This document shows, one piece after another, positions 1-64,000 of a stretch of 64,000 nt of DNA. How positions within the stretch are numbered: the stretch's first letter is position 1; every line of letters begins with the position of its first letter. A program made the translations under genes and the position numbers. The DNA is taken from the NCBI GenBank assembly GCA_963705305.1, contig OY970067.1:3936001-4000000 (forward strand). The letters are read 5' to 3'. Origin of the DNA: an uncultured Methylomirabilota bacterium. GTDB lineage: Bacteria; Methylomirabilota; Methylomirabilia; Methylomirabilales; 2-02-FULL-66-22. Under the pieces are notes generated by a model that was not told where the DNA came from, did no database searches, and worked only from the letters and a program-made list of their open reading frames with translations.

Positions 1-71
1 GGCGCAATGCGGGAGGCTCGGCCGGCGACCGGCGGCCGGGGGCACCGGCGCATCGACAGGACGAGCCGTCC

Positions 72-1685
72 ATGAGCAACATCATGCTGCTCACCCTCTT
101 CGGGGGCATGGCGCTGCTGCTCTACGGGATGCAGCTGGTGGGGGAGGGTCTGCAGCAGGCCGCCGGCGGCAGAATGCGGCAAATCCTCAGTTCGATCACG
201 AGCAATAGTGTGAAGGGCATGATGGTGGGGGCGTTCATCACGGCAGTCATCCAGTCGTCCAGCGCCACCACGGTCATGCTGGTCGGCTTCGCCAGCTCGG
301 GCTTGATGGAGCTGCCCCAGACGATCGGCGTCATTCTGGGGGCCGACATCGGAACGACCTTCACGGTCCAGCTCATCGCGTTCCAGATCTTCGACTATGC
401 GCTGCTCCTAGTGGGCGCAGGCTTTCTGCTCACCTTCATCTCCCGGCGCCGGATGATCAAGTATGTGGGGCAGGCCCTTCTCGGCTTCGGCTTCATCTTC
501 TTCTCGATGAAGGTCATGTCGGACGCCATGGTGCCGTTGCGGGATAGCGACCTGGTGAAGACGCTGCTGGTCTCATTGGGAAGCCAGCCGCTCCTCGGCA
601 TCATCGTGGCGGCTACCTTCTCGGCGCTGGTCCACAGCTCCGCCGCAACCATCGGTCTCGCGATCACCCTCTCTCTGCAGGACCTGCTGCCCCTGTCGGC
701 CGCAATCCCGGTGATCTTGGGGGCCAATATCGGGACCTGCGCCACGGCTCTGGCCAGCTCGATCGGCACCAAGGCAGAGGCCAAGCGGGTTGCCATGGCC
801 CACATCTTCTTCAAGGTGCTGGGCGTGCTAATATTCCTGCCGTTCATCGAGCCCTTCTCCCGGCTCGTGCGACTGACGGCGGCTGATGTCCCGCGCCAGA
901 TCGCCAACGCGCACACCCTCTTCAACGTCGCCCTGACCATGCTGTTCCTGCCCTTTGCGCCGCTGATGGCGCGGCTGATTTCCGGCCTGGTGCCCGTCGA
1001 CCGGGAGGGGGACAGCCTCTTCAAGGCCAAGTACCTGGATGATCACATCCTGGATACCCCCGCCCTGGCGCTCGGGCAAGCGACGCGGGAGGCACTGCGG
1101 ATGGCCGACATCGTCTCCGAGATGCTCGGCAAGACCGTCCGCGCCTTCACGGCCGACGATCCTGAGCTCATCGACTCCATCGAGGAGCAGGACAACCAGG
1201 TGGATACTCTCGACCGGGAGATCAAGCATTATCTGACGAAGCTCTCGCAACAGAGCCTCACCGACGAGCAGAGCAAGCGGGAGATCTCCATCCTGTCGTT
1301 CGTGAACAACATGGAGAACATCGGGGACATCGTCGACCGAAACCTCATGGAGCTGGCCAAAAAGAGGGTCAATAAGGGCGCCCACTTCTCCGAGGCGGGG
1401 ATCCAGGAGATCACGCTTCTGCACAAGAAGGTGCTGCAGAACCTGGAGCTGGGCATTGCTGCGTTCGCCAGCAACGACCCCGCCTTGGCCCAGCAGGTGC
1501 TGGAGCGCAAGCTGGAGGTGAGCCAGACCGAGCGTCGATTCCGCCAGGCGCACATCGAGCGGCTGCACGCAGGGTACCGCGAGTCGATCGATACCAGCGA
1601 GATCCATCTGGACGTGCTCACCAATCTCAAGCGAATCAACTCCCACGTCACCGCCGTGGCCTACCCCGTCCTGGAGAGCGCCTGA
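72..1685 (+). CDS. Na+/Pi cotransporter family protein (NptA/YjbB-like) with C-terminal PhoU-like domains
   Basis: Two QSSSATT / HSSAATI repeats with ILGA(D/N)IGT, many hydrophobic helices, cytoplasmic helical C-terminus (ENIGD, LKRINSH). Confidence 0.92.
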   Translation: MSNIMLLTLFGGMALLLYGMQLVGEGLQQAAGGRMRQILSSITSNSVKGMMVGAFITAVIQSSSATTVMLVGFASSGLMELPQTIGVILGADIGTTFTVQLIAFQIFDYALLLVGAGFLLTFISRRRMIKYVGQALLGFGFIFFSMKVMSDAMVPLRDSDLVKTLLVSLGSQPLLGIIVAATFSALVHSSAATIGLAITLSLQDLLPLSAAIPVILGANIGTCATALASSIGTKAEAKRVAMAHIFFKVLGVLIFLPFIEPFSRLVRLTAADVPRQIANAHTLFNVALTMLFLPFAPLMARLISGLVPVDREGDSLFKAKYLDDHILDTPALALGQATREALRMADIVSEMLGKTVRAFTADDPELIDSIEEQDNQVDTLDREIKHYLTKLSQQSLTDEQSKREISILSFVNNMENIGDIVDRNLMELAKKRVNKGAHFSEAGIQEITLLHKKVLQNLELGIAAFASNDPALAQQVLERKLEVSQTERRFRQAHIERLHAGYRESIDTSEIHLDVLTNLKRINSHVTAVAYPVLESA

Positions 1686-1755
1686 TGCCTGGAGAGGCAA
1701 GGTCGCCGCGCTCCGGACCGGAGCCTGGCCTGCGACGGGGAGCAGGGGCGGCCTG

Positions 1756-2677
1756 ATGGCGCGGCGACCCACAGAGCAATCCGCAGCGCGACGGCGCTCC
1801 CCGCGCGCGGCCGCGCGAGGGAAATCGTCGTCATATCGGATGGGACCGGGCGGACCGCCGAGATGGTCGTGCGCGCCGCCCTGGTCCAATTCCGCGGGGC
1901 GGACGTGCAGATCCGCGTCCTCTCCCAGGTGCAAACCGCAGAGGGGGTGCGCCGGGCGGTCCGGGAGGTGGCGGAGAGCGGCGGGCTCGTCGTGCACACG
2001 CTGGTCTCCTCGGAGCTGCGGAATCTGATGCTCACGGAAGGCCGGGCGCGAGAGGTTCCCACCATCGACCTTTTGGGACCCCTCCTGCTGCGGCTGGAGG
2101 ACCTGATCCAGCTCCAGCCACTCGCCAGGCCCGGGTTGTTCCGCGAGCAGGATGCGGAGTATCGCCGCCGGTTCGAGGTCGTCGAGTTCACCGTCAGACA
2201 CGACGACGGACAGGATCCCCACGGCCTGCCGCTGGCGGATCTCGTGTTGGTCGGAGTCTCCCGCACCTCCAAGACGCCGCTCAGTATGCTGCTGGCATGG
2301 CGGGGCTTGCGGGTGGCCAATATTCCGGTGGTAGATAACCTCCCGCTGCCGGAAGAGGTGGCGCGCCTCGATCCGCATCGAGTCGTGGCGCTCACGATCA
2401 AGGCCGATCGGCTCTTGGAGCTTCGCCGCTCCCGGCTGCAGCAGATGGAGACTCCCCGAAATTTCCTTACGCCGATCCGCGGCAGATCTGGATGGAACTG
2501 GACTACGCCCAGCGCCTCTTCTCGCGCTATGGGTGGCCGGTGGTGGATGTCACCGACAAGTCATTGGAAGAAGCAGCAGGGGAGGTGCTGGTTCTGACCG
2601 GAGTGGAGCAGGCCTCGTCCCGCGCAGCCGGACGGCCGAGCGGCCTGCCGCCGGCGTGGCGGCGCACGTCGGAGTGA
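1756..2677 (+). pseudogene. ppsR: PEP synthase / pyruvate,phosphate dikinase regulatory kinase-pyrophosphorylase (DUF299), split by two -1 frameshifts
   Basis: IVVISDGTGRTA, DDG, LVGVSRTSKTPLS and ANIP in the 1863 frame; C-terminus YADPRQIWMELDYAQRLF..WPVVDVTDKSLEE in another frame from ~2459; no in-frame ATG/GTG/TTG upstream of IVVISDGTG, probable ATG at 1756 in a third frame. Could be sequencing error. Confidence 0.8.
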
Positions 2678-2760
2678 CCCGCGCAGCGCGGAAGCCGATC
2701 CCCGCCTCCCGCGTGACCGGCTTGACGTGGCTGCCAGGGCCCCATCAAGGAGGGGCGATC

Positions 2761-2994
2761 ATGACCATCAGCGCCTACTTGTTCATCGAGACGAGCCTGG
2801 GGAAAGCGACGGGGGTGGCGGAGAGCCTGTGTGCACTGCCGGGTGTAAAGATGGCGCACGCGGTGACGGGCACCTACGATGTCATCGCGCTGGTCGAGGC
2901 GGCGGATCTCGCCACGTTGGGCGAGCTCGTCAGCACCCGCGTCCATCGCCTGCCCGGCGTGCTCAAGACCATCACCAACGTGGTTGTGAAGTGA
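2761..2994 (+). CDS. Lrp/AsnC ligand-binding (RAM) domain protein, stand-alone
   Basis: AYLFIET..G....VAE.L....GV..AHAVTGTYDVIA pattern; AGGAGG RBS before ATG 2761. Confidence 0.88.
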   Translation: MTISAYLFIETSLGKATGVAESLCALPGVKMAHAVTGTYDVIALVEAADLATLGELVSTRVHRLPGVLKTITNVVVK

Positions 2995-3078
2995 CGCGCG
3001 GACGCGCGGCGCGGGGCGGCGGTCGAGGGCGATGCAGGGGCCCCGGGGCGGCGCGGGGCGGCGCCGAGAGGAGCAGCC

Positions 3079-4083
3079 ATGGAGGCCCCCTACCTCCGGA
3101 AGGATCCGGTAACGCAGCGCTGGGTCATCATCGCGCCGGACCGCGCCGAACTTCCCGCCGGCGTGGAGCGGCGCGGCGTGGACCCTCTCCCCGCGGAGGT
3201 GTGCCCGTTTTGCCCGGGCAACGAAGATCGGACGGGAGGGGAGATCTACGCGGATCGCGAGCCGGGGGAGGCGAGCAGTCGATCCGGCTGGCGCGTGCGG
3301 GTCGTCGCGGACCAGCTGCCCATCCTGCGCATTGAGGGGGGATTAGGGCGGAACGCCGAGGGGATGTACGACGGCATGAGCGGCATCGGGGCCCACGAGA
3401 TCGTGATCGAGACCCCCCAGCACGCGCAGCACTGGGCCGGCCTGGACCTGCCCCAGGTCGAGCGTATTCTTCGCGCTGTCCAATTGCGCAGCATGGACCT
3501 CCGAAATGACCCTCGGTTCCGCCAGGTGCTCTGGGCCAAGAATCACGGTCGGGTCACCAGCCCCTTCCAGCATCCGCATTCACATGTGGTGGCCACCCCC
3601 TTTGTACCCCGGGCGATCGAAGAGGAGCTGAAGGGCTTTGAGGAGTATGCGCGATGGAAGGAGCGCTGCGTTCTCTGCGACATGGTCAAGCAGGAGATGC
3701 AGGACGCCCGCCGGATCGTCTTGCACGAGGAGGGCGTCCTCGCCTTCGTGCCCTTTGCCGCCCGGTTCCCCTACGAGACTTGGATTGTTCCCATCGCCCA
3801 TGAACACGATTTTGGCCGGACGGCCGCCGAGACTGTCCGCGCCCTCGCTCGCATCCTTCAGGAAATCCTCCGGCGTCTGCGAGAGGCGCTGGACGACCCT
3901 CCCTACGCGCTCGTTTTGCACTCGTCCCCCCTGGGAGAATTTTTCCGTGAAGAGTATCACTGGCACCTGGAGCTGGTGCCGCGGCCCCTCCTCGGCCTGG
4001 GCCTGGAATGGGGAACGGGGGTCTACATCAATCCCGTTCCCCCCGAGCAGGCGGCATCAGTCGTCCAGGCGGCCCGGGAGTAG
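3079..4083 (+). CDS. galT: Galactose-1-phosphate uridylyltransferase family (HIT superfamily)
   Basis: LRKDP..WVII, CPFCPGNE, GIGAHEIVIETP, HPHSH catalytic motif, C..C, YHWH. Confidence 0.9.
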   Translation: MEAPYLRKDPVTQRWVIIAPDRAELPAGVERRGVDPLPAEVCPFCPGNEDRTGGEIYADREPGEASSRSGWRVRVVADQLPILRIEGGLGRNAEGMYDGMSGIGAHEIVIETPQHAQHWAGLDLPQVERILRAVQLRSMDLRNDPRFRQVLWAKNHGRVTSPFQHPHSHVVATPFVPRAIEEELKGFEEYARWKERCVLCDMVKQEMQDARRIVLHEEGVLAFVPFAARFPYETWIVPIAHEHDFGRTAAETVRALARILQEILRRLREALDDPPYALVLHSSPLGEFFREEYHWHLELVPRPLLGLGLEWGTGVYINPVPPEQAASVVQAARE

Positions 4084-4118
4084 CGGCCCGGCCCGCTTTC
4101 CGCCGCCGCGCAGGACGG

Positions 4119-4147
4119 TTGACGCTCGCGGATACGTGCTGTAGGCT
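4119..4147 (+). promoter_or_regulatory. Putative sigma-70 promoter
   Basis: TTGACG-17 bp-TAGGCT upstream of the PPIase gene. Confidence 0.5.
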
Positions 4148-4295
4148 CCAGCCCGTCCCCCGGGGAGGTGTGTCAGGCTGCGCGCTCTGCCGATCAGTGG
4201 GTGCGGCGGCAGGGGACGGGGGTGGGATCGACCGGCGATCCCGGGCGGCGGGCCGTGTGCGGGGCCGGTCGGGGGCGAGAGAAAGCGAGGTGGGC

Positions 4296-5141
4296 ATGCG
4301 CGCCTGGGCGGTAACGGTAGCAGGGCTTCTGCTGGTGGCGGCGGCCGGAGCGTCCGCCTGGGCTGCGGATGCTCCCGCCCCAGAACCGGAATCAAGTCTG
4401 GTGCTGGCCCGCGTGAACGGGGTGGCGATCACCTACGGCGATCTCAAGCTGCGGGTTGAGATGTTGGGACAGGCAAGCGACTCCCTCCCGCTGGAGCGGC
4501 GACGGGAGCTTCTGCGCGCCCTGGTGCGCGAGGAGATCCTGGCGCAAGAAGCGGACAAGGTTAAGCTGAGCGAAGAGCCGGCGATCAAGGAGCGGTTGGA
4601 GGAGTTGCGCCGCCAGGTGGTCATTGAAGAACTGTTGAAACGGAACGTGGCCTCCCGGGTCCAGATCGGTGATGCCGACCTGCACCGCGCCTATGACGAG
4701 AATACCGAGATGTTCACCATCGAGGAGGTCGGCGCCAGCCACATCATGGTGAAGACACAGGCCGAGGCGGAGGCGATCCGGCTGGAGCTCCTGGCGGGCA
4801 AGGACTTTGCCGAGCTGGCCAGGGCCACCTCGCAGGATACGGGCAGCGCCGCCAAGGGGGGCGATCTCGGGATGCTCGGGCGCGGGCAGACGGCCCCCGA
4901 ATTCGAAGAGGCTGCCTTCGCGCTGAAGGAGGGGGAGATCAGCCAGGTGGTCAAGACCGAATTCGGCTACCACATCATCAAGGGCGGAAAGCATACGCGG
5001 GTCACGCGCCCATTCGAAGAGGTCAAGGACCAGCTCCGGCAGATGCTGATGCAGCGCAAGCAGCGAGAGGCGCTGCTCGCGTACATGGGCGAGCTGGAGA
5101 AGGCGGCGAAGACGGAGATCTACGAGGACAGGCTGCAGTGA
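4296..5141 (+). CDS. Exported PpiC/parvulin-type peptidyl-prolyl isomerase (PrsA/SurA-like)
   Basis: Signal peptide, ARVNG..IT, ASHIMVK, DFAELARATSQD.GSAAKGGDLG, KTEFGYHII; start moved to ATG 4296 after GAGGTG. Confidence 0.9.
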   Translation: MRAWAVTVAGLLLVAAAGASAWAADAPAPEPESSLVLARVNGVAITYGDLKLRVEMLGQASDSLPLERRRELLRALVREEILAQEADKVKLSEEPAIKERLEELRRQVVIEELLKRNVASRVQIGDADLHRAYDENTEMFTIEEVGASHIMVKTQAEAEAIRLELLAGKDFAELARATSQDTGSAAKGGDLGMLGRGQTAPEFEEAAFALKEGEISQVVKTEFGYHIIKGGKHTRVTRPFEEVKDQLRQMLMQRKQREALLAYMGELEKAAKTEIYEDRLQ

Positions 5142-5326
5142 GATTTTCCCGGCTTCGCCTGATGGCCTTGCCGGCATCGGTGCTGGCGTTCGTGGCGGCG
5201 GCATTCCAGATGCGCGGGGTTCGCTGGGGGCTGGGGGGCGCGTTCGGCCGGCTGGACGGCAGGCTGTTCTTTTGGGGCGGGGTGGCGCTGTTCTTCCTGG
5301 CTGTCTGGGGCCGGCCTGGCACCTGA
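5138..5326 (+). CDS. Small hypothetical membrane protein
   Basis: GTGA overlap with the PPIase stop; two hydrophobic segments in 62 aa. Confidence 0.45.
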   Translation: MRFSRLRLMALPASVLAFVAAAFQMRGVRWGLGGAFGRLDGRLFFWGGVALFFLAVWGRPGT

Positions 5327-5776
5327 GGCCGCAGCTGCCCGTCGGAGACGGGCAGGGATGGCCGCCGATCCGATCGGGATCGGTGAGCCCTCGACCATTG
5401 CACGCAGCCGGAGGTGCCGGCGCGGATGCGGAATCTCATGCGGGGGAAGCGGTGGGGCCGGCCCCCATGGACAGCGGGTCGCCGCCCCCCTCGTCGGCGG
5501 ATCGAGACGAATGTCCGCTCCCCGGCATCTGCCGGAGCTGTTCTCTCCTGAGTCTCCCGCTTCCTGCCTCTTGCCCGCCCAGCTCTCGCGCAGGTGCCCG
5601 CGGACTCCGCCCGGCTCTGGCAGCGTGCGGCCGAGATCGGCCGGGCAGGGCGAGCGGTCTGGTGGAACCCCGTCACGCGCCGGAGATCCCTCGGCGCTGA
5701 GGCAGACCCGACGGGGCGAGGGGATGCGGCAGGTGGAGGCGGAAAGGGGCCGTGGAGGGGGCTCGCGATGGGCGGG

Positions 5777-5818
5777 AAAATGCGTCACGCCGCGGTTTCC
5801 GGAAACCGCGGCGTGACG
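5777..5818 (-). terminator. Hairpin terminator downstream of tRNA-Leu
   Basis: Perfect 36-bp palindrome CGTCACGCCGCGGTTTCC|GGAAACCGCGGCGTGACG (5783-5818) followed on the minus strand by CATTTT. Confidence 0.7.
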
Positions 5819-5829
5819 GGTGGCTTTCC

Positions 5830-5916
5830 TGGTGCCGAAGGGGAGACTCGAACTCCCACGGGGGAACCCCCACTACGCCCTGAACGTAGCGCGTCTACCA
5901 GTTCCGCCACTTCGGC
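5830..5916 (-). tRNA. tRNA-Leu(CAG)
   Basis: Reverse complement GCCGAAGTGGCGGAACTGGTAGACGCGCTACGTT-CAG-GGCGTAG..GTTCGAGTC..CTTCGGCACCA; long variable arm, encoded CCA. Confidence 0.97.
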
Positions 5917-5925
5917 GTGCCATTC

Positions 5926-5954
5926 TTTTTAGAGTTTTCGAGGTGAAAAGTCAA
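5926..5954 (-). promoter_or_regulatory. Putative sigma-70 promoter of tRNA-Leu
   Basis: Minus strand TTGACT-17 bp-TAAAAA just upstream of the tRNA 5' end. Confidence 0.6.
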
Positions 5955-6030
5955 CCGAAATTCGGGAGCGCCGATTCCCCCGCACTCGCGGGCGGGGCAG
6001 GCGCACGCCACGCGGCTGGAGGGGCGAGCG

Positions 6031-6867
6031 GTGGGGGAGGCACGGATCATCACGCTGCTCACCGACTTCGGGCAGGGTGAGCCTTTTGTTGGAATCATGA
6101 AGGGGGTCATTTTGGGCCGCTGCCGCGAGGCGACGGTGGTGGATCTGACCCACCAGATTCCGGCGTTCGACATCTTGGGGGCCAGCTTTCTCCTCCAATC
6201 CGCCATGCCCGTCTTCCCGCCAGGCTCGATTCACGTGGCCGTGGTGGACCCGGGGGTCGGCGGCCAGCGCCGGCCGCTGGTGGCCGAAATCGGCGATCAG
6301 CTGTTGGTGGCCCCGGATAACGGGATCCTTACGTACCCCCTGGCCGAGCAGGAGGGGGCGATCGTCCGAGAAATCACCGCTGCGGAGTATTTCCGCCACC
6401 CGGTCAGCACCACGTTCCACGGCCGGGACATCTTTGCATCCGTGGCCGGTCACCTGGCCGCGGGGCTGGCGCCGGAGCGGCTGGGGCCGGTTATTCACGA
6501 CCAGGCGCGCTTGCCGATTCCCCGCGTGTGCACCCCCGAGCCGGGCCAGCTTTCAGGGTGCATCCTCTGGGTGGACCGCTTCGGCAATTGCATCACCAAC
6601 ATCCGGCGGGAGGACGTGGAGGGACTGGTCCGCTCCGGAAAGCAGGGCGGCCAGCTGGCCCTGAATGGAGAGCCGGTGGGACCGCTGGTGGGCTGCTTCG
6701 CGGATGCCGGTCCGGGGGGCTGCGGGTGCGTGATCGGCAGCGCCGGCCGTCTGGAGCTCTTCTGCAATCAAGGCGACTTCGCCGGCCGCCGGGGACTCCA
6801 GGCAGGGATGGATGTTCGCCTCGAGATGGTGGCCGATCCAGCGCCGCGGCAGCCGCGAGGGAGATAA
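6031..6867 (+). CDS. SAM hydroxide adenosyltransferase / SAM-dependent halogenase family (DUF62)
   Basis: ITLLTDFG, DLTH, VAVVDPGVG, APDNG, STTFHGRDIF, VDRFGN. Confidence 0.92.
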   Translation: MGEARIITLLTDFGQGEPFVGIMKGVILGRCREATVVDLTHQIPAFDILGASFLLQSAMPVFPPGSIHVAVVDPGVGGQRRPLVAEIGDQLLVAPDNGILTYPLAEQEGAIVREITAAEYFRHPVSTTFHGRDIFASVAGHLAAGLAPERLGPVIHDQARLPIPRVCTPEPGQLSGCILWVDRFGNCITNIRREDVEGLVRSGKQGGQLALNGEPVGPLVGCFADAGPGGCGCVIGSAGRLELFCNQGDFAGRRGLQAGMDVRLEMVADPAPRQPRGR

Positions 6868-6990
6868 GGGGCGGCGTCATCGATTTTGATTGAAAAGCGG
6901 CTCCGGTTCGCTACCGTATGGGGCGCCCATGGGGCGGGGCCCGGCGGCCCCTGGGCGGGGTCGAACCGCCACAATGTGCATGCGTGATCC

Positions 6991-7284
6991 GTGAAAGACA
7001 GACCAGACGGACCGGCCCGCCAGAGAGACGCGGATCAGCCCGCGAAGTTTCTCGATCTGGTGCTCATGCTCGGTGACAGCGCGCTGGCTCATCTGGGAGC
7101 CGGCCCGGGTGCCGCCGAAGGTGGGGCCGGCGTGGATGTGGAGCGGGCAAGGCAGGCAATCGACCTGCTCGATCTCCTGAAACAAAAGACGGCGGGCAAC
7201 CTGACGAGCCAGGAAGCCTCGGTATTGGACGCAGTCCTGTTCGATCTGCGCATCCGCTTTGTCAATGTGGTGAAGAAGCCATGA
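6991..7284 (+). CDS. DUF1844 family protein
   Basis: F..LV..L...AL.HLG ... ARQAIDLL..L..KT.GNLT..E...L..VL..LR..FV. Confidence 0.85.
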   Translation: MKDRPDGPARQRDADQPAKFLDLVLMLGDSALAHLGAGPGAAEGGAGVDVERARQAIDLLDLLKQKTAGNLTSQEASVLDAVLFDLRIRFVNVVKKP

Positions 7285-9419
7285 GGCGGTGTTGGGGGCG
7301 GGCAGGCTGCATAGCGATCCTGGGCTGCTGTCTGGCGATGCTCGCCCGTCCGGCGGCGGCTCTCCAGATCGCTCCGACGCTCGAGGTGCAGGAGGCACAT
7401 GCGCTCCAGCAGCGCATTCTGACGGCGCTCCCCCAGCTGGCGGCGCGGCAGCCCCGCGATAATTCCCGGCTGTCTCCTGAGATTCTCCGCCAGCTCCAGG
7501 AGCGCATGGAGACCCTCCGGACGCAGGAGGCGGACAATCCCTTTCTGGACTGGGCGGAAGGGGTGATCCTCCAGCAGACGGACGACCCCGGTTCCGCGCG
7601 GACGGCGTTCGAGCGGGCGGCAAAGGCAGCCGGATCCCGTTTTCTGGTTCACTGGCTCCTCTGGCAGGATTTCCTGGCGCGCTCGCTAGACGAGGCGGCG
7701 GTTCAGGAGGAGGCGCGGCTGCAGGAGATCATGGTCAGGTGGGGGCTCTCCCGGTTCCCGCTCCTCTCGTCGGAGCTGATCCGGTACGCGGGCGAGGCAA
7801 TGGATTCCGGCGATGCCGATCGGGCCTTTATCCTCTACGGGCGGGCCGCGTCGTACACCCCCGAGATGCCCCGCGCGCTGATCGGCCTGGCTGCGGCTAC
7901 CTGGCAGGCGCACAAGCTTCGCTTCATGGAGGCGGGGTGGGACGTGCTGTGCGGCCTAGCCCCGGCGCTGCGCACGGGGATCGCCCGTTCGTACCTCAGC
8001 CGAAACCTCCTGCTGAGCCTGACGGTAGCCTGGCTGGCTGTCCTGTGCCTGGTCGCGGGGATCTTCGGGCTGAAGACCCAGCCCCTCTTCGCCCATGAAG
8101 TGCTGCGCCACGGGGTCATTCGGGTCGCGCCAGAGGCGAGGTTCGGCCTCGGCCTCTTGCTGTTCCTCCTGCCCCTGGCCCTCGGGCTGGGCCTCGTGTG
8201 GACCGCCGTCTGGGCGATGCTCGTCTCGGCCCCCTTTCTCACGCGGCGCGAGGGGCTGCTGGTGTCCGCCCTCTTCGTGGGTCTGGCGATCATGCCCATC
8301 GGGTACCGGTGGATCGCCACCGGCCACCTGCGGGCCTCCTCGCCGCATCTCGCCCTGGCGCAGGCGGTGGAGCGGGGGGAGCGCGGGGAGGGTCTGGTAG
8401 GCGGGTTGCGCCAGTGGAGCCAGGAGGGGCCCGACAGCGGGCTCGCCTCCTATTACCTCGGGCTGGTGTTGAAGCGTCGGGGTGACCTGGAGGGCGCCCA
8501 GGCCGCCATGGCGAAGGCGGGACAGGAGCGGCCGAGGGCGGCCTTTGTCCAGGTGGGATTGGGGAACCTGGATTTCCTGCAGGGGCGTGTTGCCGATGCG
8601 GAAGCGGCCTATCTTCGCGCGGTTGACCAGGGACCTCCATCGGCAACCGTCCAGATGAATCTGGCCCAGGTGTATGCGCAGCGGATGCAGCTCGATCAGT
8701 ATGACCTCGCCGTGGCCAGAAGCCTCAAGTTGGATCCGCACATGTTGAGCACGGTTTCCCGGTTTCACGCCGCCGGGGTGACCGGCCTGGTTTCCGACGA
8801 GAGCGTTCCCTGGGACGTGCTGGCGGGGGCGGTGACCCCCCCGCCTGCGGCGATCGAAGAGGTCGCCGAAGGGCTTTGGGGGTCCCCGCTTCGCGGGATC
8901 CGGCTGCCCGTGCTCCCCGGAGTGGCGGCGGGTCTCCTGCTGATCTTCTGGGGGTATCGCTTCGCCCGGAGGGAGAGCCTGCCCGCACGTCACTGCGAGG
9001 AGTGTGGCCGGATCTTCTGCGGCACGTGTCGGACCAGCGCGAAAGAACGGCGCTACTGCCCCCGCTGTGCCGGATCCGGTCAGCGGGAGGGGGTGGCTGC
9101 GGTGGTCCGAACGCGCCGACTCCGCGAAACCGAGGAATGGCTGGCACGGGAGCAGACGCGCACCGAGGTCCTGGGGACCCTGCTGCCGGGCGGGAGCGAT
9201 TTGTATTCCGGCCGGCTGCTTCCCGGCTTCCTCTTGTGCCTGGCGGGCGTTTGGATCGCTCTGGAGGGATTGCTGCTTCCCGCCCTGACGCCAAGCCTGC
9301 GGTTGCCGTCCCCGCTGCCGTGGACGATCCGGTGGCTGGCGGCGTTGGCGGTCTTGAGTGGGCTGTATTTCGTGTCCCGGCGTCGCTGCCGGCAGAAACC
9401 GGAACCGCAGATGCCATGA
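7281..9419 (+). CDS. Multi-pass membrane TPR protein with C-terminal Cys-rich zinc finger
   Basis: Signal-like N-terminus, TPR-like helices, TM block, CEECGRIFCGTC...YCPRC. Confidence 0.75.
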   Translation: MRRCWGRAGCIAILGCCLAMLARPAAALQIAPTLEVQEAHALQQRILTALPQLAARQPRDNSRLSPEILRQLQERMETLRTQEADNPFLDWAEGVILQQTDDPGSARTAFERAAKAAGSRFLVHWLLWQDFLARSLDEAAVQEEARLQEIMVRWGLSRFPLLSSELIRYAGEAMDSGDADRAFILYGRAASYTPEMPRALIGLAAATWQAHKLRFMEAGWDVLCGLAPALRTGIARSYLSRNLLLSLTVAWLAVLCLVAGIFGLKTQPLFAHEVLRHGVIRVAPEARFGLGLLLFLLPLALGLGLVWTAVWAMLVSAPFLTRREGLLVSALFVGLAIMPIGYRWIATGHLRASSPHLALAQAVERGERGEGLVGGLRQWSQEGPDSGLASYYLGLVLKRRGDLEGAQAAMAKAGQERPRAAFVQVGLGNLDFLQGRVADAEAAYLRAVDQGPPSATVQMNLAQVYAQRMQLDQYDLAVARSLKLDPHMLSTVSRFHAAGVTGLVSDESVPWDVLAGAVTPPPAAIEEVAEGLWGSPLRGIRLPVLPGVAAGLLLIFWGYRFARRESLPARHCEECGRIFCGTCRTSAKERRYCPRCAGSGQREGVAAVVRTRRLRETEEWLAREQTRTEVLGTLLPGGSDLYSGRLLPGFLLCLAGVWIALEGLLLPALTPSLRLPSPLPWTIRWLAALAVLSGLYFVSRRRCRQKPEPQMP

Positions 9420-9471
9420 ACCACGGGGGGGAACTGCCGCAGTTCCGCCCCCCGCTATATGAGGCCGACCG

Positions 9472-10647
9472 ATGGCGCTGGAAGGCACGTTTCGCGACTT
9501 CCATATCGCCGATGTGATGCAGCTGATCGGGCTGCAGCGGAAGACGGGAACCCTGCTTCTGGAGGGAGAGGAGGATTCCCTGACCCTGCTCTTCCAGGAC
9601 GGGGCCATCGTGGCCGCCCAGTCCGCCCGCGCGCCCTGGGAGCAGCGACTGGCCCGCACGCTGGTTCGCAGGGGCCTGTTGACGTCCAGCCACTACGACC
9701 AGGTGCTGGCGGCGCAGCGCGAGACCGGCCACGCGCTCGGGCCCCTGCTTGTGGAACGGGGGCTCGTGCCCGCCAAAGAATGGGAGGCTCTTCAGACCAT
9801 CGAGATAGAGGAAGCGCTCTACCGTCCGTTCCGCTGGCGGACCGGCCGCTACCGCTTCATCTCCCAGGCCGCCGTCGAGATTGCGGGGGGACGGGTGGGG
9901 CCCATCGGCGCCGAGGCCCTCCTGATGGAGGGGCTGCGCCGCGCGGATGAATGGCCGCTGATAGTGGAGCAGGTCCCCGGGGCCGGGGCGGTGTTCCGCC
10001 TGGCGACCCGTGCGGGGAAGCTGCGCCCCAGTCAGATCAGCGAGGCCGAGGTGAAGATGCTGAGCCTGGTGGACGGAAAGTCCACTGTGCAGGAGCTTGT
10101 CGAGGCCAGCGGTCTACGCGAGTTCGAGGCCTGGCAGGGCCTGGCAAACCTGGTGAAGGCGGGAGCCATTCAGGTGGTCGCGCCGGTTCCCGCATCCTCG
10201 CCGGCGGTCGCGCAGGCCGCCCCCCCGCCGCGCCCGGCTCCCGGCCTTGCCCTGGGGGCGTCGCCGCCCTGGGTCGGACGGGCAGCCTGGGGGTTGGCGG
10301 CGCTCTGGCTCCTGTTCGCGGCGCTAGTTTTCCGCGTGGACCCGCTCGGTGTGATTCCGCTGTCGGGCGCTCCGGCGAGATCCTTGAACCAGGTGCGCGT
10401 TCTCCGCGCCCAGCGCGAGCTGACCGAGCTCGTCGGCGCACTGGAGCGATACACCATCCTGACGGGTGTGGTTCCTACCAGCCTGGATGCGCTCGTGGGG
10501 GCGGACGGATCGCTGCTGGACCGCTTGCGGGACCCCTGGGGCCATCTGTACCTGGTGCGTCCGGCCGGAGGGAGTTTCAGCGTATTGAGCACCGGACCGG
10601 ATGGACGCACGGGCACTCCGGACGACGTCATTCTCACCGACGACTGA
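9472..10647 (+). CDS. DUF4388 (PATAN-like) protein with TM helix and C-terminal GspG-like pseudopilin domain
   Basis: MALEGTFRDFHIADVMQLIGLQRKTGTL (DUF4388), LLMEGLRRADEW; C-terminal DPWGHLY...STGPDGRTGTPDDV. Confidence 0.8.
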   Translation: MALEGTFRDFHIADVMQLIGLQRKTGTLLLEGEEDSLTLLFQDGAIVAAQSARAPWEQRLARTLVRRGLLTSSHYDQVLAAQRETGHALGPLLVERGLVPAKEWEALQTIEIEEALYRPFRWRTGRYRFISQAAVEIAGGRVGPIGAEALLMEGLRRADEWPLIVEQVPGAGAVFRLATRAGKLRPSQISEAEVKMLSLVDGKSTVQELVEASGLREFEAWQGLANLVKAGAIQVVAPVPASSPAVAQAAPPPRPAPGLALGASPPWVGRAAWGLAALWLLFAALVFRVDPLGVIPLSGAPARSLNQVRVLRAQRELTELVGALERYTILTGVVPTSLDALVGADGSLLDRLRDPWGHLYLVRPAGGSFSVLSTGPDGRTGTPDDVILTDD

Positions 10648-10674
10648 CGGGTGGCGGGTTGACGGGTGGCGGGT
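10645..10674 (+). repeat. 15-bp tandem direct repeat (x2)
   Basis: TGACGGGTGGCGGGT twice, directly abutting a TTGACA. Confidence 0.9.
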
Positions 10675-10703
10675 TTGACACCCCTCCCTGTGTGTGTTAG
10701 AAA
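10675..10703 (+). promoter_or_regulatory. Putative sigma-70 promoter of degQ operon
   Basis: TTGACA-17 bp-TAGAAA with extended -10 TG. Confidence 0.6.
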
Positions 10704-10744
10704 GGAGCGTCCTGGTCACCCGTCGCGCCCGGGCGGAGGTCCCT

Positions 10745-12211
10745 GTGCGTTTCCGAGCGTCCCGATCGGTATCATACCTCCTCGTCATTCTGGTCGGCAT
10801 GCTCTTGCGGCTCCCCCCGGCGCTGGCCGCTGGCGATGCATCCGGCGTGCTGCAATCGCTCCAGGAGGCATTTGTCCAGGTGGCCCAGGCCGCCAAGCCG
10901 GCCGTCGTCAATGTCGCCACGACACAACATCCCCGGGCGCTTGAGCCTCGCCGCGGCCCCCAGATTCCACCCTCCTTTCGGGGCCCCTTCCGCGAATTCT
11001 TCGGCGAGGACTTCTTCAATCAGTTCTTCGGAGAGCAGCCTCAGCGAGAGCGGCGCAGTCTGGGGTCGGGCGTCATCGTCGACAAACGGGGCTACATCCT
11101 GACGAACAACCATGTCATCGAGCAGGCGGATCAGATCGAGGTGCGTCTGTCGGACAATCGAAAGTTCCAGGCCTCCGTGGTCGGGAAGGATCCCAAAACC
11201 GATCTGGCGGTTATCAAGATCGATGCCGCGGGCGATCTGCCGGTGGCCACGCTCGGCAACTCGGATATGATCCGCACCGGCGAGTGGGCCATCGCCATCG
11301 GAAACCCGTTCGGGCTGGACCAGACCGTGACCGTGGGGGTGATCAGCGGGGTGGGGCGATCCGACGTCGGCATCACGACTTACGAGGATTTCATCCAGAC
11401 CGACGCCTCCATCAATCCCGGAAATTCGGGGGGACCGCTGGTCAACCTGCGGGGGGAGGTGGTGGGGATCAACACCGCCATCGTGGCCACGGGGCAGGGC
11501 ATCGGGTTCGCCATCCCCATCAACATGGCGCGAAGCGTCATGGAGGCACTCATCGCCAAGGGGAAGGTGACCCGGGGATGGCTGGGCATCGGCATCCAGG
11601 AGCTGACGGACAACCTGGCAGCCCAGTTCGGGGTGAAGCCGGGGGACGGGGTGCTGGTGGGGAGCGTCATGAAGGATGGCCCCGCGGAGCGCGGCGGGAT
11701 GAAGGTCGGGGATATCGTGCAGGAATTCGGGGGAACGAAGATCTCCGGCGTCCATCAACTCCAGCGCGAGGTCGCGCAGCGGCCGGCGAATTCTTCCGTT
11801 CTGGTAACGGTCCTGCGGAGCGGGCAGCCCGTGGCGCTTAGCGTCGTTCTGGGCGAGCAGCCCGGGGAGATGACGGCGGGTCGGGCGGTGGGGCCGGAGC
11901 CGAGCCCGGCGCCGGTCGAGCCCGCTCAGCGCTTCGGCTTGCACGTGCAGGACTTGACCCCCGCGCTGCGAACGCAGCCCAAGCAGCCCGCCCTGGAGGG
12001 CATCCTGGTGTCGGGGGTGGAAGATGACGGTCCCGCGGCGCGGGCTGGCATCCGGACTGGGGACGTCATCACCGAGGCGAACCGCACACAGGTGCGGAGC
12101 ACTCGAGACTTTGCCGAGATCCTCAGCCGCCTGCCGGGAGACGCCAATCTCCTGCTGCTGGTGCAGCGGGAGGGCAGCTCCCGTTTCGTTGTGCTGGTCC
12201 CCAAGGGGTGA
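10745..12211 (+). CDS. degQ: Do/DegQ (HtrA) serine endoprotease with two PDZ domains
   Basis: SLGSGVIV, TNNHV, DLAVIKI, IQTDASINPGNSGGPL; GTG 10745 after GGAGG; signal peptide. Confidence 0.93.
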   Translation: MRFRASRSVSYLLVILVGMLLRLPPALAAGDASGVLQSLQEAFVQVAQAAKPAVVNVATTQHPRALEPRRGPQIPPSFRGPFREFFGEDFFNQFFGEQPQRERRSLGSGVIVDKRGYILTNNHVIEQADQIEVRLSDNRKFQASVVGKDPKTDLAVIKIDAAGDLPVATLGNSDMIRTGEWAIAIGNPFGLDQTVTVGVISGVGRSDVGITTYEDFIQTDASINPGNSGGPLVNLRGEVVGINTAIVATGQGIGFAIPINMARSVMEALIAKGKVTRGWLGIGIQELTDNLAAQFGVKPGDGVLVGSVMKDGPAERGGMKVGDIVQEFGGTKISGVHQLQREVAQRPANSSVLVTVLRSGQPVALSVVLGEQPGEMTAGRAVGPEPSPAPVEPAQRFGLHVQDLTPALRTQPKQPALEGILVSGVEDDGPAARAGIRTGDVITEANRTQVRSTRDFAEILSRLPGDANLLLLVQREGSSRFVVLVPKG

Positions 12212-12277
12212 TCGTCGGGACCGTAGCTGCCTCGCCTGTCGCCCCGTCGCGCGTCCCGTTTCCCTCGTGGAGACCTG

Positions 12278-13135
12278 ATGCCTCGGCACACAGGATCGTT
12301 CTATGAGGAAATCAGCGACGATACTCTGGCGGCATACATTCGGCGGATCGTCCGAATTCCGCTCCTCAGCAAGGAGGATGAGCTTCAGCAGGGCACGCTG
12401 ATCCAGCAGGGGGATGAGCGGGCGTTCCGGAAACTCGTCGAGGCCAACCTGCGGTTCGTCGTCAAGGTGGCCATGCGGTACCAGGGGTGTGGCCTGGCCC
12501 TCCTGGACCTCATCAATGAGGGGAATCTCGGCCTGCTCGAGGCGGCACGGCGGTATTCGCCCGATCACGATGTCAAGTTCATCACCTACGCTGTATGGTG
12601 GATCCGGCAGTCCATCATGCAGGCGCTGGCGGCGGGCGGGGGAGCCGTTCGTCTGCCCATCCGGAAGGCGCGTCTGGCGTCGAAGATCCGCGAGGCGCGC
12701 GCGGATCTCACCCAGGAGCAGCAGGAAGAGCCGACGGAAGCGGCATTGGGCGAGGCCCTGGATCTCAAGCCGGGAGAGGTCGAGGATCTGCTGCGAGGGA
12801 TGGGTCCCCAGACCTCCCTGGATGACGAGAGTCATATCGGCGAGCACCTTGACCTCCAGCTGTCGCGGCGGAGCGTGATCCCGCCCGCCGACCAGGAGCT
12901 GATCAGACACGCCTTCCGGGAGGAGATCGAGCGCATCCTCAGCCACCTCAAGCCGCGAGAGCGCGAGGTCATCGAGCTGCGGTTTGGGCTGGGGAAGGAA
13001 GAGCCGCAGACCCTGGAAGAGGTCGGCCGGCGGCTCAAGCTGTCCCGCGAACGCATCCGCCAGATCGAGGAGCGCGCCAAGCAAAAGCTGAAGTCGATGG
13101 CGCGCAGCCGCGAGTTGAGGGAGTTCTTGAGTTGA
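12278..13135 (+). CDS. RNA polymerase sigma-70 factor, RpoD/RpoS-like without region 1.1
   Basis: LVEANLRFVV, DLINEGNLGL, KFITYAVWWIRQSI, TLEEVG..L.LSRERIRQIE. Confidence 0.93.
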   Translation: MPRHTGSFYEEISDDTLAAYIRRIVRIPLLSKEDELQQGTLIQQGDERAFRKLVEANLRFVVKVAMRYQGCGLALLDLINEGNLGLLEAARRYSPDHDVKFITYAVWWIRQSIMQALAAGGGAVRLPIRKARLASKIREARADLTQEQQEEPTEAALGEALDLKPGEVEDLLRGMGPQTSLDDESHIGEHLDLQLSRRSVIPPADQELIRHAFREEIERILSHLKPREREVIELRFGLGKEEPQTLEEVGRRLKLSRERIRQIEERAKQKLKSMARSRELREFLS

Positions 13136-13163
13136 GTGCTAGGGAAAAGGAATCAGGGACGTG

Positions 13164-14165
13164 ATGAGCCAGGGCAGCGCGGCATCCCATTTTTCCCGCG
13201 TGTTGATCGTGGATGATGCCGAGGCCATGCGGCTGGCTCTGGAGGATTGTCTCCGCCTTCAGGGCTACGAGGTCGTGGCGGCCGCCTCGGGCCGCGAGGC
13301 GCTGGACCTTCTGCGGTCGCAGCGCTTCGATCTGTTGCTCACCGACCAGGCCATGCCCGGGCTGTCGGGGTTGGAGCTCACCGAGGCGGTTGCCCGCATC
13401 CATCCCGACATCCCCATCGTCCTGCTCACCGGGCACAGTGATATCGAGCTGGCCAGGGACTCGCTCCGGCGCGGGGCCAGCGACTTCGTCACCAAGCCCG
13501 TCAACATCCGCGAGCTCCCCATCCTGATCGAGCGAAATCTGACCCGCCGCCGCCTCGAGGTGGCGCGCCTGAAGGAGCGGGAGGCCCAGGTGCTATTCGA
13601 AGCCATCAAGGCGCTGGCGTCCGCGGTGGACGCTAAAGATCCGTATACCGCCCGGCATTCGATGCAGGTCACCCGCCTGTCGCTGGCGCTGGCGGATGCG
13701 GTGGCCCTCCCCAGCGATGACCGGTACGTCCTGGAGCTGGCGGCCTGGATGCATGATGTGGGCAAGATCGGCGTGCCGGATCATATTCTCACCAAGCCGG
13801 CCCCCCTGACCCCCAAAGAGCTCGCCGTGATGAAGATCCATCCGGTGAAGGGGGGAGAGATCGTCGGACAGATCGAGGAGCTGGTCTTGGTGGCCGATGT
13901 CATTCGGCACCATCACGAGCGGATCGACGGGGACGGCTACCCGGACGGGCTGCGGGGCGAGGCCATCCCTCTGGCCTCCCGTGTCATCTTCATCGCCGAT
14001 GCCTTCGACGCCATGACCGCCAATCGGAGCTACCGAATGGGTCTGGGGCGGGATTATGCCATGGCGGAGCTGGTTCGGCAGGCCGGCAGCCAGTTCGACC
14101 CGGACCTCGTGAGGGCGTTCGTGAATTCCGTGGACGTTGCCGCGATCCTGGATGGCCTCACCTGA
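13164..14165 (+). CDS. Response regulator with HD-GYP phosphodiesterase domain
   Basis: REC (LIVDD, LLTD, KP) plus AKDPYTARHS, HDVGKIG, HHERIDGDGYPDGL. Confidence 0.92.
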   Translation: MSQGSAASHFSRVLIVDDAEAMRLALEDCLRLQGYEVVAAASGREALDLLRSQRFDLLLTDQAMPGLSGLELTEAVARIHPDIPIVLLTGHSDIELARDSLRRGASDFVTKPVNIRELPILIERNLTRRRLEVARLKEREAQVLFEAIKALASAVDAKDPYTARHSMQVTRLSLALADAVALPSDDRYVLELAAWMHDVGKIGVPDHILTKPAPLTPKELAVMKIHPVKGGEIVGQIEELVLVADVIRHHHERIDGDGYPDGLRGEAIPLASRVIFIADAFDAMTANRSYRMGLGRDYAMAELVRQAGSQFDPDLVRAFVNSVDVAAILDGLT

Positions 14166-14533
14166 CCGTCGCGCCTTCGGCGGTGCGGCTCCTCCTTCGG
14201 TTTGCCCGCGCTTGTCGCCTTCTTGCCGGCTCCATTCCACGTCGAGTCATCGATCCTGGCCGAGCTCTCCGTGCGTCACGCGCCGCCTCCGTCGGCTGCG
14301 GTCCGGGGAAAGCCCTTGGTGCCCTTTGTGTGCTTTGATATACTTTTTCACGGTTGAGGAAGGTGCGGGGACGAAGTGGGAGCGGCTGGCCGAGGAGGAG
14401 TGGGACCTGCCAGACAATTTACGCGAGCAGGCCCGGAGGCCCCGAAGGGGGAGGGCTGTGTTGGGGGACGGTCGGCCAGCCCGGCAGACATTGCCGCCTT
14501 GCCCCGGGACAGGGCGCAGCCGGACGACGGCGC

Positions 14534-14774
14534 CTAGCAGGCCGCTGAAAAAGGCCCATCTGCGGAGACCCGTCCCTCGGACGGGTACCCCGCGCGCTCG
14601 CGCGGCGCTGCGACGTACGTGTGAGTACGCCTCGCGCCTGCACCCATCCTCACGGATGGGTACCCGGCGCGCCGCCTTGCTGTTCGACAGGCTCACGGTC
14701 CCGAGCGAAGTCGAGGGACATCTGGACCTTTTTGAGCAGCCTGGGCGAAGAGGAGTTTTTCAGGATCCTGCTGG
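14534..14774. mobile_element. MITE-like non-autonomous palindromic element with nested REP-like insert
   Basis: Left end CTAGCAGGCCGCTGAAAAA, right end TTTTTCAGGATCCTGCTGG (15/19 inverted match), inner TTTTTGAGCAGCCTG, several internal hairpins; no transposase. Confidence 0.7.
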
Positions 14775-14790
14775 GCTGCGGCGGGGAGGG

Positions 14791-15504
14791 GTGTGCACCG
14801 CGTGGGCGGCCGCCTGTTGGATTCTTCTTTCATGCGTGGCCGGGGAGCCCCGGGCGGCCACGGAGGATCCCTCCCTCATCCAGGCGCGGCGCCAGATGGT
14901 GGTCCAGCAGCTCCGAGGGCGCGATATCCGCGATCCGCGCGTCCTGGAGGCGATGGAAAAGGTCCCGCGCCATCTCTTCGTCAGCCCGTCGCTCGTATCC
15001 CAGGCCTACAGCGACCAACCCCTCCCTATCGGAGAAGGCCAGACCATCTCCCAACCCTACATCGTTGCCCTCATGACACAGCTTCTCGAGCTACGCGGCA
15101 GCGAGCGCGTCTTGGAGGTGGGGACCGGGTCGGGGTACCAGGCGGCCGTGCTGGCCGAGGTGGGGGCGGAAGTCTACACCATCGAGATTCGCCCGGATCT
15201 GGCGGCCAGCGCGGCGCGGCGCTTGCGCGCGCAGGGTTACGGGCGCGTGAGGGTGCGAGCGGGAGACGGATATCAAGGATGGCCGTCGGCAGCCCCCTTC
15301 GATGCGATCCTGGTGACGGCGGGGGCGACCCGCATTCCCCGGTCCCTGATCCGCCAGCTCAAAGAGGGAGGGCGCCTGGTCATCCCCGTGGGGACTCAGC
15401 CGGGCTTCCAGGAGCTGGTGGTGGGCCGGAAGGAGGGAGGATCGCTTGCCACGCGCTCCGTGGCGCCGGTGCGCTTTGTTCCCTTGAAAGAGCCGCCGCC
15501 CTGA
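14791..15504 (+). CDS. pcm: Protein-L-isoaspartate O-methyltransferase
   Basis: VPRHLFV, AY.D.PLPIGEGQTISQPYIVA, VLEVGTGSGYQAA, GDGYQGW..AAPFDAI; GTG 14791 after GGAGG. Confidence 0.93.
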   Translation: MCTAWAAACWILLSCVAGEPRAATEDPSLIQARRQMVVQQLRGRDIRDPRVLEAMEKVPRHLFVSPSLVSQAYSDQPLPIGEGQTISQPYIVALMTQLLELRGSERVLEVGTGSGYQAAVLAEVGAEVYTIEIRPDLAASAARRLRAQGYGRVRVRAGDGYQGWPSAAPFDAILVTAGATRIPRSLIRQLKEGGRLVIPVGTQPGFQELVVGRKEGGSLATRSVAPVRFVPLKEPPP

Positions 15505-15664
15505 GTCCCACGGCCTCGCCGATGGCCGGCGCGCACAGCGAGGCTCCATCCCGGCGCCGCTCCCCGGATGTCACGCCGGTGCGCCGTGCTTCCACAGCGA
15601 TGCGCTGCGATTGCGGCGTCCGCGCGGACCGCGCATATTGTTGCATGCTGTGAGGAGGGGGTCT

Positions 15665-16720
15665 ATGGCCAAGCCGTTCGCCGTGGAACTGGTTGAGGGC
15701 CAGCCGGTCACGGCCTTCTTCCTGATCAAGCACATCCAGCTTCGCCAGCGGCGGACGGGGGAGCGGTATCTGACCCTGGTTCTTGCCGACCGGACCGGCG
15801 AAGTGGCGGCCGTCATGTGGGAGGGCGCGGAAGGGGCGGCGGAAGCGCTGGGGGAAGGGGATATCGTCAAGGTCCAGGGCCTTCTGGGGACCTACCAGCG
15901 CGAGCGACAGATCACCGTCAGCCGATTACGGAAGGCGCTGGCCGAAGAAGTCTGCCCGGAGGATTTCCTGCCGCGCAGCGAATATGATCCGGCGCAGCTC
16001 CTGGACCGGCTTCGAGCGGTTGCCGCCTCCATACGGCAGCCTCACCTGCGTCGCCTGCTGGCCGCCCTGCTGGCAGATGAGCGACTGACTACGGCCCTGG
16101 TCGCCGCCCCGGCGGCCAAGAGCATCCATCATGCATTTCTGGGCGGCCTGCTGGAGCACACCGTCTCGGTCGTGGGCCTCTGCGAGCGGTTGGCCGAATA
16201 TTATCCGGCCCTGGACCGAGACCTCTTGCTGGCCGCGGCGATCCTGCACGATCTAGGGAAGACGCGCGAGTTATGCTGGGAACGGACCTTCGACTACACG
16301 GACGCAGGCCGGCTGCTGGGCCATATTGCGTTGGGCGCATTTCTGGTGGAGGAGCGGATCCGCGCCGTTCCCGACTTCCCAGACGAGCTGGCGCAGCGGC
16401 TGCTACATTGCATCCTCAGCCACCACGGGGAGCTGGAATGGGGATCGCCCAAGCGGCCCAAGACCCTGGAGGCGATCGTCTTGCACCATGCCGAGAATCT
16501 GGACGGCAAGATCAACGGATTCCTCACCTTCGCCCGCCGGTACCCCGATCCCCAGCATCCGGGCTGGACGCAATACAACAAGGCACTGGATCGCTTTCTG
16601 TACTTCGGCCGAGAGACCCCGGAGGGGGAAGAGGAAGCTCTCGACGCCCCTTCCGCCCAGGAGGGGGCCGGAGCAAGTCCGCCGCCCCCGCGAGACGCCC
16701 ATGATCCCGTTGAGGGATAG
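15665..16720 (+). CDS. yhaM: YhaM/Cbf1-family 3'-5' exoribonuclease (OB fold + HD)
   Basis: YLTLVLADRTG, APAAKSIHHAFLGGLLEHT, ILHDLGK, HCILSHHGELEWGSP. Confidence 0.9.
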   Translation: MAKPFAVELVEGQPVTAFFLIKHIQLRQRRTGERYLTLVLADRTGEVAAVMWEGAEGAAEALGEGDIVKVQGLLGTYQRERQITVSRLRKALAEEVCPEDFLPRSEYDPAQLLDRLRAVAASIRQPHLRRLLAALLADERLTTALVAAPAAKSIHHAFLGGLLEHTVSVVGLCERLAEYYPALDRDLLLAAAILHDLGKTRELCWERTFDYTDAGRLLGHIALGAFLVEERIRAVPDFPDELAQRLLHCILSHHGELEWGSPKRPKTLEAIVLHHAENLDGKINGFLTFARRYPDPQHPGWTQYNKALDRFLYFGRETPEGEEEALDAPSAQEGAGASPPPPRDAHDPVEG

Positions 16721-17405
16721 TATCCCCACACGCCGGACGCCGGTGGTGACCTATCTGATCATCGGTCTCAATACGTACGTGTTCTTCAAAGAGTACCTGC
16801 TCGGCGGCTGGGGCAGCCAGCGGTTTATCTTCTATTACGGCCTGATTCCCTGCGGGGTGACCGGAGCCTGCGAGATCGTCGGGCGGGCGTTCAGCTCCGA
16901 ACTCACGCTACTGACCTCGATGTTTGTCCATGCCGGGTTCCTCCATTATGCTGGCAACATGCTGTATCTTTATATCTTCGGCAATAACATCGAGGACTCC
17001 ATGGGGAGGCTCCGCTTCGCGCTGTTTTACCTCATCTCCGGACTGGGGGCCGCCTTCGCGCAGATCCTGGTGAACCCGGCCTCGCGCATCCCGATGGTCG
17101 GGGCCAGCGGCGCCATCTCGGGGGTGCTGGGGGCCTACCTGCTGCTCTTTCCCCGCGCACGCGTGCTGACCCTCATCCCCCTCGGATTTTTTACCCAGCT
17201 CATCGAGATCCCCGCGATGATCGTGTTGGGATTTTGGATCATCGTCCAGATGCTGAACGGCCTTGTGACCTACAATTTCGAGGGGGGCGGCGTGGCGGTA
17301 TTCGCCCATATCGGCGGCTTCTTTGTCGGCATGCTGCTGGTGGGGCTCTTCAAGAGGCGAGGGGTCCCGTGGGGCTGGCAGCGGCGACGGATCTGGATCG
17401 GTTAG
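16701..17405 (+). CDS. Rhomboid intramembrane serine protease
   Basis: MIPLRD start, TSMFVHAG..H..GNM, GASGAISG, AHIGGF. Confidence 0.93.
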   Translation: MIPLRDSIPTRRTPVVTYLIIGLNTYVFFKEYLLGGWGSQRFIFYYGLIPCGVTGACEIVGRAFSSELTLLTSMFVHAGFLHYAGNMLYLYIFGNNIEDSMGRLRFALFYLISGLGAAFAQILVNPASRIPMVGASGAISGVLGAYLLLFPRARVLTLIPLGFFTQLIEIPAMIVLGFWIIVQMLNGLVTYNFEGGGVAVFAHIGGFFVGMLLVGLFKRRGVPWGWQRRRIWIG

Positions 17406-17510
17406 CGGCGTTCGGCATCCTGGTGGCGAGGATTGCGGATCGGGGCCAGCTGCGAGACTCGGCTGGTGTTCCTCGGCCGGACGCGTGCACGGGGAGCAGG
17501 GACGGCGGCT

Positions 17511-17888
17511 ATGGTGCGTCTGACTCGGGAGGATTTCGAAGCGCTGGTATCCCAGGCGGTTGACTCCCTGCCGGCGAGATTTCTTCAACACCTGGAGAAT
17601 GTCGAGATCGTGGTGGAAGATCGCCCGACTGCCGAGGATCTGGAGCTGGCCGGGATCCCCCTGGGGGGAACCCTGCTCGGTCTGTACCACGGGATTCCCC
17701 AGAACCAGCGCGGCAGCTGGTACGGGAATGTTCTCCCGGATAGAGTTGTGATCTACCAGAGGTCGATCGAGGCGATCGCCGGGACAAAGGCGGATGTCCG
17801 TCGCCAGGTTCGTATTACGATCATGCACGAAATTGGACACTACTTCGGCCTTCAGGAAGACGAATTGGCGGATGCGGGATACCAGTGA
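17511..17888 (+). CDS. Zincin-like minimal metallopeptidase
   Basis: LLGLYHGIP, LPDRVVIYQ, HEIGHYFG. Confidence 0.9.
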   Translation: MVRLTREDFEALVSQAVDSLPARFLQHLENVEIVVEDRPTAEDLELAGIPLGGTLLGLYHGIPQNQRGSWYGNVLPDRVVIYQRSIEAIAGTKADVRRQVRITIMHEIGHYFGLQEDELADAGYQ

Positions 17889-18257
17889 GGCCTCTGAAGT
17901 TTCTGGGCTATTTCGAGATTGAGCACGGATTCCTGCCGCAACCCCTCGTGCCGTGCCTGCCTCATCGGAACGCCTTTTGTGATCATCGGCATGAGATAGA
18001 TCCGAATTTTGAGACGAGTTTAAATTTCAAGGCAATAAACTTTTTTATATGATGAATTAGATTCGATTTATTTTATAAGCAGCTGAAAATACAACATAAA
18101 TTATTATAGGATTAACAACGAATCATAACCCGCTGAGAAAAGGGTTGAGAGAGTCCGGTCATGGCCCGACAGCAATGGATGCAGGGGGCTCATGAGAAAT
18201 GGGATTGACGGGACGGAGGTCGGGGTCGCGTCAATGGGCTCCAAGGGGTGCGGCGGG

Positions 18258-18286
18258 TTGACAGGGAACGTTCGTGCCAGTACACT
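18258..18286 (+). promoter_or_regulatory. Putative sigma-70 promoter of threonine synthase
   Basis: TTGACA-17 bp-TACACT. Confidence 0.7.
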
Positions 18287-18312
18287 CCACCGAATCGTGA
18301 CTTCGTTCGAGG

Positions 18313-20172
18313 ATGGAAATGCAGCGCGGAAGAAAGAACGGAACCGCCTTCTACGAGCTTCGGTGCATCTCCTGCGGGAAGAAGGTTCGGGAGACGGAGA
18401 GCAGCACCCGCTGTCCGGACTGCCGGCGGCCGTTGGCCGTCCAGTATGATTACGACTACATTCGCTCCCGGCTGAATCGCTACTCTCTTCGCAACTCTCC
18501 GATCAAGGCCCTGAAATATCTCGATTTTTACCCCCTCTTGAATCTGGACCTCGTGGTGTCCATGAACGAGGGAGGGACTCCCCTGTATCGGTGCACCCGC
18601 CTGGCAGAGCGTTTGGGTCTCCGGTATCTGTACATCAAGAACGAGGGGGCCAATCCCACGGGGGTGTTCAAGGACCGTGGCAGCTTGGTCGAGCTGACCA
18701 AGGCGAAAGAGCAAGGGGCGCAGGCGGTTTGCGTGGCCTCCACGGGAAACATGGCGGCCTCCGTGGCGGCGTACGCTTCGGTGGCCGGGATTCCGTGCTA
18801 TGTGCTGGTGCCTGAGGGTACGCCGATCGGAAAGCTGGCGCAGGCGCTGTCGTATGGTGCGCGCTTGCTTCAGGTGCGGGGAACGTACAATGATGCCGCC
18901 CGCCTCACCGAAGGCATGAGCGAGCGGCACGGCTTTTACCTGGCCGGCGATTATGCGTTTCGGGTGGAGGGACAGAAATCCCAGGCCTTCGAGATCATCG
19001 AGCAGCTGGACTGGAGATCTCCGGCTGCCGTCATCGTTCCGGTGGGCTGTGGAACGAATATTGCGGCGCTCTGGAAGGGCTTCAAGGAATTCTACGAGCT
19101 GGGGCTGATCGATCGGCTGCCGCGCATGATCGGCGTTCAGGCGGATGGATGCGCACCCATCGTTTCGGCTTTCCAGCACGGCGCAGATCAGGTCGTGCCG
19201 GTGGAAAAGCCCTATACCGTCTGCTCGGCGGTGGCGGCGGGGGATCCCGTGGACGGCGCCAAGGCGCTGGCGGCGCTGCGCGAGTCCGGCGGCTGCGCCG
19301 TGGTCCTTACCGACACCGAGATCCTGGAGTCCCAGCAGCAGCTCGCGCACCTGGAGAGCGTCTTCGTAGAGCCAGCGGGGGCCATTCCGATCGCCACCCT
19401 TCCCACTCTTCTCATGTCGGGCCGAATCCGTCCCGACGAAGAGATCGTCTGCCTGGCGACGGGGAATGGGCTGAAAGACCCCAGGGCGGCACTGCGGGTC
19501 CTACCCTCACCGGCTACCATCGAGCCGACGATGGCGGAAGTGGATAAGTTTCTCAGACTCCGATTGTACGAGATCCGGGCGGCGGGAGCGCGGGACGGGA
19601 AGCGAAGCCTCTTTGCCCAGATTCCCAGCCAGCGCCAGGTAGTCGAAACCGTTCGGCAGGAGCTGGGTGTCAAGCTGACGTTGGAGATCGCCCAGCGAGT
19701 CACCGCGCTGGTGACCGATTTTGTCAAGAAAGGCAAATCTACGACCAAGGGCGACCTCCAATATATTGTCGAGAATGTTCTGAAGGCCCTGTCAGAGCAG
19801 GCTCCGATCCTGCAGGTGGAGGATTTCCGCGTGACGACCTCGCTCAAGGGGCAGGCCGAGGCGAAGGTATGGATCGTTTTCGACGGCGAGCGGGTCCAGG
19901 CCGAGGCGGCGGGCGTGGGTCCGGTGGACGCGGTTGTCGGTGCGCTGAAGCGAGCTGCCGAGGGCCGGGGGAAACTGTTTGTCGAGTTGGTGGATTTTCA
20001 GGTCGAGATTAACTCTCCGGGCACGGATGCGTCGGTCGAGACCACGATCACCATGAGGGACGGCAAGAATACCCGTGTAGTGGCCACCGGGACCTCTCCG
20101 GATGTCATCGTGGCCTCCGTGAATGCATTTGTTGAAGGATACAACGCCCTGTGGGCGCGCCAGAAATCGTGA
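18313..20172 (+). CDS. thrC: Threonine synthase (PLP) with N-terminal Zn ribbon and C-terminal LeuA/CimA-type regulatory domain
   Basis: CISCG..CPDC; EGGTPL; NPTGVFKDRG (PLP Lys); ASTGN; PVGCGTN; TGNGLKDP; C-terminal GVGPVDA...GTDASV...GTSPDVIVAS. Confidence 0.88.
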   Translation: MEMQRGRKNGTAFYELRCISCGKKVRETESSTRCPDCRRPLAVQYDYDYIRSRLNRYSLRNSPIKALKYLDFYPLLNLDLVVSMNEGGTPLYRCTRLAERLGLRYLYIKNEGANPTGVFKDRGSLVELTKAKEQGAQAVCVASTGNMAASVAAYASVAGIPCYVLVPEGTPIGKLAQALSYGARLLQVRGTYNDAARLTEGMSERHGFYLAGDYAFRVEGQKSQAFEIIEQLDWRSPAAVIVPVGCGTNIAALWKGFKEFYELGLIDRLPRMIGVQADGCAPIVSAFQHGADQVVPVEKPYTVCSAVAAGDPVDGAKALAALRESGGCAVVLTDTEILESQQQLAHLESVFVEPAGAIPIATLPTLLMSGRIRPDEEIVCLATGNGLKDPRAALRVLPSPATIEPTMAEVDKFLRLRLYEIRAAGARDGKRSLFAQIPSQRQVVETVRQELGVKLTLEIAQRVTALVTDFVKKGKSTTKGDLQYIVENVLKALSEQAPILQVEDFRVTTSLKGQAEAKVWIVFDGERVQAEAAGVGPVDAVVGALKRAAEGRGKLFVELVDFQVEINSPGTDASVETTITMRDGKNTRVVATGTSPDVIVASVNAFVEGYNALWARQKS

Positions 20173-20463
20173 TCCGGGCTTGCGATTCACCAGGGGTCAC
20201 GAGCGTGCCTGGGGAGGCGCAGGGGTAAAACGGGCCGGGAATTTAGACTCCCGGCCCGCGCATTTACGGGCCAGGTGTGCCCGCATTTTCCGGGCCGCTG
20301 CGGCACGGCAGTCTTCCTAAGAAAATGGCATGCTTTCCGCATCACGCTCATATGGGGCCTGCGGTTCCCCCGGTCTTGCAGTCGTCCTGGGCGGGAAGCC
20401 GGGAGGCGCCCGGTACGGTATGTTCGGGAGATCGGGTAGAGCTTCGGAGCGGTGCGCTGTCCA

Positions 20464-20472
20464 TGATATAAT
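20464..20472 (+). promoter_or_regulatory. Putative extended -10 promoter of ruvX-mltG operon
   Basis: TGaTATAAT, 109 bp upstream of the ruvX ATG. Confidence 0.5.
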
Positions 20473-20580
20473 AACCCGGCGGCTGGAAGGGCCGGCCGGC
20501 GGCAGGGGCAGAGGTCCGGGACGCGTGTCGGGAGGATCGGCCGCATCTGGCGGGATCCGGTTGCGGCAGTCAGGGAAGTT

Positions 20581-21018
20581 ATGGGAAAGATCTTGGCCAT
20601 CGACTGGGGACGCGCCGTCCTGGGGCTGGCGGTCAGCGACGAGCTTGGATTCAGCGCCCATGCGGTGGCCAGTCTGCCGCGATCCGGCGATGCCGAAGAT
20701 CTCCAGGCGATCGCCGCGTACGTGCGCAGCCTGGGGGTTGAGACGATCGTCGTCGGCCACCCGAAGAACATGGATGGAACGGTGGGTGCGTCGGCAGAAG
20801 CCGCGCAATCCTTCGCAGGGCTCTTGCGCGAGCGGCTGGGCCTGCCGGTGCATCTGTGGGATGAACGGCTCAGCACGCTGGCGGCGCAGCGGGCGCTGGC
20901 AAGCGCGGGGAAGCGGGGGCGCGCCCAGCGGGCGCTCGTCGACCAGGTGGCGGCGACAATCATCCTCCAGGGATACTTGGATCGTCAGCGACTGACGCGC
21001 GAGCGAGGAGAAGTCTGA
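20581..21018 (+). CDS. ruvX: RuvX/YqgF pre-16S rRNA nuclease
   Basis: ILAIDWG...GLAVSD, VVGHP.NMDG, WDERLST, VDQVAATIILQGYLD. Confidence 0.93.
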   Translation: MGKILAIDWGRAVLGLAVSDELGFSAHAVASLPRSGDAEDLQAIAAYVRSLGVETIVVGHPKNMDGTVGASAEAAQSFAGLLRERLGLPVHLWDERLSTLAAQRALASAGKRGRAQRALVDQVAATIILQGYLDRQRLTRERGEV

Positions 21019-21021
21019 CGC

Positions 21022-22050
21022 ATGCCTAGCGTTCTGTCCGAGCGCCTGCGGGGCTTCTGGCCGATTTTCCTGGCCCTCCTGCTGACCGCCGTCGGCGTCC
21101 GGACCTACCTGCAGACCGTCCCGATCCGGCCCCCCGGTGTCGATGGGACCGCCCGACGGGTTATCTATATCAAGCCCAAGACCGGCGTCCAGGAGATCGC
21201 CCGCACGCTCCGCGAGGAGGGGGTGGTCCGGAGTTCGTGGGCCTTCATGGCACTCGCCTACCTCCAGGGCTCGATGACGCGCCTCCACGCCGGGGAGTAC
21301 GAGTTCAGCGTGGGGATGCCGCTTCTGGATGTCCTGCGGAAGCTGGAAGCCGGACGGGTGATCACCCACCAGGTCACCATTCCCGAAGGGTTCACCGCCC
21401 AGGATATTGCGAACCTCCTCGCCAGCGAGCAGCTGGTGGATCCCGATCGATTCATGGCGCTGGTGCAGGACGGCCAGTTCGTGGAAAGCCTGGGCCTGCC
21501 GGGCGAGACCCTCGAGGGCTATCTCTTTCCCGACACCTATCGTCTCACGCGGGGGATGAGCGAGGAGGAGATCCTGCGCCTCATGGTCGCCCGCTTCCGC
21601 CAGGCCCTGCCGCGCGATTTCGCGGCGCGGGCGGAACGCCTGGGGCTGGACGTTCACGAGGCGGTGATCCTGGCCTCGCTGATCGAGAAAGAGGCCACAT
21701 TGAACAGCGAGCGGCCGGTCATTGCCGCGGTCTTCTATAACCGGCTGCGGCGGAACATGCCGCTGCAATCCGACCCCTCTGCGGTCTATCGCGTCTCGGG
21801 GAGCAAGCGCTACGTCACCGCGCGGGATCTCCAGCAGGAAAGCCCCTACAACACCTACCTGCACACCGGGCTGCCTCCCGGTCCTATCGCCAATCCGGGG
21901 CTGGCCTCCCTGCTGGCGGCGGCCAATCCGGCCCATACGTCCTATCTCTATTTCGTTGCCAAGAACGACGGATCGCACTATTTTTCCCACACGCTGGATG
22001 AGCATGCGCGAGCCGTCCGTCTGTACCAGGGGGCCGAGAAGGGCCGCTAG
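21022..22050 (+). CDS. mltG: Endolytic transglycosylase MltG
   Basis: TIPEG, LEGYLFPDTY, LASLIEKE, VFYNRL, LQSDP, SPYNTY..GLPPGPIANPG. Confidence 0.95.
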   Translation: MPSVLSERLRGFWPIFLALLLTAVGVRTYLQTVPIRPPGVDGTARRVIYIKPKTGVQEIARTLREEGVVRSSWAFMALAYLQGSMTRLHAGEYEFSVGMPLLDVLRKLEAGRVITHQVTIPEGFTAQDIANLLASEQLVDPDRFMALVQDGQFVESLGLPGETLEGYLFPDTYRLTRGMSEEEILRLMVARFRQALPRDFAARAERLGLDVHEAVILASLIEKEATLNSERPVIAAVFYNRLRRNMPLQSDPSAVYRVSGSKRYVTARDLQQESPYNTYLHTGLPPGPIANPGLASLLAAANPAHTSYLYFVAKNDGSHYFSHTLDEHARAVRLYQGAEKGR

Positions 22051-22133
22051 GGCGCGGGCTCGGCGGAGATCGGGAGGCGAAGTCTCTGGCCGCAATTCAC
22101 CGGACGAGGATGCTGCGAGGGGCGGAGGGTTGG

Positions 22134-22892
22134 ATGAAACGAGTGACCGGGGTCATGCTCCTGGGGTTGCTGCTGGCGGCGGTGGCCGCCTGTACCGGAC
22201 CGGAGGCCGAGCGGGACAAACAGGGGTCGGGCCAGCTCCATTACGACATCGGGGTGGGCTCGCTGGCCGAGAATAATCTGAGCAAGGCCATCGATGAGCT
22301 CCGGGCGGCGGTCCAGGCGGATCCGCGCAACGCGCGATACGACTATGCGCTGGGCAACGCGTACTTGCGAAACCAGCAGGCGGACCAGGCCATCCTGGCA
22401 TTCCGGAAGGCCGTGGAGCTGGATCCGCGCCTGTCCGACGCGTACGACGATCTTGGCGTGGCTTATATGATGCAGGAGAAGTGGGATCCTGCCATTGACG
22501 CGTTCCGGAAGGCCCTGGCGAACCCGCGCTATCTGACCCCCGACCGAACCTACATGCATCTGGGCACGCTCTACTACATCCGCAAGCAGTACGAGCTGGC
22601 GGATGAGATGTTTCGGAAGCTGCTGGATATTGCGCCGCAGTCCCCGGACGCCCATTTCTGGCTGGGGCGGACCTTCCTGGCGCAGGGCAAGTTGAAAGAG
22701 GCTCAGGACGAGCTCCAGAAAGCGATCGGGATCGACGGGATGGTCCCCATCTTCCATCTTGAATTGGGGGCGGCGCGCATGCGGGCCGGCAACGCGGCGG
22801 GAGCTCGGACGAGCTTCGAGCGCGTGATCGAGCTCAGCCCGGCGAGCGTCGAAGCGGCTCAGGCCCGGCGCTACATGCAAGAGTTGAAATAG
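22134..22892 (+). CDS. TPR lipoprotein (PilF/PilW/Tgl-like)
   Basis: Lipobox VAAC, consecutive TPR repeats, ALANPRYLTP. Confidence 0.8.
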   Translation: MKRVTGVMLLGLLLAAVAACTGPEAERDKQGSGQLHYDIGVGSLAENNLSKAIDELRAAVQADPRNARYDYALGNAYLRNQQADQAILAFRKAVELDPRLSDAYDDLGVAYMMQEKWDPAIDAFRKALANPRYLTPDRTYMHLGTLYYIRKQYELADEMFRKLLDIAPQSPDAHFWLGRTFLAQGKLKEAQDELQKAIGIDGMVPIFHLELGAARMRAGNAAGARTSFERVIELSPASVEAAQARRYMQELK

Positions 22893-22981
22893 GCGGTCCC
22901 TCCGACGCCGCCGGGGGCGCGCCTCCTGCGTGACAGGTGCTCCCCCGGTCAGATGGTGCTGAAGGGCAGGGAGAGGGCGGC

Positions 22982-23494
22982 GTGGGCAGGGACGCGGGGC
23001 GACAATCCGGATGGTCGGACCACCTCGAGCGGCTGGCACGAATCATCCCCGGCCTCGGCCGGTACCAGGACCGTGAGGGCCTCCGCGAGACCGACAAGCG
23101 GGTCCGGACGCATCTCGCCGACCGGCTCGACGACACGAGGCGCGTTCTGGGCGAGAGCCAGCGACGCGTGGCGGAGGGGCGCAATCTGGATCGCGTACCG
23201 GCCATGGAGCGGATCGGCCGCCGTCTGGGGACCCTGGCCGACCGCATCCGCTACGCCAGCTACGGCTTCGCCGGCGTCTTCGATCTGCAGAAGGTCCGGG
23301 AGACCGAGCTTCTGTCGCTGCACCGGCTCGACGTTGCGCTGGCGGACGCCGCCCCCGTCCTGCAGGAGCGTATCCGGGGACTGGCGGCGGCCGGGGAGTC
23401 TGGTTTCCCGGAGGCCCTGCTGGCAACCGAGGAGGCATTGAACCAGTTCGAGGAAAAGCTGGATCGACGCGAGCGGGCGGCAGGCCGCCTGTAA
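22982..23494 (+). CDS. Conserved-looking helical hypothetical protein, first gene of SPFH operon (start uncertain)
   Basis: IPGLGRYQDREGLRETDKRVR and ASYGFAGVFD segments; GC-typical coding, directly upstream of SPFH gene. Confidence 0.7.
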   Translation: MGRDAGRQSGWSDHLERLARIIPGLGRYQDREGLRETDKRVRTHLADRLDDTRRVLGESQRRVAEGRNLDRVPAMERIGRRLGTLADRIRYASYGFAGVFDLQKVRETELLSLHRLDVALADAAPVLQERIRGLAAAGESGFPEALLATEEALNQFEEKLDRRERAAGRL

Positions 23495-23506
23495 ACGGGA
23501 GGTCCC

Positions 23507-24652
23507 ATGAGCGTGGCCCTGGAAGTCATCGAGTGGTTGGATCCAGACGGTCGGCTGCTCGTGCACCGCTTTCCCGAGGAGGGCTCCACGGACATCAAGA
23601 TGGGGGCCCAGCTCATCGTCCGCGAGAGCCAGGCCGCCGTCTTCTTCCGCGACGGCAAGGGGCTGGACGTCTTCGGCCCTGGCCGCCACACACTGTCCAC
23701 CCTGAATCTCCCGATTCTCACCCGGCTGCTGAGCCTCCCCTGGGGTTTCACCAGCCCGTTCCGGGCCGAGGTCTACTTCGTCAACTTGCGGGTCTTCACC
23801 GAGTTGAAGTGGGGCACCCAAGAGCCGGTGGCCTTCAAAGACAAGGAGCTGGGCCTGGTCCGCCTGCGGGCCTTCGGCATCTTCACGGCGCGCGTCACCC
23901 AGCCTCTCCTGTTCGTAAATACGCTGGTCGGCACCCAGGGTGCCTACACGTCGGATCAGATAGACACCTATCTCCGGGAGGTGATCGTCTCGCGGCTGAA
24001 CGACTTCCTGGGCGAGCACATGGAGACGATCCTTCAGCTGCCGAAGCAGTACGATGAGATCGGTGCGGCGGTGAAGGCGCGGCTGCAGGACGACTTTCAC
24101 CGCTACGGGCTGGAGTTGATCGATTTCTTCATCAATGCCATTACGCCCCCTCCCAACGTCCAGCGGATGATGGACGAACGCTCCGGAATGGCCGCGGTGG
24201 GCAACCTGGACGACTTCATGAAATACAAGGCCGCCAAGGCGCTGGGAGATGCGGCGGCGGGCATCGGGAGCGGGGGGGCCGGTGCGGGCGGGGCGGGCCT
24301 GGGGATGGGGGCCGGTCTGGGATTCCTGCTGCCCGGGATGCTCTACCGAACGCTGCGACCCGAAGACGCGGACCCCCAGCGCATCCAAGAGCGCGGCACG
24401 GTCAATTGCCCCAAGTGTCATGCCGAGGTTCCATTGACGGGACGCTTCTGCCCCGCCTGCGGGAACCAGATGGTGGTGGCCAACAAGTGCCCTCGCTGTG
24501 GCGAGAACGTGACCGCCGAAGCGAAATTCTGCCCCGCCTGCGGCGTGAATTTGAAAGAGACGTTCGCCTGTCCCCACTGTCGCGCGACGCTTCCGCCCGG
24601 AACGAAGTTCTGTCCGAGCTGTGGTGAATCCGCGGTTCCACCGGCGCCGTGA
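23507..24652 (+). CDS. SPFH domain protein (YdjI-like) with C-terminal double zinc ribbons
   Basis: GAQLIVRESQAAVFF, GPGRHTL.T.N.P, KWGT..P, LRAFG; six CPxC motifs at the C-terminus. Confidence 0.9.
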   Translation: MSVALEVIEWLDPDGRLLVHRFPEEGSTDIKMGAQLIVRESQAAVFFRDGKGLDVFGPGRHTLSTLNLPILTRLLSLPWGFTSPFRAEVYFVNLRVFTELKWGTQEPVAFKDKELGLVRLRAFGIFTARVTQPLLFVNTLVGTQGAYTSDQIDTYLREVIVSRLNDFLGEHMETILQLPKQYDEIGAAVKARLQDDFHRYGLELIDFFINAITPPPNVQRMMDERSGMAAVGNLDDFMKYKAAKALGDAAAGIGSGGAGAGGAGLGMGAGLGFLLPGMLYRTLRPEDADPQRIQERGTVNCPKCHAEVPLTGRFCPACGNQMVVANKCPRCGENVTAEAKFCPACGVNLKETFACPHCRATLPPGTKFCPSCGESAVPPAP

Positions 24653-25392
24653 AGATTCCCTGCCCCCAATGCGGGGGCGAGGTCGTGCCCCAGGAGGCCG
24701 CAGGATTCGTCGTCTGCCCCTTCTGCGGCACCGGCCTGGTGCTGGACCTGACCGGCGTCCGGCGCCACTTCCTGTACCGCCCCCGCCGGGCCGTGGCGGA
24801 TGTGCTGCCCCTCCTGCGGCGCTGGTGCGATGCGCACGCGTTTCCGCGCCTCTCCTCGCTTTCTTCCCCCCGCCTCACCTATTATCCGTTCTGGCGCTAT
24901 GAAGGTCGGGGCCGCCCCAGGCTCATTCCGGGTTGGACGACGCTGGAAGGGCGGTGGACGGCAGTTGCCGCACCCGAGGCAGAGCAGGTGCTGTTCGACC
25001 CCTCGAGCGTGGGCGGGGCGCGCGTGGTGGAGGCCGATGTCGCCGAGCTCGCCGCACGCGCGCGCCTTTCGGGAACGGAGGATGCGGGGGCCGGCGACCT
25101 CGTGCACGTGCCCTTTTACGAGCTGACGTTCGCAATCGGCGACAGCCGGATGGACGCCGCCCTGGACGCTTGTTCGGGCCAGGTCTATCCTAGGCAGCTT
25201 CCGCCCAATCTCGATCCCCGGGGGGGAGGCGGCCGGGGGGGCGCTGACCTCTGGACGGGCCTGCTGGGGTTCGCCGTGATGGTGCTGGAAGCGGTGATTT
25301 TCCCCACCACGTGGAGCGCCGCCGTGGCGGTCGGGCTCACCGCATGGGCGTTGTACTGGCTGCTGGCCTGTGCCGACGCGGGAGCGGCCTGA
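24649..25392 (+). CDS. Zinc-ribbon membrane protein (YdjG-like)
   Basis: CPQCGG..CPFCG, YYPFW, HVPFY, two C-terminal TM helices; GTGA coupling. Confidence 0.72.
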   Translation: MKIPCPQCGGEVVPQEAAGFVVCPFCGTGLVLDLTGVRRHFLYRPRRAVADVLPLLRRWCDAHAFPRLSSLSSPRLTYYPFWRYEGRGRPRLIPGWTTLEGRWTAVAAPEAEQVLFDPSSVGGARVVEADVAELAARARLSGTEDAGAGDLVHVPFYELTFAIGDSRMDAALDACSGQVYPRQLPPNLDPRGGGGRGGADLWTGLLGFAVMVLEAVIFPTTWSAAVAVGLTAWALYWLLACADAGAA

Positions 25393-25465
25393 CCGCTGCC
25401 TCGGCCGCCCCCGGGCGCCGTCCGGGGGGCTTCCGTGCACACGAGGGAAAAAGGACGGGACGACC

Positions 25466-26524
25466 GTGGGGCTCAACCATCTCGGATGCCCATCCTGCGG
25501 GGGGACGCTGACCGTGGCCGAAGGCCAGCGGACGATCCGCTGCGCCTACTGTGGGGGCGAGCACCTGGTCCTCGTTCCGGGGGCGGTTCCTCGTTACGCT
25601 GTGTCCCCGGAGATCGATCGGGAAGGTGCCCGCGCCGCAGCGGAGCAGGTCCTGCGCCGGCCGGTCCTTCCCCGTGCCCTGCGACGGCGGGGGCGGATCC
25701 AGGAGGTGGCGCTGTGCTACGCCCCCTTCTACGAGTTCACCGGGACCCGCGTCGGGACCTTCCGCCTCCAGGTGGCCGAGCGGCGGCCGACGCGGGACCC
25801 GGCAGCCGATGAGCCCGACCCCGCGCAGCGGCTCCAGGAGGTACCGGCCGAGCGGACCGACACGCGGGTTATCCAGCAGGGGTATCTCCGGGTGGAGCCC
25901 GCCTGCAGCCTGCCGGAGCTGGGGACGGCTCGGATCCCGCTGGCAGAGCTGCGTCGCGGGCGCCGGCCGGTGGGCCTGGAGCCGTTCGACCTGGTGGAGC
26001 TCCAGCGCCGGGCCGTGGTCTTCGCCCCGACCCAGCCGATGACCGGCTTCGTCGAGGACTCCCAGCGGCACATCCAGGCCGCAGGGGACAAGACGCGGAT
26101 GGTCGAGGGCCAGGCCAAGGTTCTCTACTATCCCGTCTGGCAGGCCCGCTATCGCTACCAGGGCCGCCCCTACGAGATTGCCGTTGACGGGGTAAGCGGG
26201 GCGGTCCTGGCCGCCCGGGTCCCGCGGAGCATCGGGCTCGCGACGGCCCTGGCGGTGGGCATCCTGGCGGTGGGCGCCCTGTGCGTCGGCCGTCCGGCCC
26301 AGGCCTTCGCACGGCGCATGGCCATCCTGGGAGGCACAAGCGGTCGGCTTTTCGGATGGGTAGGCTGCCTGGGATGGGTGCTCCTGGGCGGAGCGGTCGT
26401 CTGCGTCGTGGCCTGGACTGCCTGGAAGGTGGCCGGGCGGGGCGGCGACCTGTTCCTGGACGAAGGGCCAGCCCCCCCTCCGTCGGACGTGACGCCAGGG
26501 GGCCGCGAGCCCGGACAGAGCTGA
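25466..26524 (+). CDS. Zinc-ribbon membrane protein (YdjG-like)
   Basis: CPSCGG..CAYCG, YAPFY, LYYPVW..RYRYQG..Y..AVDGVSG, C-terminal TM helices. Confidence 0.75.
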   Translation: MGLNHLGCPSCGGTLTVAEGQRTIRCAYCGGEHLVLVPGAVPRYAVSPEIDREGARAAAEQVLRRPVLPRALRRRGRIQEVALCYAPFYEFTGTRVGTFRLQVAERRPTRDPAADEPDPAQRLQEVPAERTDTRVIQQGYLRVEPACSLPELGTARIPLAELRRGRRPVGLEPFDLVELQRRAVVFAPTQPMTGFVEDSQRHIQAAGDKTRMVEGQAKVLYYPVWQARYRYQGRPYEIAVDGVSGAVLAARVPRSIGLATALAVGILAVGALCVGRPAQAFARRMAILGGTSGRLFGWVGCLGWVLLGGAVVCVVAWTAWKVAGRGGDLFLDEGPAPPPSDVTPGGREPGQS

Positions 26525-26525
26525 C

Positions 26526-27185
26526 ATGGACCAGCCGACGATTTTGCCTCTCCGCTGCCCGGGGTGCGGCGACCTGCTTCTCGGGCTCCAGCACGACGCG
26601 GTGTTCTGGTGCCGGGGCTGCGGCACCCCCCAGGAGGTCATCGGTACAGAGCTGGTCGGGCGGCGGGGCAGCCGGGCGCGGGCGGATGCCGAGCCGGCCG
26701 ACCGGATCGTGCACTTGCCCATATGGGCGCTTCGCGTGAGCTACACGCTCCAGTGCGAGGATCGCCAGCGTGCGGCCCTGATGCGGCAGGTTCCTCCGAT
26801 CGAGTGGGTGTACGTCACCGGCTTCATGCTGCATAATGCCTGGTACTTCGGGGATCCGGGGATGGTCTTCACCGAAAAGCGGGTGACCCTGCAACCGCCG
26901 GAAGCCGCGGACAAACCGCAGCCGGCGATCGGATGCACGCGCGGCCTAGAGGCCGCCCGGGACTACGTGGAGCCCCACCTGCTCGCCATCATCGATCGGC
27001 GGGTGGATGTCGCGGGGCTCACGCTGCAGTGGAATGTGAGCGACGCCGTCCTCTGGGCGGTGCCGTTTCACGACGAGGGGAAGATGCTACGGGACGCCAT
27101 TGTGGGCTGGCGCTTCCCGGCGGCGGCCGTGACCGGCATCGGGTCCATCCGGGGCCATGCCGGGGGCGGCGGCGATGCACGATGA
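26526..27185 (+). CDS. Zinc-ribbon hypothetical protein
   Basis: CPGCG..CRGCG, HLPIW, AVPFH; directly follows the previous gene. Confidence 0.7.
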   Translation: MDQPTILPLRCPGCGDLLLGLQHDAVFWCRGCGTPQEVIGTELVGRRGSRARADAEPADRIVHLPIWALRVSYTLQCEDRQRAALMRQVPPIEWVYVTGFMLHNAWYFGDPGMVFTEKRVTLQPPEAADKPQPAIGCTRGLEAARDYVEPHLLAIIDRRVDVAGLTLQWNVSDAVLWAVPFHDEGKMLRDAIVGWRFPAAAVTGIGSIRGHAGGGGDAR

Positions 27186-28225
27186 CGACCACGCGGGCGG
27201 ATCTGGTCGGTCTCCTGAGCTCGGAGATGGAAGAGCTCCTGGCAGAGCTGGGAAAGCCGCGCTACAAGGGGCGGCAGCTGTTCCAGTGGGTGCATGCGCG
27301 CCGGGCCGTGGCTCTCGATAGTATGACGGATCTCTCCAAGCCGCTGCGGGTCCTCCTGGCAGAGCGCGTCAGCATCGGCCGCCCCGAGCCGGTGCGGGGC
27401 CAGCGGGCCGGGGACGGCACGCGGAAATTCCTGCTTCGCCTGGCGGACGGGGAAGAGATCGAAAGCGTCCTGATCCCCGACGAGGGCCGCCTCACCGCCT
27501 GCATCTCGACCCAGGTCGGCTGCCCTCTGGCCTGCCGCTTTTGCCTCACGGGTCTCATGGGAATGCGGCGGAATCTGCGGGCGTCGGAGATCGTCGGCCA
27601 GGTTTTGTGCCTGCAGGACCAGCTGGAGGAGGGGGAGAGGATCTCGAACATCGTCCTGATGGGGATGGGAGAGCCGCTTCTGAACTTCCCCGAGGTCGAG
27701 CGCGCAATTCTGATTCTCTGCGATTCTCATGGGGCCGATTTCTCGCCGCGCCGGATCACCCTGTCCACCGCCGGGCATGTCCCCGGCATCCGGAAGCTGG
27801 CCGCGTCCAATCTGGGGGTCAACCTGGCGGTGTCGCTGAGCGCCACGACCGATGCGGTGCGCGATGCCATCATGCCGATCAACAAGCGCTGGTCCCTGGC
27901 AGAGCTGCTGGAAGCCTGTCGTGCCTATCCGATCCCCAGCCGGCGGCGCCTCACGTTCGAGTACGTCCTGCTGGATGCTGTGAACGACTCGCCCGAAGAC
28001 GCGGGGCGGCTGGTCCGGCTGCTGCACGGCATTCGCTGCAAGATCAACCTCATCCCCCTGAACGCCTCCCCCGATCTTCCCGACCGGCCCCCGCCCCCGG
28101 CGCGGGTGGCGGCCTTCCAACAGGTGCTCCTGGATAAGGGCTTCACAGCCACGGTCCGGGAGAGCCGCGGTTGGGAGATCTCCGCCGCCTGCGGTATGCT
28201 CCGCATCGACCAGGGCAAAATATGA
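27182..28225 (+). CDS. rlmN: Dual-specificity RNA methyltransferase RlmN (radical SAM)
   Basis: DGTRKFL, CISTQVGCPLACRFC, MGMGEPL, LAVSL, ISAACGML. Confidence 0.96.
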   Translation: MTTTRADLVGLLSSEMEELLAELGKPRYKGRQLFQWVHARRAVALDSMTDLSKPLRVLLAERVSIGRPEPVRGQRAGDGTRKFLLRLADGEEIESVLIPDEGRLTACISTQVGCPLACRFCLTGLMGMRRNLRASEIVGQVLCLQDQLEEGERISNIVLMGMGEPLLNFPEVERAILILCDSHGADFSPRRITLSTAGHVPGIRKLAASNLGVNLAVSLSATTDAVRDAIMPINKRWSLAELLEACRAYPIPSRRRLTFEYVLLDAVNDSPEDAGRLVRLLHGIRCKINLIPLNASPDLPDRPPPPARVAAFQQVLLDKGFTATVRESRGWEISAACGMLRIDQGKI

Positions 28226-28635
28226 ACCGCCAAGACGCCAAGGCCTTCAAGGTCGAGCCAAGCAAGGATGTGGACGAACTAGCTCGATCGGTGATCGGGG
28301 CAGCAATCGAGGTGCATCGGCACCTTGGGCCGGGGTTTCTCGAAGGCGTATACGAGGAAGCGCTCGTAGTTGAACTGAGTCTCCGCTCGATCCCCTTCGA
28401 AAGACAGTTGCCCGTCCCGGTTCACTACAAGACGCACCGTGTGGGGAAAGGGCGTGTCGACCTGCTGGTGGGAGGTGAGCTTCTGGTGGAGTTGAAGGCA
28501 GTCGATGCGCTTGCTCCGATCCATAAAGCGCAGGTGATTTCGTATCTTAAGGCTATGGGATTGCATCTTGGTCTGCTCATCAACTTCAACGCATCCGTCC
28601 TCAAAGATGGAATACAACGAATTGTCCTTTCCTGA
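28222..28635 (+). CDS. GxxExxY protein (PD-(D/E)XK-like)
   Basis: IGAAIEVHRHLGPGFLEGVYE, RVDLLV, VELKAV, AQVISYLK, GLLINF. Confidence 0.93.
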   Translation: MNRQDAKAFKVEPSKDVDELARSVIGAAIEVHRHLGPGFLEGVYEEALVVELSLRSIPFERQLPVPVHYKTHRVGKGRVDLLVGGELLVELKAVDALAPIHKAQVISYLKAMGLHLGLLINFNASVLKDGIQRIVLS

Positions 28636-28669
28636 TCTAGCCCATGGAATCCTTGGCGCCTTGGCGGTT
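28225..28669. mobile_element. GxxExxY cassette bounded by 19-bp inverted repeats
   Basis: AACCGCCAAGACGCCAAGG (28225-28243) and CCTTGGCGCCTTGGCGGTT (28651-28669), 18/19 inverted match; mobility is inferred. Confidence 0.6.
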
Positions 28670-28684
28670 GTTCGTAAGTATTCC

Positions 28685-28713
28685 TTGACTCTCCATGGGA
28701 GTTTTCGTAGTAT
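28685..28713 (+). promoter_or_regulatory. Putative sigma-70 promoter of tRNA-fMet
   Basis: TTGACT-17 bp-TAGTAT. Confidence 0.7.
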
Positions 28714-28718
28714 ACCTC

Positions 28719-28795
<77 letters not shown>

Positions 28796-28804
28796 AATAA
28801 AATC

Positions 28805-28839
28805 AATGGGTTACGCGAATTTCGCGGAACCCATTTTTT
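28805..28839 (+). terminator. Rho-independent terminator-like hairpin after tRNA-fMet
   Basis: AATGGGTT-acgcgaatttcgcgg-AACCCATT followed by a T run. Confidence 0.7.
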
Positions 28840-29644
28840 GTTGGAAAATGCCCAGCCGGCCCATGTTCCGTTTCTTCCTGCTTGTGAATTTCTGAGTCGG
28901 GGTCGCGAAACAGTACTGCCATAGCCCGTAGGCAATTAACGGGTACCGTCAGCGCCGATCGCCACGGCACCATAGGCTCGCCCAGCTGCCCACCTCACGT
29001 CTTACGAATTGCGGGGGCAACACCCGCCATCCTTGAAGAAAAAGTTGAGGGCGGTTCTTTTTCCTGCAAACCCAGGCCCCATATCCTTCACCCACAGTCT
29101 CCTTACAAGGCTGCTTTAGCTCTTACCCAAACATCTCCCTGAGCTCCTGCCATAGTTTTTCAGGATCATCACATAGGTCGATCAAGCTAACTCCAAGACT
29201 ATGCGGGGACCTTCCGCGACGACGGCCGAAGGCCGTGTGCTACAAGGGCTTAGTTTTCAGCGGTCATGCCGATCTCGGCATGACTGATGAAGCCTGGTCA
29301 CTTTCAACGTGGCGCTTCCAGCCTTGCGGCTACCGGGTGGAGGCTGTCCCGCTGCTCGGCCGGAAAAGCGCCAAGAAGGGCCTCACCGTGGAGGAAGGGG
29401 AAGCGGTGTGCAGCCGAGGAGACTGCCCGATTCTCTCGCCCACGATCGCTCCATCCACCGGACATCCACCGGACAGCTATTGACAGGCGCGCACGAAACC
29501 GATAGGTTCAACCAGTACCTCGTCTCCTGTGAGCGGACCCCCGGAAGAGGTGTCGCCAAAACTTATAAACACAGCAACGTATGACCCCGAAAACAGTGTC
29601 TGAGTTCTGTAGTTTGCGTGATCGAGAGGAGGAGGGGCTACCCC

Positions 29645-32110
29645 ATGCCGAGCCTACTTCGCCTTCTGATCCTCGAAGACAGTCCGACTGACGCCGGGGT
29701 GATGGTACGCCACCTCCGGGAAGCCGGCTACGCCCCCGACTGGCAACGGGTGGAAACTGAGGCGGAGTTTCTCGCCCACCTCGAACCCAACCTCGACCTT
29801 CTCCTCATCGACTACACCCTGCCGGACTTGAAGGGCCGTCGGGCGCTAGAGATCCTGCGCGATCGAGGCTGGGAGATTCCGTCTATCATCGTCACCGACA
29901 CCGTCAGTGACGAGAGCGCGCTCGAATTCTTGCAGCTCGGGGCGGTTGACTACCTTCTCAAGGATCGCCTGACCCGTCTCGGCGCAGCCGTCCGACGTGC
30001 CCTCGCCCAGCGGACCACGCAGCGCGAGAGGGTAGCGGCCGAAGCAGCCTGGCAAGCGAGCGAGGCCCGCCTGCGCTTCCTCGCCGATGTGGTGGAGAAA
30101 AGCTCGCAGCCGTTCGAGGTCGGCTACCCGGATGGGCGCGTGGGGATCTGTAACGCCGCGCTATGCACGCTACTCGGATACAGCCAAGCCGAATTGCGGG
30201 CGCTGGACTGGTCGCGCGATCTGACTCCGCGCGAATGGCGAGTATCCGAAACAGAGCGGCTGGCCGAATTACGACGCACGGGGCAACCGGTGCGCTACGA
30301 GAAGGAGTGCCTCCGAAAGGATGGCTCGCGCATCCCGGTGGAAGTTCTGGTGCATCTCGCCCGCGATGCCGCCGACAGCCCACCCTATTACTACGTGTTT
30401 CTCACCGACCTCACCGAACGCAAGCGGGCAGAGCAAGCCACGGCCGAGCGCACACGCCAACTCGAAGCGGTCCACGCCAGCACAACGCAGATCACCCAGG
30501 AGTTAGGCCTCTCCACTCTTTTGCATCTCATCATCTACCACGCGACGGAGTTGACGCGCGCCGTTTCGGGGGTGGTCTACCTCTGGGACGGAGCGGCGCA
30601 AAGCCTTTCGCCACGGGCCTGGCGCGGCTATGGGGACTGGGTGGGGAGCGTGCATCTCGCACTTGGCCAAGGTCTTACCGGGGTCGTCGCAGAACGCCGC
30701 CAGGGGATGATCATCAATGATTACCAGACCTCGCCGTATGCACACCCGCTCTTTCTGGCACGGACCGGGATCACCGCCGCTGTTGCAGAACCCCTCCTAT
30801 TCAAGGACAGGCTCATGGGTGTTATCGTGGTCAGCGGTGAGGGGACTGGCCGACGCTTTACGGAGCAGGATCGCAGCATCCTCGCGCTCTTCGCCGCCGC
30901 TGCGGCCATCGCTATCGAGAATGCGTGGCTGTTCGCCACAGAGCAGGAGCGGTGGATGCAGGTTGAGGCGGTCCGGACCGTCTCTGTGGAGATTACTCGC
31001 GAGCTGGACCTCACCGCCCTGCTCCGGCTCGTGACGCAACGCGCTGTCGAGCTGTTGGCGGCCACCTCGGGAACGCTGTTCCTGTGGCAGAGCGAGGCCC
31101 AGTTGCTCGCCCCGCGGGCCCAGTATGGCCTTGGCGACTGGCCGGCGGATCTGCCCTTGCGGCTCGGTGAGGATGTAGCCGGGGCGGTGGCCGAACGGCG
31201 CGAGGGTTTGATTGTCAACGAGTACCGCACGTCTCCGTACGCGCTTCCGGTTGTCCTGGAGCACAGCGGGGTCACTGCCGTTGTCGCCGAACCATTGGTA
31301 TACTGGGATCGACTCCTGGGAGTCATTGCGCTCAGTGATCGAAGGCCGGGCCGCTCATTTACGGAGGGCGATCGCCGCCGCCTCCGCCTCTTCGCCTATC
31401 CCGCCGCCATCGCGATCGAGAACGCGAGACTCTTTCAATCCCTGAGCGATCAGCGAGCGCTCCTGCGGTCTCTGAGTGGTCGGCTTGTCGAGACGGCCGA
31501 AGGCGAGCGACGGCAGCTGGCGCTGGAGCTCCATGATCAGGTCGGACAGAAGCTGACGGTGCTCGGCCTTAACCTAGGCATCCTGCGGACACATCTGGCC
31601 GACCCTGGAAATGTCACGCTCCTCCCCCGCCTGGATGACTCGATGAAGCTTGTTGAACAGATCGCCGAGCGTATCCAGGACGTCATGGTCGAACTGCGGC
31701 CGCCCGCGTTAGACGAATTCGGCCTCATGGCCGCGCTCCGGTGGTATGGGAAGCAGTTCGCCTCTCGATCCGGGATCGGCACCCAGGTCAGGGGCGAAGA
31801 GCCCTTGCCCCGCCTGAGCCCCTCGGTCGAAATCGCCCTCTTCCGCATCGCCCAGGAGGCCATGACCAACGTCGTCAAACACGCCCAGGCGACCCAGGTG
31901 TCCGTGGTTCTGGAGACGGAGGAGCACCGGGTGCGGCTGAGCATTGCCGACGACGGGGTCGGTATCCGTACAGCGCAGTCACTTGGGGCCAACCGCCAAC
32001 ATTGGGGGCTGCTCGGAATGGAGGAGCGCGCCCAGGCGATCGGGGGTCGGTATCGGATTGAGTCACAGCCGGGCGGGGGCACGCGGATCATCGTGGAAGT
32101 GGCTCGATGA
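29645..32110 (+). CDS. Sensor histidine kinase REC-PAS-GAF-GAF-HisKA_3-HATPase (NarX/UhpB type)
   Basis: LILEDS..D, RKDGS, two AIAIENA GAF ends, ERRQLALELHDQVGQ, QEAMTNVVKHA, DDGVG, GLLGMEERA. Confidence 0.92.
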   Translation: MPSLLRLLILEDSPTDAGVMVRHLREAGYAPDWQRVETEAEFLAHLEPNLDLLLIDYTLPDLKGRRALEILRDRGWEIPSIIVTDTVSDESALEFLQLGAVDYLLKDRLTRLGAAVRRALAQRTTQRERVAAEAAWQASEARLRFLADVVEKSSQPFEVGYPDGRVGICNAALCTLLGYSQAELRALDWSRDLTPREWRVSETERLAELRRTGQPVRYEKECLRKDGSRIPVEVLVHLARDAADSPPYYYVFLTDLTERKRAEQATAERTRQLEAVHASTTQITQELGLSTLLHLIIYHATELTRAVSGVVYLWDGAAQSLSPRAWRGYGDWVGSVHLALGQGLTGVVAERRQGMIINDYQTSPYAHPLFLARTGITAAVAEPLLFKDRLMGVIVVSGEGTGRRFTEQDRSILALFAAAAAIAIENAWLFATEQERWMQVEAVRTVSVEITRELDLTALLRLVTQRAVELLAATSGTLFLWQSEAQLLAPRAQYGLGDWPADLPLRLGEDVAGAVAERREGLIVNEYRTSPYALPVVLEHSGVTAVVAEPLVYWDRLLGVIALSDRRPGRSFTEGDRRRLRLFAYPAAIAIENARLFQSLSDQRALLRSLSGRLVETAEGERRQLALELHDQVGQKLTVLGLNLGILRTHLADPGNVTLLPRLDDSMKLVEQIAERIQDVMVELRPPALDEFGLMAALRWYGKQFASRSGIGTQVRGEEPLPRLSPSVEIALFRIAQEAMTNVVKHAQATQVSVVLETEEHRVRLSIADDGVGIRTAQSLGANRQHWGLLGMEERAQAIGGRYRIESQPGGGTRIIVEVAR

Positions 32111-32760
32111 AGATTCGCGTGTTACTAGCCGATGATCACGCGCTCGTGCGGGACGGATTGCGGGCCTTATTGGAGACCCAGCCGGACCTCATGGTGGTCG
32201 GTGACGCGGCCACGGGGCGCGAGGCCGTGACCGCTGCCGCGGCTCTTCGCCCCGACGTCGTCCTCCTAGATATTGCCATGCCCGATCTCAACGGGATCGA
32301 CGCCGCCCGCCGGATCCGTGAAATATGCCCGTCCGCGCGGGTCGTCATCCTCTCGATGCACTCGACTGCCGAACACGTATTTCAAGCGTTGCAAGCCGGT
32401 GTGCACGGCTACCTGCTGAAACAGTCCGCCGGCGCCGAAGTCATCGATGCCATCCGTGCGGTCCAGGCCGGCCGTCGCTACTTGAGCGAGAAGATCTCGG
32501 AAGCGGTCATCGAGGACTATATCCGCTACCGCGAGGTCGGCGATACGAAGAGCCCACTGGCACACCTCAGCAGCCGCGAACGCGAAATCCTCCAACTCAT
32601 CGTCGAAGGCAAGTCGCGGTCCGAGATCGCCGCCGCTCTATCGCTCTCGGTCAAGACCGTCGATACCTACCGCAGCCGGTTGCTGGATAAGCTGGGGATC
32701 ACCGACATCCCAAGCCTCGTGAAGTTGGCGATGCAGCACGGATTGACTCCGTTGCCCTGA
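32107..32760 (+). CDS. NarL/LuxR-family response regulator
   Basis: LADDHALVRDG, LLDIAMP, LSSREREILQL..EG, LSVKTVDTYR. Confidence 0.95.
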   Translation: MKIRVLLADDHALVRDGLRALLETQPDLMVVGDAATGREAVTAAAALRPDVVLLDIAMPDLNGIDAARRIREICPSARVVILSMHSTAEHVFQALQAGVHGYLLKQSAGAEVIDAIRAVQAGRRYLSEKISEAVIEDYIRYREVGDTKSPLAHLSSREREILQLIVEGKSRSEIAAALSLSVKTVDTYRSRLLDKLGITDIPSLVKLAMQHGLTPLP

Positions 32761-32928
32761 TATCCGGCCAGGGACACCGAACCCCTCACTCAATCGGCTG
32801 GCCTCTCACCCCTCTTTTTCAAACTCTTCCTACACGCGTGTCCGGCGGCTTCCGATAGACGCAGGATGCGGCCGAGCCTATATTCCACCTGGGGCTGTCT
32901 GACCACCACTTCTGCCAAAGGAAGGGTA

Positions 32929-33345
32929 ATGCGCCCAACGATTCTGATCGTGGAGGATCAGGAACCAGTCAGGCGACTGTTAGGAGAATGGCTGGGGAGC
33001 GTGTTCCCGGGCGTCGAGGTGGTAGGGGCATCCAGCGGCGAGGAGGGGGTCGCGTCCGTCCAGACGCGGGCTCCCGGGGTGGTCCTGATGGACATTGGCC
33101 TCCCTGGGATGAGCGGGATCGAAGCCGTCCGGCGGATCAAGGCGGTGGCGCCGCACACGCGGATCGTGATGCTCACGGCGCTGAATGACGAGGTGCATCG
33201 GCGGGAGGCCTTTGCCGCCGGAGCCAGCGCCTACGTGCCGAAGGGGCGGATCCGGACCGAATTGATCCCGGTGATGGCCGGGCTGTTGACTTCCGACTCG
33301 GCACTTGCACCCGACGATAGAAATGGGGCCGACCCTTGCCGGTGA
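32929..33345 (+). CDS. Single-domain response regulator
   Basis: ILIVED, VLMDIGLPGMSG, MLT, YVPK. Confidence 0.88.
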   Translation: MRPTILIVEDQEPVRRLLGEWLGSVFPGVEVVGASSGEEGVASVQTRAPGVVLMDIGLPGMSGIEAVRRIKAVAPHTRIVMLTALNDEVHRREAFAAGASAYVPKGRIRTELIPVMAGLLTSDSALAPDDRNGADPCR

Positions 33346-33580
33346 GTATCGGGAGAGTGTGGCGCGCCAGAAACAGCCGGAATAGGACAGGCCGCAGCAC
33401 CGTGGGAGGGTTCTGCATGGCTTGGAGCCTAACTGTGTTCGATTCTCTGTATCCTTGGCGCGATCGAAGTGATCAGTCGTGAATGGTCGGTTGCCCTTGG
33501 CCGTCTGGACCGACCACCATCGTCTCCCCAGGGAATGGGGAATGAATCCGAGCCGAGCCAAGGGGCTCACGGGTCCCAAG

Positions 33581-34990
33581 ATGACTGAGCCAAGACCAAA
33601 GGTTCTCGTTGTGGATGACGAGCCGAACATTCGTTGGCTTCTGGCAGAGGTCCTCGAGCCTCACGGATTCCAAGTAGTGCCAGCAGAGGCTGGCCGAGTC
33701 GCCCTGGAACACGTCGCGAGAGAGCCTCCTGCCGCCGTGATCCTCGATCTCATGATGCCCGGGATAGACGGGATGCAGACCCTTGCGCGACTGAAGGAGA
33801 TCGCCCCCCGGGTTCCGGTCATCATGCTCACCGCCCACGGGAACGTCCCCTCGGCGGTCGAGGCTATGAAGTGCGGGGCATTTCACTTTGCCACCAAGCC
33901 TTTCCGAAATGACGACTTGCTCCTCCACGTCCAGCGGGCGGTCGAGCACCATCACCTGTTGACCGAAATTGAGGCGCTTCGAGGCCACCGCACGGCGGAA
34001 AGCTTCCTCAAGAAAGTGATGGGGCCGAGTCAAATGGTGGACAAGCTGGCTCAAGAAGTTGACAAGGTGGCGTCGTCGAATCTGTCGGTACTGATCCAAG
34101 GAGAGACCGGAACAGGGAAGGAACTGGTGGCCCGGTGCATCCACCAACTGAGTGCCCAGCGCGAGAAGCGCTTCGTCGCGTTGGATTCCGGTGCTATTCC
34201 TGAGACCCTGATCGATTCGGAGCTGTTCGGACACGAGAAAGGCGCGTTCACCGGGGCACACCGGGCGCACGAGGGGGTCATCCGGTTCGCCGACGGGGGG
34301 ACTCTCTTGCTCGATGAGATCTCCAATCTTTCTCCCTTCACCCAGGCGAAGCTACTGCGGGTCCTGCAGGAGAAGCAGGTGCTCCCCGTAGGTGGCACCC
34401 AGGCGGTCCCGATCAATGTCCGATTCCTCGCCGCCTGCAACGTCTCGCTGGAGAAAGAAATGAAGGCTGGCCGGTTCAGGCAGGACCTCTTTTTCCGGGT
34501 GACGGAATTCCTCATCGAGCTGCCAGCGCTCAGGGGGCGCCGTGAGGATGTTCTGTACTTGGCGAATCGCTTCCTAACTGAAATCAGCCTGGAACTCAAG
34601 AAGCCGTCACGAGGGATCTCGGAGGGGGCGGCCCAGCTCCTCCTCCAATACCCGTGGCCGGGAAATGTTCGGGAGTTGAGGAACACTATCCGCCGAGCTG
34701 CCGTCCTCGGCGCCGGCTTCATACTGCCAGAGCATATTCTGCTCTCGGGTGCCAATGGAGATGAGTCCGCGTTAAGCGAACCGCCACAGCATGAACTCCC
34801 TGGTTTCTCACTGAGGAAGGCAAGGGAGTGCGCTAGCGCCGAAGCCGAACGACGGGTGATCCGCCAGGCTCTCTTGGCGGCTCAGGGGAACAAGAGCGAG
34901 GCAGCCCGACTGCTGAAGACTGATTTCAAGACGCTGCATCTCAAAATGCACCGCTACGGGATCTCGGCGCAGGACTTTAATGGAGCTTAG
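33581..34990 (+). CDS. Sigma-54-dependent NtrC-family response regulator (GvrA-like position)
   Basis: [38 protein letters not shown], Fis-type HTH. Confidence 0.94.
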   Translation: MTEPRPKVLVVDDEPNIRWLLAEVLEPHGFQVVPAEAGRVALEHVAREPPAAVILDLMMPGIDGMQTLARLKEIAPRVPVIMLTAHGNVPSAVEAMKCGAFHFATKPFRNDDLLLHVQRAVEHHHLLTEIEALRGHRTAESFLKKVMGPSQMVDKLAQEVDKVASSNLSVLIQGETGTGKELVARCIHQLSAQREKRFVALDSGAIPETLIDSELFGHEKGAFTGAHRAHEGVIRFADGGTLLLDEISNLSPFTQAKLLRVLQEKQVLPVGGTQAVPINVRFLAACNVSLEKEMKAGRFRQDLFFRVTEFLIELPALRGRREDVLYLANRFLTEISLELKKPSRGISEGAAQLLLQYPWPGNVRELRNTIRRAAVLGAGFILPEHILLSGANGDESALSEPPQHELPGFSLRKARECASAEAERRVIRQALLAAQGNKSEAARLLKTDFKTLHLKMHRYGISAQDFNGA

Positions 34991-35225
34991 CGATTGCTCC
35001 AGGCCGCTCGCTCCAGACACCATTCGCCCATCGGCAGGGCCACGGCCCGGAAGGGGGCCGAGCATCTGCACTATGGTGTTTCCTCCAGAGGGCTGGCATC
35101 CCGCCTAGGGGCTGAGCGGCTATTGTGGATCGACCGTCTCCTCTATCGCCCCCATATCTTGGGCGCAGTCGAAGCAGTGCCGCAAATGGTAGCGCCGTCA
35201 GTCGGTCGTCCCACCTGGGGCGCTT

Positions 35226-35241
35226 CGGCATCAGACTTGCC
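35226..35241 (+). promoter_or_regulatory. Putative sigma-54 (-24/-12) promoter of kinase-gvp operon
   Basis: CGGCATCAGACTTGCC: GG-N10-GC with TTGC, ~50 bp upstream of GTG 35290. Confidence 0.65.
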
Positions 35242-35289
35242 TCTCCTCTTTCGCACAATCTTCCGGTGCGGGTCAGAGCGAGGGAAACA

Positions 35290-36607
35290 GTGCCCACTGT
35301 CGAGCGACGGACAAGCCTTCGGCTGGGAAAGCGCACGGCCCCTGAGAGCCGGAATATCCCGCTGGAGGTGCTGACCCACCTTCCCGCGTCCATTCTGATC
35401 ATTGCCTCGAACCTGGAGATCACGTTTGCCAACCGGAACTTCCTGGTCAAGTCGCGGAAGGAAGAGCACGAGGTCATCGGACGGCAGGTGCGGGAGATCT
35501 TCCCTCCGGTGATTCTCCGCTGGACGCACCTCGAGCGGCGCATTCGGAAGGTCTGCGAAACCGCTCTCCCGTTTGACGGCGGAGAAATGGAGTATCGCGC
35601 GCCGGGCCTTGCCCGTCGCGTTTACTTCTTCAGCTTGACGCCCCTCAATGCGAACGACGGCCAAGTGACGAGCGTCATGCTCTTCATGGATGACGTGACC
35701 GAGAAGAAAAGCCTGGGGGAGCGCATCCGGGAAGTGGAACGGCATCTCGCCAGTGTGGTGGAGAGCGCCCACGACCTCATCATCTCCCTGTATGCGACCG
35801 GCGCCGTCATGACTTGGAACGCCGCCGCCGAGCGGATCCTGGGATTCTCCCCTCCGGAGGTTGTCGGGAGGCCTTTTGCCGACCTCCTCTCCCCGGCAGA
35901 CTCTTCCGCGCTTGCCACCCTCTTCTCCACGCTGAACGGGGAGGCCAGCGTCCCTGAATTCGAGACGGCCACGAAGGCGAAGAACGGACGGGAGCTTTTC
36001 ATCTCCTGGCGCTTCTCGGCCATGCACGACGAGGATGGCCGGGTAGCCGCGCTGGTGGGGGTGGGGCGGGACCTCACGGAGAAGCGCCAGCTGGAGCTCC
36101 GGATGATCCAGTCGGCCAAGATGGCGGCCCTCGGTGAAATGGCCGGCGGCGTCGCGCACGAGATGCGGAACCCGCTCGCCATCGCCTCGTCCGCGGCGCA
36201 AATCCTCCTCAAGCGGGGAGATGATTGCCGCCTTCGGCAGGAGTGTGCCGAGAAGATCCACATGGCGGCGGGCAGGGCTGCGGTCATCATTGAAAACCTG
36301 TTGCGATTTGCGCGACCGTCGGAAGGGGAAGCGGAGCGCGTGGATGTCAACGCTGCGGTAGAGGAAACCCTCTCGTTGATCGGGTACCAGGTCTCGCTTC
36401 AATCCATCGAGGTGGAGAGACGACTTGCCCCCAGGCTCCCGAGGGTGAAAGGCAACAAGAACCAGCTGCAGTGGGAAGGGAACAGGGCTCGGCCTGTCGA
36501 TTGCCTACAGCATTGTCCAGCAACACGGAGGAGCAACCGTGGTGGAGAGCGAGCCAGGGAAAGGCTCGACCTTTACTGTTACTTTACCCGCCATCAGCGG
36601 AGAGTAA
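35290..36607 (+). pseudogene. PAS-PAS histidine kinase with internal deletion/frameshift in HATPase domain
   Basis: Two PAS, H-box AHEMRNPL, then GNKNQLQ jumps at ~36471 to an out-of-frame [29 protein letters not shown] (stop 36605-36607); N, G1 and F boxes absent. Confidence 0.85.
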
Positions 36608-36612
36608 GGGAA

Positions 36613-37041
36613 ATGCTCGAGGTCTTGGTGGTCGATGACGAGGAAGACATCTGCTGGGCCTTGGAGAATGGCTTGGCGGATGAGGGAGTGCACATCACCC
36701 GCGTCCTCCGAGCAGAGGATGCCATCGAAGCTGTCCGGGTGGGGAGATTTGACGCGGCCATCATTGACGTCAAGCTTCCCGGCAAGAGCGGGATCGAGGT
36801 CTCCCGCGTTATCCGGCAACTCGCACCACAACTCTCGATCGTGATGATTTCGGGTTTCCACTACGAGGAGGATCAGCCCATCCAGGAAGGGCTGCGGCGC
36901 GGAGATTTCCAAGGCTTCATGAGCAAGCCCTTTGAGCTCGATGACCTCTCGGCGTTCCTGCGGCAGGTCGTCAAGGAAGCCGGGAGTGGCCCCTCCAGCT
37001 GGCGATCGGCCAGGGGGGGCAACCCGAGAGGAGGTGAGTGA
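36613..37041 (+). CDS. Single-domain response regulator (GvrC-like position)
   Basis: [23 protein letters not shown]; own ATG 5 bp after the kinase's original stop. Confidence 0.88.
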
Positions 37042-37043
37042 GC

Positions 37044-37259
37044 ATGGCAGTCGAGAAGACCATCGCATCGTCCAGTTTGGTGGAAGTCGTGGATCGGATC
37101 CTGGACAAGGGTGTGGTCATCGATGCCTGGGTGCGGGTGTCCCTGGTGGGCATCGAGCTCCTGGCCATCGAGGCCCGGGCCGTGGTGGCGTCCGTGGAGA
37201 CGTACCTCAAGTACGCTGAGGCCATCGGCCTGACCGCCACCGCCGCCGCGCCTGCGTAA
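37044..37259 (+). CDS. gvpA: Major gas vesicle structural protein GvpA
   Basis: [74 protein letters not shown]. Confidence 0.98.
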
Positions 37260-37387
37260 AGCGGGACCGAGGCGCATGGAGGATCGATGCCGGGGCATCC
37301 TAGAGCGCAAGGCGCAAAGAGCATGTCCCGCCATCCCTCTTCCCTCCCACTTGTGAATGTCATGACAGCACACATGGAGGGTAGACA

Positions 37388-37753
37388 ATGGGATGGGCAA
37401 ATGAGATGGGCGGACTGACCCAGGAGATCGTAGCAGGACATACAGCACGATCAAACGAGCGGAAAGGTCGGCAGGCGAGCGTGGCGCGGTTCCTGTCAGA
37501 GACGGAGACCACTCGCAAGGGAGAATTCGAGAAGCTGCGCGGGCAGATCGTGGCCCAGCGGCAGAAGCGGAACCACCAGGTGGCTGGGATGCGCCAGGAC
37601 GCTGCGGTCCAGCTTGGTCGTTTCCAGCAGGAGGAAGCGCTCGCGCAGTCGCACTGGCTCGGCCTCGGCAAAACCCTGGCCAGAAGGCGTCCGGATAGTG
37701 GCCAGCAAGTGAGCGAACCCAAGACTTCTCGAAAGCGTGTGGCCAGCAACTGA
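37388..37753 (+). CDS. GvpC-like helical protein
   Basis: Position after gvpA; charged amphipathic helix, VARFLSETETTR segment; GGAGG RBS. Confidence 0.55.
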   Translation: MGWANEMGGLTQEIVAGHTARSNERKGRQASVARFLSETETTRKGEFEKLRGQIVAQRQKRNHQVAGMRQDAAVQLGRFQQEEALAQSHWLGLGKTLARRRPDSGQQVSEPKTSRKRVASN

Positions 37754-37791
37754 ATGAAACCGAAACCTCCGGATAGAGGTCACGGGATGTC

Positions 37792-38487
37792 ATGATGACA
37801 ATACCAGCTCAGATGGACCGCCTCACGCACGAGATCATTGCATCCTACGAGGCCCGGGTCGCTTCGGTCGAACAGATCATCGATGCGGCGCACGACATAT
37901 TGGACATCTTCCGGCGTCAGGGGGAGGCGGTGCGGGCAGAACTCCGAGAGAGCCTGGCCAAGGCCGCCTCGCTCAGACGCCGGGATTTCGATACCCTGAT
38001 GCGAGGGGTCTTGGCGCGGCAGGAAGAGCAAGAGGAGGCGGTGAAACGGACGATCCGTGTCTACCTCCAGGAGCAGCGAGTGCGCGCGGCATCGCTCAGG
38101 GAAATCATGGCGGGGCGCAGCGCCCTGCAAGCGGAGAGCCTGACGGACGTTCTGACCACGACGCATGCGCACTGGGCGGCGCGAGAGCGGGAAGTCCGGA
38201 GCCTGTTAGCCGACTTCCAGCATGAGCAGGAGGAGTTGGCGCGTGCCCTGAAAGAGCTCCTCGCACGTCCCGAGACCGCCGGAGTCAAGGCGCTCAAGGC
38301 CACCCTGAGGAGCCTCCAGATCAGATCGAGTACATTCGTGACACGGCTGCGAGACGCCAGTGCACGCGGTGCGGCACCTGAGGAATCCGGCGAGGAAGAT
38401 CAGGGAGGGCCGGAGAAGCAGCGCGCCCGTTCGGAAACCGCGCCCCTTGCATTCGCTATGGCAGCCCTGGGAGAGCTTCATGATTGA
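37792..38487 (+). CDS. Second GvpC-like coiled-coil protein
   Basis: All-helical; N-terminus resembles previous gene (M..LT.EI.A....R); lies between gvpA and gvpN. Confidence 0.5.
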   Translation: MMTIPAQMDRLTHEIIASYEARVASVEQIIDAAHDILDIFRRQGEAVRAELRESLAKAASLRRRDFDTLMRGVLARQEEQEEAVKRTIRVYLQEQRVRAASLREIMAGRSALQAESLTDVLTTTHAHWAAREREVRSLLADFQHEQEELARALKELLARPETAGVKALKATLRSLQIRSSTFVTRLRDASARGAAPEESGEEDQGGPEKQRARSETAPLAFAMAALGELHD

Positions 38488-39400
38488 GGAACTGACCACG
38501 GTCTTTGAGCCGGCCCCCCTGGCGGATTTTGTGGAGACCGAGTATGTCGCCGATCTGACCCGGCGAGCCCTCGGGTACCTGCAGGCCGGCTTCCCCGTCC
38601 ACTTTCGCGGGCCCTCGGGCACCGGGAAGAGCACCCTGGCACTGCATGTGGCCTCGAGACTCGGGCGCCCCGTGGTCTTGCTGCATGGCAACGAAACCTT
38701 CACCACCTCGGATCTCATCGGCGGGGAAAGCGGCTATCACCTGCGCAAAGTGGTCGATCGCTTTGTCACCCGCGTCTTGAAGGTGGAAGAGGACATGTCT
38801 CCGCGCTGGATCGACAACCGGCTCACCATCGCCTGTAAATACGGCTTCACACTGGTCTACGACGAGTTCACGCGATCCCGGCCGGAGGCGAACAACATCC
38901 TGCTCTCGATCCTCCAAGAGCGCATCCTGGACCTACCGAGCGCCCGGGGGGGAGACGAGAATCTCCTCCGCGTGCATCCCGACTTCCGTGCGCTCTTCAC
39001 CTCGAACCCGGAAGAGTACGCCGGCGTGCATCGGAGCCAGGACGCCTTGCGCGATCGGATGATCACCCTCGATCTTGACCACTTCGATGCGGCCACCGAG
39101 ATCGGGATCGTGCAGGGCAAATCGGGCCTCCCGAGGAAGGATGCGGAAAGCGTCGTCCGCGTCGTCCGGGGGCTCCGGGAGTCGGGGGCGTGCGAGTTCC
39201 CGCCGACCATTCGGGGGGCCATCATGATTGCGAAGTCGCTCCGGACCCTCAATGGGCACGCACGACCGCTCTACCGGAACGCGACCTTCTTGCAGATCTG
39301 CCAGGACATCCTGGCTTCGGAGACGAGCCGGGTGGGGAGCAGGACTAACCAGACCAAGGTGCGAGAGCTGGTGAAACGATCAGTCAGGCAGCTCCGCTAG
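38480..39400 (+). CDS. gvpN: Gas vesicle AAA+ ATPase GvpN
   Basis: GFPVHFRGPSGTGKS, DNRLTIACKYGFTLVYDEFTRSRPEANN, FTSNPEEYAGVH..QDALRDR. Confidence 0.96.
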   Translation: MIEELTTVFEPAPLADFVETEYVADLTRRALGYLQAGFPVHFRGPSGTGKSTLALHVASRLGRPVVLLHGNETFTTSDLIGGESGYHLRKVVDRFVTRVLKVEEDMSPRWIDNRLTIACKYGFTLVYDEFTRSRPEANNILLSILQERILDLPSARGGDENLLRVHPDFRALFTSNPEEYAGVHRSQDALRDRMITLDLDHFDAATEIGIVQGKSGLPRKDAESVVRVVRGLRESGACEFPPTIRGAIMIAKSLRTLNGHARPLYRNATFLQICQDILASETSRVGSRTNQTKVRELVKRSVRQLR

Positions 39401-39461
39401 CCCTGCCGGGGATAGGCATCGAGCGCTGACGGGCGGAGGCTCGCGGAAGGAGCGGATCGTC

Positions 39462-39785
39462 ATGCGGGGCGTGATCGACATCGGAGGATTTCGAGACATC
39501 CGCAGGATGCAGAGCGCGGGATGTCGTTCCATCCCCAAACTGCAGACCTCCGGATACCTCGAACTGTACATGCTCCACAAGGAACGAGAGCGGCTCCTCA
39601 AGGAAGAGGCCATCCTCGCCCGACGCCACGAGAGGAACCGGAAGCGCCTGGCGGAGATCCAGGCCCAGATGCAGGGCATGGACGGAGTCGTCCAACCGGA
39701 TCCCTCAGCTCCGCCAACCAAGCGGAGAGGAAACGGCTCCAGCCACGGGAAGCGGACGTGGAAGACCGTCCCCTTGAACTACTAA
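39462..39785 (+). CDS. Small basic coiled-coil gas vesicle accessory protein (GvpV-like position)
   Basis: Directly after gvpN; YLELYMLHKERERL coiled coil, terminal KTVPLNY. Confidence 0.55.
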   Translation: MRGVIDIGGFRDIRRMQSAGCRSIPKLQTSGYLELYMLHKERERLLKEEAILARRHERNRKRLAEIQAQMQGMDGVVQPDPSAPPTKRRGNGSSHGKRTWKTVPLNY

Positions 39786-39797
39786 GAAGGAGTGCTC

Positions 39798-40844
39798 ATG
39801 GAGGCCCTGCACCTGTACTGCGTCGCCACCCCTGGCACACGCCTGGACGCTGATCTCATCGGTCTCGCCGAGCACCCCGTCTCCGTCATCCGTGAAAAAG
39901 ATCTGTTCGCATTGGTGAGCCCGGCACCCCAGCGGCCCTACAAGGCGATGCCACGGGGGGAGATCCTTCCCCTCCTGGCGACCCACCAGGCCGTCATCGA
40001 ACAGGCCATGACCTGCCTCACCGTGGTCCCGGTGAAGTTCGGCACCGTGGTTCGTGATGAACAGGAGGTCCGCAGGATCCTGCGGAAGGCCCGCGGCTGC
40101 TTTGCCTCCGCCCTCGAGGCCCTCGCCGGGAATGTGGAACTCGACGTGGTGGCGCAGTGGCGGTCCCTCGATGCGGTGTTGCAGCACATCGCGGAAGAGC
40201 CGCAGATTTCGTCCCAGCGCGCGGCGATCGCGAACCAGCCGTCCTCCGCGACCGTGGATCCGCGGATCCGGATTGGTATGCTGCTGAAGGCTCGGCTGGA
40301 TGCGCTGCGGGAAGCGCGGTCAATCGAGATCCTGAAGGCGCTCTCGCCATTCGTCCAGGATTCCTGCCGTCATGCCCTCGCGGGTGATCGGATGCTCTTC
40401 AACGCCGCGTTCCTGGTGGATCGGACGCAGGAGGCGGCATTCACGCGGGCCCTGGAGGCGCTCGATCGTGGCTACGCGGACGCGGTCGATTTCCGCTGTG
40501 TCGGGCCACTCCCTGCCTATAGCTTCTGCACCCTGGAAATCAAGACGTTCGAGGTAGCGGGGGTCGAACGTGCGCGACAGGTGCTGGGGATCGGGGAGGC
40601 GGCCGGGGCGCCGGAGGTCCGGGCGGCATACCGGCGGCAGGCCCACCAGTGGCACCCCGATCGTGTCACCCAAAACCGTGACCCGGCCTCCGGCGACCCG
40701 AATCCCGTGTTCCAGGCGCTGACGGACGCCTACCGGTACCTGGAAGCGTACCTCGAGGTTGGAAGCTCACTCCACCCGAACGATGTCCGCTCTGCGGTGG
40801 CCGTGACGCGGTACCAATGGGCGCAGGATGCCGCACGTGCCTGA
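39798..40844 (+). CDS. GvpL/GvpF-family protein with C-terminal DnaJ (J) domain
   Basis: LYCV, HQAVIE, VPVKFGT, NAAFLVD, VGPLPAYSF, then VLGI...EVRAAYRR.A..WHPDR...FQALTDAY. Confidence 0.88.
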   Translation: MEALHLYCVATPGTRLDADLIGLAEHPVSVIREKDLFALVSPAPQRPYKAMPRGEILPLLATHQAVIEQAMTCLTVVPVKFGTVVRDEQEVRRILRKARGCFASALEALAGNVELDVVAQWRSLDAVLQHIAEEPQISSQRAAIANQPSSATVDPRIRIGMLLKARLDALREARSIEILKALSPFVQDSCRHALAGDRMLFNAAFLVDRTQEAAFTRALEALDRGYADAVDFRCVGPLPAYSFCTLEIKTFEVAGVERARQVLGIGEAAGAPEVRAAYRRQAHQWHPDRVTQNRDPASGDPNPVFQALTDAYRYLEAYLEVGSSLHPNDVRSAVAVTRYQWAQDAARA

Positions 40845-41589
40845 ATACGGAAAGTACCTGTACGGCATCATCGCCGCCGACGAGGCGCGGAACTTCGGTC
40901 CCATCGGGATTGGGGGTCGAGAGGTGGAAACCATCCACCACCAACATCTCAGCGCGGTGATCAGCTCCATCCCGTTGCCCCAGTGTGTCCTCAGCAAAGA
41001 GAGCCTCCTGGCCCACGAGCGGGTCCTGGAGCGGGTGATGGCCGAATACACGGTCCTGCCGGTCAAGTTTTATACGGTCGGGGCCAACGTCGAGGAGATC
41101 CAACGTCTGATCGAGCTGCGGTATCAAGAGCTCCTGTTCGTGCTGCGTGACCTGGAGGGCAAGGTGGAGCTTGGGGTCAAGGCGACATGGCGCGAGATGC
41201 GCAGCGTGCTCCAGGAAATCGCGGGCGAGCACCCGGAAATCAAGCGCCTGAAGGAGAAGGCGGCCGAGAAGCCCCCGCACCCGAGCTATGCGGAAGGCGT
41301 CGCGATCGGGGAGATGGTCGCGGCCGCCCTCGAGGCAAAGAAAACCCAAGAGGCGGAGGTGATCCTGGCCGGGTTGCGGCGACTGGCGGTGAATTACCGG
41401 CTCAACCGTACCATCGGGGAGCGGATGCTCCTGAACGCCGCCTTCCTGGTCGATCGCGCCCGGGAGCACGAGTTCGATGCGGAGGTGGATCGGCTGGACC
41501 ATCGCCATGGCGGACGGACCAAGTTCACCTACGTGGGACCGGTCCCCCCCTACAACTTCGTCAACATCACCCTGCGGCCGGGCGACTGA
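40828..41589 (+). CDS. gvpF: GvpF/GvpL-family gas vesicle protein
   Basis: GKYLYGII, AHERVLE, VLPVKF, GKVELGVK, LNAAFLVD, GPVPPYNFV. Confidence 0.9.
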   Translation: MPHVPEYGKYLYGIIAADEARNFGPIGIGGREVETIHHQHLSAVISSIPLPQCVLSKESLLAHERVLERVMAEYTVLPVKFYTVGANVEEIQRLIELRYQELLFVLRDLEGKVELGVKATWREMRSVLQEIAGEHPEIKRLKEKAAEKPPHPSYAEGVAIGEMVAAALEAKKTQEAEVILAGLRRLAVNYRLNRTIGERMLLNAAFLVDRAREHEFDAEVDRLDHRHGGRTKFTYVGPVPPYNFVNITLRPGD

Positions 41590-41607
41590 GTCGGCGAGGA
41601 CCCTTGC

Positions 41608-42351
41608 ATGGGAAAGTACATTTACTGCATCACCGAGGCCCCCGAGGGGGAGCATTTCGACGCGGCAGGGATCGATGGACCCGGGGCGGAGGTGGCGGCC
41701 CTCGCTTTCGATGGGATTGCCGCAGTGGTGAGCGAGGCACCCGTCAAGCGCTATCGCGTCTGCCGCGAGAATGCCCTCGCGCACGAGTGCGTGATCGAAG
41801 CGGTTTTCGCCCGTCACCCTGTGCTCCCCGTCCGATTCTGTACGATCGCCCAGGATGAGGCGACGGTGCGGACCATCCTCGAGCGTGAGCTCGCGGAGTT
41901 CCGGAGGATGCTGGAGCATATGCGGGGACGGATGGAGATCGGGGTGAAAGCCATCTTCCCGGAGGCTCGGATTTACCAGACGATCCTGGACCGCCATGAG
42001 GAGATCCGGCGCCGGAAGCAGGCCGTGGCATTGCTGCCGCCGCAGCAGGCGCACTGGCAGCTCCTCGCGATCGGGAAGATGGTGGAAGAGGCCCTGGTGC
42101 GAGAGAAAGCCGCCGTGCGAGAGGAGATCCTCCAGAGCCTGGAAGGGGCGGCCTGCGAGTGCCGCGTGAGCGAGCGCCTGATGGGCGAGCGGATGATCGT
42201 CAATGCCGCCTTCCTGGTGGAGCGGGCGTCCGAGCCGGAGTTCGATCGGCGATTGAATGCCCTGGCCGACCGCTACGCGGACCTGGTCACCTTCAAGTGC
42301 GTGGGGGACGCCCCCCCGTTCAACTTCGTGGACCTGGTCGTCGCGATATAG
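41608..42351 (+). CDS. gvpF: GvpF/GvpL-family gas vesicle protein
   Basis: GKYIYCI, AHECVIE, VLPVRF, NAAFLV, PPFNFV. Confidence 0.88.
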   Translation: MGKYIYCITEAPEGEHFDAAGIDGPGAEVAALAFDGIAAVVSEAPVKRYRVCRENALAHECVIEAVFARHPVLPVRFCTIAQDEATVRTILERELAEFRRMLEHMRGRMEIGVKAIFPEARIYQTILDRHEEIRRRKQAVALLPPQQAHWQLLAIGKMVEEALVREKAAVREEILQSLEGAACECRVSERLMGERMIVNAAFLVERASEPEFDRRLNALADRYADLVTFKCVGDAPPFNFVDLVVAI

Positions 42352-42358
42352 CGCGCCT

Positions 42359-42625
42359 ATGCTCCTCGTGGACGATCTCCTCGCGCTTCCGTACCGGGGC
42401 CTACTAGGTGTGTTCCAGAAGATCGCCGAACTGGCCGACCGGGAGCTGAACGATGCGGAGTTCCTCCAGGAGAAGCTCCTCGAGCTCCAATTGCTCTACG
42501 AGATGGATGAGCTCGGCGAGGAGGAGTACGCGCTGAAAGCCGCGGTGTTGGAGACCAGGCTCAATGCTGTCAGGGAGGCGGAGGAGGTCGAGCCGGAAAC
42601 CGAAGAGGGAGATGCTGAAGCGTGA
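42359..42625 (+). CDS. gvpG: Gas vesicle protein GvpG
   Basis: MLLVDDLLALPYRGL..VF..I...AD.EL...L..KLLELQ..YE..E..EEEY. Confidence 0.88.
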   Translation: MLLVDDLLALPYRGLLGVFQKIAELADRELNDAEFLQEKLLELQLLYEMDELGEEEYALKAAVLETRLNAVREAEEVEPETEEGDAEA

Positions 42626-42684
42626 CCGTGGAGAGATGCCCAGTTGGTTGTCCAACAACGGCTGCCGCGGGGGAAGAGGGACGG

Positions 42685-42963
42685 ATGGAATTCAATGAGG
42701 TCAGAAGGATCGCGACCTACTTCCTCAAACGACCCCTTCAAAAGGACGGGGCACCGGTCAGGATCGACAAGACGTATGAGGGGTGGGAGGTCCAGTTCGG
42801 GGCGATCGAGCCCACCGTCTGTATTCGAACGCTGGGGATCCCTGCCTCCGTCCGTGGCCGTTTCCTTGATGTGATCACGCTGGGTGGCGGGCTCCAGACC
42901 CTGTCGGGCGAGCGGCTCGCCTCTGGTACGGAGTCCGCCCGCGCCTCCTCTCGGACCGCATAG
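42685..42963 (+). CDS. GvpO-like protein, divergent or decaying
   Basis: VRIDKTYEGWEVQF beta-strand motif; position between gvpG and gvpJ. Confidence 0.5.
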   Translation: MEFNEVRRIATYFLKRPLQKDGAPVRIDKTYEGWEVQFGAIEPTVCIRTLGIPASVRGRFLDVITLGGGLQTLSGERLASGTESARASSRTA

Positions 42964-42975
42964 GGGCCATTGACC

Positions 42976-43275
42976 ATGCCCTCATCATCGGCGATCTCGC
43001 ACAGCGTGCAGAGCACCAACCTGGCCGACATCCTCGAGCGGGTCCTGGACAAGGGGATCGTCATCGCCGGGGATATTAAGATTAACATCGCCGACATCGA
43101 GCTGCTCAGCATCAAGATCCGGCTCCTCGTGGCTTCGGTGGAGAAGGCCAGGGAGATGGGGATTGATTGGTGGCAGAGCGATCCGGCCCTGTCCTCGAGG
43201 GCCAAGAGCCTTGAGGAAGAGAATCGGCAGCTCCACGAGCGACTGGATCGGCTAGAGGCCCGCCTTGGCGGGTGA
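42976..43275 (+). CDS. gvpJ: GvpA/J-family gas vesicle protein GvpJ
   Basis: NLADILERVLDKGIVIAGDI.I..ADIELL.IKIRLLVASVEKA.EMGIDWW..DP. Confidence 0.93.
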   Translation: MPSSSAISHSVQSTNLADILERVLDKGIVIAGDIKINIADIELLSIKIRLLVASVEKAREMGIDWWQSDPALSSRAKSLEEENRQLHERLDRLEARLGG

Positions 43276-43286
43276 GGGAGGCAGCC

Positions 43287-43802
43287 ATGCGCAAACGGGT
43301 GGAACGCGGGGGGCTCGGCCTGGGCGATCTTTTTCACGGGGTCGCAGATCTCATTGATCTCCTCAAGGAGATGGAGGCGGAGGGGAAGACCGAGCGCACC
43401 CGCACCGGCGAGATCACAGGCAGCGGGCAATTGAAGGACCTGAAGGGGGTCTATGGGTTCAGCGTAAAGGTCGGCCTCGGCGGCACCCCGACGGTCGAGA
43501 CTTTCGGGAACATTCGCAAGAGCGAAACGGGGCCGGTGGTCGAAGAGGTGCGTGAGCCCCTGGTGGACCTCTTCGATGAAGGAGACGTCATGCGGGTGAT
43601 CGCGGAACTCCCCGGGGTGGAGTCGACGGACATCGCGACCGAGCTGGAGGGCGACATCCTCACCATCACCAGCCGGGGCAAGGCGCACAAGTACCAGAAG
43701 GAGGTCCTCCTGCCCTCCAAGGGACAGGCGGACTCGCTGAAGACCAGCTATCGGAACGGCATTCTGGAGATCACGCTGCGGAAGACCAGGGACGGCGCAT
43801 GA
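43287..43802 (+). CDS. Hsp20/alpha-crystallin protein (GvpH-like)
   Basis: GVYGFSVKVG, REPLVDLFDE, AELPGV, YRNGILEI. Confidence 0.9.
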   Translation: MRKRVERGGLGLGDLFHGVADLIDLLKEMEAEGKTERTRTGEITGSGQLKDLKGVYGFSVKVGLGGTPTVETFGNIRKSETGPVVEEVREPLVDLFDEGDVMRVIAELPGVESTDIATELEGDILTITSRGKAHKYQKEVLLPSKGQADSLKTSYRNGILEITLRKTRDGA

Positions 43803-44782
43803 AACTCGTCCTGTTCGGCGGCAAGGGAGGCGTCGGGAAGACCACGTGTGCCGCGGCAGCCGCGCTTGAGCTGGCCGGCGCCGGCCATCGGACGCTCCTG
43901 GCCTCGACCGATCCGGCCCACTCTCTCTCTGACGCCCTGGAGCAGGAGATTGGTCCCGAAATCCAGGCGGTGAACGGGGTCCAGAACCTCTTTGCGCTGG
44001 AGATTTCTGCTGAAAGCCTGTTCCGGAAGTTCAAGGCAGACCACGGGGCGGAGTTGCGGCACCTCCTCGTAACCGGCACGTATCTCGACGCGGAGGATCT
44101 GGACGACCTCTCGTCCCTCTCCATCCCCGGCCTCGATGAGGTGATGGCGCTCAAGGAGCTCGTGGACCTGATGGAGTGCAGCGCGTACGAGTATTACCTC
44201 CTGGATACCGCCCCCACGGGCCACGCCCTCCGCCTCCTCGCGCTCCCTGACCTCGTCGAGCAGTGGATCCGCGTCCTGGCGCGGCTCCGGTACAAGTACC
44301 TCGCCATGATCCGCAGCATCGCCCAGCGCGAGATTCATGAGACGGCGGACGACTTCCTGTTCAGCCTGAAGCGAGGCGTGCGGCGCGTCCAGGAACTCCT
44401 CCACGACCCGGAGCGCTGCGAGTTCCTGGTCGTCGGGCTTCCTGAAGCGATGGTGATCGCCGAGACCCGGCGTCTTCTCCAGGAACTGAGCCGCCAGCAG
44501 ATTCCCGTCCGGCACCTCCTCGTGAATCATGTCGCCTCCAGCGAGCGGGGAACGTGCCCCTTCTGTCACGAGCGCTGGCAGGCCCAGCGGAAAGTCCTCC
44601 AGGAATATTCGGCGTCCTTCGCGGCGCTCAAGGTCTACAACCTCTTGGAGCGCCCGCACCCGATCCGGGGCCTTGCGCAACTGCGAGAGCTCGGATTCCC
44701 CATTCGGTGGCTGGAGCGGGAGCGCTCTGCAGGGGCAAGCGCGGGCATCGAGGATCAGGCATGGGTACTCCACACACGGTGA
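43799..44782 (+). CDS. ArsA/Get3-family ATPase, single domain
   Basis: GGKGGVGKTT, STDPAHSL, IPGLDE, DTAPTGH, CPFC. Confidence 0.92.
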   Translation: MKLVLFGGKGGVGKTTCAAAAALELAGAGHRTLLASTDPAHSLSDALEQEIGPEIQAVNGVQNLFALEISAESLFRKFKADHGAELRHLLVTGTYLDAEDLDDLSSLSIPGLDEVMALKELVDLMECSAYEYYLLDTAPTGHALRLLALPDLVEQWIRVLARLRYKYLAMIRSIAQREIHETADDFLFSLKRGVRRVQELLHDPERCEFLVVGLPEAMVIAETRRLLQELSRQQIPVRHLLVNHVASSERGTCPFCHERWQAQRKVLQEYSASFAALKVYNLLERPHPIRGLAQLRELGFPIRWLERERSAGASAGIEDQAWVLHTR

Positions 44783-46896
44783 CATTGCGGGTGGCGGAAG
44801 CGCTGCCCAAAGATGTGGGGCGCGGGATCGCGCGCCTGGATCCCGAGGACATGAAGGCCCTCGAAATCGAGGTGGGCGACATCGTCCAGGTCCAGGGGAA
44901 ACGCCAGACCGTGGCCAAGGCCATGCCCGCCTTCCAGGAGGCCAGAGGGAAGGGGATCGTCCAGGTCGACGGCCTTGTCCGGACCAATGCCCAGGTGGGG
45001 CTGGACGAGCGGGTGGCGATCGCCAGGGACGAGGCCAGACCGGCCGTGAAGCTGACCCTCGCGCCTCTCTCCTCCCAACGCATAAGCCAGCGCGAGCCGG
45101 ACACCCGCTACCTTGCGCGCCTCCTGGAGGGGCTTCCGCTCATCGCCGGCGACCGTATCCGCGCCGTGCTCTTCGGCACCATGGCCCAGGAGTTCACGGT
45201 GGTTGAAACTGCCCCCACCGGCCCGGTGGTCGTCCGGGCGGCCACCGCCCTCCGCCTGCACCATCCCGAAGGCCCCGGCGAGACTTCCCAGATCTCGTAC
45301 GAAGACATCGGGGGGCTTCGGCGAGAGATCCAGCGCGTGCGAGAGATGATCGAGCTCCCCCTGAAGTACCCCGAAGTCTTCGAGCACCTGGGGATCAAGG
45401 CGCCGAAGGGCGTGCTCCTCCACGGGTCACCCGGCACCGGTAAGACACTCATCGCGAGGGCTGTGGCGAACGAGACCGAGGCGCGGTTCTTCGCCGTGAG
45501 TGGTCCCGAGGTCATCCACAAGTTCTACGGTGAGTCGGAGGCCAAGCTCCGGCAACTCTTCGAGGAGGCCGAGCGGCATGCTCCGAGCATCATCTTCCTG
45601 GATGAGATTGACGCCATCGCCCCCAAGCGCGAGTCGGTGGTGGGGGAGGTAGAGAAACGGGTGGTGGCGCAGCTCCTCGCCCTGATGGATGGACTCCGGT
45701 CCCGCGGTCAGGTGATCGTGATCGGGGCGACGAACATCCCGAATGCACTGGACCCCGCCCTGCGCCGGCCGGGCCGTTTCGATCGCGAGATCGCCATTGG
45801 GATCCCCGACAAAGGGGGGAGGCGGGAAATCCTGGAGATCCACACCCGGGGGATGCCGCTGGCGGAGGACGTGGACCTGGACGAGCTCAGTGAGTCCACC
45901 CACGGGTTCGTGGGCGCGGATCTGGAGGCCCTCTGCCGGGAGGCAGCCATGGCCGCGCTCCGAGCTTTGCTCCCGCGGATCACGTTCGAGGTTGGAGCCA
46001 TTCCCTACGAGGCCGTCATGGAACTCCGGGTCCATCGGACCCATTTCTTCGAGGCGATGAAGGAGGTCGAGCCCTCGGCCCTGCGGGAGATCAGTGTGGA
46101 GGTCCCGGACGTCCGGTGGGGGGACGTCGGCGGATTGGAGAATGTGAAGCGCGAGCTCGTGGAGGCCGTCGAGTGGCCGCTCCGCTATGCGGCGCTCTTC
46201 AGCCATGCGGGTGCCCGGCCGCCCCAGGGGATCTTGCTCCATGGAGCGCCCGGCAGCGGAAAGACGCTGCTGGCCAAGGCCCTGGCCACCGAGAGCCGGG
46301 CCAACTTCATTGCCATCAAGGGCCCCCAGCTGATGTCCAAATGGGTGGGAGAGAGCGAACGCGCGATCCGGGAGATCTTCAAAAAGGCCAAGCAAGCCGC
46401 CCCCTGCGTGGTCTTCCTGGACGAGGTGGACGGCCTGGCCCCCCGGCGGGGACTGGATCCATCCGGCGTGGCGGAACGAGTCCTGAGCCAGTTGCTCACC
46501 GAGCTGGATGGCATCGAAGAGCTGCGCGGTGTGGTGGTGCTGGCGGCCACAAACCGGCTGGATCTCGTGGAGCCGGCCCTCGTGCGGCCGGGGCGATTCG
46601 ACTCCGTCATCGAGGTATCCTTGCCCGACACGAAAGCGAGGCTCGAGATCTTCACGATCCACACTCGCAAGCAGCGGCTGGCTCCCGACGTGGACTTGAC
46701 GGTGCTGGCCAGGCAAAGTCAGGGGCTCTCCGGCGCGGAGATTGAGGCTACCTGTCGGAGGGCAACGATGATGGCGATCCGGGAGTACCTGGAGGCTTAC
46801 CCAAACGGGGCGGATTCCGGGTTCCAGGAATATGCGGTGCGAATGGCTCGTTTGGAGGAGGCGCTGACGAGCTTCCGGAAAGGACGTGTGGGATGA
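44761..46896 (+). CDS. CDC48/p97/VAT-family AAA+ ATPase
   Basis: N-domain (DVGRGIARLD, RTNAQVG), YEDIGG, GSPGTGKT, ALRRPGRFDRE, WGDVGG, GAPGSGKT, RPGRFD. Confidence 0.95.
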   Translation: MGTPHTVTLRVAEALPKDVGRGIARLDPEDMKALEIEVGDIVQVQGKRQTVAKAMPAFQEARGKGIVQVDGLVRTNAQVGLDERVAIARDEARPAVKLTLAPLSSQRISQREPDTRYLARLLEGLPLIAGDRIRAVLFGTMAQEFTVVETAPTGPVVVRAATALRLHHPEGPGETSQISYEDIGGLRREIQRVREMIELPLKYPEVFEHLGIKAPKGVLLHGSPGTGKTLIARAVANETEARFFAVSGPEVIHKFYGESEAKLRQLFEEAERHAPSIIFLDEIDAIAPKRESVVGEVEKRVVAQLLALMDGLRSRGQVIVIGATNIPNALDPALRRPGRFDREIAIGIPDKGGRREILEIHTRGMPLAEDVDLDELSESTHGFVGADLEALCREAAMAALRALLPRITFEVGAIPYEAVMELRVHRTHFFEAMKEVEPSALREISVEVPDVRWGDVGGLENVKRELVEAVEWPLRYAALFSHAGARPPQGILLHGAPGSGKTLLAKALATESRANFIAIKGPQLMSKWVGESERAIREIFKKAKQAAPCVVFLDEVDGLAPRRGLDPSGVAERVLSQLLTELDGIEELRGVVVLAATNRLDLVEPALVRPGRFDSVIEVSLPDTKARLEIFTIHTRKQRLAPDVDLTVLARQSQGLSGAEIEATCRRATMMAIREYLEAYPNGADSGFQEYAVRMARLEEALTSFRKGRVG

Positions 46897-47264
46897 GGGG
46901 CAATATTCTCCTGGTGGAGCCGGAGGAGGCCACAGCTCGTTCCCTGGCAGCGATTCTCACCCGGGCGGAGTTCACGGTCCTCACCGCCGAGACGGGCCAC
47001 GAAGCCCTGCGCCTGGTGCACCGGGAGCCGCCGGATCTCATCATCCTGGATCTGGAGCTCCCAGGAATGGACGGCCTTGAGACGCTCCGGCAGCTCCGAG
47101 AGCACGGCGTGACGGCGAAGGTCATGATCCATGCGGCTCATGGGACGCCCCGGCATGCCAGGGAGGCACGGGCGCTGGGGGCCCGGGAGTTCCTCGGCAA
47201 GCCCTTCGACGTGCACCGACTCCTCTGCATTGTGAACGGGGAGGTCGGGGAACGGGTGATGTAG
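46893..47264 (+). CDS. Single-domain response regulator within gvp operon (atypical acidic pocket)
   Basis: ILLVEPE, IILDLELPGMDG, GKPF; ATGA coupling. Confidence 0.85.
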   Translation: MRGNILLVEPEEATARSLAAILTRAEFTVLTAETGHEALRLVHREPPDLIILDLELPGMDGLETLRQLREHGVTAKVMIHAAHGTPRHAREARALGAREFLGKPFDVHRLLCIVNGEVGERVM

Positions 47265-47896
47265 TGAGTGTCCCAGAGGCGAGACGGCTCATCTATATCC
47301 CCATCATCCACGATCTGGCGGATATGGGGACCAAGGCTGAGCCGTTGAAACAGGCATTCATCCGCCGCTTCGGCCTTGATCAGTGGGAGCGCCGCCGTGC
47401 GCTCATCGCCGATGTCTGGGGAGGCATCCGGCAGAAACTGCTGGGTCGGGATCTCCCTTGGGACCGCGTGCGGATCTACCAGGACGGGCTTCCGATTTCG
47501 GGAAAAGAGCTGGAGATCGCGAGCGATGTGGCCGTGCAGGGGAGCCAGAATTACCGGCTGGTGCTAGAGTTGGTGGGGAAAGGTGCCACGCTGATGGGGA
47601 CGGAATCACCGGACCTCCTACTCCGGGAGTACCGGCTGATCAGCCGGATGGTCGAGGCGCACCCCGTGGTGCAGCCGGACACCGCCGGTCGGGAGTCCGA
47701 TGCGGAAGCGCAGGAGATCCTCGGTGCCCGGGATGCATTCATTGCCCGCCGGGTCTCCGACACCTTGGGCAACGCCGGTATCGGCGTTCTCTTCCTCGGC
47801 ATGATGCATCAGGTGGATCAACTCCTTCCCAAAGATATTGCGGTCGAATTCCTCATCGATCGACTTCCCCTGTGGGAGGTGGCAGCGGAGGACTGA
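47264..47896 (+). CDS. Hypothetical protein in gvp operon
   Basis: Overlaps both neighbours; LIYIPIIH..ADMG, IYQDGLP, GTESP, RD.FIA, LFLG..H segments look conserved. Confidence 0.72.
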   Translation: MSVPEARRLIYIPIIHDLADMGTKAEPLKQAFIRRFGLDQWERRRALIADVWGGIRQKLLGRDLPWDRVRIYQDGLPISGKELEIASDVAVQGSQNYRLVLELVGKGATLMGTESPDLLLREYRLISRMVEAHPVVQPDTAGRESDAEAQEILGARDAFIARRVSDTLGNAGIGVLFLGMMHQVDQLLPKDIAVEFLIDRLPLWEVAAED

Positions 47897-48699
47897 TGGC
47901 CCCTGCGATCGGCTGGTACCTGTACGCCTTGTTCTCTCCAGCAACGCTGCCGCCGATGAACGGCATTGACGGCGTGTCGCCGGTCTGCCTCTTCGCCTGG
48001 GCGGACGTTGGGGCCCTCTTTAGCTCAGTCCCGCTGGCTGAATTTGGCGAGGAGGCCCTTCAGCGAAATATACAGGATACTCGCTGGCTGGAGGAGAAGG
48101 TGCGGCACCATGAAGCCGTGGTCGAGGCGGCCATGCGCACAGGGCCAGTCCTCCCCATGAAGTTTGGCACGATCTTCGTCGACTTGAAGAAGATCGGCGA
48201 CCTGATCAAAGACAACGCCCCTACGCTCCGCGCTTCTCTTGAAGAGCTCCGCGACAAGGAGGAGTGGGGAGTGCGCGGATTCGCGAACCGGGTGATCCTC
48301 CGGGCCGCGACCCTTCAGCACGACCCCGCCCTCCGAGCCCTATCCGAAGCGGCGAGCGCCCAATCGCCAGGGCAGGCCTTTTTTCTCAGGAAGCGAGTTG
48401 AAGCGCTGGCCTCGACGCGATCTCAAGACCGGAGGCAGGCGCTTGTGCTTGAAGCGCGCGCGACGATCCAGACGACGGTCGTGGCACTGGCAGACCAGCG
48501 TCCCCTGATCACCGATGCGTCAGGGGACGAGGAGATTGTCTTAAACATGGCCTGTCTCGTGCGGCAAGAGGGTGTCGGATCCTTCCTCGCTGCCGCGAAC
48601 CAGTGGAACCAGAACCATGGTGGGGAAGGACCGCGGCTTGTCGCCTCCGGGCCCTGGCCCCCCTATCACTTTGTCCCGAGGCTCGAAGGAAGTGGATAG
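47896..48699 (+). CDS. gvpL: GvpL/GvpF-family gas vesicle protein
   Basis: WYLYA, HEAVVE, VLPMKFGTIF, EEWGVR, LNMACLV, SGPWPPYHF. Confidence 0.88.
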   Translation: MAPAIGWYLYALFSPATLPPMNGIDGVSPVCLFAWADVGALFSSVPLAEFGEEALQRNIQDTRWLEEKVRHHEAVVEAAMRTGPVLPMKFGTIFVDLKKIGDLIKDNAPTLRASLEELRDKEEWGVRGFANRVILRAATLQHDPALRALSEAASAQSPGQAFFLRKRVEALASTRSQDRRQALVLEARATIQTTVVALADQRPLITDASGDEEIVLNMACLVRQEGVGSFLAAANQWNQNHGGEGPRLVASGPWPPYHFVPRLEGSG

Positions 48700-48898
48700 A
48701 AACGAATCGGCACCCAGTCTGGAACGGCAGGTGACGCTCCTGGAGACGCTGGATCGCCTCCTCAACAAGGGGGTAGTCGTGGCCGGAGACGTGACGCTCT
48801 CGGTGGCGGACGTTGACCTGATCTACCTCGGCCTTCGACTCTTGCTCTCCTCGGTAGAGACCGCAAGAGCGCGGAGCGCTACAAGTGTCAGGGAGTGA
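48692..48898 (+). CDS. Third GvpA/J/M-family protein (GvpS/GvpM-like)
   Basis: TLLETLDRLLNKGVVVAGDVTLSVADVDLIYLGLRLLLSSVET. Confidence 0.88.
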   Translation: MDRNESAPSLERQVTLLETLDRLLNKGVVVAGDVTLSVADVDLIYLGLRLLLSSVETARARSATSVRE

Positions 48899-48901
48899 GC
48901 T

Positions 48902-49630
48902 GTGGATGGGTTCTATTTCTATGGCGTCGTCAGGCGGCCGGAACTCGCACCGTGTCGAGTCTGCGGCCTTGGCGGCAGTCCCACGCTCTTCATCCCGTTT
49001 CGAGACCTCGCAGCAGTCGTTAGCCTATCTCGTCTCTCTCCCTGGCCTGCGGATGAGACACATCTGAACCTCCACGAAGCTGTCGTGGAGGAGCTAATGC
49101 GTTCCCAGCCCATCCTCCCGGCCCGCTTCAACACCTTCCTACCCACCGAGGAGGCGACCATCCGCCTCCTCCAGGAAAGGGGGCAGGAATTCCACGTCAC
49201 CATCGAGCGCGTCAAGGGAAAGGCCGAGCTGGGGCTCCGCATCCTTTGGGACCCGCCGGGCGATCCCGTGATGCCCGAGGGTCAGCCTGTAGCGACAGAG
49301 GAACCTGGGAGCGAGTATCTGAGACGGCGCACCCAGCAGGAGCAGCGTCGCAGGGCACAACGCCGCGAGGGCGAGGCGCTGATCCGGTCGCTCCACGGGG
49401 CACTCCAGCCGCTGGCTTCAGAATTCCGGCTGCGTTCATTCCTCAGCAACCGGTCCCTCTTTGCCGCGGCCTATCTCGTGGAGCAGGAGCGTCTTGGTGC
49501 GTTTCACGAATCTGTGGAAGAAAGACTTGCGGAGTCTCCGCAGCTTGGGTTTCTTCTCACTGGTCCCTGGCCTCCTTATAGCTTCGTCAATGGAGTCGAA
49601 AATGGGATCGCAAATCGTCTCCGTCTCTGA
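48902..49630 (+). CDS. GvpL/GvpF-family gas vesicle protein
   Basis: YFYGVV, HEAVVEE, ILPARF, GKAELGLR, AYLV, TGPWPPYSFV. Confidence 0.88.
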   Translation: MDGFYFYGVVRRPELAPCRVCGLGGSPTLFIPFRDLAAVVSLSRLSPWPADETHLNLHEAVVEELMRSQPILPARFNTFLPTEEATIRLLQERGQEFHVTIERVKGKAELGLRILWDPPGDPVMPEGQPVATEEPGSEYLRRRTQQEQRRRAQRREGEALIRSLHGALQPLASEFRLRSFLSNRSLFAAAYLVEQERLGAFHESVEERLAESPQLGFLLTGPWPPYSFVNGVENGIANRLRL

Positions 49631-49946
49631 GGGCTCGCTGACGGATTTCGAGGGGGAGTTGGGCCGCCTCACCGATGCGCTCCCGTCGAGGGTCAATGCG
49701 GATCCCGAGCGGGTGGAACAGGGGCTGGCCAAGTTGGTGCTCACCCTCATCGAACTCCTGCGCGGCCTGCTTGAAAAGCAGGCCATCCGGCGCGTCGAGG
49801 GGGGCTCACTCACGCCGGAGGAGATTGAGCGCATGGGCCTCACGTTCCTGCGACTCGAGCGGAGGATGGCCGAGCTTCGAGATCACTTCGGCCTCAGCCA
49901 GGAAGACCTCACCCTGTCGCTCGGGTCACTCGGAGAGCTGAGGTGA
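49602..49946 (+). CDS. gvpK: Gas vesicle protein GvpK
   Basis: DPERVEQGLAKLVLTLIELLR.LLEKQAIRRVEGGSLT.EEIERMG...L.L.LG.LG.L. Confidence 0.93.
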   Translation: MGSQIVSVSEGSLTDFEGELGRLTDALPSRVNADPERVEQGLAKLVLTLIELLRGLLEKQAIRRVEGGSLTPEEIERMGLTFLRLERRMAELRDHFGLSQEDLTLSLGSLGELR

Positions 49947-50490
49947 GTGGACGATGCGAGTGAGTTCCGGGGAGGACGCCTCAACGCCGTACGTGCGGCT
50001 GCCGTGGGAACGGACTCGCCTCTTTCCCGTGGAGTGCCCGTCTCTGTGTGGGCCTGTGGTGGACCGTGTGACACCCACTTCCCGGTCTCTTTCCGGGAAC
50101 CCTTGGCAGGGCGAGCATGCGCCGACGCGCACAGGTCTCACGGCGCAGGCCGCCGCCTGTGGGGTGCTGCGTGCCCAGCGGGGTGCCGTGCGGTTGTCCA
50201 CCAGCCGCCTGTCCCTCGCCGAGCACCGCGGCTCCTCCCATGGAACGTATGCGTATCCCTTCTCGATCGGGAAGGCTGGCGTGTCGGTCAGGCCCAGTGC
50301 CTCCCTGGGGCCGGAACACGGAGCATTGACCCCACGGGTCTCAACCGGGGCGTCCGGGCTCGACACGAGGCTGGAGAATGACGAGTGTCTGCCCCTCGGG
50401 ATGCCGGAGCGCTTCCTGCAGGATAGGTTTCCTCTTGCGGGTACCGGGCAACTCCGGATCAGGGCCGAAGATTGCTCCAGCGGCAATTGC

Positions 50491-50877
50491 GACCCCGATC
50501 TCATAGCGGACACCCGAGCGGCTATTCAGGAAACAGGGAAGCCTTACGTCATAGAAAATGTGGAGGACGCGAGAGGACTTCTTCTTACCCCGATAAAGCT
50601 GTGCGGATCCGCACTTGGATTACCGATTTGGAGACATCGATACTTCGTGGTTCCCTCTCTGTCGATTCTCACCCCTCCATGCCGTCACGATTTCGAGCCC
50701 GTGCTGATCACGGGAACCAATCGGTATGTAGGAAGGAAACGAAGAGAGCCGAGTGTATCGGAAAGAAAACAGGCGGCTGGAATTGACTGGATGACTGATA
50801 GCGAACTGGGCGGGTCCATTCTCCCCGCCTACACCGAGTTCATCAGTTGGCAACTGCTGAAGGTGGTGCGACCATGA
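50491..50877 (+). pseudogene. C-terminal fragment of phage-type C5 cytosine DNA methyltransferase
   Basis: PDLIADTR...TGKPYVIENV...LCGS.LGL...RHRYF...GIDWMT..EL..SI.PAYTEFI; N-terminal FxGxG and catalytic SPPCQ motifs missing. Confidence 0.75.
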
Positions 50878-51158
50878 CCGGACCTGACCTCCTCTCCCAC
50901 TCCACCGCGTTCCTCCGCGGTCTCCGCGCCGGCCACCGCCAAGCCGGCAGCAGCCTTACGCGCCGGTTCCTGCTCCACCTCGTCCTGGCCGCCGTCCTCT
51001 ATGGTGGCGCCCTGGGCCTCCTGTGGGCCACGTGGGACACCTACTTGCAAGCGGCGGATCATCTACTGACGTTGCGGGCGGTGGAGGGGAGCCCGATCAC
51101 GGTCATTGGGAAAATTGCGGCGTGGAATTATGTGTACGAGGCACCGAAGGGGAAATAG
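50874..51158 (+). CDS. Hypothetical single-TM protein, possibly phage-derived
   Basis: ATGA-coupled to the methyltransferase fragment; one hydrophobic helix. Confidence 0.45.
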   Translation: MTGPDLLSHSTAFLRGLRAGHRQAGSSLTRRFLLHLVLAAVLYGGALGLLWATWDTYLQAADHLLTLRAVEGSPITVIGKIAAWNYVYEAPKGK

Positions 51159-51354
51159 GCTCTGTTTTAGGTCGGATTGCCATAATTGTTCGAGGAATGA
51201 CTTCATGCCTAATTTTGCCTACATCCCAGGAAGAAAGCAATCACGAAAACCAGGGAGAATCTTCCACTAATACCGACCACAAGATGTAGAGACTGGTTGC
51301 GTCAAGTGAATATGCCCTTGCGATCAAATGAGCACGCAGGAAAAGGGATCGGGG

Positions 51355-51690
51355 ATGAAGAAAAAGACCCTGCAATCTAGCCGCAAGAGAACCTCCGCGC
51401 GGTCTACCCCTTCCTCTCAGTGGGACCTCCGACTGTATGTCGCGGACGGGACTCCACGGGGCCTCGCTGCCATTGGCAATCTCAAGCGCTTGTGCGAGAC
51501 CCACCTGAAGGGCAGGTACCGACTTGAGGTGATTGATCTGTTAGAGCATCCGCAGCTCGCGAGCGGTGACCAGGTCACGGCTATTCCGACCCTCGTCCGG
51601 AGACTCCCGCCCCCCGTGCGGAAGATCATCGGGGACCTGTCGAATGGTGAGGACGTACTCGTGAGGCTGGATTTGCGCCCAAGGAAATGA
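51355..51690 (+). CDS. kaiB: KaiB-family protein
   Basis: LRLYVA..TP....AI.NL...CE.HL.GRY.LEVIDL...PQLA..DQ..AIPTLVR.LPPP.RKIIGDLS. Confidence 0.93.
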   Translation: MKKKTLQSSRKRTSARSTPSSQWDLRLYVADGTPRGLAAIGNLKRLCETHLKGRYRLEVIDLLEHPQLASGDQVTAIPTLVRRLPPPVRKIIGDLSNGEDVLVRLDLRPRK

Positions 51691-51805
51691 GGCGAGGAAG
51701 TCCCCGGAAGGAGTCGCCACGTCACGGGGCAATTGCGGCCGGCGCTATGTGGACGGTCTCCCGGAAGGCAGGAAGGCGTGTGACAATGTTTACGCCTGGA
51801 CGACG

Positions 51806-54442
51806 ATGAAGCCAAGACACTCTAAGCCAGTCGGGGAGATGGCGGCACTCCGGGTGCGGCTGGAGGAGGCTGAAGAGACGCTCCGGGCGATCCGGAGTGG
51901 AGAAGTGGATGCCGTGGTAATCGCAGGAGCCGGGGGCGAGCAGGTTCTCAGGCTGGAGGGGGCGGATCTGTCGTATCGCGTGTTCCTCGACACGATGAAT
52001 GAAGGCGCGATTATCCTCGCCCTGGATGGGACGATCCTCTACTGCAACCGACGCTTTGCCGAGATGGTCAGCCTGCCGCGCGCGAAAGTGATTGGGTCCT
52101 CGATACGCAGCTTTGTTCAGCCGAAAGATTCCCACACCTTTGCAGGATTGCTCGAGCGCAGCCGAACCGGCAGCACTACGCAGGACATCTCCCTCCAAAC
52201 AGCGACGGGAACGCTCCTACCCACCCAGCTCTCGCTTCGCTCTCTAGAGCCGGATGCGCCGCGCGCGGTCTGCGTCGTTGTGACCGACCTGACCGTGCAC
52301 AAGCGGGCGGAGGAGCACCTCCGGCTGCAATGCACCGCCCTCGAAGCCGCTGCAAGTGCCATCCTCATTGCCAATCGGGAGGGGCGCATCATCTGGGCGA
52401 ATCCGGCCTTCACCCGCCTTACGGGCTACGCTCGTGAAGAGGCCGTCGGCCAGGGCATGCACCTTTTCAGGTCAGACCGGCAAGATCCAGCAATCTACCA
52501 GGTGTTGTGGGAGAGCATTCTGGCTGGGTCAGTATGGCGGGGGGAGCTCTGGACCTGCCGAAAGGATGGGAGTGTGTACCTGGAAGGGCAGACCATCACC
52601 CCTGTACGGGACGAGCGAGGAGAGGTCCGCCACTTCATTGCCATCAAACAGGACATCACGGAGCGCAGACGGGCAGAGGAGGACCTGCGGGCGAGCGAGG
52701 GCACTCTTGCCTCCCTGTACCGGACGGTGCCCGTCGGCATCTGTCTAACGGATGAGAAAGGGCGCTACGTTCAGGTAAACGATGCCTACTGTCGCATCTA
52801 CGGGTACACCCAGGATGAGCTGATTGGCCGGCGCTTTACCGTAATCTTGCCCTCAGAGGAGGTCGCGTCGAGGACGGCCGCTTACGCGCACATCCTCGAT
52901 GGGCGGATAGACGGTCCGGCCGAGTGTCGGGGACGGCGCAAGGACGGCACCGTCATCGACATCGAGGCTGCGAATAGCCTGCTCGTCCGGGAGAACGGAC
53001 AGCGGTTGGTCATCACAGTCGCCAGCGACATTACCCACCGGAGGCAGGCTGCAGAGACGCTGCATCGGTATGTGGAGCGGCTGAAGAGCTTGCGAGGGAT
53101 CGATCGGGCCATCTTGACGGTGCAGTCCCCACAAGAGATCGCCGACGCCGCCTTGGATCGACTCCGGACGCTCGTGCCCTGTCGCCGGGCTAGCGTATCG
53201 CTGTTCGACCCCGAGATGGATGAGGCCACGATCCTCGCGGTCTGGGCCGAGGGCGACACCTCGGTGGGGGCCGGCGCTCGCGTGTCGATGGACGCGCTTG
53301 GCATCGCCGAAACGCTTCGCGCCGGCAGGTCGTATACCTACGAGGACATTCACCCTCTCTCCCAGCCGCTAGCCCTGATCCGGACGCTGCAATTTGAGAG
53401 GGTGCGTGCCCTCCTCTCTGTGCCCTTGTTCGCCCAGGGTAAGATTATCGGGTCGCTGGACCTGGGGAAGAGCGTGCCTGGTCCCTTCCTCGCCGAGCAG
53501 GTGGAGATCGTGACGGAGGTGGCTGATCAGTTGGCCGTGGCGATCGAGCAGGCCCGGCTTCGTGAGGAGCTGGCCCGCCACGCCGCCGAGTTGGAGCAGC
53601 GGGTTGCCGAGCGGACGGCGGAGCTGGCGCGGGCTAACCAGGAGCTCGTCGCGGCCTCCCGGCACAAGTCCGAGTTCCTTGCGAACATGTCCCACGAGCT
53701 CCGGACCCCCCTGAACGGGATCCTCGGCTTCGCCCAGATCCTCCAGGAGCAGGCGGGGCCCGTCCTGTCGGACAAGCAGCGCCGCTACCTGGGCCACATC
53801 TACGGGAGCGGCCAGCACCTCCTCACCCTCATCAACGACATCCTCGACCTCGCGAAGGTGGAGGCGGGGAAGATCGCCCTCCAGCCCGAGCCCCTCCCGG
53901 TGGCCCAGACTCTGGAGGACCTCCTCGTCATCGCCCGGGGCCTGGCCAGCGAGAAGGGGCAGGTCCTCACGGCCGCCATTGCCCCCGACCTCCCCCCCCT
54001 CACGGCCGACCCCGTCCGGGTCAAGCAGATCCTGTTCAACCTCCTCTCGAACGCCGTGAAGTTCACCCCCGAGCAGGGCACCATCACCCTCACCGCCCGC
54101 GCGCTCGCAGAGGCGCCAGGGCGCGGAGACGCCGAGACAGCGGGTGATACGCGAGACACCTCACCCCAGCTCCCCGGCACCCCAGCTCCCCGGCAGTTCC
54201 TCGAACTCGCCGTGACCGACACCGGGGTCGGCATCAAGGCGGGGGACCTCCCCAAGCTCTTCCACGAGTTCACCCAGCTCGAGACCACCCGTACGCAGGC
54301 GCACGAGGGCACCGGCCTTGGCCTCGCCCTCACCAAGCGCCTGGTCGAGCTCCACGGCGGCCGGATCTGGGCCGCCTCCCCGGGCGAGGGCCAGGGGAGC
54401 ACCTTCACGGTGGTCCTGCCCCTGGGAGGGTTTCCCGCATGA
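51806..54442 (+). CDS. Sensor histidine kinase PAS x3-GAF-HisKA-HATPase
   Basis: LEEAEETLRAIRSGEVDA N-terminus, three PAS/PAC, GAF, FLANMSHELRTPL, NLLSNAVKF, DTGVG, GTGLGL. Confidence 0.93.
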   Translation: MKPRHSKPVGEMAALRVRLEEAEETLRAIRSGEVDAVVIAGAGGEQVLRLEGADLSYRVFLDTMNEGAIILALDGTILYCNRRFAEMVSLPRAKVIGSSIRSFVQPKDSHTFAGLLERSRTGSTTQDISLQTATGTLLPTQLSLRSLEPDAPRAVCVVVTDLTVHKRAEEHLRLQCTALEAAASAILIANREGRIIWANPAFTRLTGYAREEAVGQGMHLFRSDRQDPAIYQVLWESILAGSVWRGELWTCRKDGSVYLEGQTITPVRDERGEVRHFIAIKQDITERRRAEEDLRASEGTLASLYRTVPVGICLTDEKGRYVQVNDAYCRIYGYTQDELIGRRFTVILPSEEVASRTAAYAHILDGRIDGPAECRGRRKDGTVIDIEAANSLLVRENGQRLVITVASDITHRRQAAETLHRYVERLKSLRGIDRAILTVQSPQEIADAALDRLRTLVPCRRASVSLFDPEMDEATILAVWAEGDTSVGAGARVSMDALGIAETLRAGRSYTYEDIHPLSQPLALIRTLQFERVRALLSVPLFAQGKIIGSLDLGKSVPGPFLAEQVEIVTEVADQLAVAIEQARLREELARHAAELEQRVAERTAELARANQELVAASRHKSEFLANMSHELRTPLNGILGFAQILQEQAGPVLSDKQRRYLGHIYGSGQHLLTLINDILDLAKVEAGKIALQPEPLPVAQTLEDLLVIARGLASEKGQVLTAAIAPDLPPLTADPVRVKQILFNLLSNAVKFTPEQGTITLTARALAEAPGRGDAETAGDTRDTSPQLPGTPAPRQFLELAVTDTGVGIKAGDLPKLFHEFTQLETTRTQAHEGTGLGLALTKRLVELHGGRIWAASPGEGQGSTFTVVLPLGGFPA
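54107..54194. repeat. 8-mer-based imperfect palindromic insert in HATPase loop
   Basis: GCAGAGGC GCCAGGGC GCGGAGAC GCCGAGAC ... (ACCCCAGCTCCCCGGC)x2. Confidence 0.65.
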
Positions 54443-57400
54443 GCCGCCAGCGCAACCGGGACGACCGCCTTGCTGCCTTCTTGCAGGCCAGCCAGGCCAT
54501 GGCGTCGTCTCTGGACCTGGATCAAGTCCTGCGGACGGTCGTCGAGGCCGCCGCCGCCATTTCGGGTGCCCCCTTCGTCCGTCTATTTCTCCTGGAGGGC
54601 GCCCCCCCGATGCTGCACTGGCGGGTGGGAGTGGGCCTCTCTCCGGAGGGGGAGCCCAACCGCCCGATCCGGATCGGCGAGAGCTTCTCGGGGCAGGTGG
54701 CGGTCACCGGGCAGCCCCTGGCCGTGGCCGATTGCCGGGAGGACCCCCGCCTCCGGTTCCCCGAGCACATCCAGCGATACAGCCTCATCTCGTACCTGGG
54801 CCTGCCGGTGAAGACGGGCGACCGCCTTCTGGGTGTCCTCTGCTTCAATACGAATGCTCCCCATGTATACACGGAGGAGGAGATCTCCTTCCTAAACGCC
54901 TTCGCGCAGCAGGCGGCCGTGGCCATCCAGAACGCCCAGCTTCACCGGGAAGAGCAGCGTCGCCGGCAGCAGCTCGAGGCCGTACGGGCGGTGGCCGCCG
55001 AGATTACGCGGGAGCTGGATCTCACCCTGCTCCTCCAGCTCATCATCCGCCGGGCGGTGGACCTGACGGGGGCCCAGGCGGGGTCGCTCTCCCTCTGGGA
55101 CGAGGGGGCGCAGATCCTCCGGCACCGGGCGTGGGTCGGATACGACGACTGGCTGGCGAACGTCACACTCCGCCCTGGCGAGGGCGTGAAGGGGGCGGTG
55201 GCGCAGCGCCGCGCCGGAATGATCGTCAACGACTACCCCGCCTCGCCCGTCGCCTACCCCCCCTTCGTGGAGCGCCTGGGCACCACGGCGGTCCTGGCGG
55301 AGCCGCTGCTCTACCAAAATCGCCTCCTGGGGGTGGTCTCGGTGGACATGCGAGAGCCGGGGCGCAGGTTCAGCGGGGAAGACCGGAAAGTCCTGGCCCT
55401 CTTCGCCGACCAAGCGGCCGTCGCGATCGAGAACGCCCAGCTGTACGAGACCTCCAGGGCCCAGGCGAACGAGCTCCAGGCCGTCGCGGAGATTGGCCAG
55501 GCGGTCTCCCGCCACCTCGAGCTCCCCGCCGTGCTGAACGCGATCGTCGCGGGAACCATGCGCCTCCTCGACAACCCCTTCGCCCAGATCCTCCTGTGGG
55601 ACGAGGAGCGCCAGCGCCTCACTTATGGGGCGGTCCAGGGGCCCGAAGCGCAGCGGGTGATGGGGCAGCAGTTTGAGCTGGGGCGGGGCATCAACGGGGA
55701 GGTGGCCCAGACCCGACAGCCCATGATCCTAGAGGACTACCAGGGGTCCCCGTACGCGGTGCCCGAGTGCGCCGATGTCGTGGCGACCATCACGGTCCCC
55801 ATCTGTGCTGGCGACCGGCTGCTCGGCGTCCTCCACTCCCATACGACCCAGGCGGATCGGCGGTTCACGCAGGATGACCTCCGCCTGCTGCAGAGCCTGG
55901 CGGCCCACGCCGCCATCGCCATCGCGAACGCCCGGGCGTACGACGTGTCAGCTCGCAGGACGAAGGAGCTGGAGGCCCTGCTGCGGGCAAGCCGGTCGGT
56001 GATGGCCGGGCTGGATCTCCGGGTGACCCTGGCCCGGATCGTCGCCGAGGCTGCCGCCATGGCCGGCACTCCCCTTGTCAAAGTGCTTCTGCGGGATGAA
56101 TCGACGCAGCACTTCACGGTGGCGGCAGCGAAAAGCACGGTCACGCTGCCCGGCGCCCAATTCCCGGTGGGCGCCGGACTCTCGGGAATCGTGGCCGCCA
56201 CCGGAGAGCCGCTGTTCGTGCCCGACACTCCGGCTGACCCTCGCAACCTCTTCGCGGGGCAAGACCGCGCCCTGGGCGTCGTCACCTACCTCGGCCTCCC
56301 GATCAAGGATAGCCGCGGAGGGGTGCGCGGCGTGCTGACCTTCAACACGACGGAGCCCCGCCAGTACACGGCGGCGGACCTCGCCTATCTGGGCGCGTTC
56401 GCGGCCCACGCGGCCCTCGCCATCGAGAACGCCCGGTTGCACGAGGCGACCCAGCACGAGTTGGCCGAACGGATCCGGGCCGAGGAGGGTCTCCGGCGCA
56501 GCGAGGAGCAGGCGAGACGCCTGGCCCAAGAAAACGCGACCATGGCGGAGCTGGGCCGCCTCATCAGCTCCACCCCGCATCTCGAGGAGGTCTACGAGAA
56601 CTTTGCCGACGAAGCCCGGAAGGTTCTCCGCTTTGACCGCATTGTCATCAACCGCATCGATGTGGAGAAGAATCTCGTCCAGAATCTGTTCGTCGCGGGC
56701 GAGAGGCTTCAGGGTCGGACCTCCTCCGACCCCTACCCCCTGGCAGGATCCAGCAACGCCGAGATGGTCCGCACCCGCGCCAGTCTGCTCATCCAGACGG
56801 ACGACTTCGGCCCATACGCCGAGCGCTTCCCGGGCCTCATCTCGACCTTCCAGGCGGGCTTCCGGTCGATCCTGAACGTCCCCCTGTTCGCCCAAGGCCG
56901 AGTCATCGGGGGGTTGCTCTTGCGCTCGCGGCAGCCCAATGCCTATACCGGCCAGGACGTGCGGCTGGCCGAGCGCATTGCCTCGCAGATCGCCGGGACC
57001 GTGACCAACGCCCAGCTCTACCTGGAGAATGTCCATCTTTACGAGGCCGCCCAGCGGGAGATCGCAGAGCGCCGGCAGGCCGAGGAGATCCTAGCGGTCC
57101 GCACCCGGCACCTGGAAGCCGTCCGGAGCATCAGCGAGGAGATCGTCCGCGAGCTCGACCTCACGACGGTGCTTGACCTCATCATTCAGCGGGCCGTGAC
57201 GCTCGTGGGCGCAACGTCCGGCAGCATCCGGCTCTGGGATGAAGGGCAGCAACTGCTCACTCCAGTGGCCCGGACGGGGAGCGACAGGCACGCGGCGACG
57301 GTTCCCCTGCGGCTCGGCGAGGGCGTGGCGGGGACCGCCGCACAGCAGCGCCGGGGCCTCATCGTCAACGATTTCCGCACCTCGGCGTATGCTATGCCGG

Positions 57401-59343
57401 CCCTTCTCGAGGAAACGGTGCACACCGCCGTGATAGCCACGCCCTTACTGTATGGAGAGCGTCTCGTGGGGGTGTTGGTGATCAGCCGGGAGGCAATTGG
57501 GCCGCCCTTCGTGGACGCGGACCTCGAGGCCCTGAACCTCTTCGCTCCCCATGCCGCCGTCGCCATCGAGAACGCCCGCCTCCATGCGGCTGCGCTCCAG
57601 CGTGGCGAAGAGCTTGGGGCGCTGCTCCGGGCCGGGCGCGTCGTCATGGACGGATTGAATCTCGATGAGACCCTGGATCGCATTATCAGGGAAGCTTCCG
57701 CGATCGCGCGTGCCCCGCATGTCAAGATCCTGCTCGCGGACACGGAAGACGGAACGCTGCGCTTAGCAGCGGTCCTCGGCCGGCCCGCTGAGATGATGGG
57801 CCAATTCGATTATGCCGGGCGGGGCAGCCTCTCGGGGGTGGTCGCGAAGACCGGACACCCGCTCTTCGTGCCCGACTGCCAGCACGATCCGAGGAATATC
57901 GCCGCTGAGCAGGATAGCTTGCTGGGGATTCAGACCTACCTCGGGTTGCCGATCAAGAGCCGGGGTGAAATTCTCGGCGTCCTGACCTTTAACACGACGG
58001 AGCCTCGGCAGTACACCCCTGGAGAAATTGAGTACCTCAGCTCGTTCGCGGATCAAGCCGCCATCGCCATCGAGAACGCCCGCCTCTACGAGGAAGTGCA
58101 GCGGCACGCCGGCGAGCTGGAGACCCGGGTGAAGGAGCGCACCGCCGAGCTGGAGGAGGCCCTCCGGGTGAAGGCCGAGTTCCTGGCGAAGGTGTCCCAC
58201 GAGCTGCGGACTCCCCTGAACTTCGTCCTCGGCTTCTCCGATCTGCTCAGAGAGCAGATCGCCGGGCCGCTCACGGACAAGCAGATGCGGTTCGTGGACC
58301 GCATTTACACCGGCGGCAGGCAGCTCCTAGATCTCGTGAGTGACCTGCTCAATCTGTCACGAGTCGAGATGGAGGAGCGCCCGCTCCGGTTTGAGGAGAT
58401 GTCGCTCGCCCCCCTCATCCAGGGGGTTCTGAGCCTCTACAGCATCCCGGCTGGCCAGAGGCATCTGACGCTGGGGGTGAATGTCCCCCCGACCCTTCGC
58501 CTCGTCGCCGAGCGCCACAAGCTCATCCAGATCGTCACCAACCTCGTCGGGAACGCGGTCAAGTTCACACCCGAGGGGGGCTCGATTCGGGTCACAGCGA
58601 GACAGGTGCTGGGTAAGGAGAGCAGAGGCGCAGTGGCGCAGGGGAGCAGGGGCGAAGAGGCCCCTCTGCCCCCGGGCCCCTCTGCCCCTCTGCAGTCTGT
58701 AGAGATTGCCGTCGAGGATACCGGCATCGGCCTGGCTCCCCAAGACCTGGAGCGCATCTTCCGGGGCTTCGATCAGGTGGACGGCTCCTCCACCCGCCAG
58801 TACGGGGGCACGGGGATCGGCCTAGCCCTGGTTCGCACCCTGGTCGAGTTGCACGGGGGTAGCGTCTGGGCGGAGAGTGGCGGGCTGGGGCAGGGCGCCC
58901 GCTTCATCGTGCGGATTCCCTGCCTGAAGGCATCCCCGCCCAGGCGAATCCTGGTGGTCGAGGACGAGGCGGCCATTCTGAAATTCCTCTGCATCTTCCT
59001 CCGGGATGCGGGCTATGCGGTCACAGGGGCGGGCAGCGGAGCCGAGGCGCTTGCCGCCGTGGCGGCGGACCTCCCCAACCTGGTGGTCCTGGACATCGGC
59101 CTCCCCGATATGAGTGGTTGGGAGGTGCTGCGGCAGCTCCGCGCCGAGACGCGGACTGCGAGTCTCCCCGTCCTCGTCCTGATGGGCGTGGGGGAGTCGC
59201 AGGCCGAGCAGGCTAAGGCTCTGGGGGCCTTGGAATTCTTGACGAAGCCTTTCTCTCCCCCGGTGCTGCTCAAGTTGGTGGGCGACCTTATGACCGGGAG
59301 CGGCCGGCCGGTCCCCCCCGAGCAGCTTGAGCGGCCGGGATAG
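54439..59343 (+). CDS. Hybrid histidine kinase with seven GAF domains, HisKA, HATPase, REC
   Basis: Seven GAF units ending in variants of AIENA.L, VSHELRTPL, NAVKF, DTGIG, GTGIGL, C-terminal REC. Confidence 0.93.
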   Translation: MSRQRNRDDRLAAFLQASQAMASSLDLDQVLRTVVEAAAAISGAPFVRLFLLEGAPPMLHWRVGVGLSPEGEPNRPIRIGESFSGQVAVTGQPLAVADCREDPRLRFPEHIQRYSLISYLGLPVKTGDRLLGVLCFNTNAPHVYTEEEISFLNAFAQQAAVAIQNAQLHREEQRRRQQLEAVRAVAAEITRELDLTLLLQLIIRRAVDLTGAQAGSLSLWDEGAQILRHRAWVGYDDWLANVTLRPGEGVKGAVAQRRAGMIVNDYPASPVAYPPFVERLGTTAVLAEPLLYQNRLLGVVSVDMREPGRRFSGEDRKVLALFADQAAVAIENAQLYETSRAQANELQAVAEIGQAVSRHLELPAVLNAIVAGTMRLLDNPFAQILLWDEERQRLTYGAVQGPEAQRVMGQQFELGRGINGEVAQTRQPMILEDYQGSPYAVPECADVVATITVPICAGDRLLGVLHSHTTQADRRFTQDDLRLLQSLAAHAAIAIANARAYDVSARRTKELEALLRASRSVMAGLDLRVTLARIVAEAAAMAGTPLVKVLLRDESTQHFTVAAAKSTVTLPGAQFPVGAGLSGIVAATGEPLFVPDTPADPRNLFAGQDRALGVVTYLGLPIKDSRGGVRGVLTFNTTEPRQYTAADLAYLGAFAAHAALAIENARLHEATQHELAERIRAEEGLRRSEEQARRLAQENATMAELGRLISSTPHLEEVYENFADEARKVLRFDRIVINRIDVEKNLVQNLFVAGERLQGRTSSDPYPLAGSSNAEMVRTRASLLIQTDDFGPYAERFPGLISTFQAGFRSILNVPLFAQGRVIGGLLLRSRQPNAYTGQDVRLAERIASQIAGTVTNAQLYLENVHLYEAAQREIAERRQAEEILAVRTRHLEAVRSISEEIVRELDLTTVLDLIIQRAVTLVGATSGSIRLWDEGQQLLTPVARTGSDRHAATVPLRLGEGVAGTAAQQRRGLIVNDFRTSAYAMPALLEETVHTAVIATPLLYGERLVGVLVISREAIGPPFVDADLEALNLFAPHAAVAIENARLHAAALQRGEELGALLRAGRVVMDGLNLDETLDRIIREASAIARAPHVKILLADTEDGTLRLAAVLGRPAEMMGQFDYAGRGSLSGVVAKTGHPLFVPDCQHDPRNIAAEQDSLLGIQTYLGLPIKSRGEILGVLTFNTTEPRQYTPGEIEYLSSFADQAAIAIENARLYEEVQRHAGELETRVKERTAELEEALRVKAEFLAKVSHELRTPLNFVLGFSDLLREQIAGPLTDKQMRFVDRIYTGGRQLLDLVSDLLNLSRVEMEERPLRFEEMSLAPLIQGVLSLYSIPAGQRHLTLGVNVPPTLRLVAERHKLIQIVTNLVGNAVKFTPEGGSIRVTARQVLGKESRGAVAQGSRGEEAPLPPGPSAPLQSVEIAVEDTGIGLAPQDLERIFRGFDQVDGSSTRQYGGTGIGLALVRTLVELHGGSVWAESGGLGQGARFIVRIPCLKASPPRRILVVEDEAAILKFLCIFLRDAGYAVTGAGSGAEALAAVAADLPNLVVLDIGLPDMSGWEVLRQLRAETRTASLPVLVLMGVGESQAEQAKALGALEFLTKPFSPPVLLKLVGDLMTGSGRPVPPEQLERPG
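58622..58693. repeat. In-frame 72-bp palindrome of nine 8-mers in HATPase loop
   Basis: GCAGAGGC GCAGTGGC GCAGGGGA GCAGGGGC GAAGAGGC | CCCTCTGC CCCCGGGC CCCTCTGC CCCTCTGC. Confidence 0.8.
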
Positions 59344-59356
59344 GGGTATAGAGCGG

Positions 59357-60514
59357 ATGCAGAGGCGAACCGGGGAGCATACAGAATTCAGAGTTGACAT
59401 CGAGCTCCCTGCCGCGAATGGCCCGGCTCGCATCCTCGTGGCTGAGGACGATCCGGCCACCCAGGAGCTGCTCACCGGCCTCCTGGAGGATCAGGGCCAT
59501 ACGATCATCGCCGTCGCCGACGGGGGCATGGCCCTCGCTGCGATCCAGGCAGCCCCTCCCGACCTCGTCCTTTCCGATGTGGGGATGCCTGGGATTGACG
59601 GCTTCGCCCTCTGCCGCCACCTGAAGGCTGATCCGGCGACCCGACTCATCCCAGTGATCCTGCTCACGGCGATCGGGGAGGAGTACAAGCAGGTCGGCAT
59701 CGAGGCGGGGGCAGACGAATTCCTGAGCAAGCCTGTGGTGCCAGGCGAGCTCCACCTCCGGCTGCGCGCCCTGCTCCGGATGAAGCGATTCACGGACGAT
59801 CTGGAGTCGGCCGAGACGGTGCTCTGCACGCTGGCGCAGAGCATCGAGGCCAAGGACCCCTCCACGGAGGGGCATTGCCAGCGGCTAGCGGAATGGGCGG
59901 TCGCCTTGGGCCGGGCCCTTGGGCTGCCCCCGGAGGAGCGGCAGGCCCTGCACCGAGGTGGCTTCTTGCATGACCTGGGGAAAGTGGCGGTCCCCGAGCG
60001 CATCCTCCTGAAGCCGGGCTCGCTCACTCCCGGCGAGCGGGCCGTGCTCCAGCGTCACCCGCTCGTGGGCGAGGCGATCTGCCGGCCGCTCCGGAGTCTC
60101 CGGAGCGTGCTCCCGATCATCCGCTCTCACCACGAGCGGGGGGATGGCTCGGGGTACCCGGACGGACTCCGGGGCGCGGCGATCCCCCACACGGCGCGGA
60201 TCCTCCAGGTGGTGGACGTCTACGACGCGCTGATTACCGACCGGCCCTACCGGAAGGCGCTGCCACCAGCGGCGGCGCTGGAGATCCTGACGACCGAGAC
60301 CCACCAGGGCTGGTGGGACCCGGCGGTCGTGAGGGCACTCCGGGAGACGGTGGTGGAGAAGGCGGGACGAGCGTTTGACGCTTCTGGGACTCGCGGTGTC
60401 GAGGGGACGACCGGACAGCCGAACGATGGAGCGGGTGGCACGATTGAGCGATCTTCGAGGTCGGGCGATCGTGCCGTTCAGCCGGACCCCCGATCCGTCG
60501 AACGGTCTGGGTGA
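59357..60514 (+). CDS. Response regulator with HD-GYP domain (RpfG-like)
   Basis: REC, EAKDPSTEGHC, LHDLGK, HHERGDGSGYPDGL, DRPYRKA. Confidence 0.92.
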   Translation: MQRRTGEHTEFRVDIELPAANGPARILVAEDDPATQELLTGLLEDQGHTIIAVADGGMALAAIQAAPPDLVLSDVGMPGIDGFALCRHLKADPATRLIPVILLTAIGEEYKQVGIEAGADEFLSKPVVPGELHLRLRALLRMKRFTDDLESAETVLCTLAQSIEAKDPSTEGHCQRLAEWAVALGRALGLPPEERQALHRGGFLHDLGKVAVPERILLKPGSLTPGERAVLQRHPLVGEAICRPLRSLRSVLPIIRSHHERGDGSGYPDGLRGAAIPHTARILQVVDVYDALITDRPYRKALPPAAALEILTTETHQGWWDPAVVRALRETVVEKAGRAFDASGTRGVEGTTGQPNDGAGGTIERSSRSGDRAVQPDPRSVERSG

Positions 60515-60532
60515 ATGTGAGGAGGGACAAAG

Positions 60533-60940
60533 GTGCCGCCCCGCGTGCTTGTGGTTGAAGATAACCCCGTGAATCTGGAGCTGCTGATCGCCCTCCTGGA
60601 GGAGGAGGGCTGCCAGGCCCTCGGTGCGACCTCGGCCGCGACGGGCCTGCAGCTCGCGGCGGCCGAGCGACCCGTCCTCATTCTGATGGATGTCCAGCTT
60701 CCCGGCATGACGGGCTACGAGGCCACCCGCTGGCTCAAGGCCGACCCGCTCACGGCGGCAATTCCCGTGGTGGCGATCACGGCGCAGGCCATGCGGGGCG
60801 ATGACGCGAAGGCGCGTGAAGCCGGGTGCGATGCCTACCTGACGAAGCCGATGGAAACGCACGCGTTCCGCGAGATCTTGCGCCGATTCATCGGGACCCC
60901 GAGAAGCGAGGGAGACGGGGACCAAGGGACAAAGGGATAG
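60533..60940 (+). CDS. Single-domain response regulator (DivK-like)
   Basis: VLVVEDN..N.EL, ILMDVQLP, ITAQAM.GD, AGCDAYLTKP. Confidence 0.9.
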   Translation: MPPRVLVVEDNPVNLELLIALLEEEGCQALGATSAATGLQLAAAERPVLILMDVQLPGMTGYEATRWLKADPLTAAIPVVAITAQAMRGDDAKAREAGCDAYLTKPMETHAFREILRRFIGTPRSEGDGDQGTKG

Positions 60941-61004
60941 CGGAAGCAAGGAACCGCGCAGCTTCCCTCCCAGGGCTGCTCACTCGCGGAAGGAGAGGCG
61001 ACCC

Positions 61005-61879
61005 ATGGTAGAGCGAGTTCTGGTCGTGGACGACGAAGCGATCAATCGGGAGTTCTTGGAGGCCATTCTTGCACCGCAGGGCTTGGAGGTCGAGCTGGCG
61101 GCCGACGGCCCTGCTGCGCTGGCGCAGGCCACGGCCTCCCCGCCGGACCTCATCCTGCTCGACATCCTGATGCCTGGCATGAACGGCCTGGAGGTGTGCG
61201 AGCGGCTCAAGCAGGCGCCAGCCACGGCGGAGATCCCCATCATCGTGGTCACGTGCGTGGGCCAGGTGGTCACCAAGGAGGCCGCCCTGACGAGCGGTGC
61301 CGATGACTTCCTGACGAAGCCGGTCCGGCCCGACGACCTCCGGGCTCGGGTGGCCGCCATGCTCAGCGCCAGCAGACCCTGGCCCAGCTCATGCGCGACG
61401 TGCAGTTGGAGGCCTCGCCACCCCCAATCCCCATGCGCGTCCTGCTCGTGGATGATGACGCGCTTACTCTCGAGTACTACGGGAGCCTCCTCACCGAGCA
61501 CGGTTTTCAGGTCTTCGCCGCGCATTCCGGCGCCCATGGCCTGGAGCTGGCCCAGCAGTACCCTCTCGATGCGGCGGTCCTGGACATTGTCATGCCGGAC
61601 ATGTCAGGGATTGAGCTCCTCGAGCGCCTCCACCAGCAAGATCCCGACCTCCCGGTCATCATGCTCCCGGGGCACCCGACCTCGCAGAACGCCATTGCCG
61701 CCCTGAAGTTCGGGGCTCTGGATTTCATCGTGAAGGGCCTCGACCACAGCCTGGTGATCCTCGCCGTTCACCGGGCGATCCGGCACCGGCGGGAGATCCT
61801 CGGCAAGAATGAGGAGCTCGAGCGGCTGCGGACACGCATCGGGGAGCTGGAAAAAACAGTCGGGGAAGGAGCGCGCTGA
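61005..61879 (+). pseudogene. Tandem REC-REC regulator split by frameshift/deletion near 61362
   Basis: First REC ends RARVAAML then degrades; linker QRQQTLAQL and second REC (LLVDDD, LDIVMP) continue in another frame. Could also be two genes. Confidence 0.6.
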
Positions 61880-62055
61880 ACATCTGCATCTCGATGTCTC
61901 GTTTCAGGGGAGACGGAGGTGCACTCGGGCGCAGACTCCACGCGAAAACGGCCACGCCGTTACGACCCGACGACAACCCATGGCGCGACGAGGCCGATCC
62001 GGAGTGGGGGGAGAAGGATGACGCGCACCGACCTCGCTGGCCGGACCAGGGAGGG

Positions 62056-63444
62056 ATGAGGATGCACCCTGAAGGACGGGGCGCATGGCGCATCTTGGCT
62101 GCAGATGACGATGCGCCCAGCCGGGAGTTGATTACCACGATCCTCGAGCCGGCGGGATACTGTGCCTCGAGTGTCGGCGACGGTCAGGAGGCGTGGGAGT
62201 TTCTCAGGGCCAACCCCATCGACCTCCTTCTCTGCGATCTTGTTATGCCCCGGATGGACGGCATTGCGGTCCTGCGGGCCGTGCGGGAGCTCCCCGAGCC
62301 GCCCTCGGTGATCCTGATGACTGCCTTTGCATCGCTGGACTCGGCGGTGGAGGCGACCAAGCTCGGCGCCTACGGGTACCTGACCAAGCCATTCAACGCG
62401 GATCGCCTCTGTCACCTCGTGGCAAAGGCGCTGGAGGAGCGGTGGCTCCAGGCAGAGAATGTGCGGCTGCAGGGGGAGCTGTTGGGTCGGCACGGACTCT
62501 ACCAGATCGTGGGGGAGAGTCCACAGATCCGCGAGGTCTGCCGCCTCGTGAAGGACCTGGCCAAGAGCGACACGAGCGTCCTCCTCTTAGGGAAGAGCGG
62601 GACCGGCAAGGAGGTGGTTGCCCGGGCCCTCCATGGCGTGAGTCCCCGGAGAGAGCGGCCGTTCGTGGCCATCAACTGCGGCGGCTTGAGTGAGACGCTG
62701 TTAGAGAGCGAACTCTTCGGACACGTACGGGGCGCCTTCACGGGGGCCGTCGCGCCGCGACACGGGCTGATTCAGACTGCAGATGGCGGCACGCTCTTCC
62801 TCGACGAAGTCGGCGAGATGCCCCCGTCGCTCCAGGTGAAGTTGCTCAGGGTTCTGGAGGGCGGGGAAGTCCGCCCCCTGGGGACGGAACGCTCGATCCG
62901 CGTGGATCTCCGGGTGATTGCGGCGACCAATCGGGACCTCCGCACGGCGGTTGCGGAGGGGCGCTTCCGTGAGGATCTCTTCTACCGGCTCAATGCGATC
63001 TCTTTCACCCTGCCGGAGTTGGCCGACCGGCGAGAAGACATCCCGGTCTTGGCGCAGCATTTCCTGGAGCGGGAATGCGCCCGGGTGGGCCGGCGGCCCC
63101 TCCGATTTGCGCCAGAGGCCATGGATCTCCTGCGGAGTTACCGCTGGCCCGGGAATGTCCGTGAACTCAAGAATGCGGTCGCGCGCGCGGTTGCCCTGAC
63201 GCGGGGGGCGGAGATCCGCGCGCAGTACCTCCCACCGGAGATCCGCGAGGCCGATCCGCTCATCGCGGCCCCGTGGTGGCAGGGGGAGACGGCCCTGGGG
63301 GATCTGGAACGGCAGGCCATTCTCCATGCTCTGAGACAGACCCGGGGCAACCGCGCGGCCGCGGCCCGACTCCTTCGGATCTCTGAGCGAAGCCTCTACC
63401 GCAAACTCGATCGCCACAACCTCCGGGACGTCCTTCTTACGTAA
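62056..63444 (+). CDS. Sigma-54-dependent NtrC/AtoC-family response regulator
   Basis: [53 protein letters not shown]. Confidence 0.94.
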
Positions 63445-63602
63445 CCGCAGCCAGACTTCGCGATCCTGCCAGATCCGCAGCCCTCCAAGGTCCCGGCCAC
63501 CGATTCGTCGGGGTATTCCCAGACCGAGGCGGATTCCAGAACTCCTTGCCAATCCTCGCCCCGGTCCAGGCAGGGCAGAGCCTGGTCTTTCTCATGCCCC
63601 CT

Positions 63603-63617
63603 TGGCATCCTTTGTGC
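63603..63617 (+). promoter_or_regulatory. Putative sigma-54 promoter
   Basis: TGGCATCCTTTGTGC, GG-N10-GC, downstream of the second NtrC gene. Confidence 0.5.
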
Positions 63618-63697
63618 CTTCTCGATCAGATCGACGGTTTGTGGTTGGCGCGAAACCCGACTTTCAGATTGAGGTGTGTGAGTTAGTGGTTGAAGAA

Positions 63698-64000
63698 ATG
63701 GACCACTCTCAGCGGTCAGGTAAAGTGACAGACGGAATTCGATGGGTGGCGTCGGATTTCTCCCTCCCGCGCCGCCAGGGGAAGCCGCTGGTCCGTCCCG
63801 GCGTTCCCAGTGAGGACGAGAAGCTCGTGGCGGGCCTGACCGAGAAGGCAATGCTCGCCGAGGAGTTGCGCCTCGCGGCCAAGCCTCTGGAGGCGAGAGT
63901 TGAGGACCGAACAGGGGAGTTGCAGGCGGCCAACGCCCAGCTCGAAGCGGCCTCCCGCCACAAATCCGGGTCCCTGGCCAACGTGTTCCATGAGTTGAGG
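63698..64000 (+). CDS. Partial histidine kinase (HisKA start, degenerate), runs off window
   Basis: LEARVEDRTGELQAANAQLEAASRHKSGSLANVFHELR, resembling the H-box region of the 51806 kinase. Confidence 0.65.
   Translation, partial: MDHSQRSGKVTDGIRWVASDFSLPRRQGKPLVRPGVPSEDEKLVAGLTEKAMLAEELRLAAKPLEARVEDRTGELQAANAQLEAASRHKSGSLANVFHELR

Follow-up and report, generated by a model that had tools for sequence, protein, structure and literature searches.

Accessory proteostasis modules, which probably serve the gas-vesicle (gvp) cluster that encodes them and whose functions we infer from family membership, gene neighbourhood and structure prediction, have been identified in a 64,000-nt stretch of DNA (the window) from an uncultured Methylomirabilota bacterium. 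Gas vesicles are flotation organelles, and the same proteostasis set, in roles that can so far only be presumed, is encoded repeatedly in gas-vesicle operons across many bacterial phyla.

The cluster occupies approximately positions 37038–49946 in a single orientation (Table 1), and is the only gvp cluster found by a whole-genome search in the 5.65-Mb genome. Pfam and NCBIfam matches, together with that search, place gvpA, gvpN, three further gvpF/L, gvpG, two gvpJ/M-like genes and gvpK around four chaperone-type genes. The preliminary description of the region had presented hsp20, an ArsA-family ATPase gene and a full CDC48 gene as consecutive overlapping genes of the gvp operon, and the overlaps read from the sequence bear this out: hsp20 and arsA share 4 nt (ATGA), and arsA and the CDC48 gene, 22 nt. 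The CDC48 gene further overlaps a receiver-domain gene by 4 nt, which overlaps a Tiki/TraB-like gene by 1 nt, and the latter overlaps a gvpL gene, also by 1 nt. The fourth chaperone-type gene, a gvpL/F with a J domain and an intact HPD, is likewise where it had been described, with matches to both domain families and the HPD in the context QWHPDR.

Table 1. Genes of the gvp cluster in the window and the matches supporting them (positions in the window)
Product	Coordinates	Strand	Evidence
gvpA, main shell protein	37038..37259	+	PF00741 62.2 bits; NF006874 132.7 bits (cut-off 100)
Conserved 231-aa protein between gvpA and gvpN	37792..38487	+	tblastn relatives
gvpN, AAA+ ATPase	38480..39400	+	TIGR02640 329 bits (cut-off 266.8); start ATG at 38480
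Conserved 107-aa coiled-coil protein after gvpN	39462..39785	+	weak DUF7491 match only
GvpL/F with C-terminal J domain and HPD	39798..40844	+	PF06386 201 bits; PF00226 (DnaJ) 31.4 bits (cut-off 27.8); ORF 39792–40844, start ATG 39798
gvpF paralogue	40828..41589	+	PF06386 227 bits
gvpF paralogue	41608..42351	+	PF06386 213 bits
gvpG, hydrophobic N terminus	42359..42625	+	PF05120 48.2 bits; true start ATG 42359
113-aa protein	42622..42963	+	relatives in L235 and several second-sample loci
gvpJ-like, GvpA family	42970..43275	+	PF00741 63.7 bits
gvp-type Hsp20	43287..43802	+	PF00011 25.2 bits (cut-off 20.8); NF041800 147 bits (cut-off 140)
Single-domain ArsA/Get3-like ATPase, 327 aa	43799..44782	+	PF02374 238.5 bits; TIGR00345 239.6 bits (cut-off 135)
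CDC48/VAT-type double-ring AAA+ unfoldase, 711 aa (likely start)	44761..46896	+	TIGR01243 941.6 bits (cut-off 802.65)
Stand-alone receiver (CheY-like) domain	46893..47264	+	PF00072 93.2 bits
Conserved 210-aa Tiki/TraB/ChaN-like-fold protein, putative hydrolase	47264..47896	+	codon-position GC; tblastn; AF2 fold
gvpL/F paralogue	47896..48699	+	PF06386; ATG at 47896
gvpJ/M-like, GvpA family, start uncertain	48617..48898	+	PF00741 59 bits; whole-genome match
gvpF/L paralogue	48902..49630	+	PF06386 171.5 bits
gvpK, start 49590 or 49602	49602..49946	+	PF05121 107 bits at 49689–49940

The listed start of the CDC48 ORF, GTG at 44554, was rejected, as the N domain begins at residue 77 of that ORF; the likely start is the ATG given in Table 1, behind GAGGA. 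A longer gvpG ORF was rejected, its 5' part being non-coding by codon-position GC, and a 438-aa ORF from 47383 reflects no gene but a wrong frame that happens to stay open, given its GC pattern and a PF06386 match beginning at its residue 177. The preliminary description had overlooked the true CDC48 start, the receiver domain and the Tiki/TraB-like protein.

Two samples spanning more than 15 phylum labels were analyzed, the first consisting of the 80 closest CDC48 relatives in species genomes, and the second, of another 80 loci. Genes of the gvp set are present in 68 loci of the first sample (52 out of 54 among loci of at least 15 kb) and in 78 of the second, which is the co-occurrence that the preliminary description expected from a neighbourhood survey; the gvp linkage of the chaperone genes is not chance. 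In the first sample, Hsp20 is encoded within 1.5 kb of CDC48 in 67 loci and immediately precedes it in the same orientation in 57, while the contiguous Hsp20–ArsA–CDC48 trio is found in 61 loci out of 80 of the second sample, 50 of them with the J-domain GvpL/F (J-GvpL). No gvp gene was found near CDC48 in two full 22-kb loci (L034, L084) and three loci of 8–12 kb (L013, L029, L078). Among 201 genomes of the window's phylum, 15 have GvpN, and in nine of these CDC48 is on the same contig within ~10 kb.

These observations make it highly improbable that ordinary stress or arsenic-resistance genes have come to lie in the gvp cluster by accident. An Hsp20 with an AAA+ ATPase indeed forms an archaeal heat-shock pair, an Hsp20-family gene is immediately upstream of a CDC48 in three out of five archaeal genomes, and the window ATPase belongs to the ArsA family. 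Still, the linkage is kept in both samples over many phyla, and housekeeping CDC48, sHSP and ArsA paralogues are encoded elsewhere in the same genome. Pfam matches to ars families are absent from all 22 ORFs scanned at 33479–54442, and the window ArsA has a single domain, which the pump ATPase does not. Moreover, gvp-linked ArsA proteins group by themselves, as had been predicted for dedicated genes: one 80-row clade (support 96) takes in each of the 60 halves from two-domain gvp-linked proteins and 12 out of 13 gvp-linked single-domain proteins, and the 62 single-domain rows without gvp linkage all fall outside it. Within the ArsA tree, the window protein falls in a 9-row clade sister to both halves of two-domain gvp ArsA (support 72).

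The same prediction holds only in part for CDC48. The second CDC48 of the genome (51% identical) is placed separately, in a clade of 14 rows (support 100) that lack gvp and Hsp20 neighbours, but the gvp-linked rows do not come out as one clade in the better-model tree, where several groups of them meet archaeal and housekeeping clades at a polytomy; a single gvp-linked clade is not rejected by the AU test (p 0.362).

The presence of hsp20 and arsA in some gvp clusters, given as known in the preliminary description, is in print. As stated in the part of Castillo & Saier (2010, PMC2963123) considered here, gvp clusters from several phyla contain genes for an ArsA-family ATPase and Hsp20 and lack further ars genes beside them, and the ATPase was proposed to energise a step of biogenesis, with Hsp20 as a chaperone. 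The ATPase described there has two domains and ~637 aa, compared to the single-domain protein of the window, and that part of the paper does not mention CDC48, the J-domain fusion or the Tiki/TraB-like gene. In the literature searched, this arsA/hsp20 link was the only one found for the present gvp set.

The preliminary description had further proposed one dedicated pathway, by which GvpA would be delivered and vesicles would be remodelled or recycled. The dedication stands, as linkage and clades mark the genes as gvp-dedicated and not passengers; the single pathway does not, as the four occur independently. Hsp20 and CDC48 without ArsA are found in 57 out of 80 loci of the first sample, ArsA without CDC48, in 13 out of 17 gvp loci retrieved by similarity to ArsA, and J-GvpL, in 13 loci of the first sample and 64 of the second. 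Hence the parts are separable modules and not one obligate four-part pathway. CDC48 was not seen in four of the 15 genomes of the phylum that have GvpN, nor in the 13 ArsA-type loci, so many gas-vesicle systems can do without the modules; to our knowledge, the well-studied clusters of Halobacterium, Anabaena, B. megaterium and Serratia work without CDC48.

The core of the set would be the Hsp20–CDC48 pair, of the archaeal heat-shock type. In that type the AAA+ ATPase is presumably a Cdc48 homologue. Passages of PMC10653856 describe a co-regulated sHSP gene and AAA+ ATPase gene in the heat-shock regulons of Phr (Pyrococcus) and HSR1 (Archaeoglobus); the window pair is of the same composition, but sits in a bacterial organelle operon and not under a heat-shock repressor. 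Hsp20 of the window, the sole full-length match of the genome to NF041800 (the "archaeal Hsp20" model of NCBI), has a conserved N-terminal region of 85 aa, after which comes the alpha-crystallin domain (42-row alignment). It may serve GvpA-family proteins, which are prone to aggregate, as a holdase, similar to GvpH for GvpM in haloarchaea. GvpH of Halobacterium is also a small Hsp20-like accessory protein, although the window protein scores below the cut-off of the GvpH model (16.9 vs. 22 bits) and differs in its conserved N-terminal region; no CDC48 is known to accompany GvpH in the halobacterial cluster. According to passages of PMC6107691, GvpH keeps GvpM soluble and prevents its aggregation, and is non-essential, vesicles formed without it being fragile.

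The alpha-crystallin domain of Hsp20 is predicted to sit on the CDC48 N domain, docking into its cleft, a contact that is new here. For CDC48 residues 1–185 with Hsp20 the complex prediction yields ipSAE of 0.75 (runs 0.75, 0.76 and 0.75), compared to 0.10 for the best of three controls; the tool's mark is reached by 116 out of 157 solved complexes and two out of 215 mismatched pairs, a calibration that is only rough here, as the input alignments were self-built and the score expresses model confidence. The runs have at least 51% of contacts in common, with partner pLDDT of at least 61. Positions 38–41 and 55–58 of CDC48 and 105 and 156–161 of Hsp20 belong to this predicted interface. In both proteins conservation is higher at the interface than over the remaining residues (0.72 vs. 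0.64 in the N domain and 0.76 vs. 0.59 in Hsp20), while the agreement of housekeeping paralogues with the gvp consensus is lower at the interface than elsewhere (0.26 vs. 0.48 and 0.32 vs. 0.39).

The best solved relative of the window CDC48 is VAT of Thermoplasma acidophilum (5g4f, 744.7 bits over residues 5–679), and the N domain, D1 and D2 of VAT and archaeal Cdc48 are all present, here in a bacterial, gvp-linked and Hsp20-partnered protein. All 41 aligned rows agree in the Walker A and B motifs, the D1 pore loop and the arginine fingers, and differ at the D2 pore-loop aromatic position; the loops of the window protein, KFYGES and KWVGES, resemble, as we take it, those of VAT. The proteasome-docking HbYX tail is absent from this protein, which ends in FRKGRVG, and from every bacterial row of the alignment. 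Thus built, with the motifs of both rings intact, CDC48 could work as a VAT-like double-ring unfoldase that threads and releases Hsp20-held GvpA-family clients, the outcome being quality control or disaggregation as shells are assembled, or else removal of clients from vesicles that are faulty or have collapsed. Both the clients and the choice between assembly and disassembly are what we infer. As 20S-proteasome-like genes are present elsewhere in the genome, a protease-coupled role is possible.

The two other modules would add to this core. The ArsA-family protein has a C-terminal CxxC (C253, C256) invariant in 29 out of 29 rows, a feature common with Get3/TRC40 and chloroplast/cyanobacterial ARSA1; in Get3 it is the zinc site of the dimer. 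Its best solved relatives are ARSA1 (5zme, 1.9e-75), archaeal Get3 (3zq6, 3ug6) and eukaryotic Get3. Unlike for Get3/TRC40, its neighbours are Gvp proteins, with no membrane receptor or tail-anchored client evident. As a homodimer it may shield a hydrophobic Gvp segment in an ATP-dependent cycle, candidates being the N-terminal helix of GvpG or GvpJ, its usual gene neighbours. In J-GvpL, a full GvpL/F domain, as in GvpF/GvpL accessory proteins, is combined with a J domain, as in class III J-domain proteins. Both domains are present in 117 out of 120 homologues among the matches listed, and the HPD is invariant in 30 out of 30 aligned relatives; through its J domain, the protein could bring the cell's housekeeping DnaK to the assembly complex of GvpF/L. 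The fusion is common, despite no coverage of it being found in the literature searched.

The receiver domain and the Tiki/TraB-like gene belong to the module as additional conserved members, a membership that is new here, and may put it under phospho-control, the latter as a putative hydrolase. The receiver gene is less than 3 kb from CDC48 in 45 out of 80 loci. The Tiki/TraB-like gene, whose coding status is supported by codon-position GC, has tblastn matches in 55 out of 80 loci (54 on the same strand) and in 17 out of 80 loci of the second sample, and is therefore not an obligate partner. Its product is annotated as "hypothetical protein". The AF2 model (pLDDT 86) is nearest in fold to the Tiki/TraB/PrgY/GumN–ChaN–EreA superfamily, compared to which the protein is shorter: ChaN (Z 9.8, rmsd 4.3, 159 aligned) and HopBA1 (Z 8.4) are followed by EreC, the C-terminal region of Pasteurella toxin and RRSP. 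H16, E114 and H182 are invariant in 36 out of 36 rows; PF01963 matches, seen in 21 of these 36 relatives, are weak, all below the cut-off, and cover just the C-terminal 45 residues.

These two genes suggest a rather unlikely alternative, signal-controlled disassembly, where phosphorylation of the receiver would cause CDC48 to extract GvpA-family subunits from existing or collapsed vesicles, and the Tiki/TraB-like hydrolase or cell proteases would destroy them, so that the cell could actively lower its buoyancy. The frequency of both genes in the first sample, the invariant residues in a Tiki/ChaN-like fold, the VAT-type pore loops, and several sensor kinases and a sigma-54 activator flanking the cluster agree with it. 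The rarity of the Tiki/TraB-like gene in the second sample, its sub-threshold Pfam matches and the lack of the HbYX tail do not, and we know of no hydrolase activity in the protein's own family; assembly and disassembly otherwise fit the data alike.

The flanking regulators also bear on a quite improbable reading, in which the ATPases would target regulators rather than shell proteins. In haloarchaea, GvpD reduces the amount of the activator GvpE; CDC48 and Hsp20 would likewise unfold a transcription factor of the cluster or render it inactive. The sigma-54 activator (33479–34990), a PAS-HisKA-REC protein (35125–37041), the receiver gene within the module, and KaiB and KaiC-like genes downstream of the cluster are in line with it. 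However, the surrounding regulators are not conserved with the module (KaiC-like matches in 0 loci), the Hsp20–CDC48 pair stays beside gvpJ or gvpL/F genes across phyla, and the partner Hsp20 is akin to the GvpH holdase class.

Of the remaining conserved genes, the 231-aa and 113-aa proteins have no family match in Pfam or NCBIfam. The former occupies the gvpA–gvpN interval, presumably the gvpC position of known clusters, and tblastn relatives are in the same position in L229, L231, L235, L095 and L096, as well as in those second-sample loci that were listed. Relatives of the coiled-coil protein come after gvpN in many loci.

All four chaperone-type genes named in the preliminary description (Hsp20, ArsA/Get3-like ATPase, CDC48 and J-GvpL, a GvpL/F protein fused to a J domain) are present in the gas-vesicle (gvp) cluster, each passing its curated family cut-off. 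The source genome is a single contig of 5.65 Mb with about 65% G+C; it lacks a second gvp cluster, and the one in the window is the sole one found. All genes of the cluster are on the same strand, with short gaps or overlaps between them (see the table); both Hsp20 and ArsA, and CDC48 and the receiver gene, overlap by 4 nt. The listed CDC48 ORF begins at 44554; as the N domain starts only at ORF residue 77, we moved the start to a downstream ATG with a GAGGA motif, so that CDC48 overlaps the ArsA stop by 22 nt. Neither a family nor relatives were detected for the 121-aa ORF after gvpA, and it may not be a gene. Pattern searches yielded 49 sigma-54 matches vs. 55.5 expected and one sigma-70 site vs. 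1.8 expected, neither above chance, and 12 terminators vs. 8.0 expected, not counted as above chance. In a search for sequencing data sets with 39792–46896, none of RNA was listed, and the only DNA ones had small shares (0.10 and 0.05).

Genes of the gvp cluster in their order, flanking genes and rejected reading frames
Feature	Position	Strand	Remarks
Upstream regulator block	29618–37041		directly 5' of gvpA: hybrid kinase, NarL-type regulator, receiver, sigma-54 activator, PAS-HisKA-REC protein
gvp cluster	37038 to about 49946	+	
gvpA		+	
ORF		+	121 aa
Conserved unknown protein	37792–38487	+	231 aa, no family
gvpN	from 38480	+	true start
Conserved coiled-coil protein	39462–39785	+	107 aa, no family
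J-GvpL		+	
gvpF		+	
gvpF		+	
gvpG	from 42359	+	true start
Unknown protein	42622–42963	+	113 aa, no family
gvpJ		+	
Hsp20		+	
ArsA/Get3-like ATPase		+	327 aa
CDC48	from 44761	+	711 aa
Receiver domain		+	stand-alone
Putative Tiki-like protein	47264–47896	+	210 aa, conserved
gvpL		+	
gvpJ/M-like gene		+	
gvpF		+	
gvpK		+	
KaiC-like protein	49954–50877		just 3' of gvpK; weak NCBIfam match, 3e-09
KaiB-domain protein	51328–51690		PF07689, 6e-23; precedes PAS/GAF histidine kinase
Rejected ORF	47383–48699		438 aa, "GvpL with N-terminal extension"; wrong frame
Rejected ORF	49675–49941		wrong frame

CDC48 scores 941.6 bits as a whole protein against TIGR01243 (cut-off 802.65), and its N domain consists of two subdomains, PF02359 (CDC48_N, 89.9 bits) and PF02933 (CDC48_2, 36.8 bits). 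Residues invariant in all 41 aligned rows are G225, G227, K228, T229, D281, E282, F255, Y256, G257, R339 and R342 in D1, and G498, G500, K501, T502, D554, E555, V529, G530, R609 and R612 in D2; together they span Walker A and B, the arginine fingers and the D1 pore loop. The aromatic position of the D2 pore loop is W in the window protein and variable among the 41 rows. Archaeal Cdc48/VAT docks on the 20S proteasome via a C-terminal HbYX motif. This motif is absent from the window CDC48, which ends in ...FRKGRVG, and a penultimate Tyr is found in none of the bacterial rows compared, being present in the sole archaeal row (L207, ...VPYYR).

Hsp20 has an alpha-crystallin domain (PF00011, 25.2 bits vs. 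cut-off 20.8; NF041800, 147 vs. 140) matching the solved domain 4rzk at 1.9e-16; its GvpH (PF05455) score, 16.9 bits, is below the Pfam gathering cut-off of 22. It is the only full-length NF041800 match in the genome; the four other sHSP genes match this family over the C-terminal part only.

In J-GvpL, the GvpL/F domain (PF06386) scores 201 bits over profile positions 2–244 of 245, and the J domain (PF00226), 31.4 bits vs. the cut-off of 27.8. The HPD motif, described earlier as intact, indeed reads ...QWHPDR..., and H288, P289 and D290 are invariant in all 30 rows aligned (27–53% identity). Both domains occur together in 117 of the 120 listed homologues. Moreover, when an HMM built from the 30-row alignment was applied to the first set of loci (the window and its phylum's three wide loci among them), all 17 J-domain matches fell within GvpL/F ORFs. 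The cluster itself has no DnaK gene; the two that the genome encodes lie at other sites.

The ArsA/Get3-like protein scores 239.6 bits against TIGR00345 (cut-off 135), and the GKGGVGKTT (deviant Walker A), DPAHS and DTAPTGH switch motifs show no or almost no variation across 29 rows. Unlike the ATPase of the ArsA arsenite pump, with two homologous halves per chain, it has one ArsA domain, and its TIGR04291 score is 130.9 bits vs. the cut-off of 650; among solved structures, ARSA1 and Get3 proteins come closest to it, rather than the E. coli pump. A CxxC pair forms the zinc site of the Get3 homodimer. The corresponding C253 and C256 are invariant in all 29 close relatives. No ars families (arsB/acr3/arsD/arsR linkage) were found among the 22 ORFs scanned at 33479–54442, and gvp-linked arsA genes are likewise without ars linkage according to Castillo and Saier (PMC2963123).

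Linkage of these genes to gvp genes, expected in the preliminary description, is borne out by neighborhood surveys. The first sample comprised the best 80 CDC48 relatives in one-genome-per-species contigs (58–68% identical, with about 11 phyla named in the titles), on whose loci the window's proteins were mapped by tblastn. At least one gvp gene is present in 68 of these 80 loci, and in 52 of the 54 loci of at least 15 kb. In 67/80 loci CDC48 has an Hsp20 gene no more than 1.5 kb away, and in 57/80 directly upstream on the same strand. ArsA is seen in 23/80, mostly as a two-domain gene after gvpG, and never (0/80) between Hsp20 and CDC48. The second sample, 80 loci fetched with a CDC48 from a Chlorobiaceae gvp locus, represents Bacteroidota (32), Chlorobiota (18), Planctomycetota (13) and nine other phylum labels, with three rows unplaced. 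Here gvp genes are found in 78/80 loci (40/40 of those of at least 15 kb), Hsp20 within 1.5 kb of CDC48 in 70/80, and a single-hit ArsA in 68/80. A contiguous same-strand Hsp20–ArsA–CDC48 trio is present in 61/80 loci, and 50/80 have both the trio and a J-GvpL fusion; therefore, the four-part set of the window is a common cluster type. A cluster of this type is carried by the cultured Chlorobium phaeovibrioides BrKhr17 (locus L285). J-GvpL as such was identified in 13/80 loci of the first sample and 64/80 of the second one.

Within the phylum of the window, GvpN was found in 15 of the 201 genomes sampled. In nine of these, CDC48 is encoded no farther than about 10 kb away on the contig that carries GvpN; in two it is on another contig, and in four none was found. 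The order Hsp20–ArsA–CDC48–receiver–GvpL recurs in six other genomes of the phylum (G003, G071, G079, G089, G120, G124).

At the same time, Hsp20 and CDC48 occur without ArsA in 57/80 first-sample loci, and only four of the 17 gvp loci reached through ArsA likeness have CDC48. L146 is not counted among the 17, as its sole gvp match is a 28% GvpN-like one on the opposite strand. Hence Hsp20–CDC48, ArsA and the other parts are separable modules, and the single four-step pathway initially suggested is too strong a reading.

For the ArsA family, a scan with a single-protein query returned no relatives, and the scan with alignment A1 (ArsA) used patterns that are too general and yielded mostly generic ArsA; its rows were used solely as outgroups and to obtain ArsA-type gvp loci. 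In the FastTree phylogeny of 153 ArsA rows, gvp-linked proteins form a clade of their own, as anticipated, with 80 rows and support 96. Every N-half (30) and every C-half (30) of the two-domain gvp-linked proteins falls inside it, as do 12 of 13 single-domain proteins linked to gvp genes; the 62 non-gvp single-domain rows all lie outside. In the two-domain clusters the ArsA gene lies between gvpG and gvpJ. The CDC48-adjacent single-domain proteins make up a nine-row clade (support 96), placed with weak support (72) as sister to both halves together. Judging by the alignment, a CxxC near the C terminus marks the gvp-ArsA clade: by a crude regular-expression count, the final 40% of the sequence contains C..C in 66 of its 80 members and in 7 of the 73 remaining rows.

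The corresponding expectation for CDC48 held in part. The genome encodes a further complete CDC48 (51% identical) whose surroundings, out to 8 kb, contain neither Hsp20 nor gvp genes; in the FastTree phylogeny of 133 CDC48 rows it belongs to a 14-row clade (support 100) of non-gvp loci only, and the gvp-linked copy stands apart from it. A single clade of gvp-linked CDC48 did not emerge. All 78 gvp-linked rows fall into two clades of 31 and 58 rows, whose remaining 11 rows come from short loci or Hsp20-adjacent loci with no gvp gene seen, and under a site-heterogeneous model (quick IQ-TREE, 55 rows) the CDC48 backbone is a polytomy. The AU test does not reject a single clade of 31 gvp-linked rows (delta lnL 3.46, p 0.362), a result compatible with one origin of gvp-linked CDC48 and not a demonstration of it.

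One close CDC48 relative, from a Thermodesulfovibrionales MAG (L034), is accompanied by two Hsp20 genes and a two-domain ArsA, and the 10 kb to each side of it are free of gvp genes. Because an internal stop interrupts its CDC48 frame, it was excluded from alignment A4 (CDC48). In a genus of the same order (L175–L190, L232–L234), 14 of the 18 genomes have a non-gvp CDC48 scoring about 990 bits on the CDC48 model; as it nests among archaeal CDC48 rows in both trees, an old transfer from archaea is hinted at.

The pairing of Hsp20 and CDC48 was also examined by complex prediction. With CDC48 residues 1–185 and Hsp20, using our own alignments of 41 and 42 rows, ipSAE is 0.75, 0.76 and 0.75, the best of three controls reaching 0.10; of 157 solved complexes 116 pass the tool's mark, as do 2 of 215 mismatched pairs, a calibration that is only rough here because own alignments were used. 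The runs have at least 51% of contacts in common, with partner pLDDT of at least 61. The predicted interface involves alpha-crystallin residues 92–110, 133–134 and 154–161 of Hsp20, and 17, 21, 37–41, 53–58, 92, 120–126 and 157–160 of CDC48, which we take to be the adaptor cleft between the two N subdomains. We know of no solved sHSP–Cdc48 complex, and for this reason the score probably does not come from the model's memory. Conservation is 0.72 at the interface vs. 0.64 at other positions in the CDC48 N domain, and 0.76 vs. 0.59 in Hsp20; in two housekeeping CDC48 clades without an Hsp20 neighbor, agreement with the gvp consensus is 0.26 at the interface vs. 0.48 elsewhere and 0.32 vs. 0.39, and archaeal rows show no difference (0.47 vs. 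0.45), all these being raw, descriptive values from small samples. The prediction thus supports, and does not show, binding of Hsp20 to the CDC48 N domain.

The p97 SHP box has the form FxGxGxxh. A similar role of the N-terminal GLGGxFKGLG... motif of Hsp20 was considered and dropped, as the interface predicted with confidence involves the alpha-crystallin domain and not this motif.

In three of five archaeal genomes an Hsp20-family gene lies directly 5' of CDC48 on the same strand, and the Phr and HSR1 heat-shock regulons, according to PMC10653856, contain an sHSP gene and an AAA+ ATPase gene. Considering both, the gvp pair looks like a co-opted archaeal-type heat-shock pair. In a family of the same class (L197, L199–L202), a second, divergent Hsp20-like gene (24–27% identical) is located 3' of CDC48, which thus lies between two sHSP genes.

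The gene following the receiver has a coding GC pattern, unlike the overlapping N-terminal extension of the rejected 438-aa ORF, and is therefore considered real. Its relatives are present in 55/80 first-sample loci (54 on the same strand) and 17/80 second-sample loci; the protein has no Pfam or NCBIfam match of its own, and the protein atlas labels its clusters "hypothetical protein" only. Invariant residues include R7, H16, E114, R156, D157 and H182. In a search with its AF2 model (pLDDT 86, pTM 0.82), just two of 48161 chains reach Z of at least 8, namely ChaN (Z 9.8, rmsd 4.3, 159 aligned) and HopBA1 (Z 8.4), with EreC, the C-terminal region of Pasteurella toxin and RRSP ranking lower; Foldseek returned nothing at E up to 0.001. 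PF01963 (TraB/PrgY/GumN) matches 21 of 36 relatives below threshold (E up to 1) in the C-terminal 45 residues; in eight relatives scanned singly the best score is 18.8 bits vs. 26.8, with profile positions 182–245 of 263 covered at most. The product is probably a divergent Tiki/TraB-superfamily protein, perhaps a hydrolase. In 45/80 loci a receiver domain is encoded no more than 3 kb from CDC48.

Added to the observed genes, motifs, gvp linkage and separation from housekeeping copies, the following scheme may be proposed. Hsp20 would hold GvpA-family proteins, much as GvpH keeps GvpM soluble according to PMC6107691, and would hand them to CDC48 as a VAT-like unfoldase. CDC48 would unfold and release clients, serving quality control and disaggregation, a reading favored over proteasomal coupling because of the missing HbYX tail, although 20S-like genes are encoded elsewhere in the genome. 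The Get3-like dimer would shield a hydrophobic segment, and DnaK would be recruited to the GvpF/L complex through the J domain. The module may serve assembly or regulated disassembly, the latter gaining some weight from the receiver and the Tiki-like gene. On a tentative and rather doubtful reading, Hsp20–Cdc48 would be an ancient two-part machine, with the sHSP a true N-domain cofactor whose alpha-crystallin domain sits in the adaptor cleft, and held clients passed straight to the unfoldase by an Hsp70-independent route from holdase to AAA+ motor. The pair would act in the heat-shock response of archaea and would have been co-opted, along with the Get3-like ATPase, the GvpL with its J domain and a Tiki-like hydrolase under phospho-control, for building or dismantling the gas-vesicle shell in more than 15 bacterial phyla.

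Two adjacent proteasome-family genes outside the window (G000:C1:5044722–5050317 of the same genome) adjoin a gene for an AAA ATPase of the ARC/Mpa-like kind, so that the genome may encode a 20S proteasome system of the bacterial type.

Gas vesicles are, to our knowledge, the only protein shells known to hold gas. The gene complement described here bears on how an extremely hydrophobic shell protein stays soluble, gets inserted and gets removed, and has practical weight too, as gvp clusters have been engineered as acoustic reporter genes. Since widespread environmental gvp clusters carry their own unfoldase, holdase, Get3-like ATPase and Hsp70 recruiter, they may use ATP-driven chaperoning steps that are absent from the model clusters, and specific genes can be named for addition or deletion when clusters are expressed heterologously. 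If the predicted Hsp20–Cdc48 N-domain contact is real, it would also define a novel type of Cdc48 cofactor, one that matters for the heat-shock response of archaea.

That Hsp20 and ArsA-like genes are known from gvp clusters, as stated previously, agrees with Castillo and Saier (2010; PMC2963123), where both arsA and hsp20 are reported. In full-text searches that covered few subscription journals, no paper came up in which gvp clusters are connected with CDC48, a J-domain GvpL, Get3 or a TraB-like gene; Cdc48d appears in a gas-vesicle paper only as an unspecific Ni-NTA binder. What is new is the occurrence of gvp clusters with an undescribed, widely conserved chaperone complement.

The cluster is flanked upstream by sensor kinases, response regulators and a sigma-54 activator, and downstream by a KaiC-like gene, KaiB and a PAS/GAF kinase. 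The PAS-HisKA-REC ORF, the last of the upstream block, overlaps the gvpA start by 4 nt, and no relatives of the KaiC-like query were found in related gvp loci. The family-less proteins of 231, 107 and 113 aa have the same positions across related clusters: the first follows gvpA, the second follows gvpN and the third precedes gvpJ. These positions may match the gvpC, gvpV/O and gvpW/K-like slots of known clusters.
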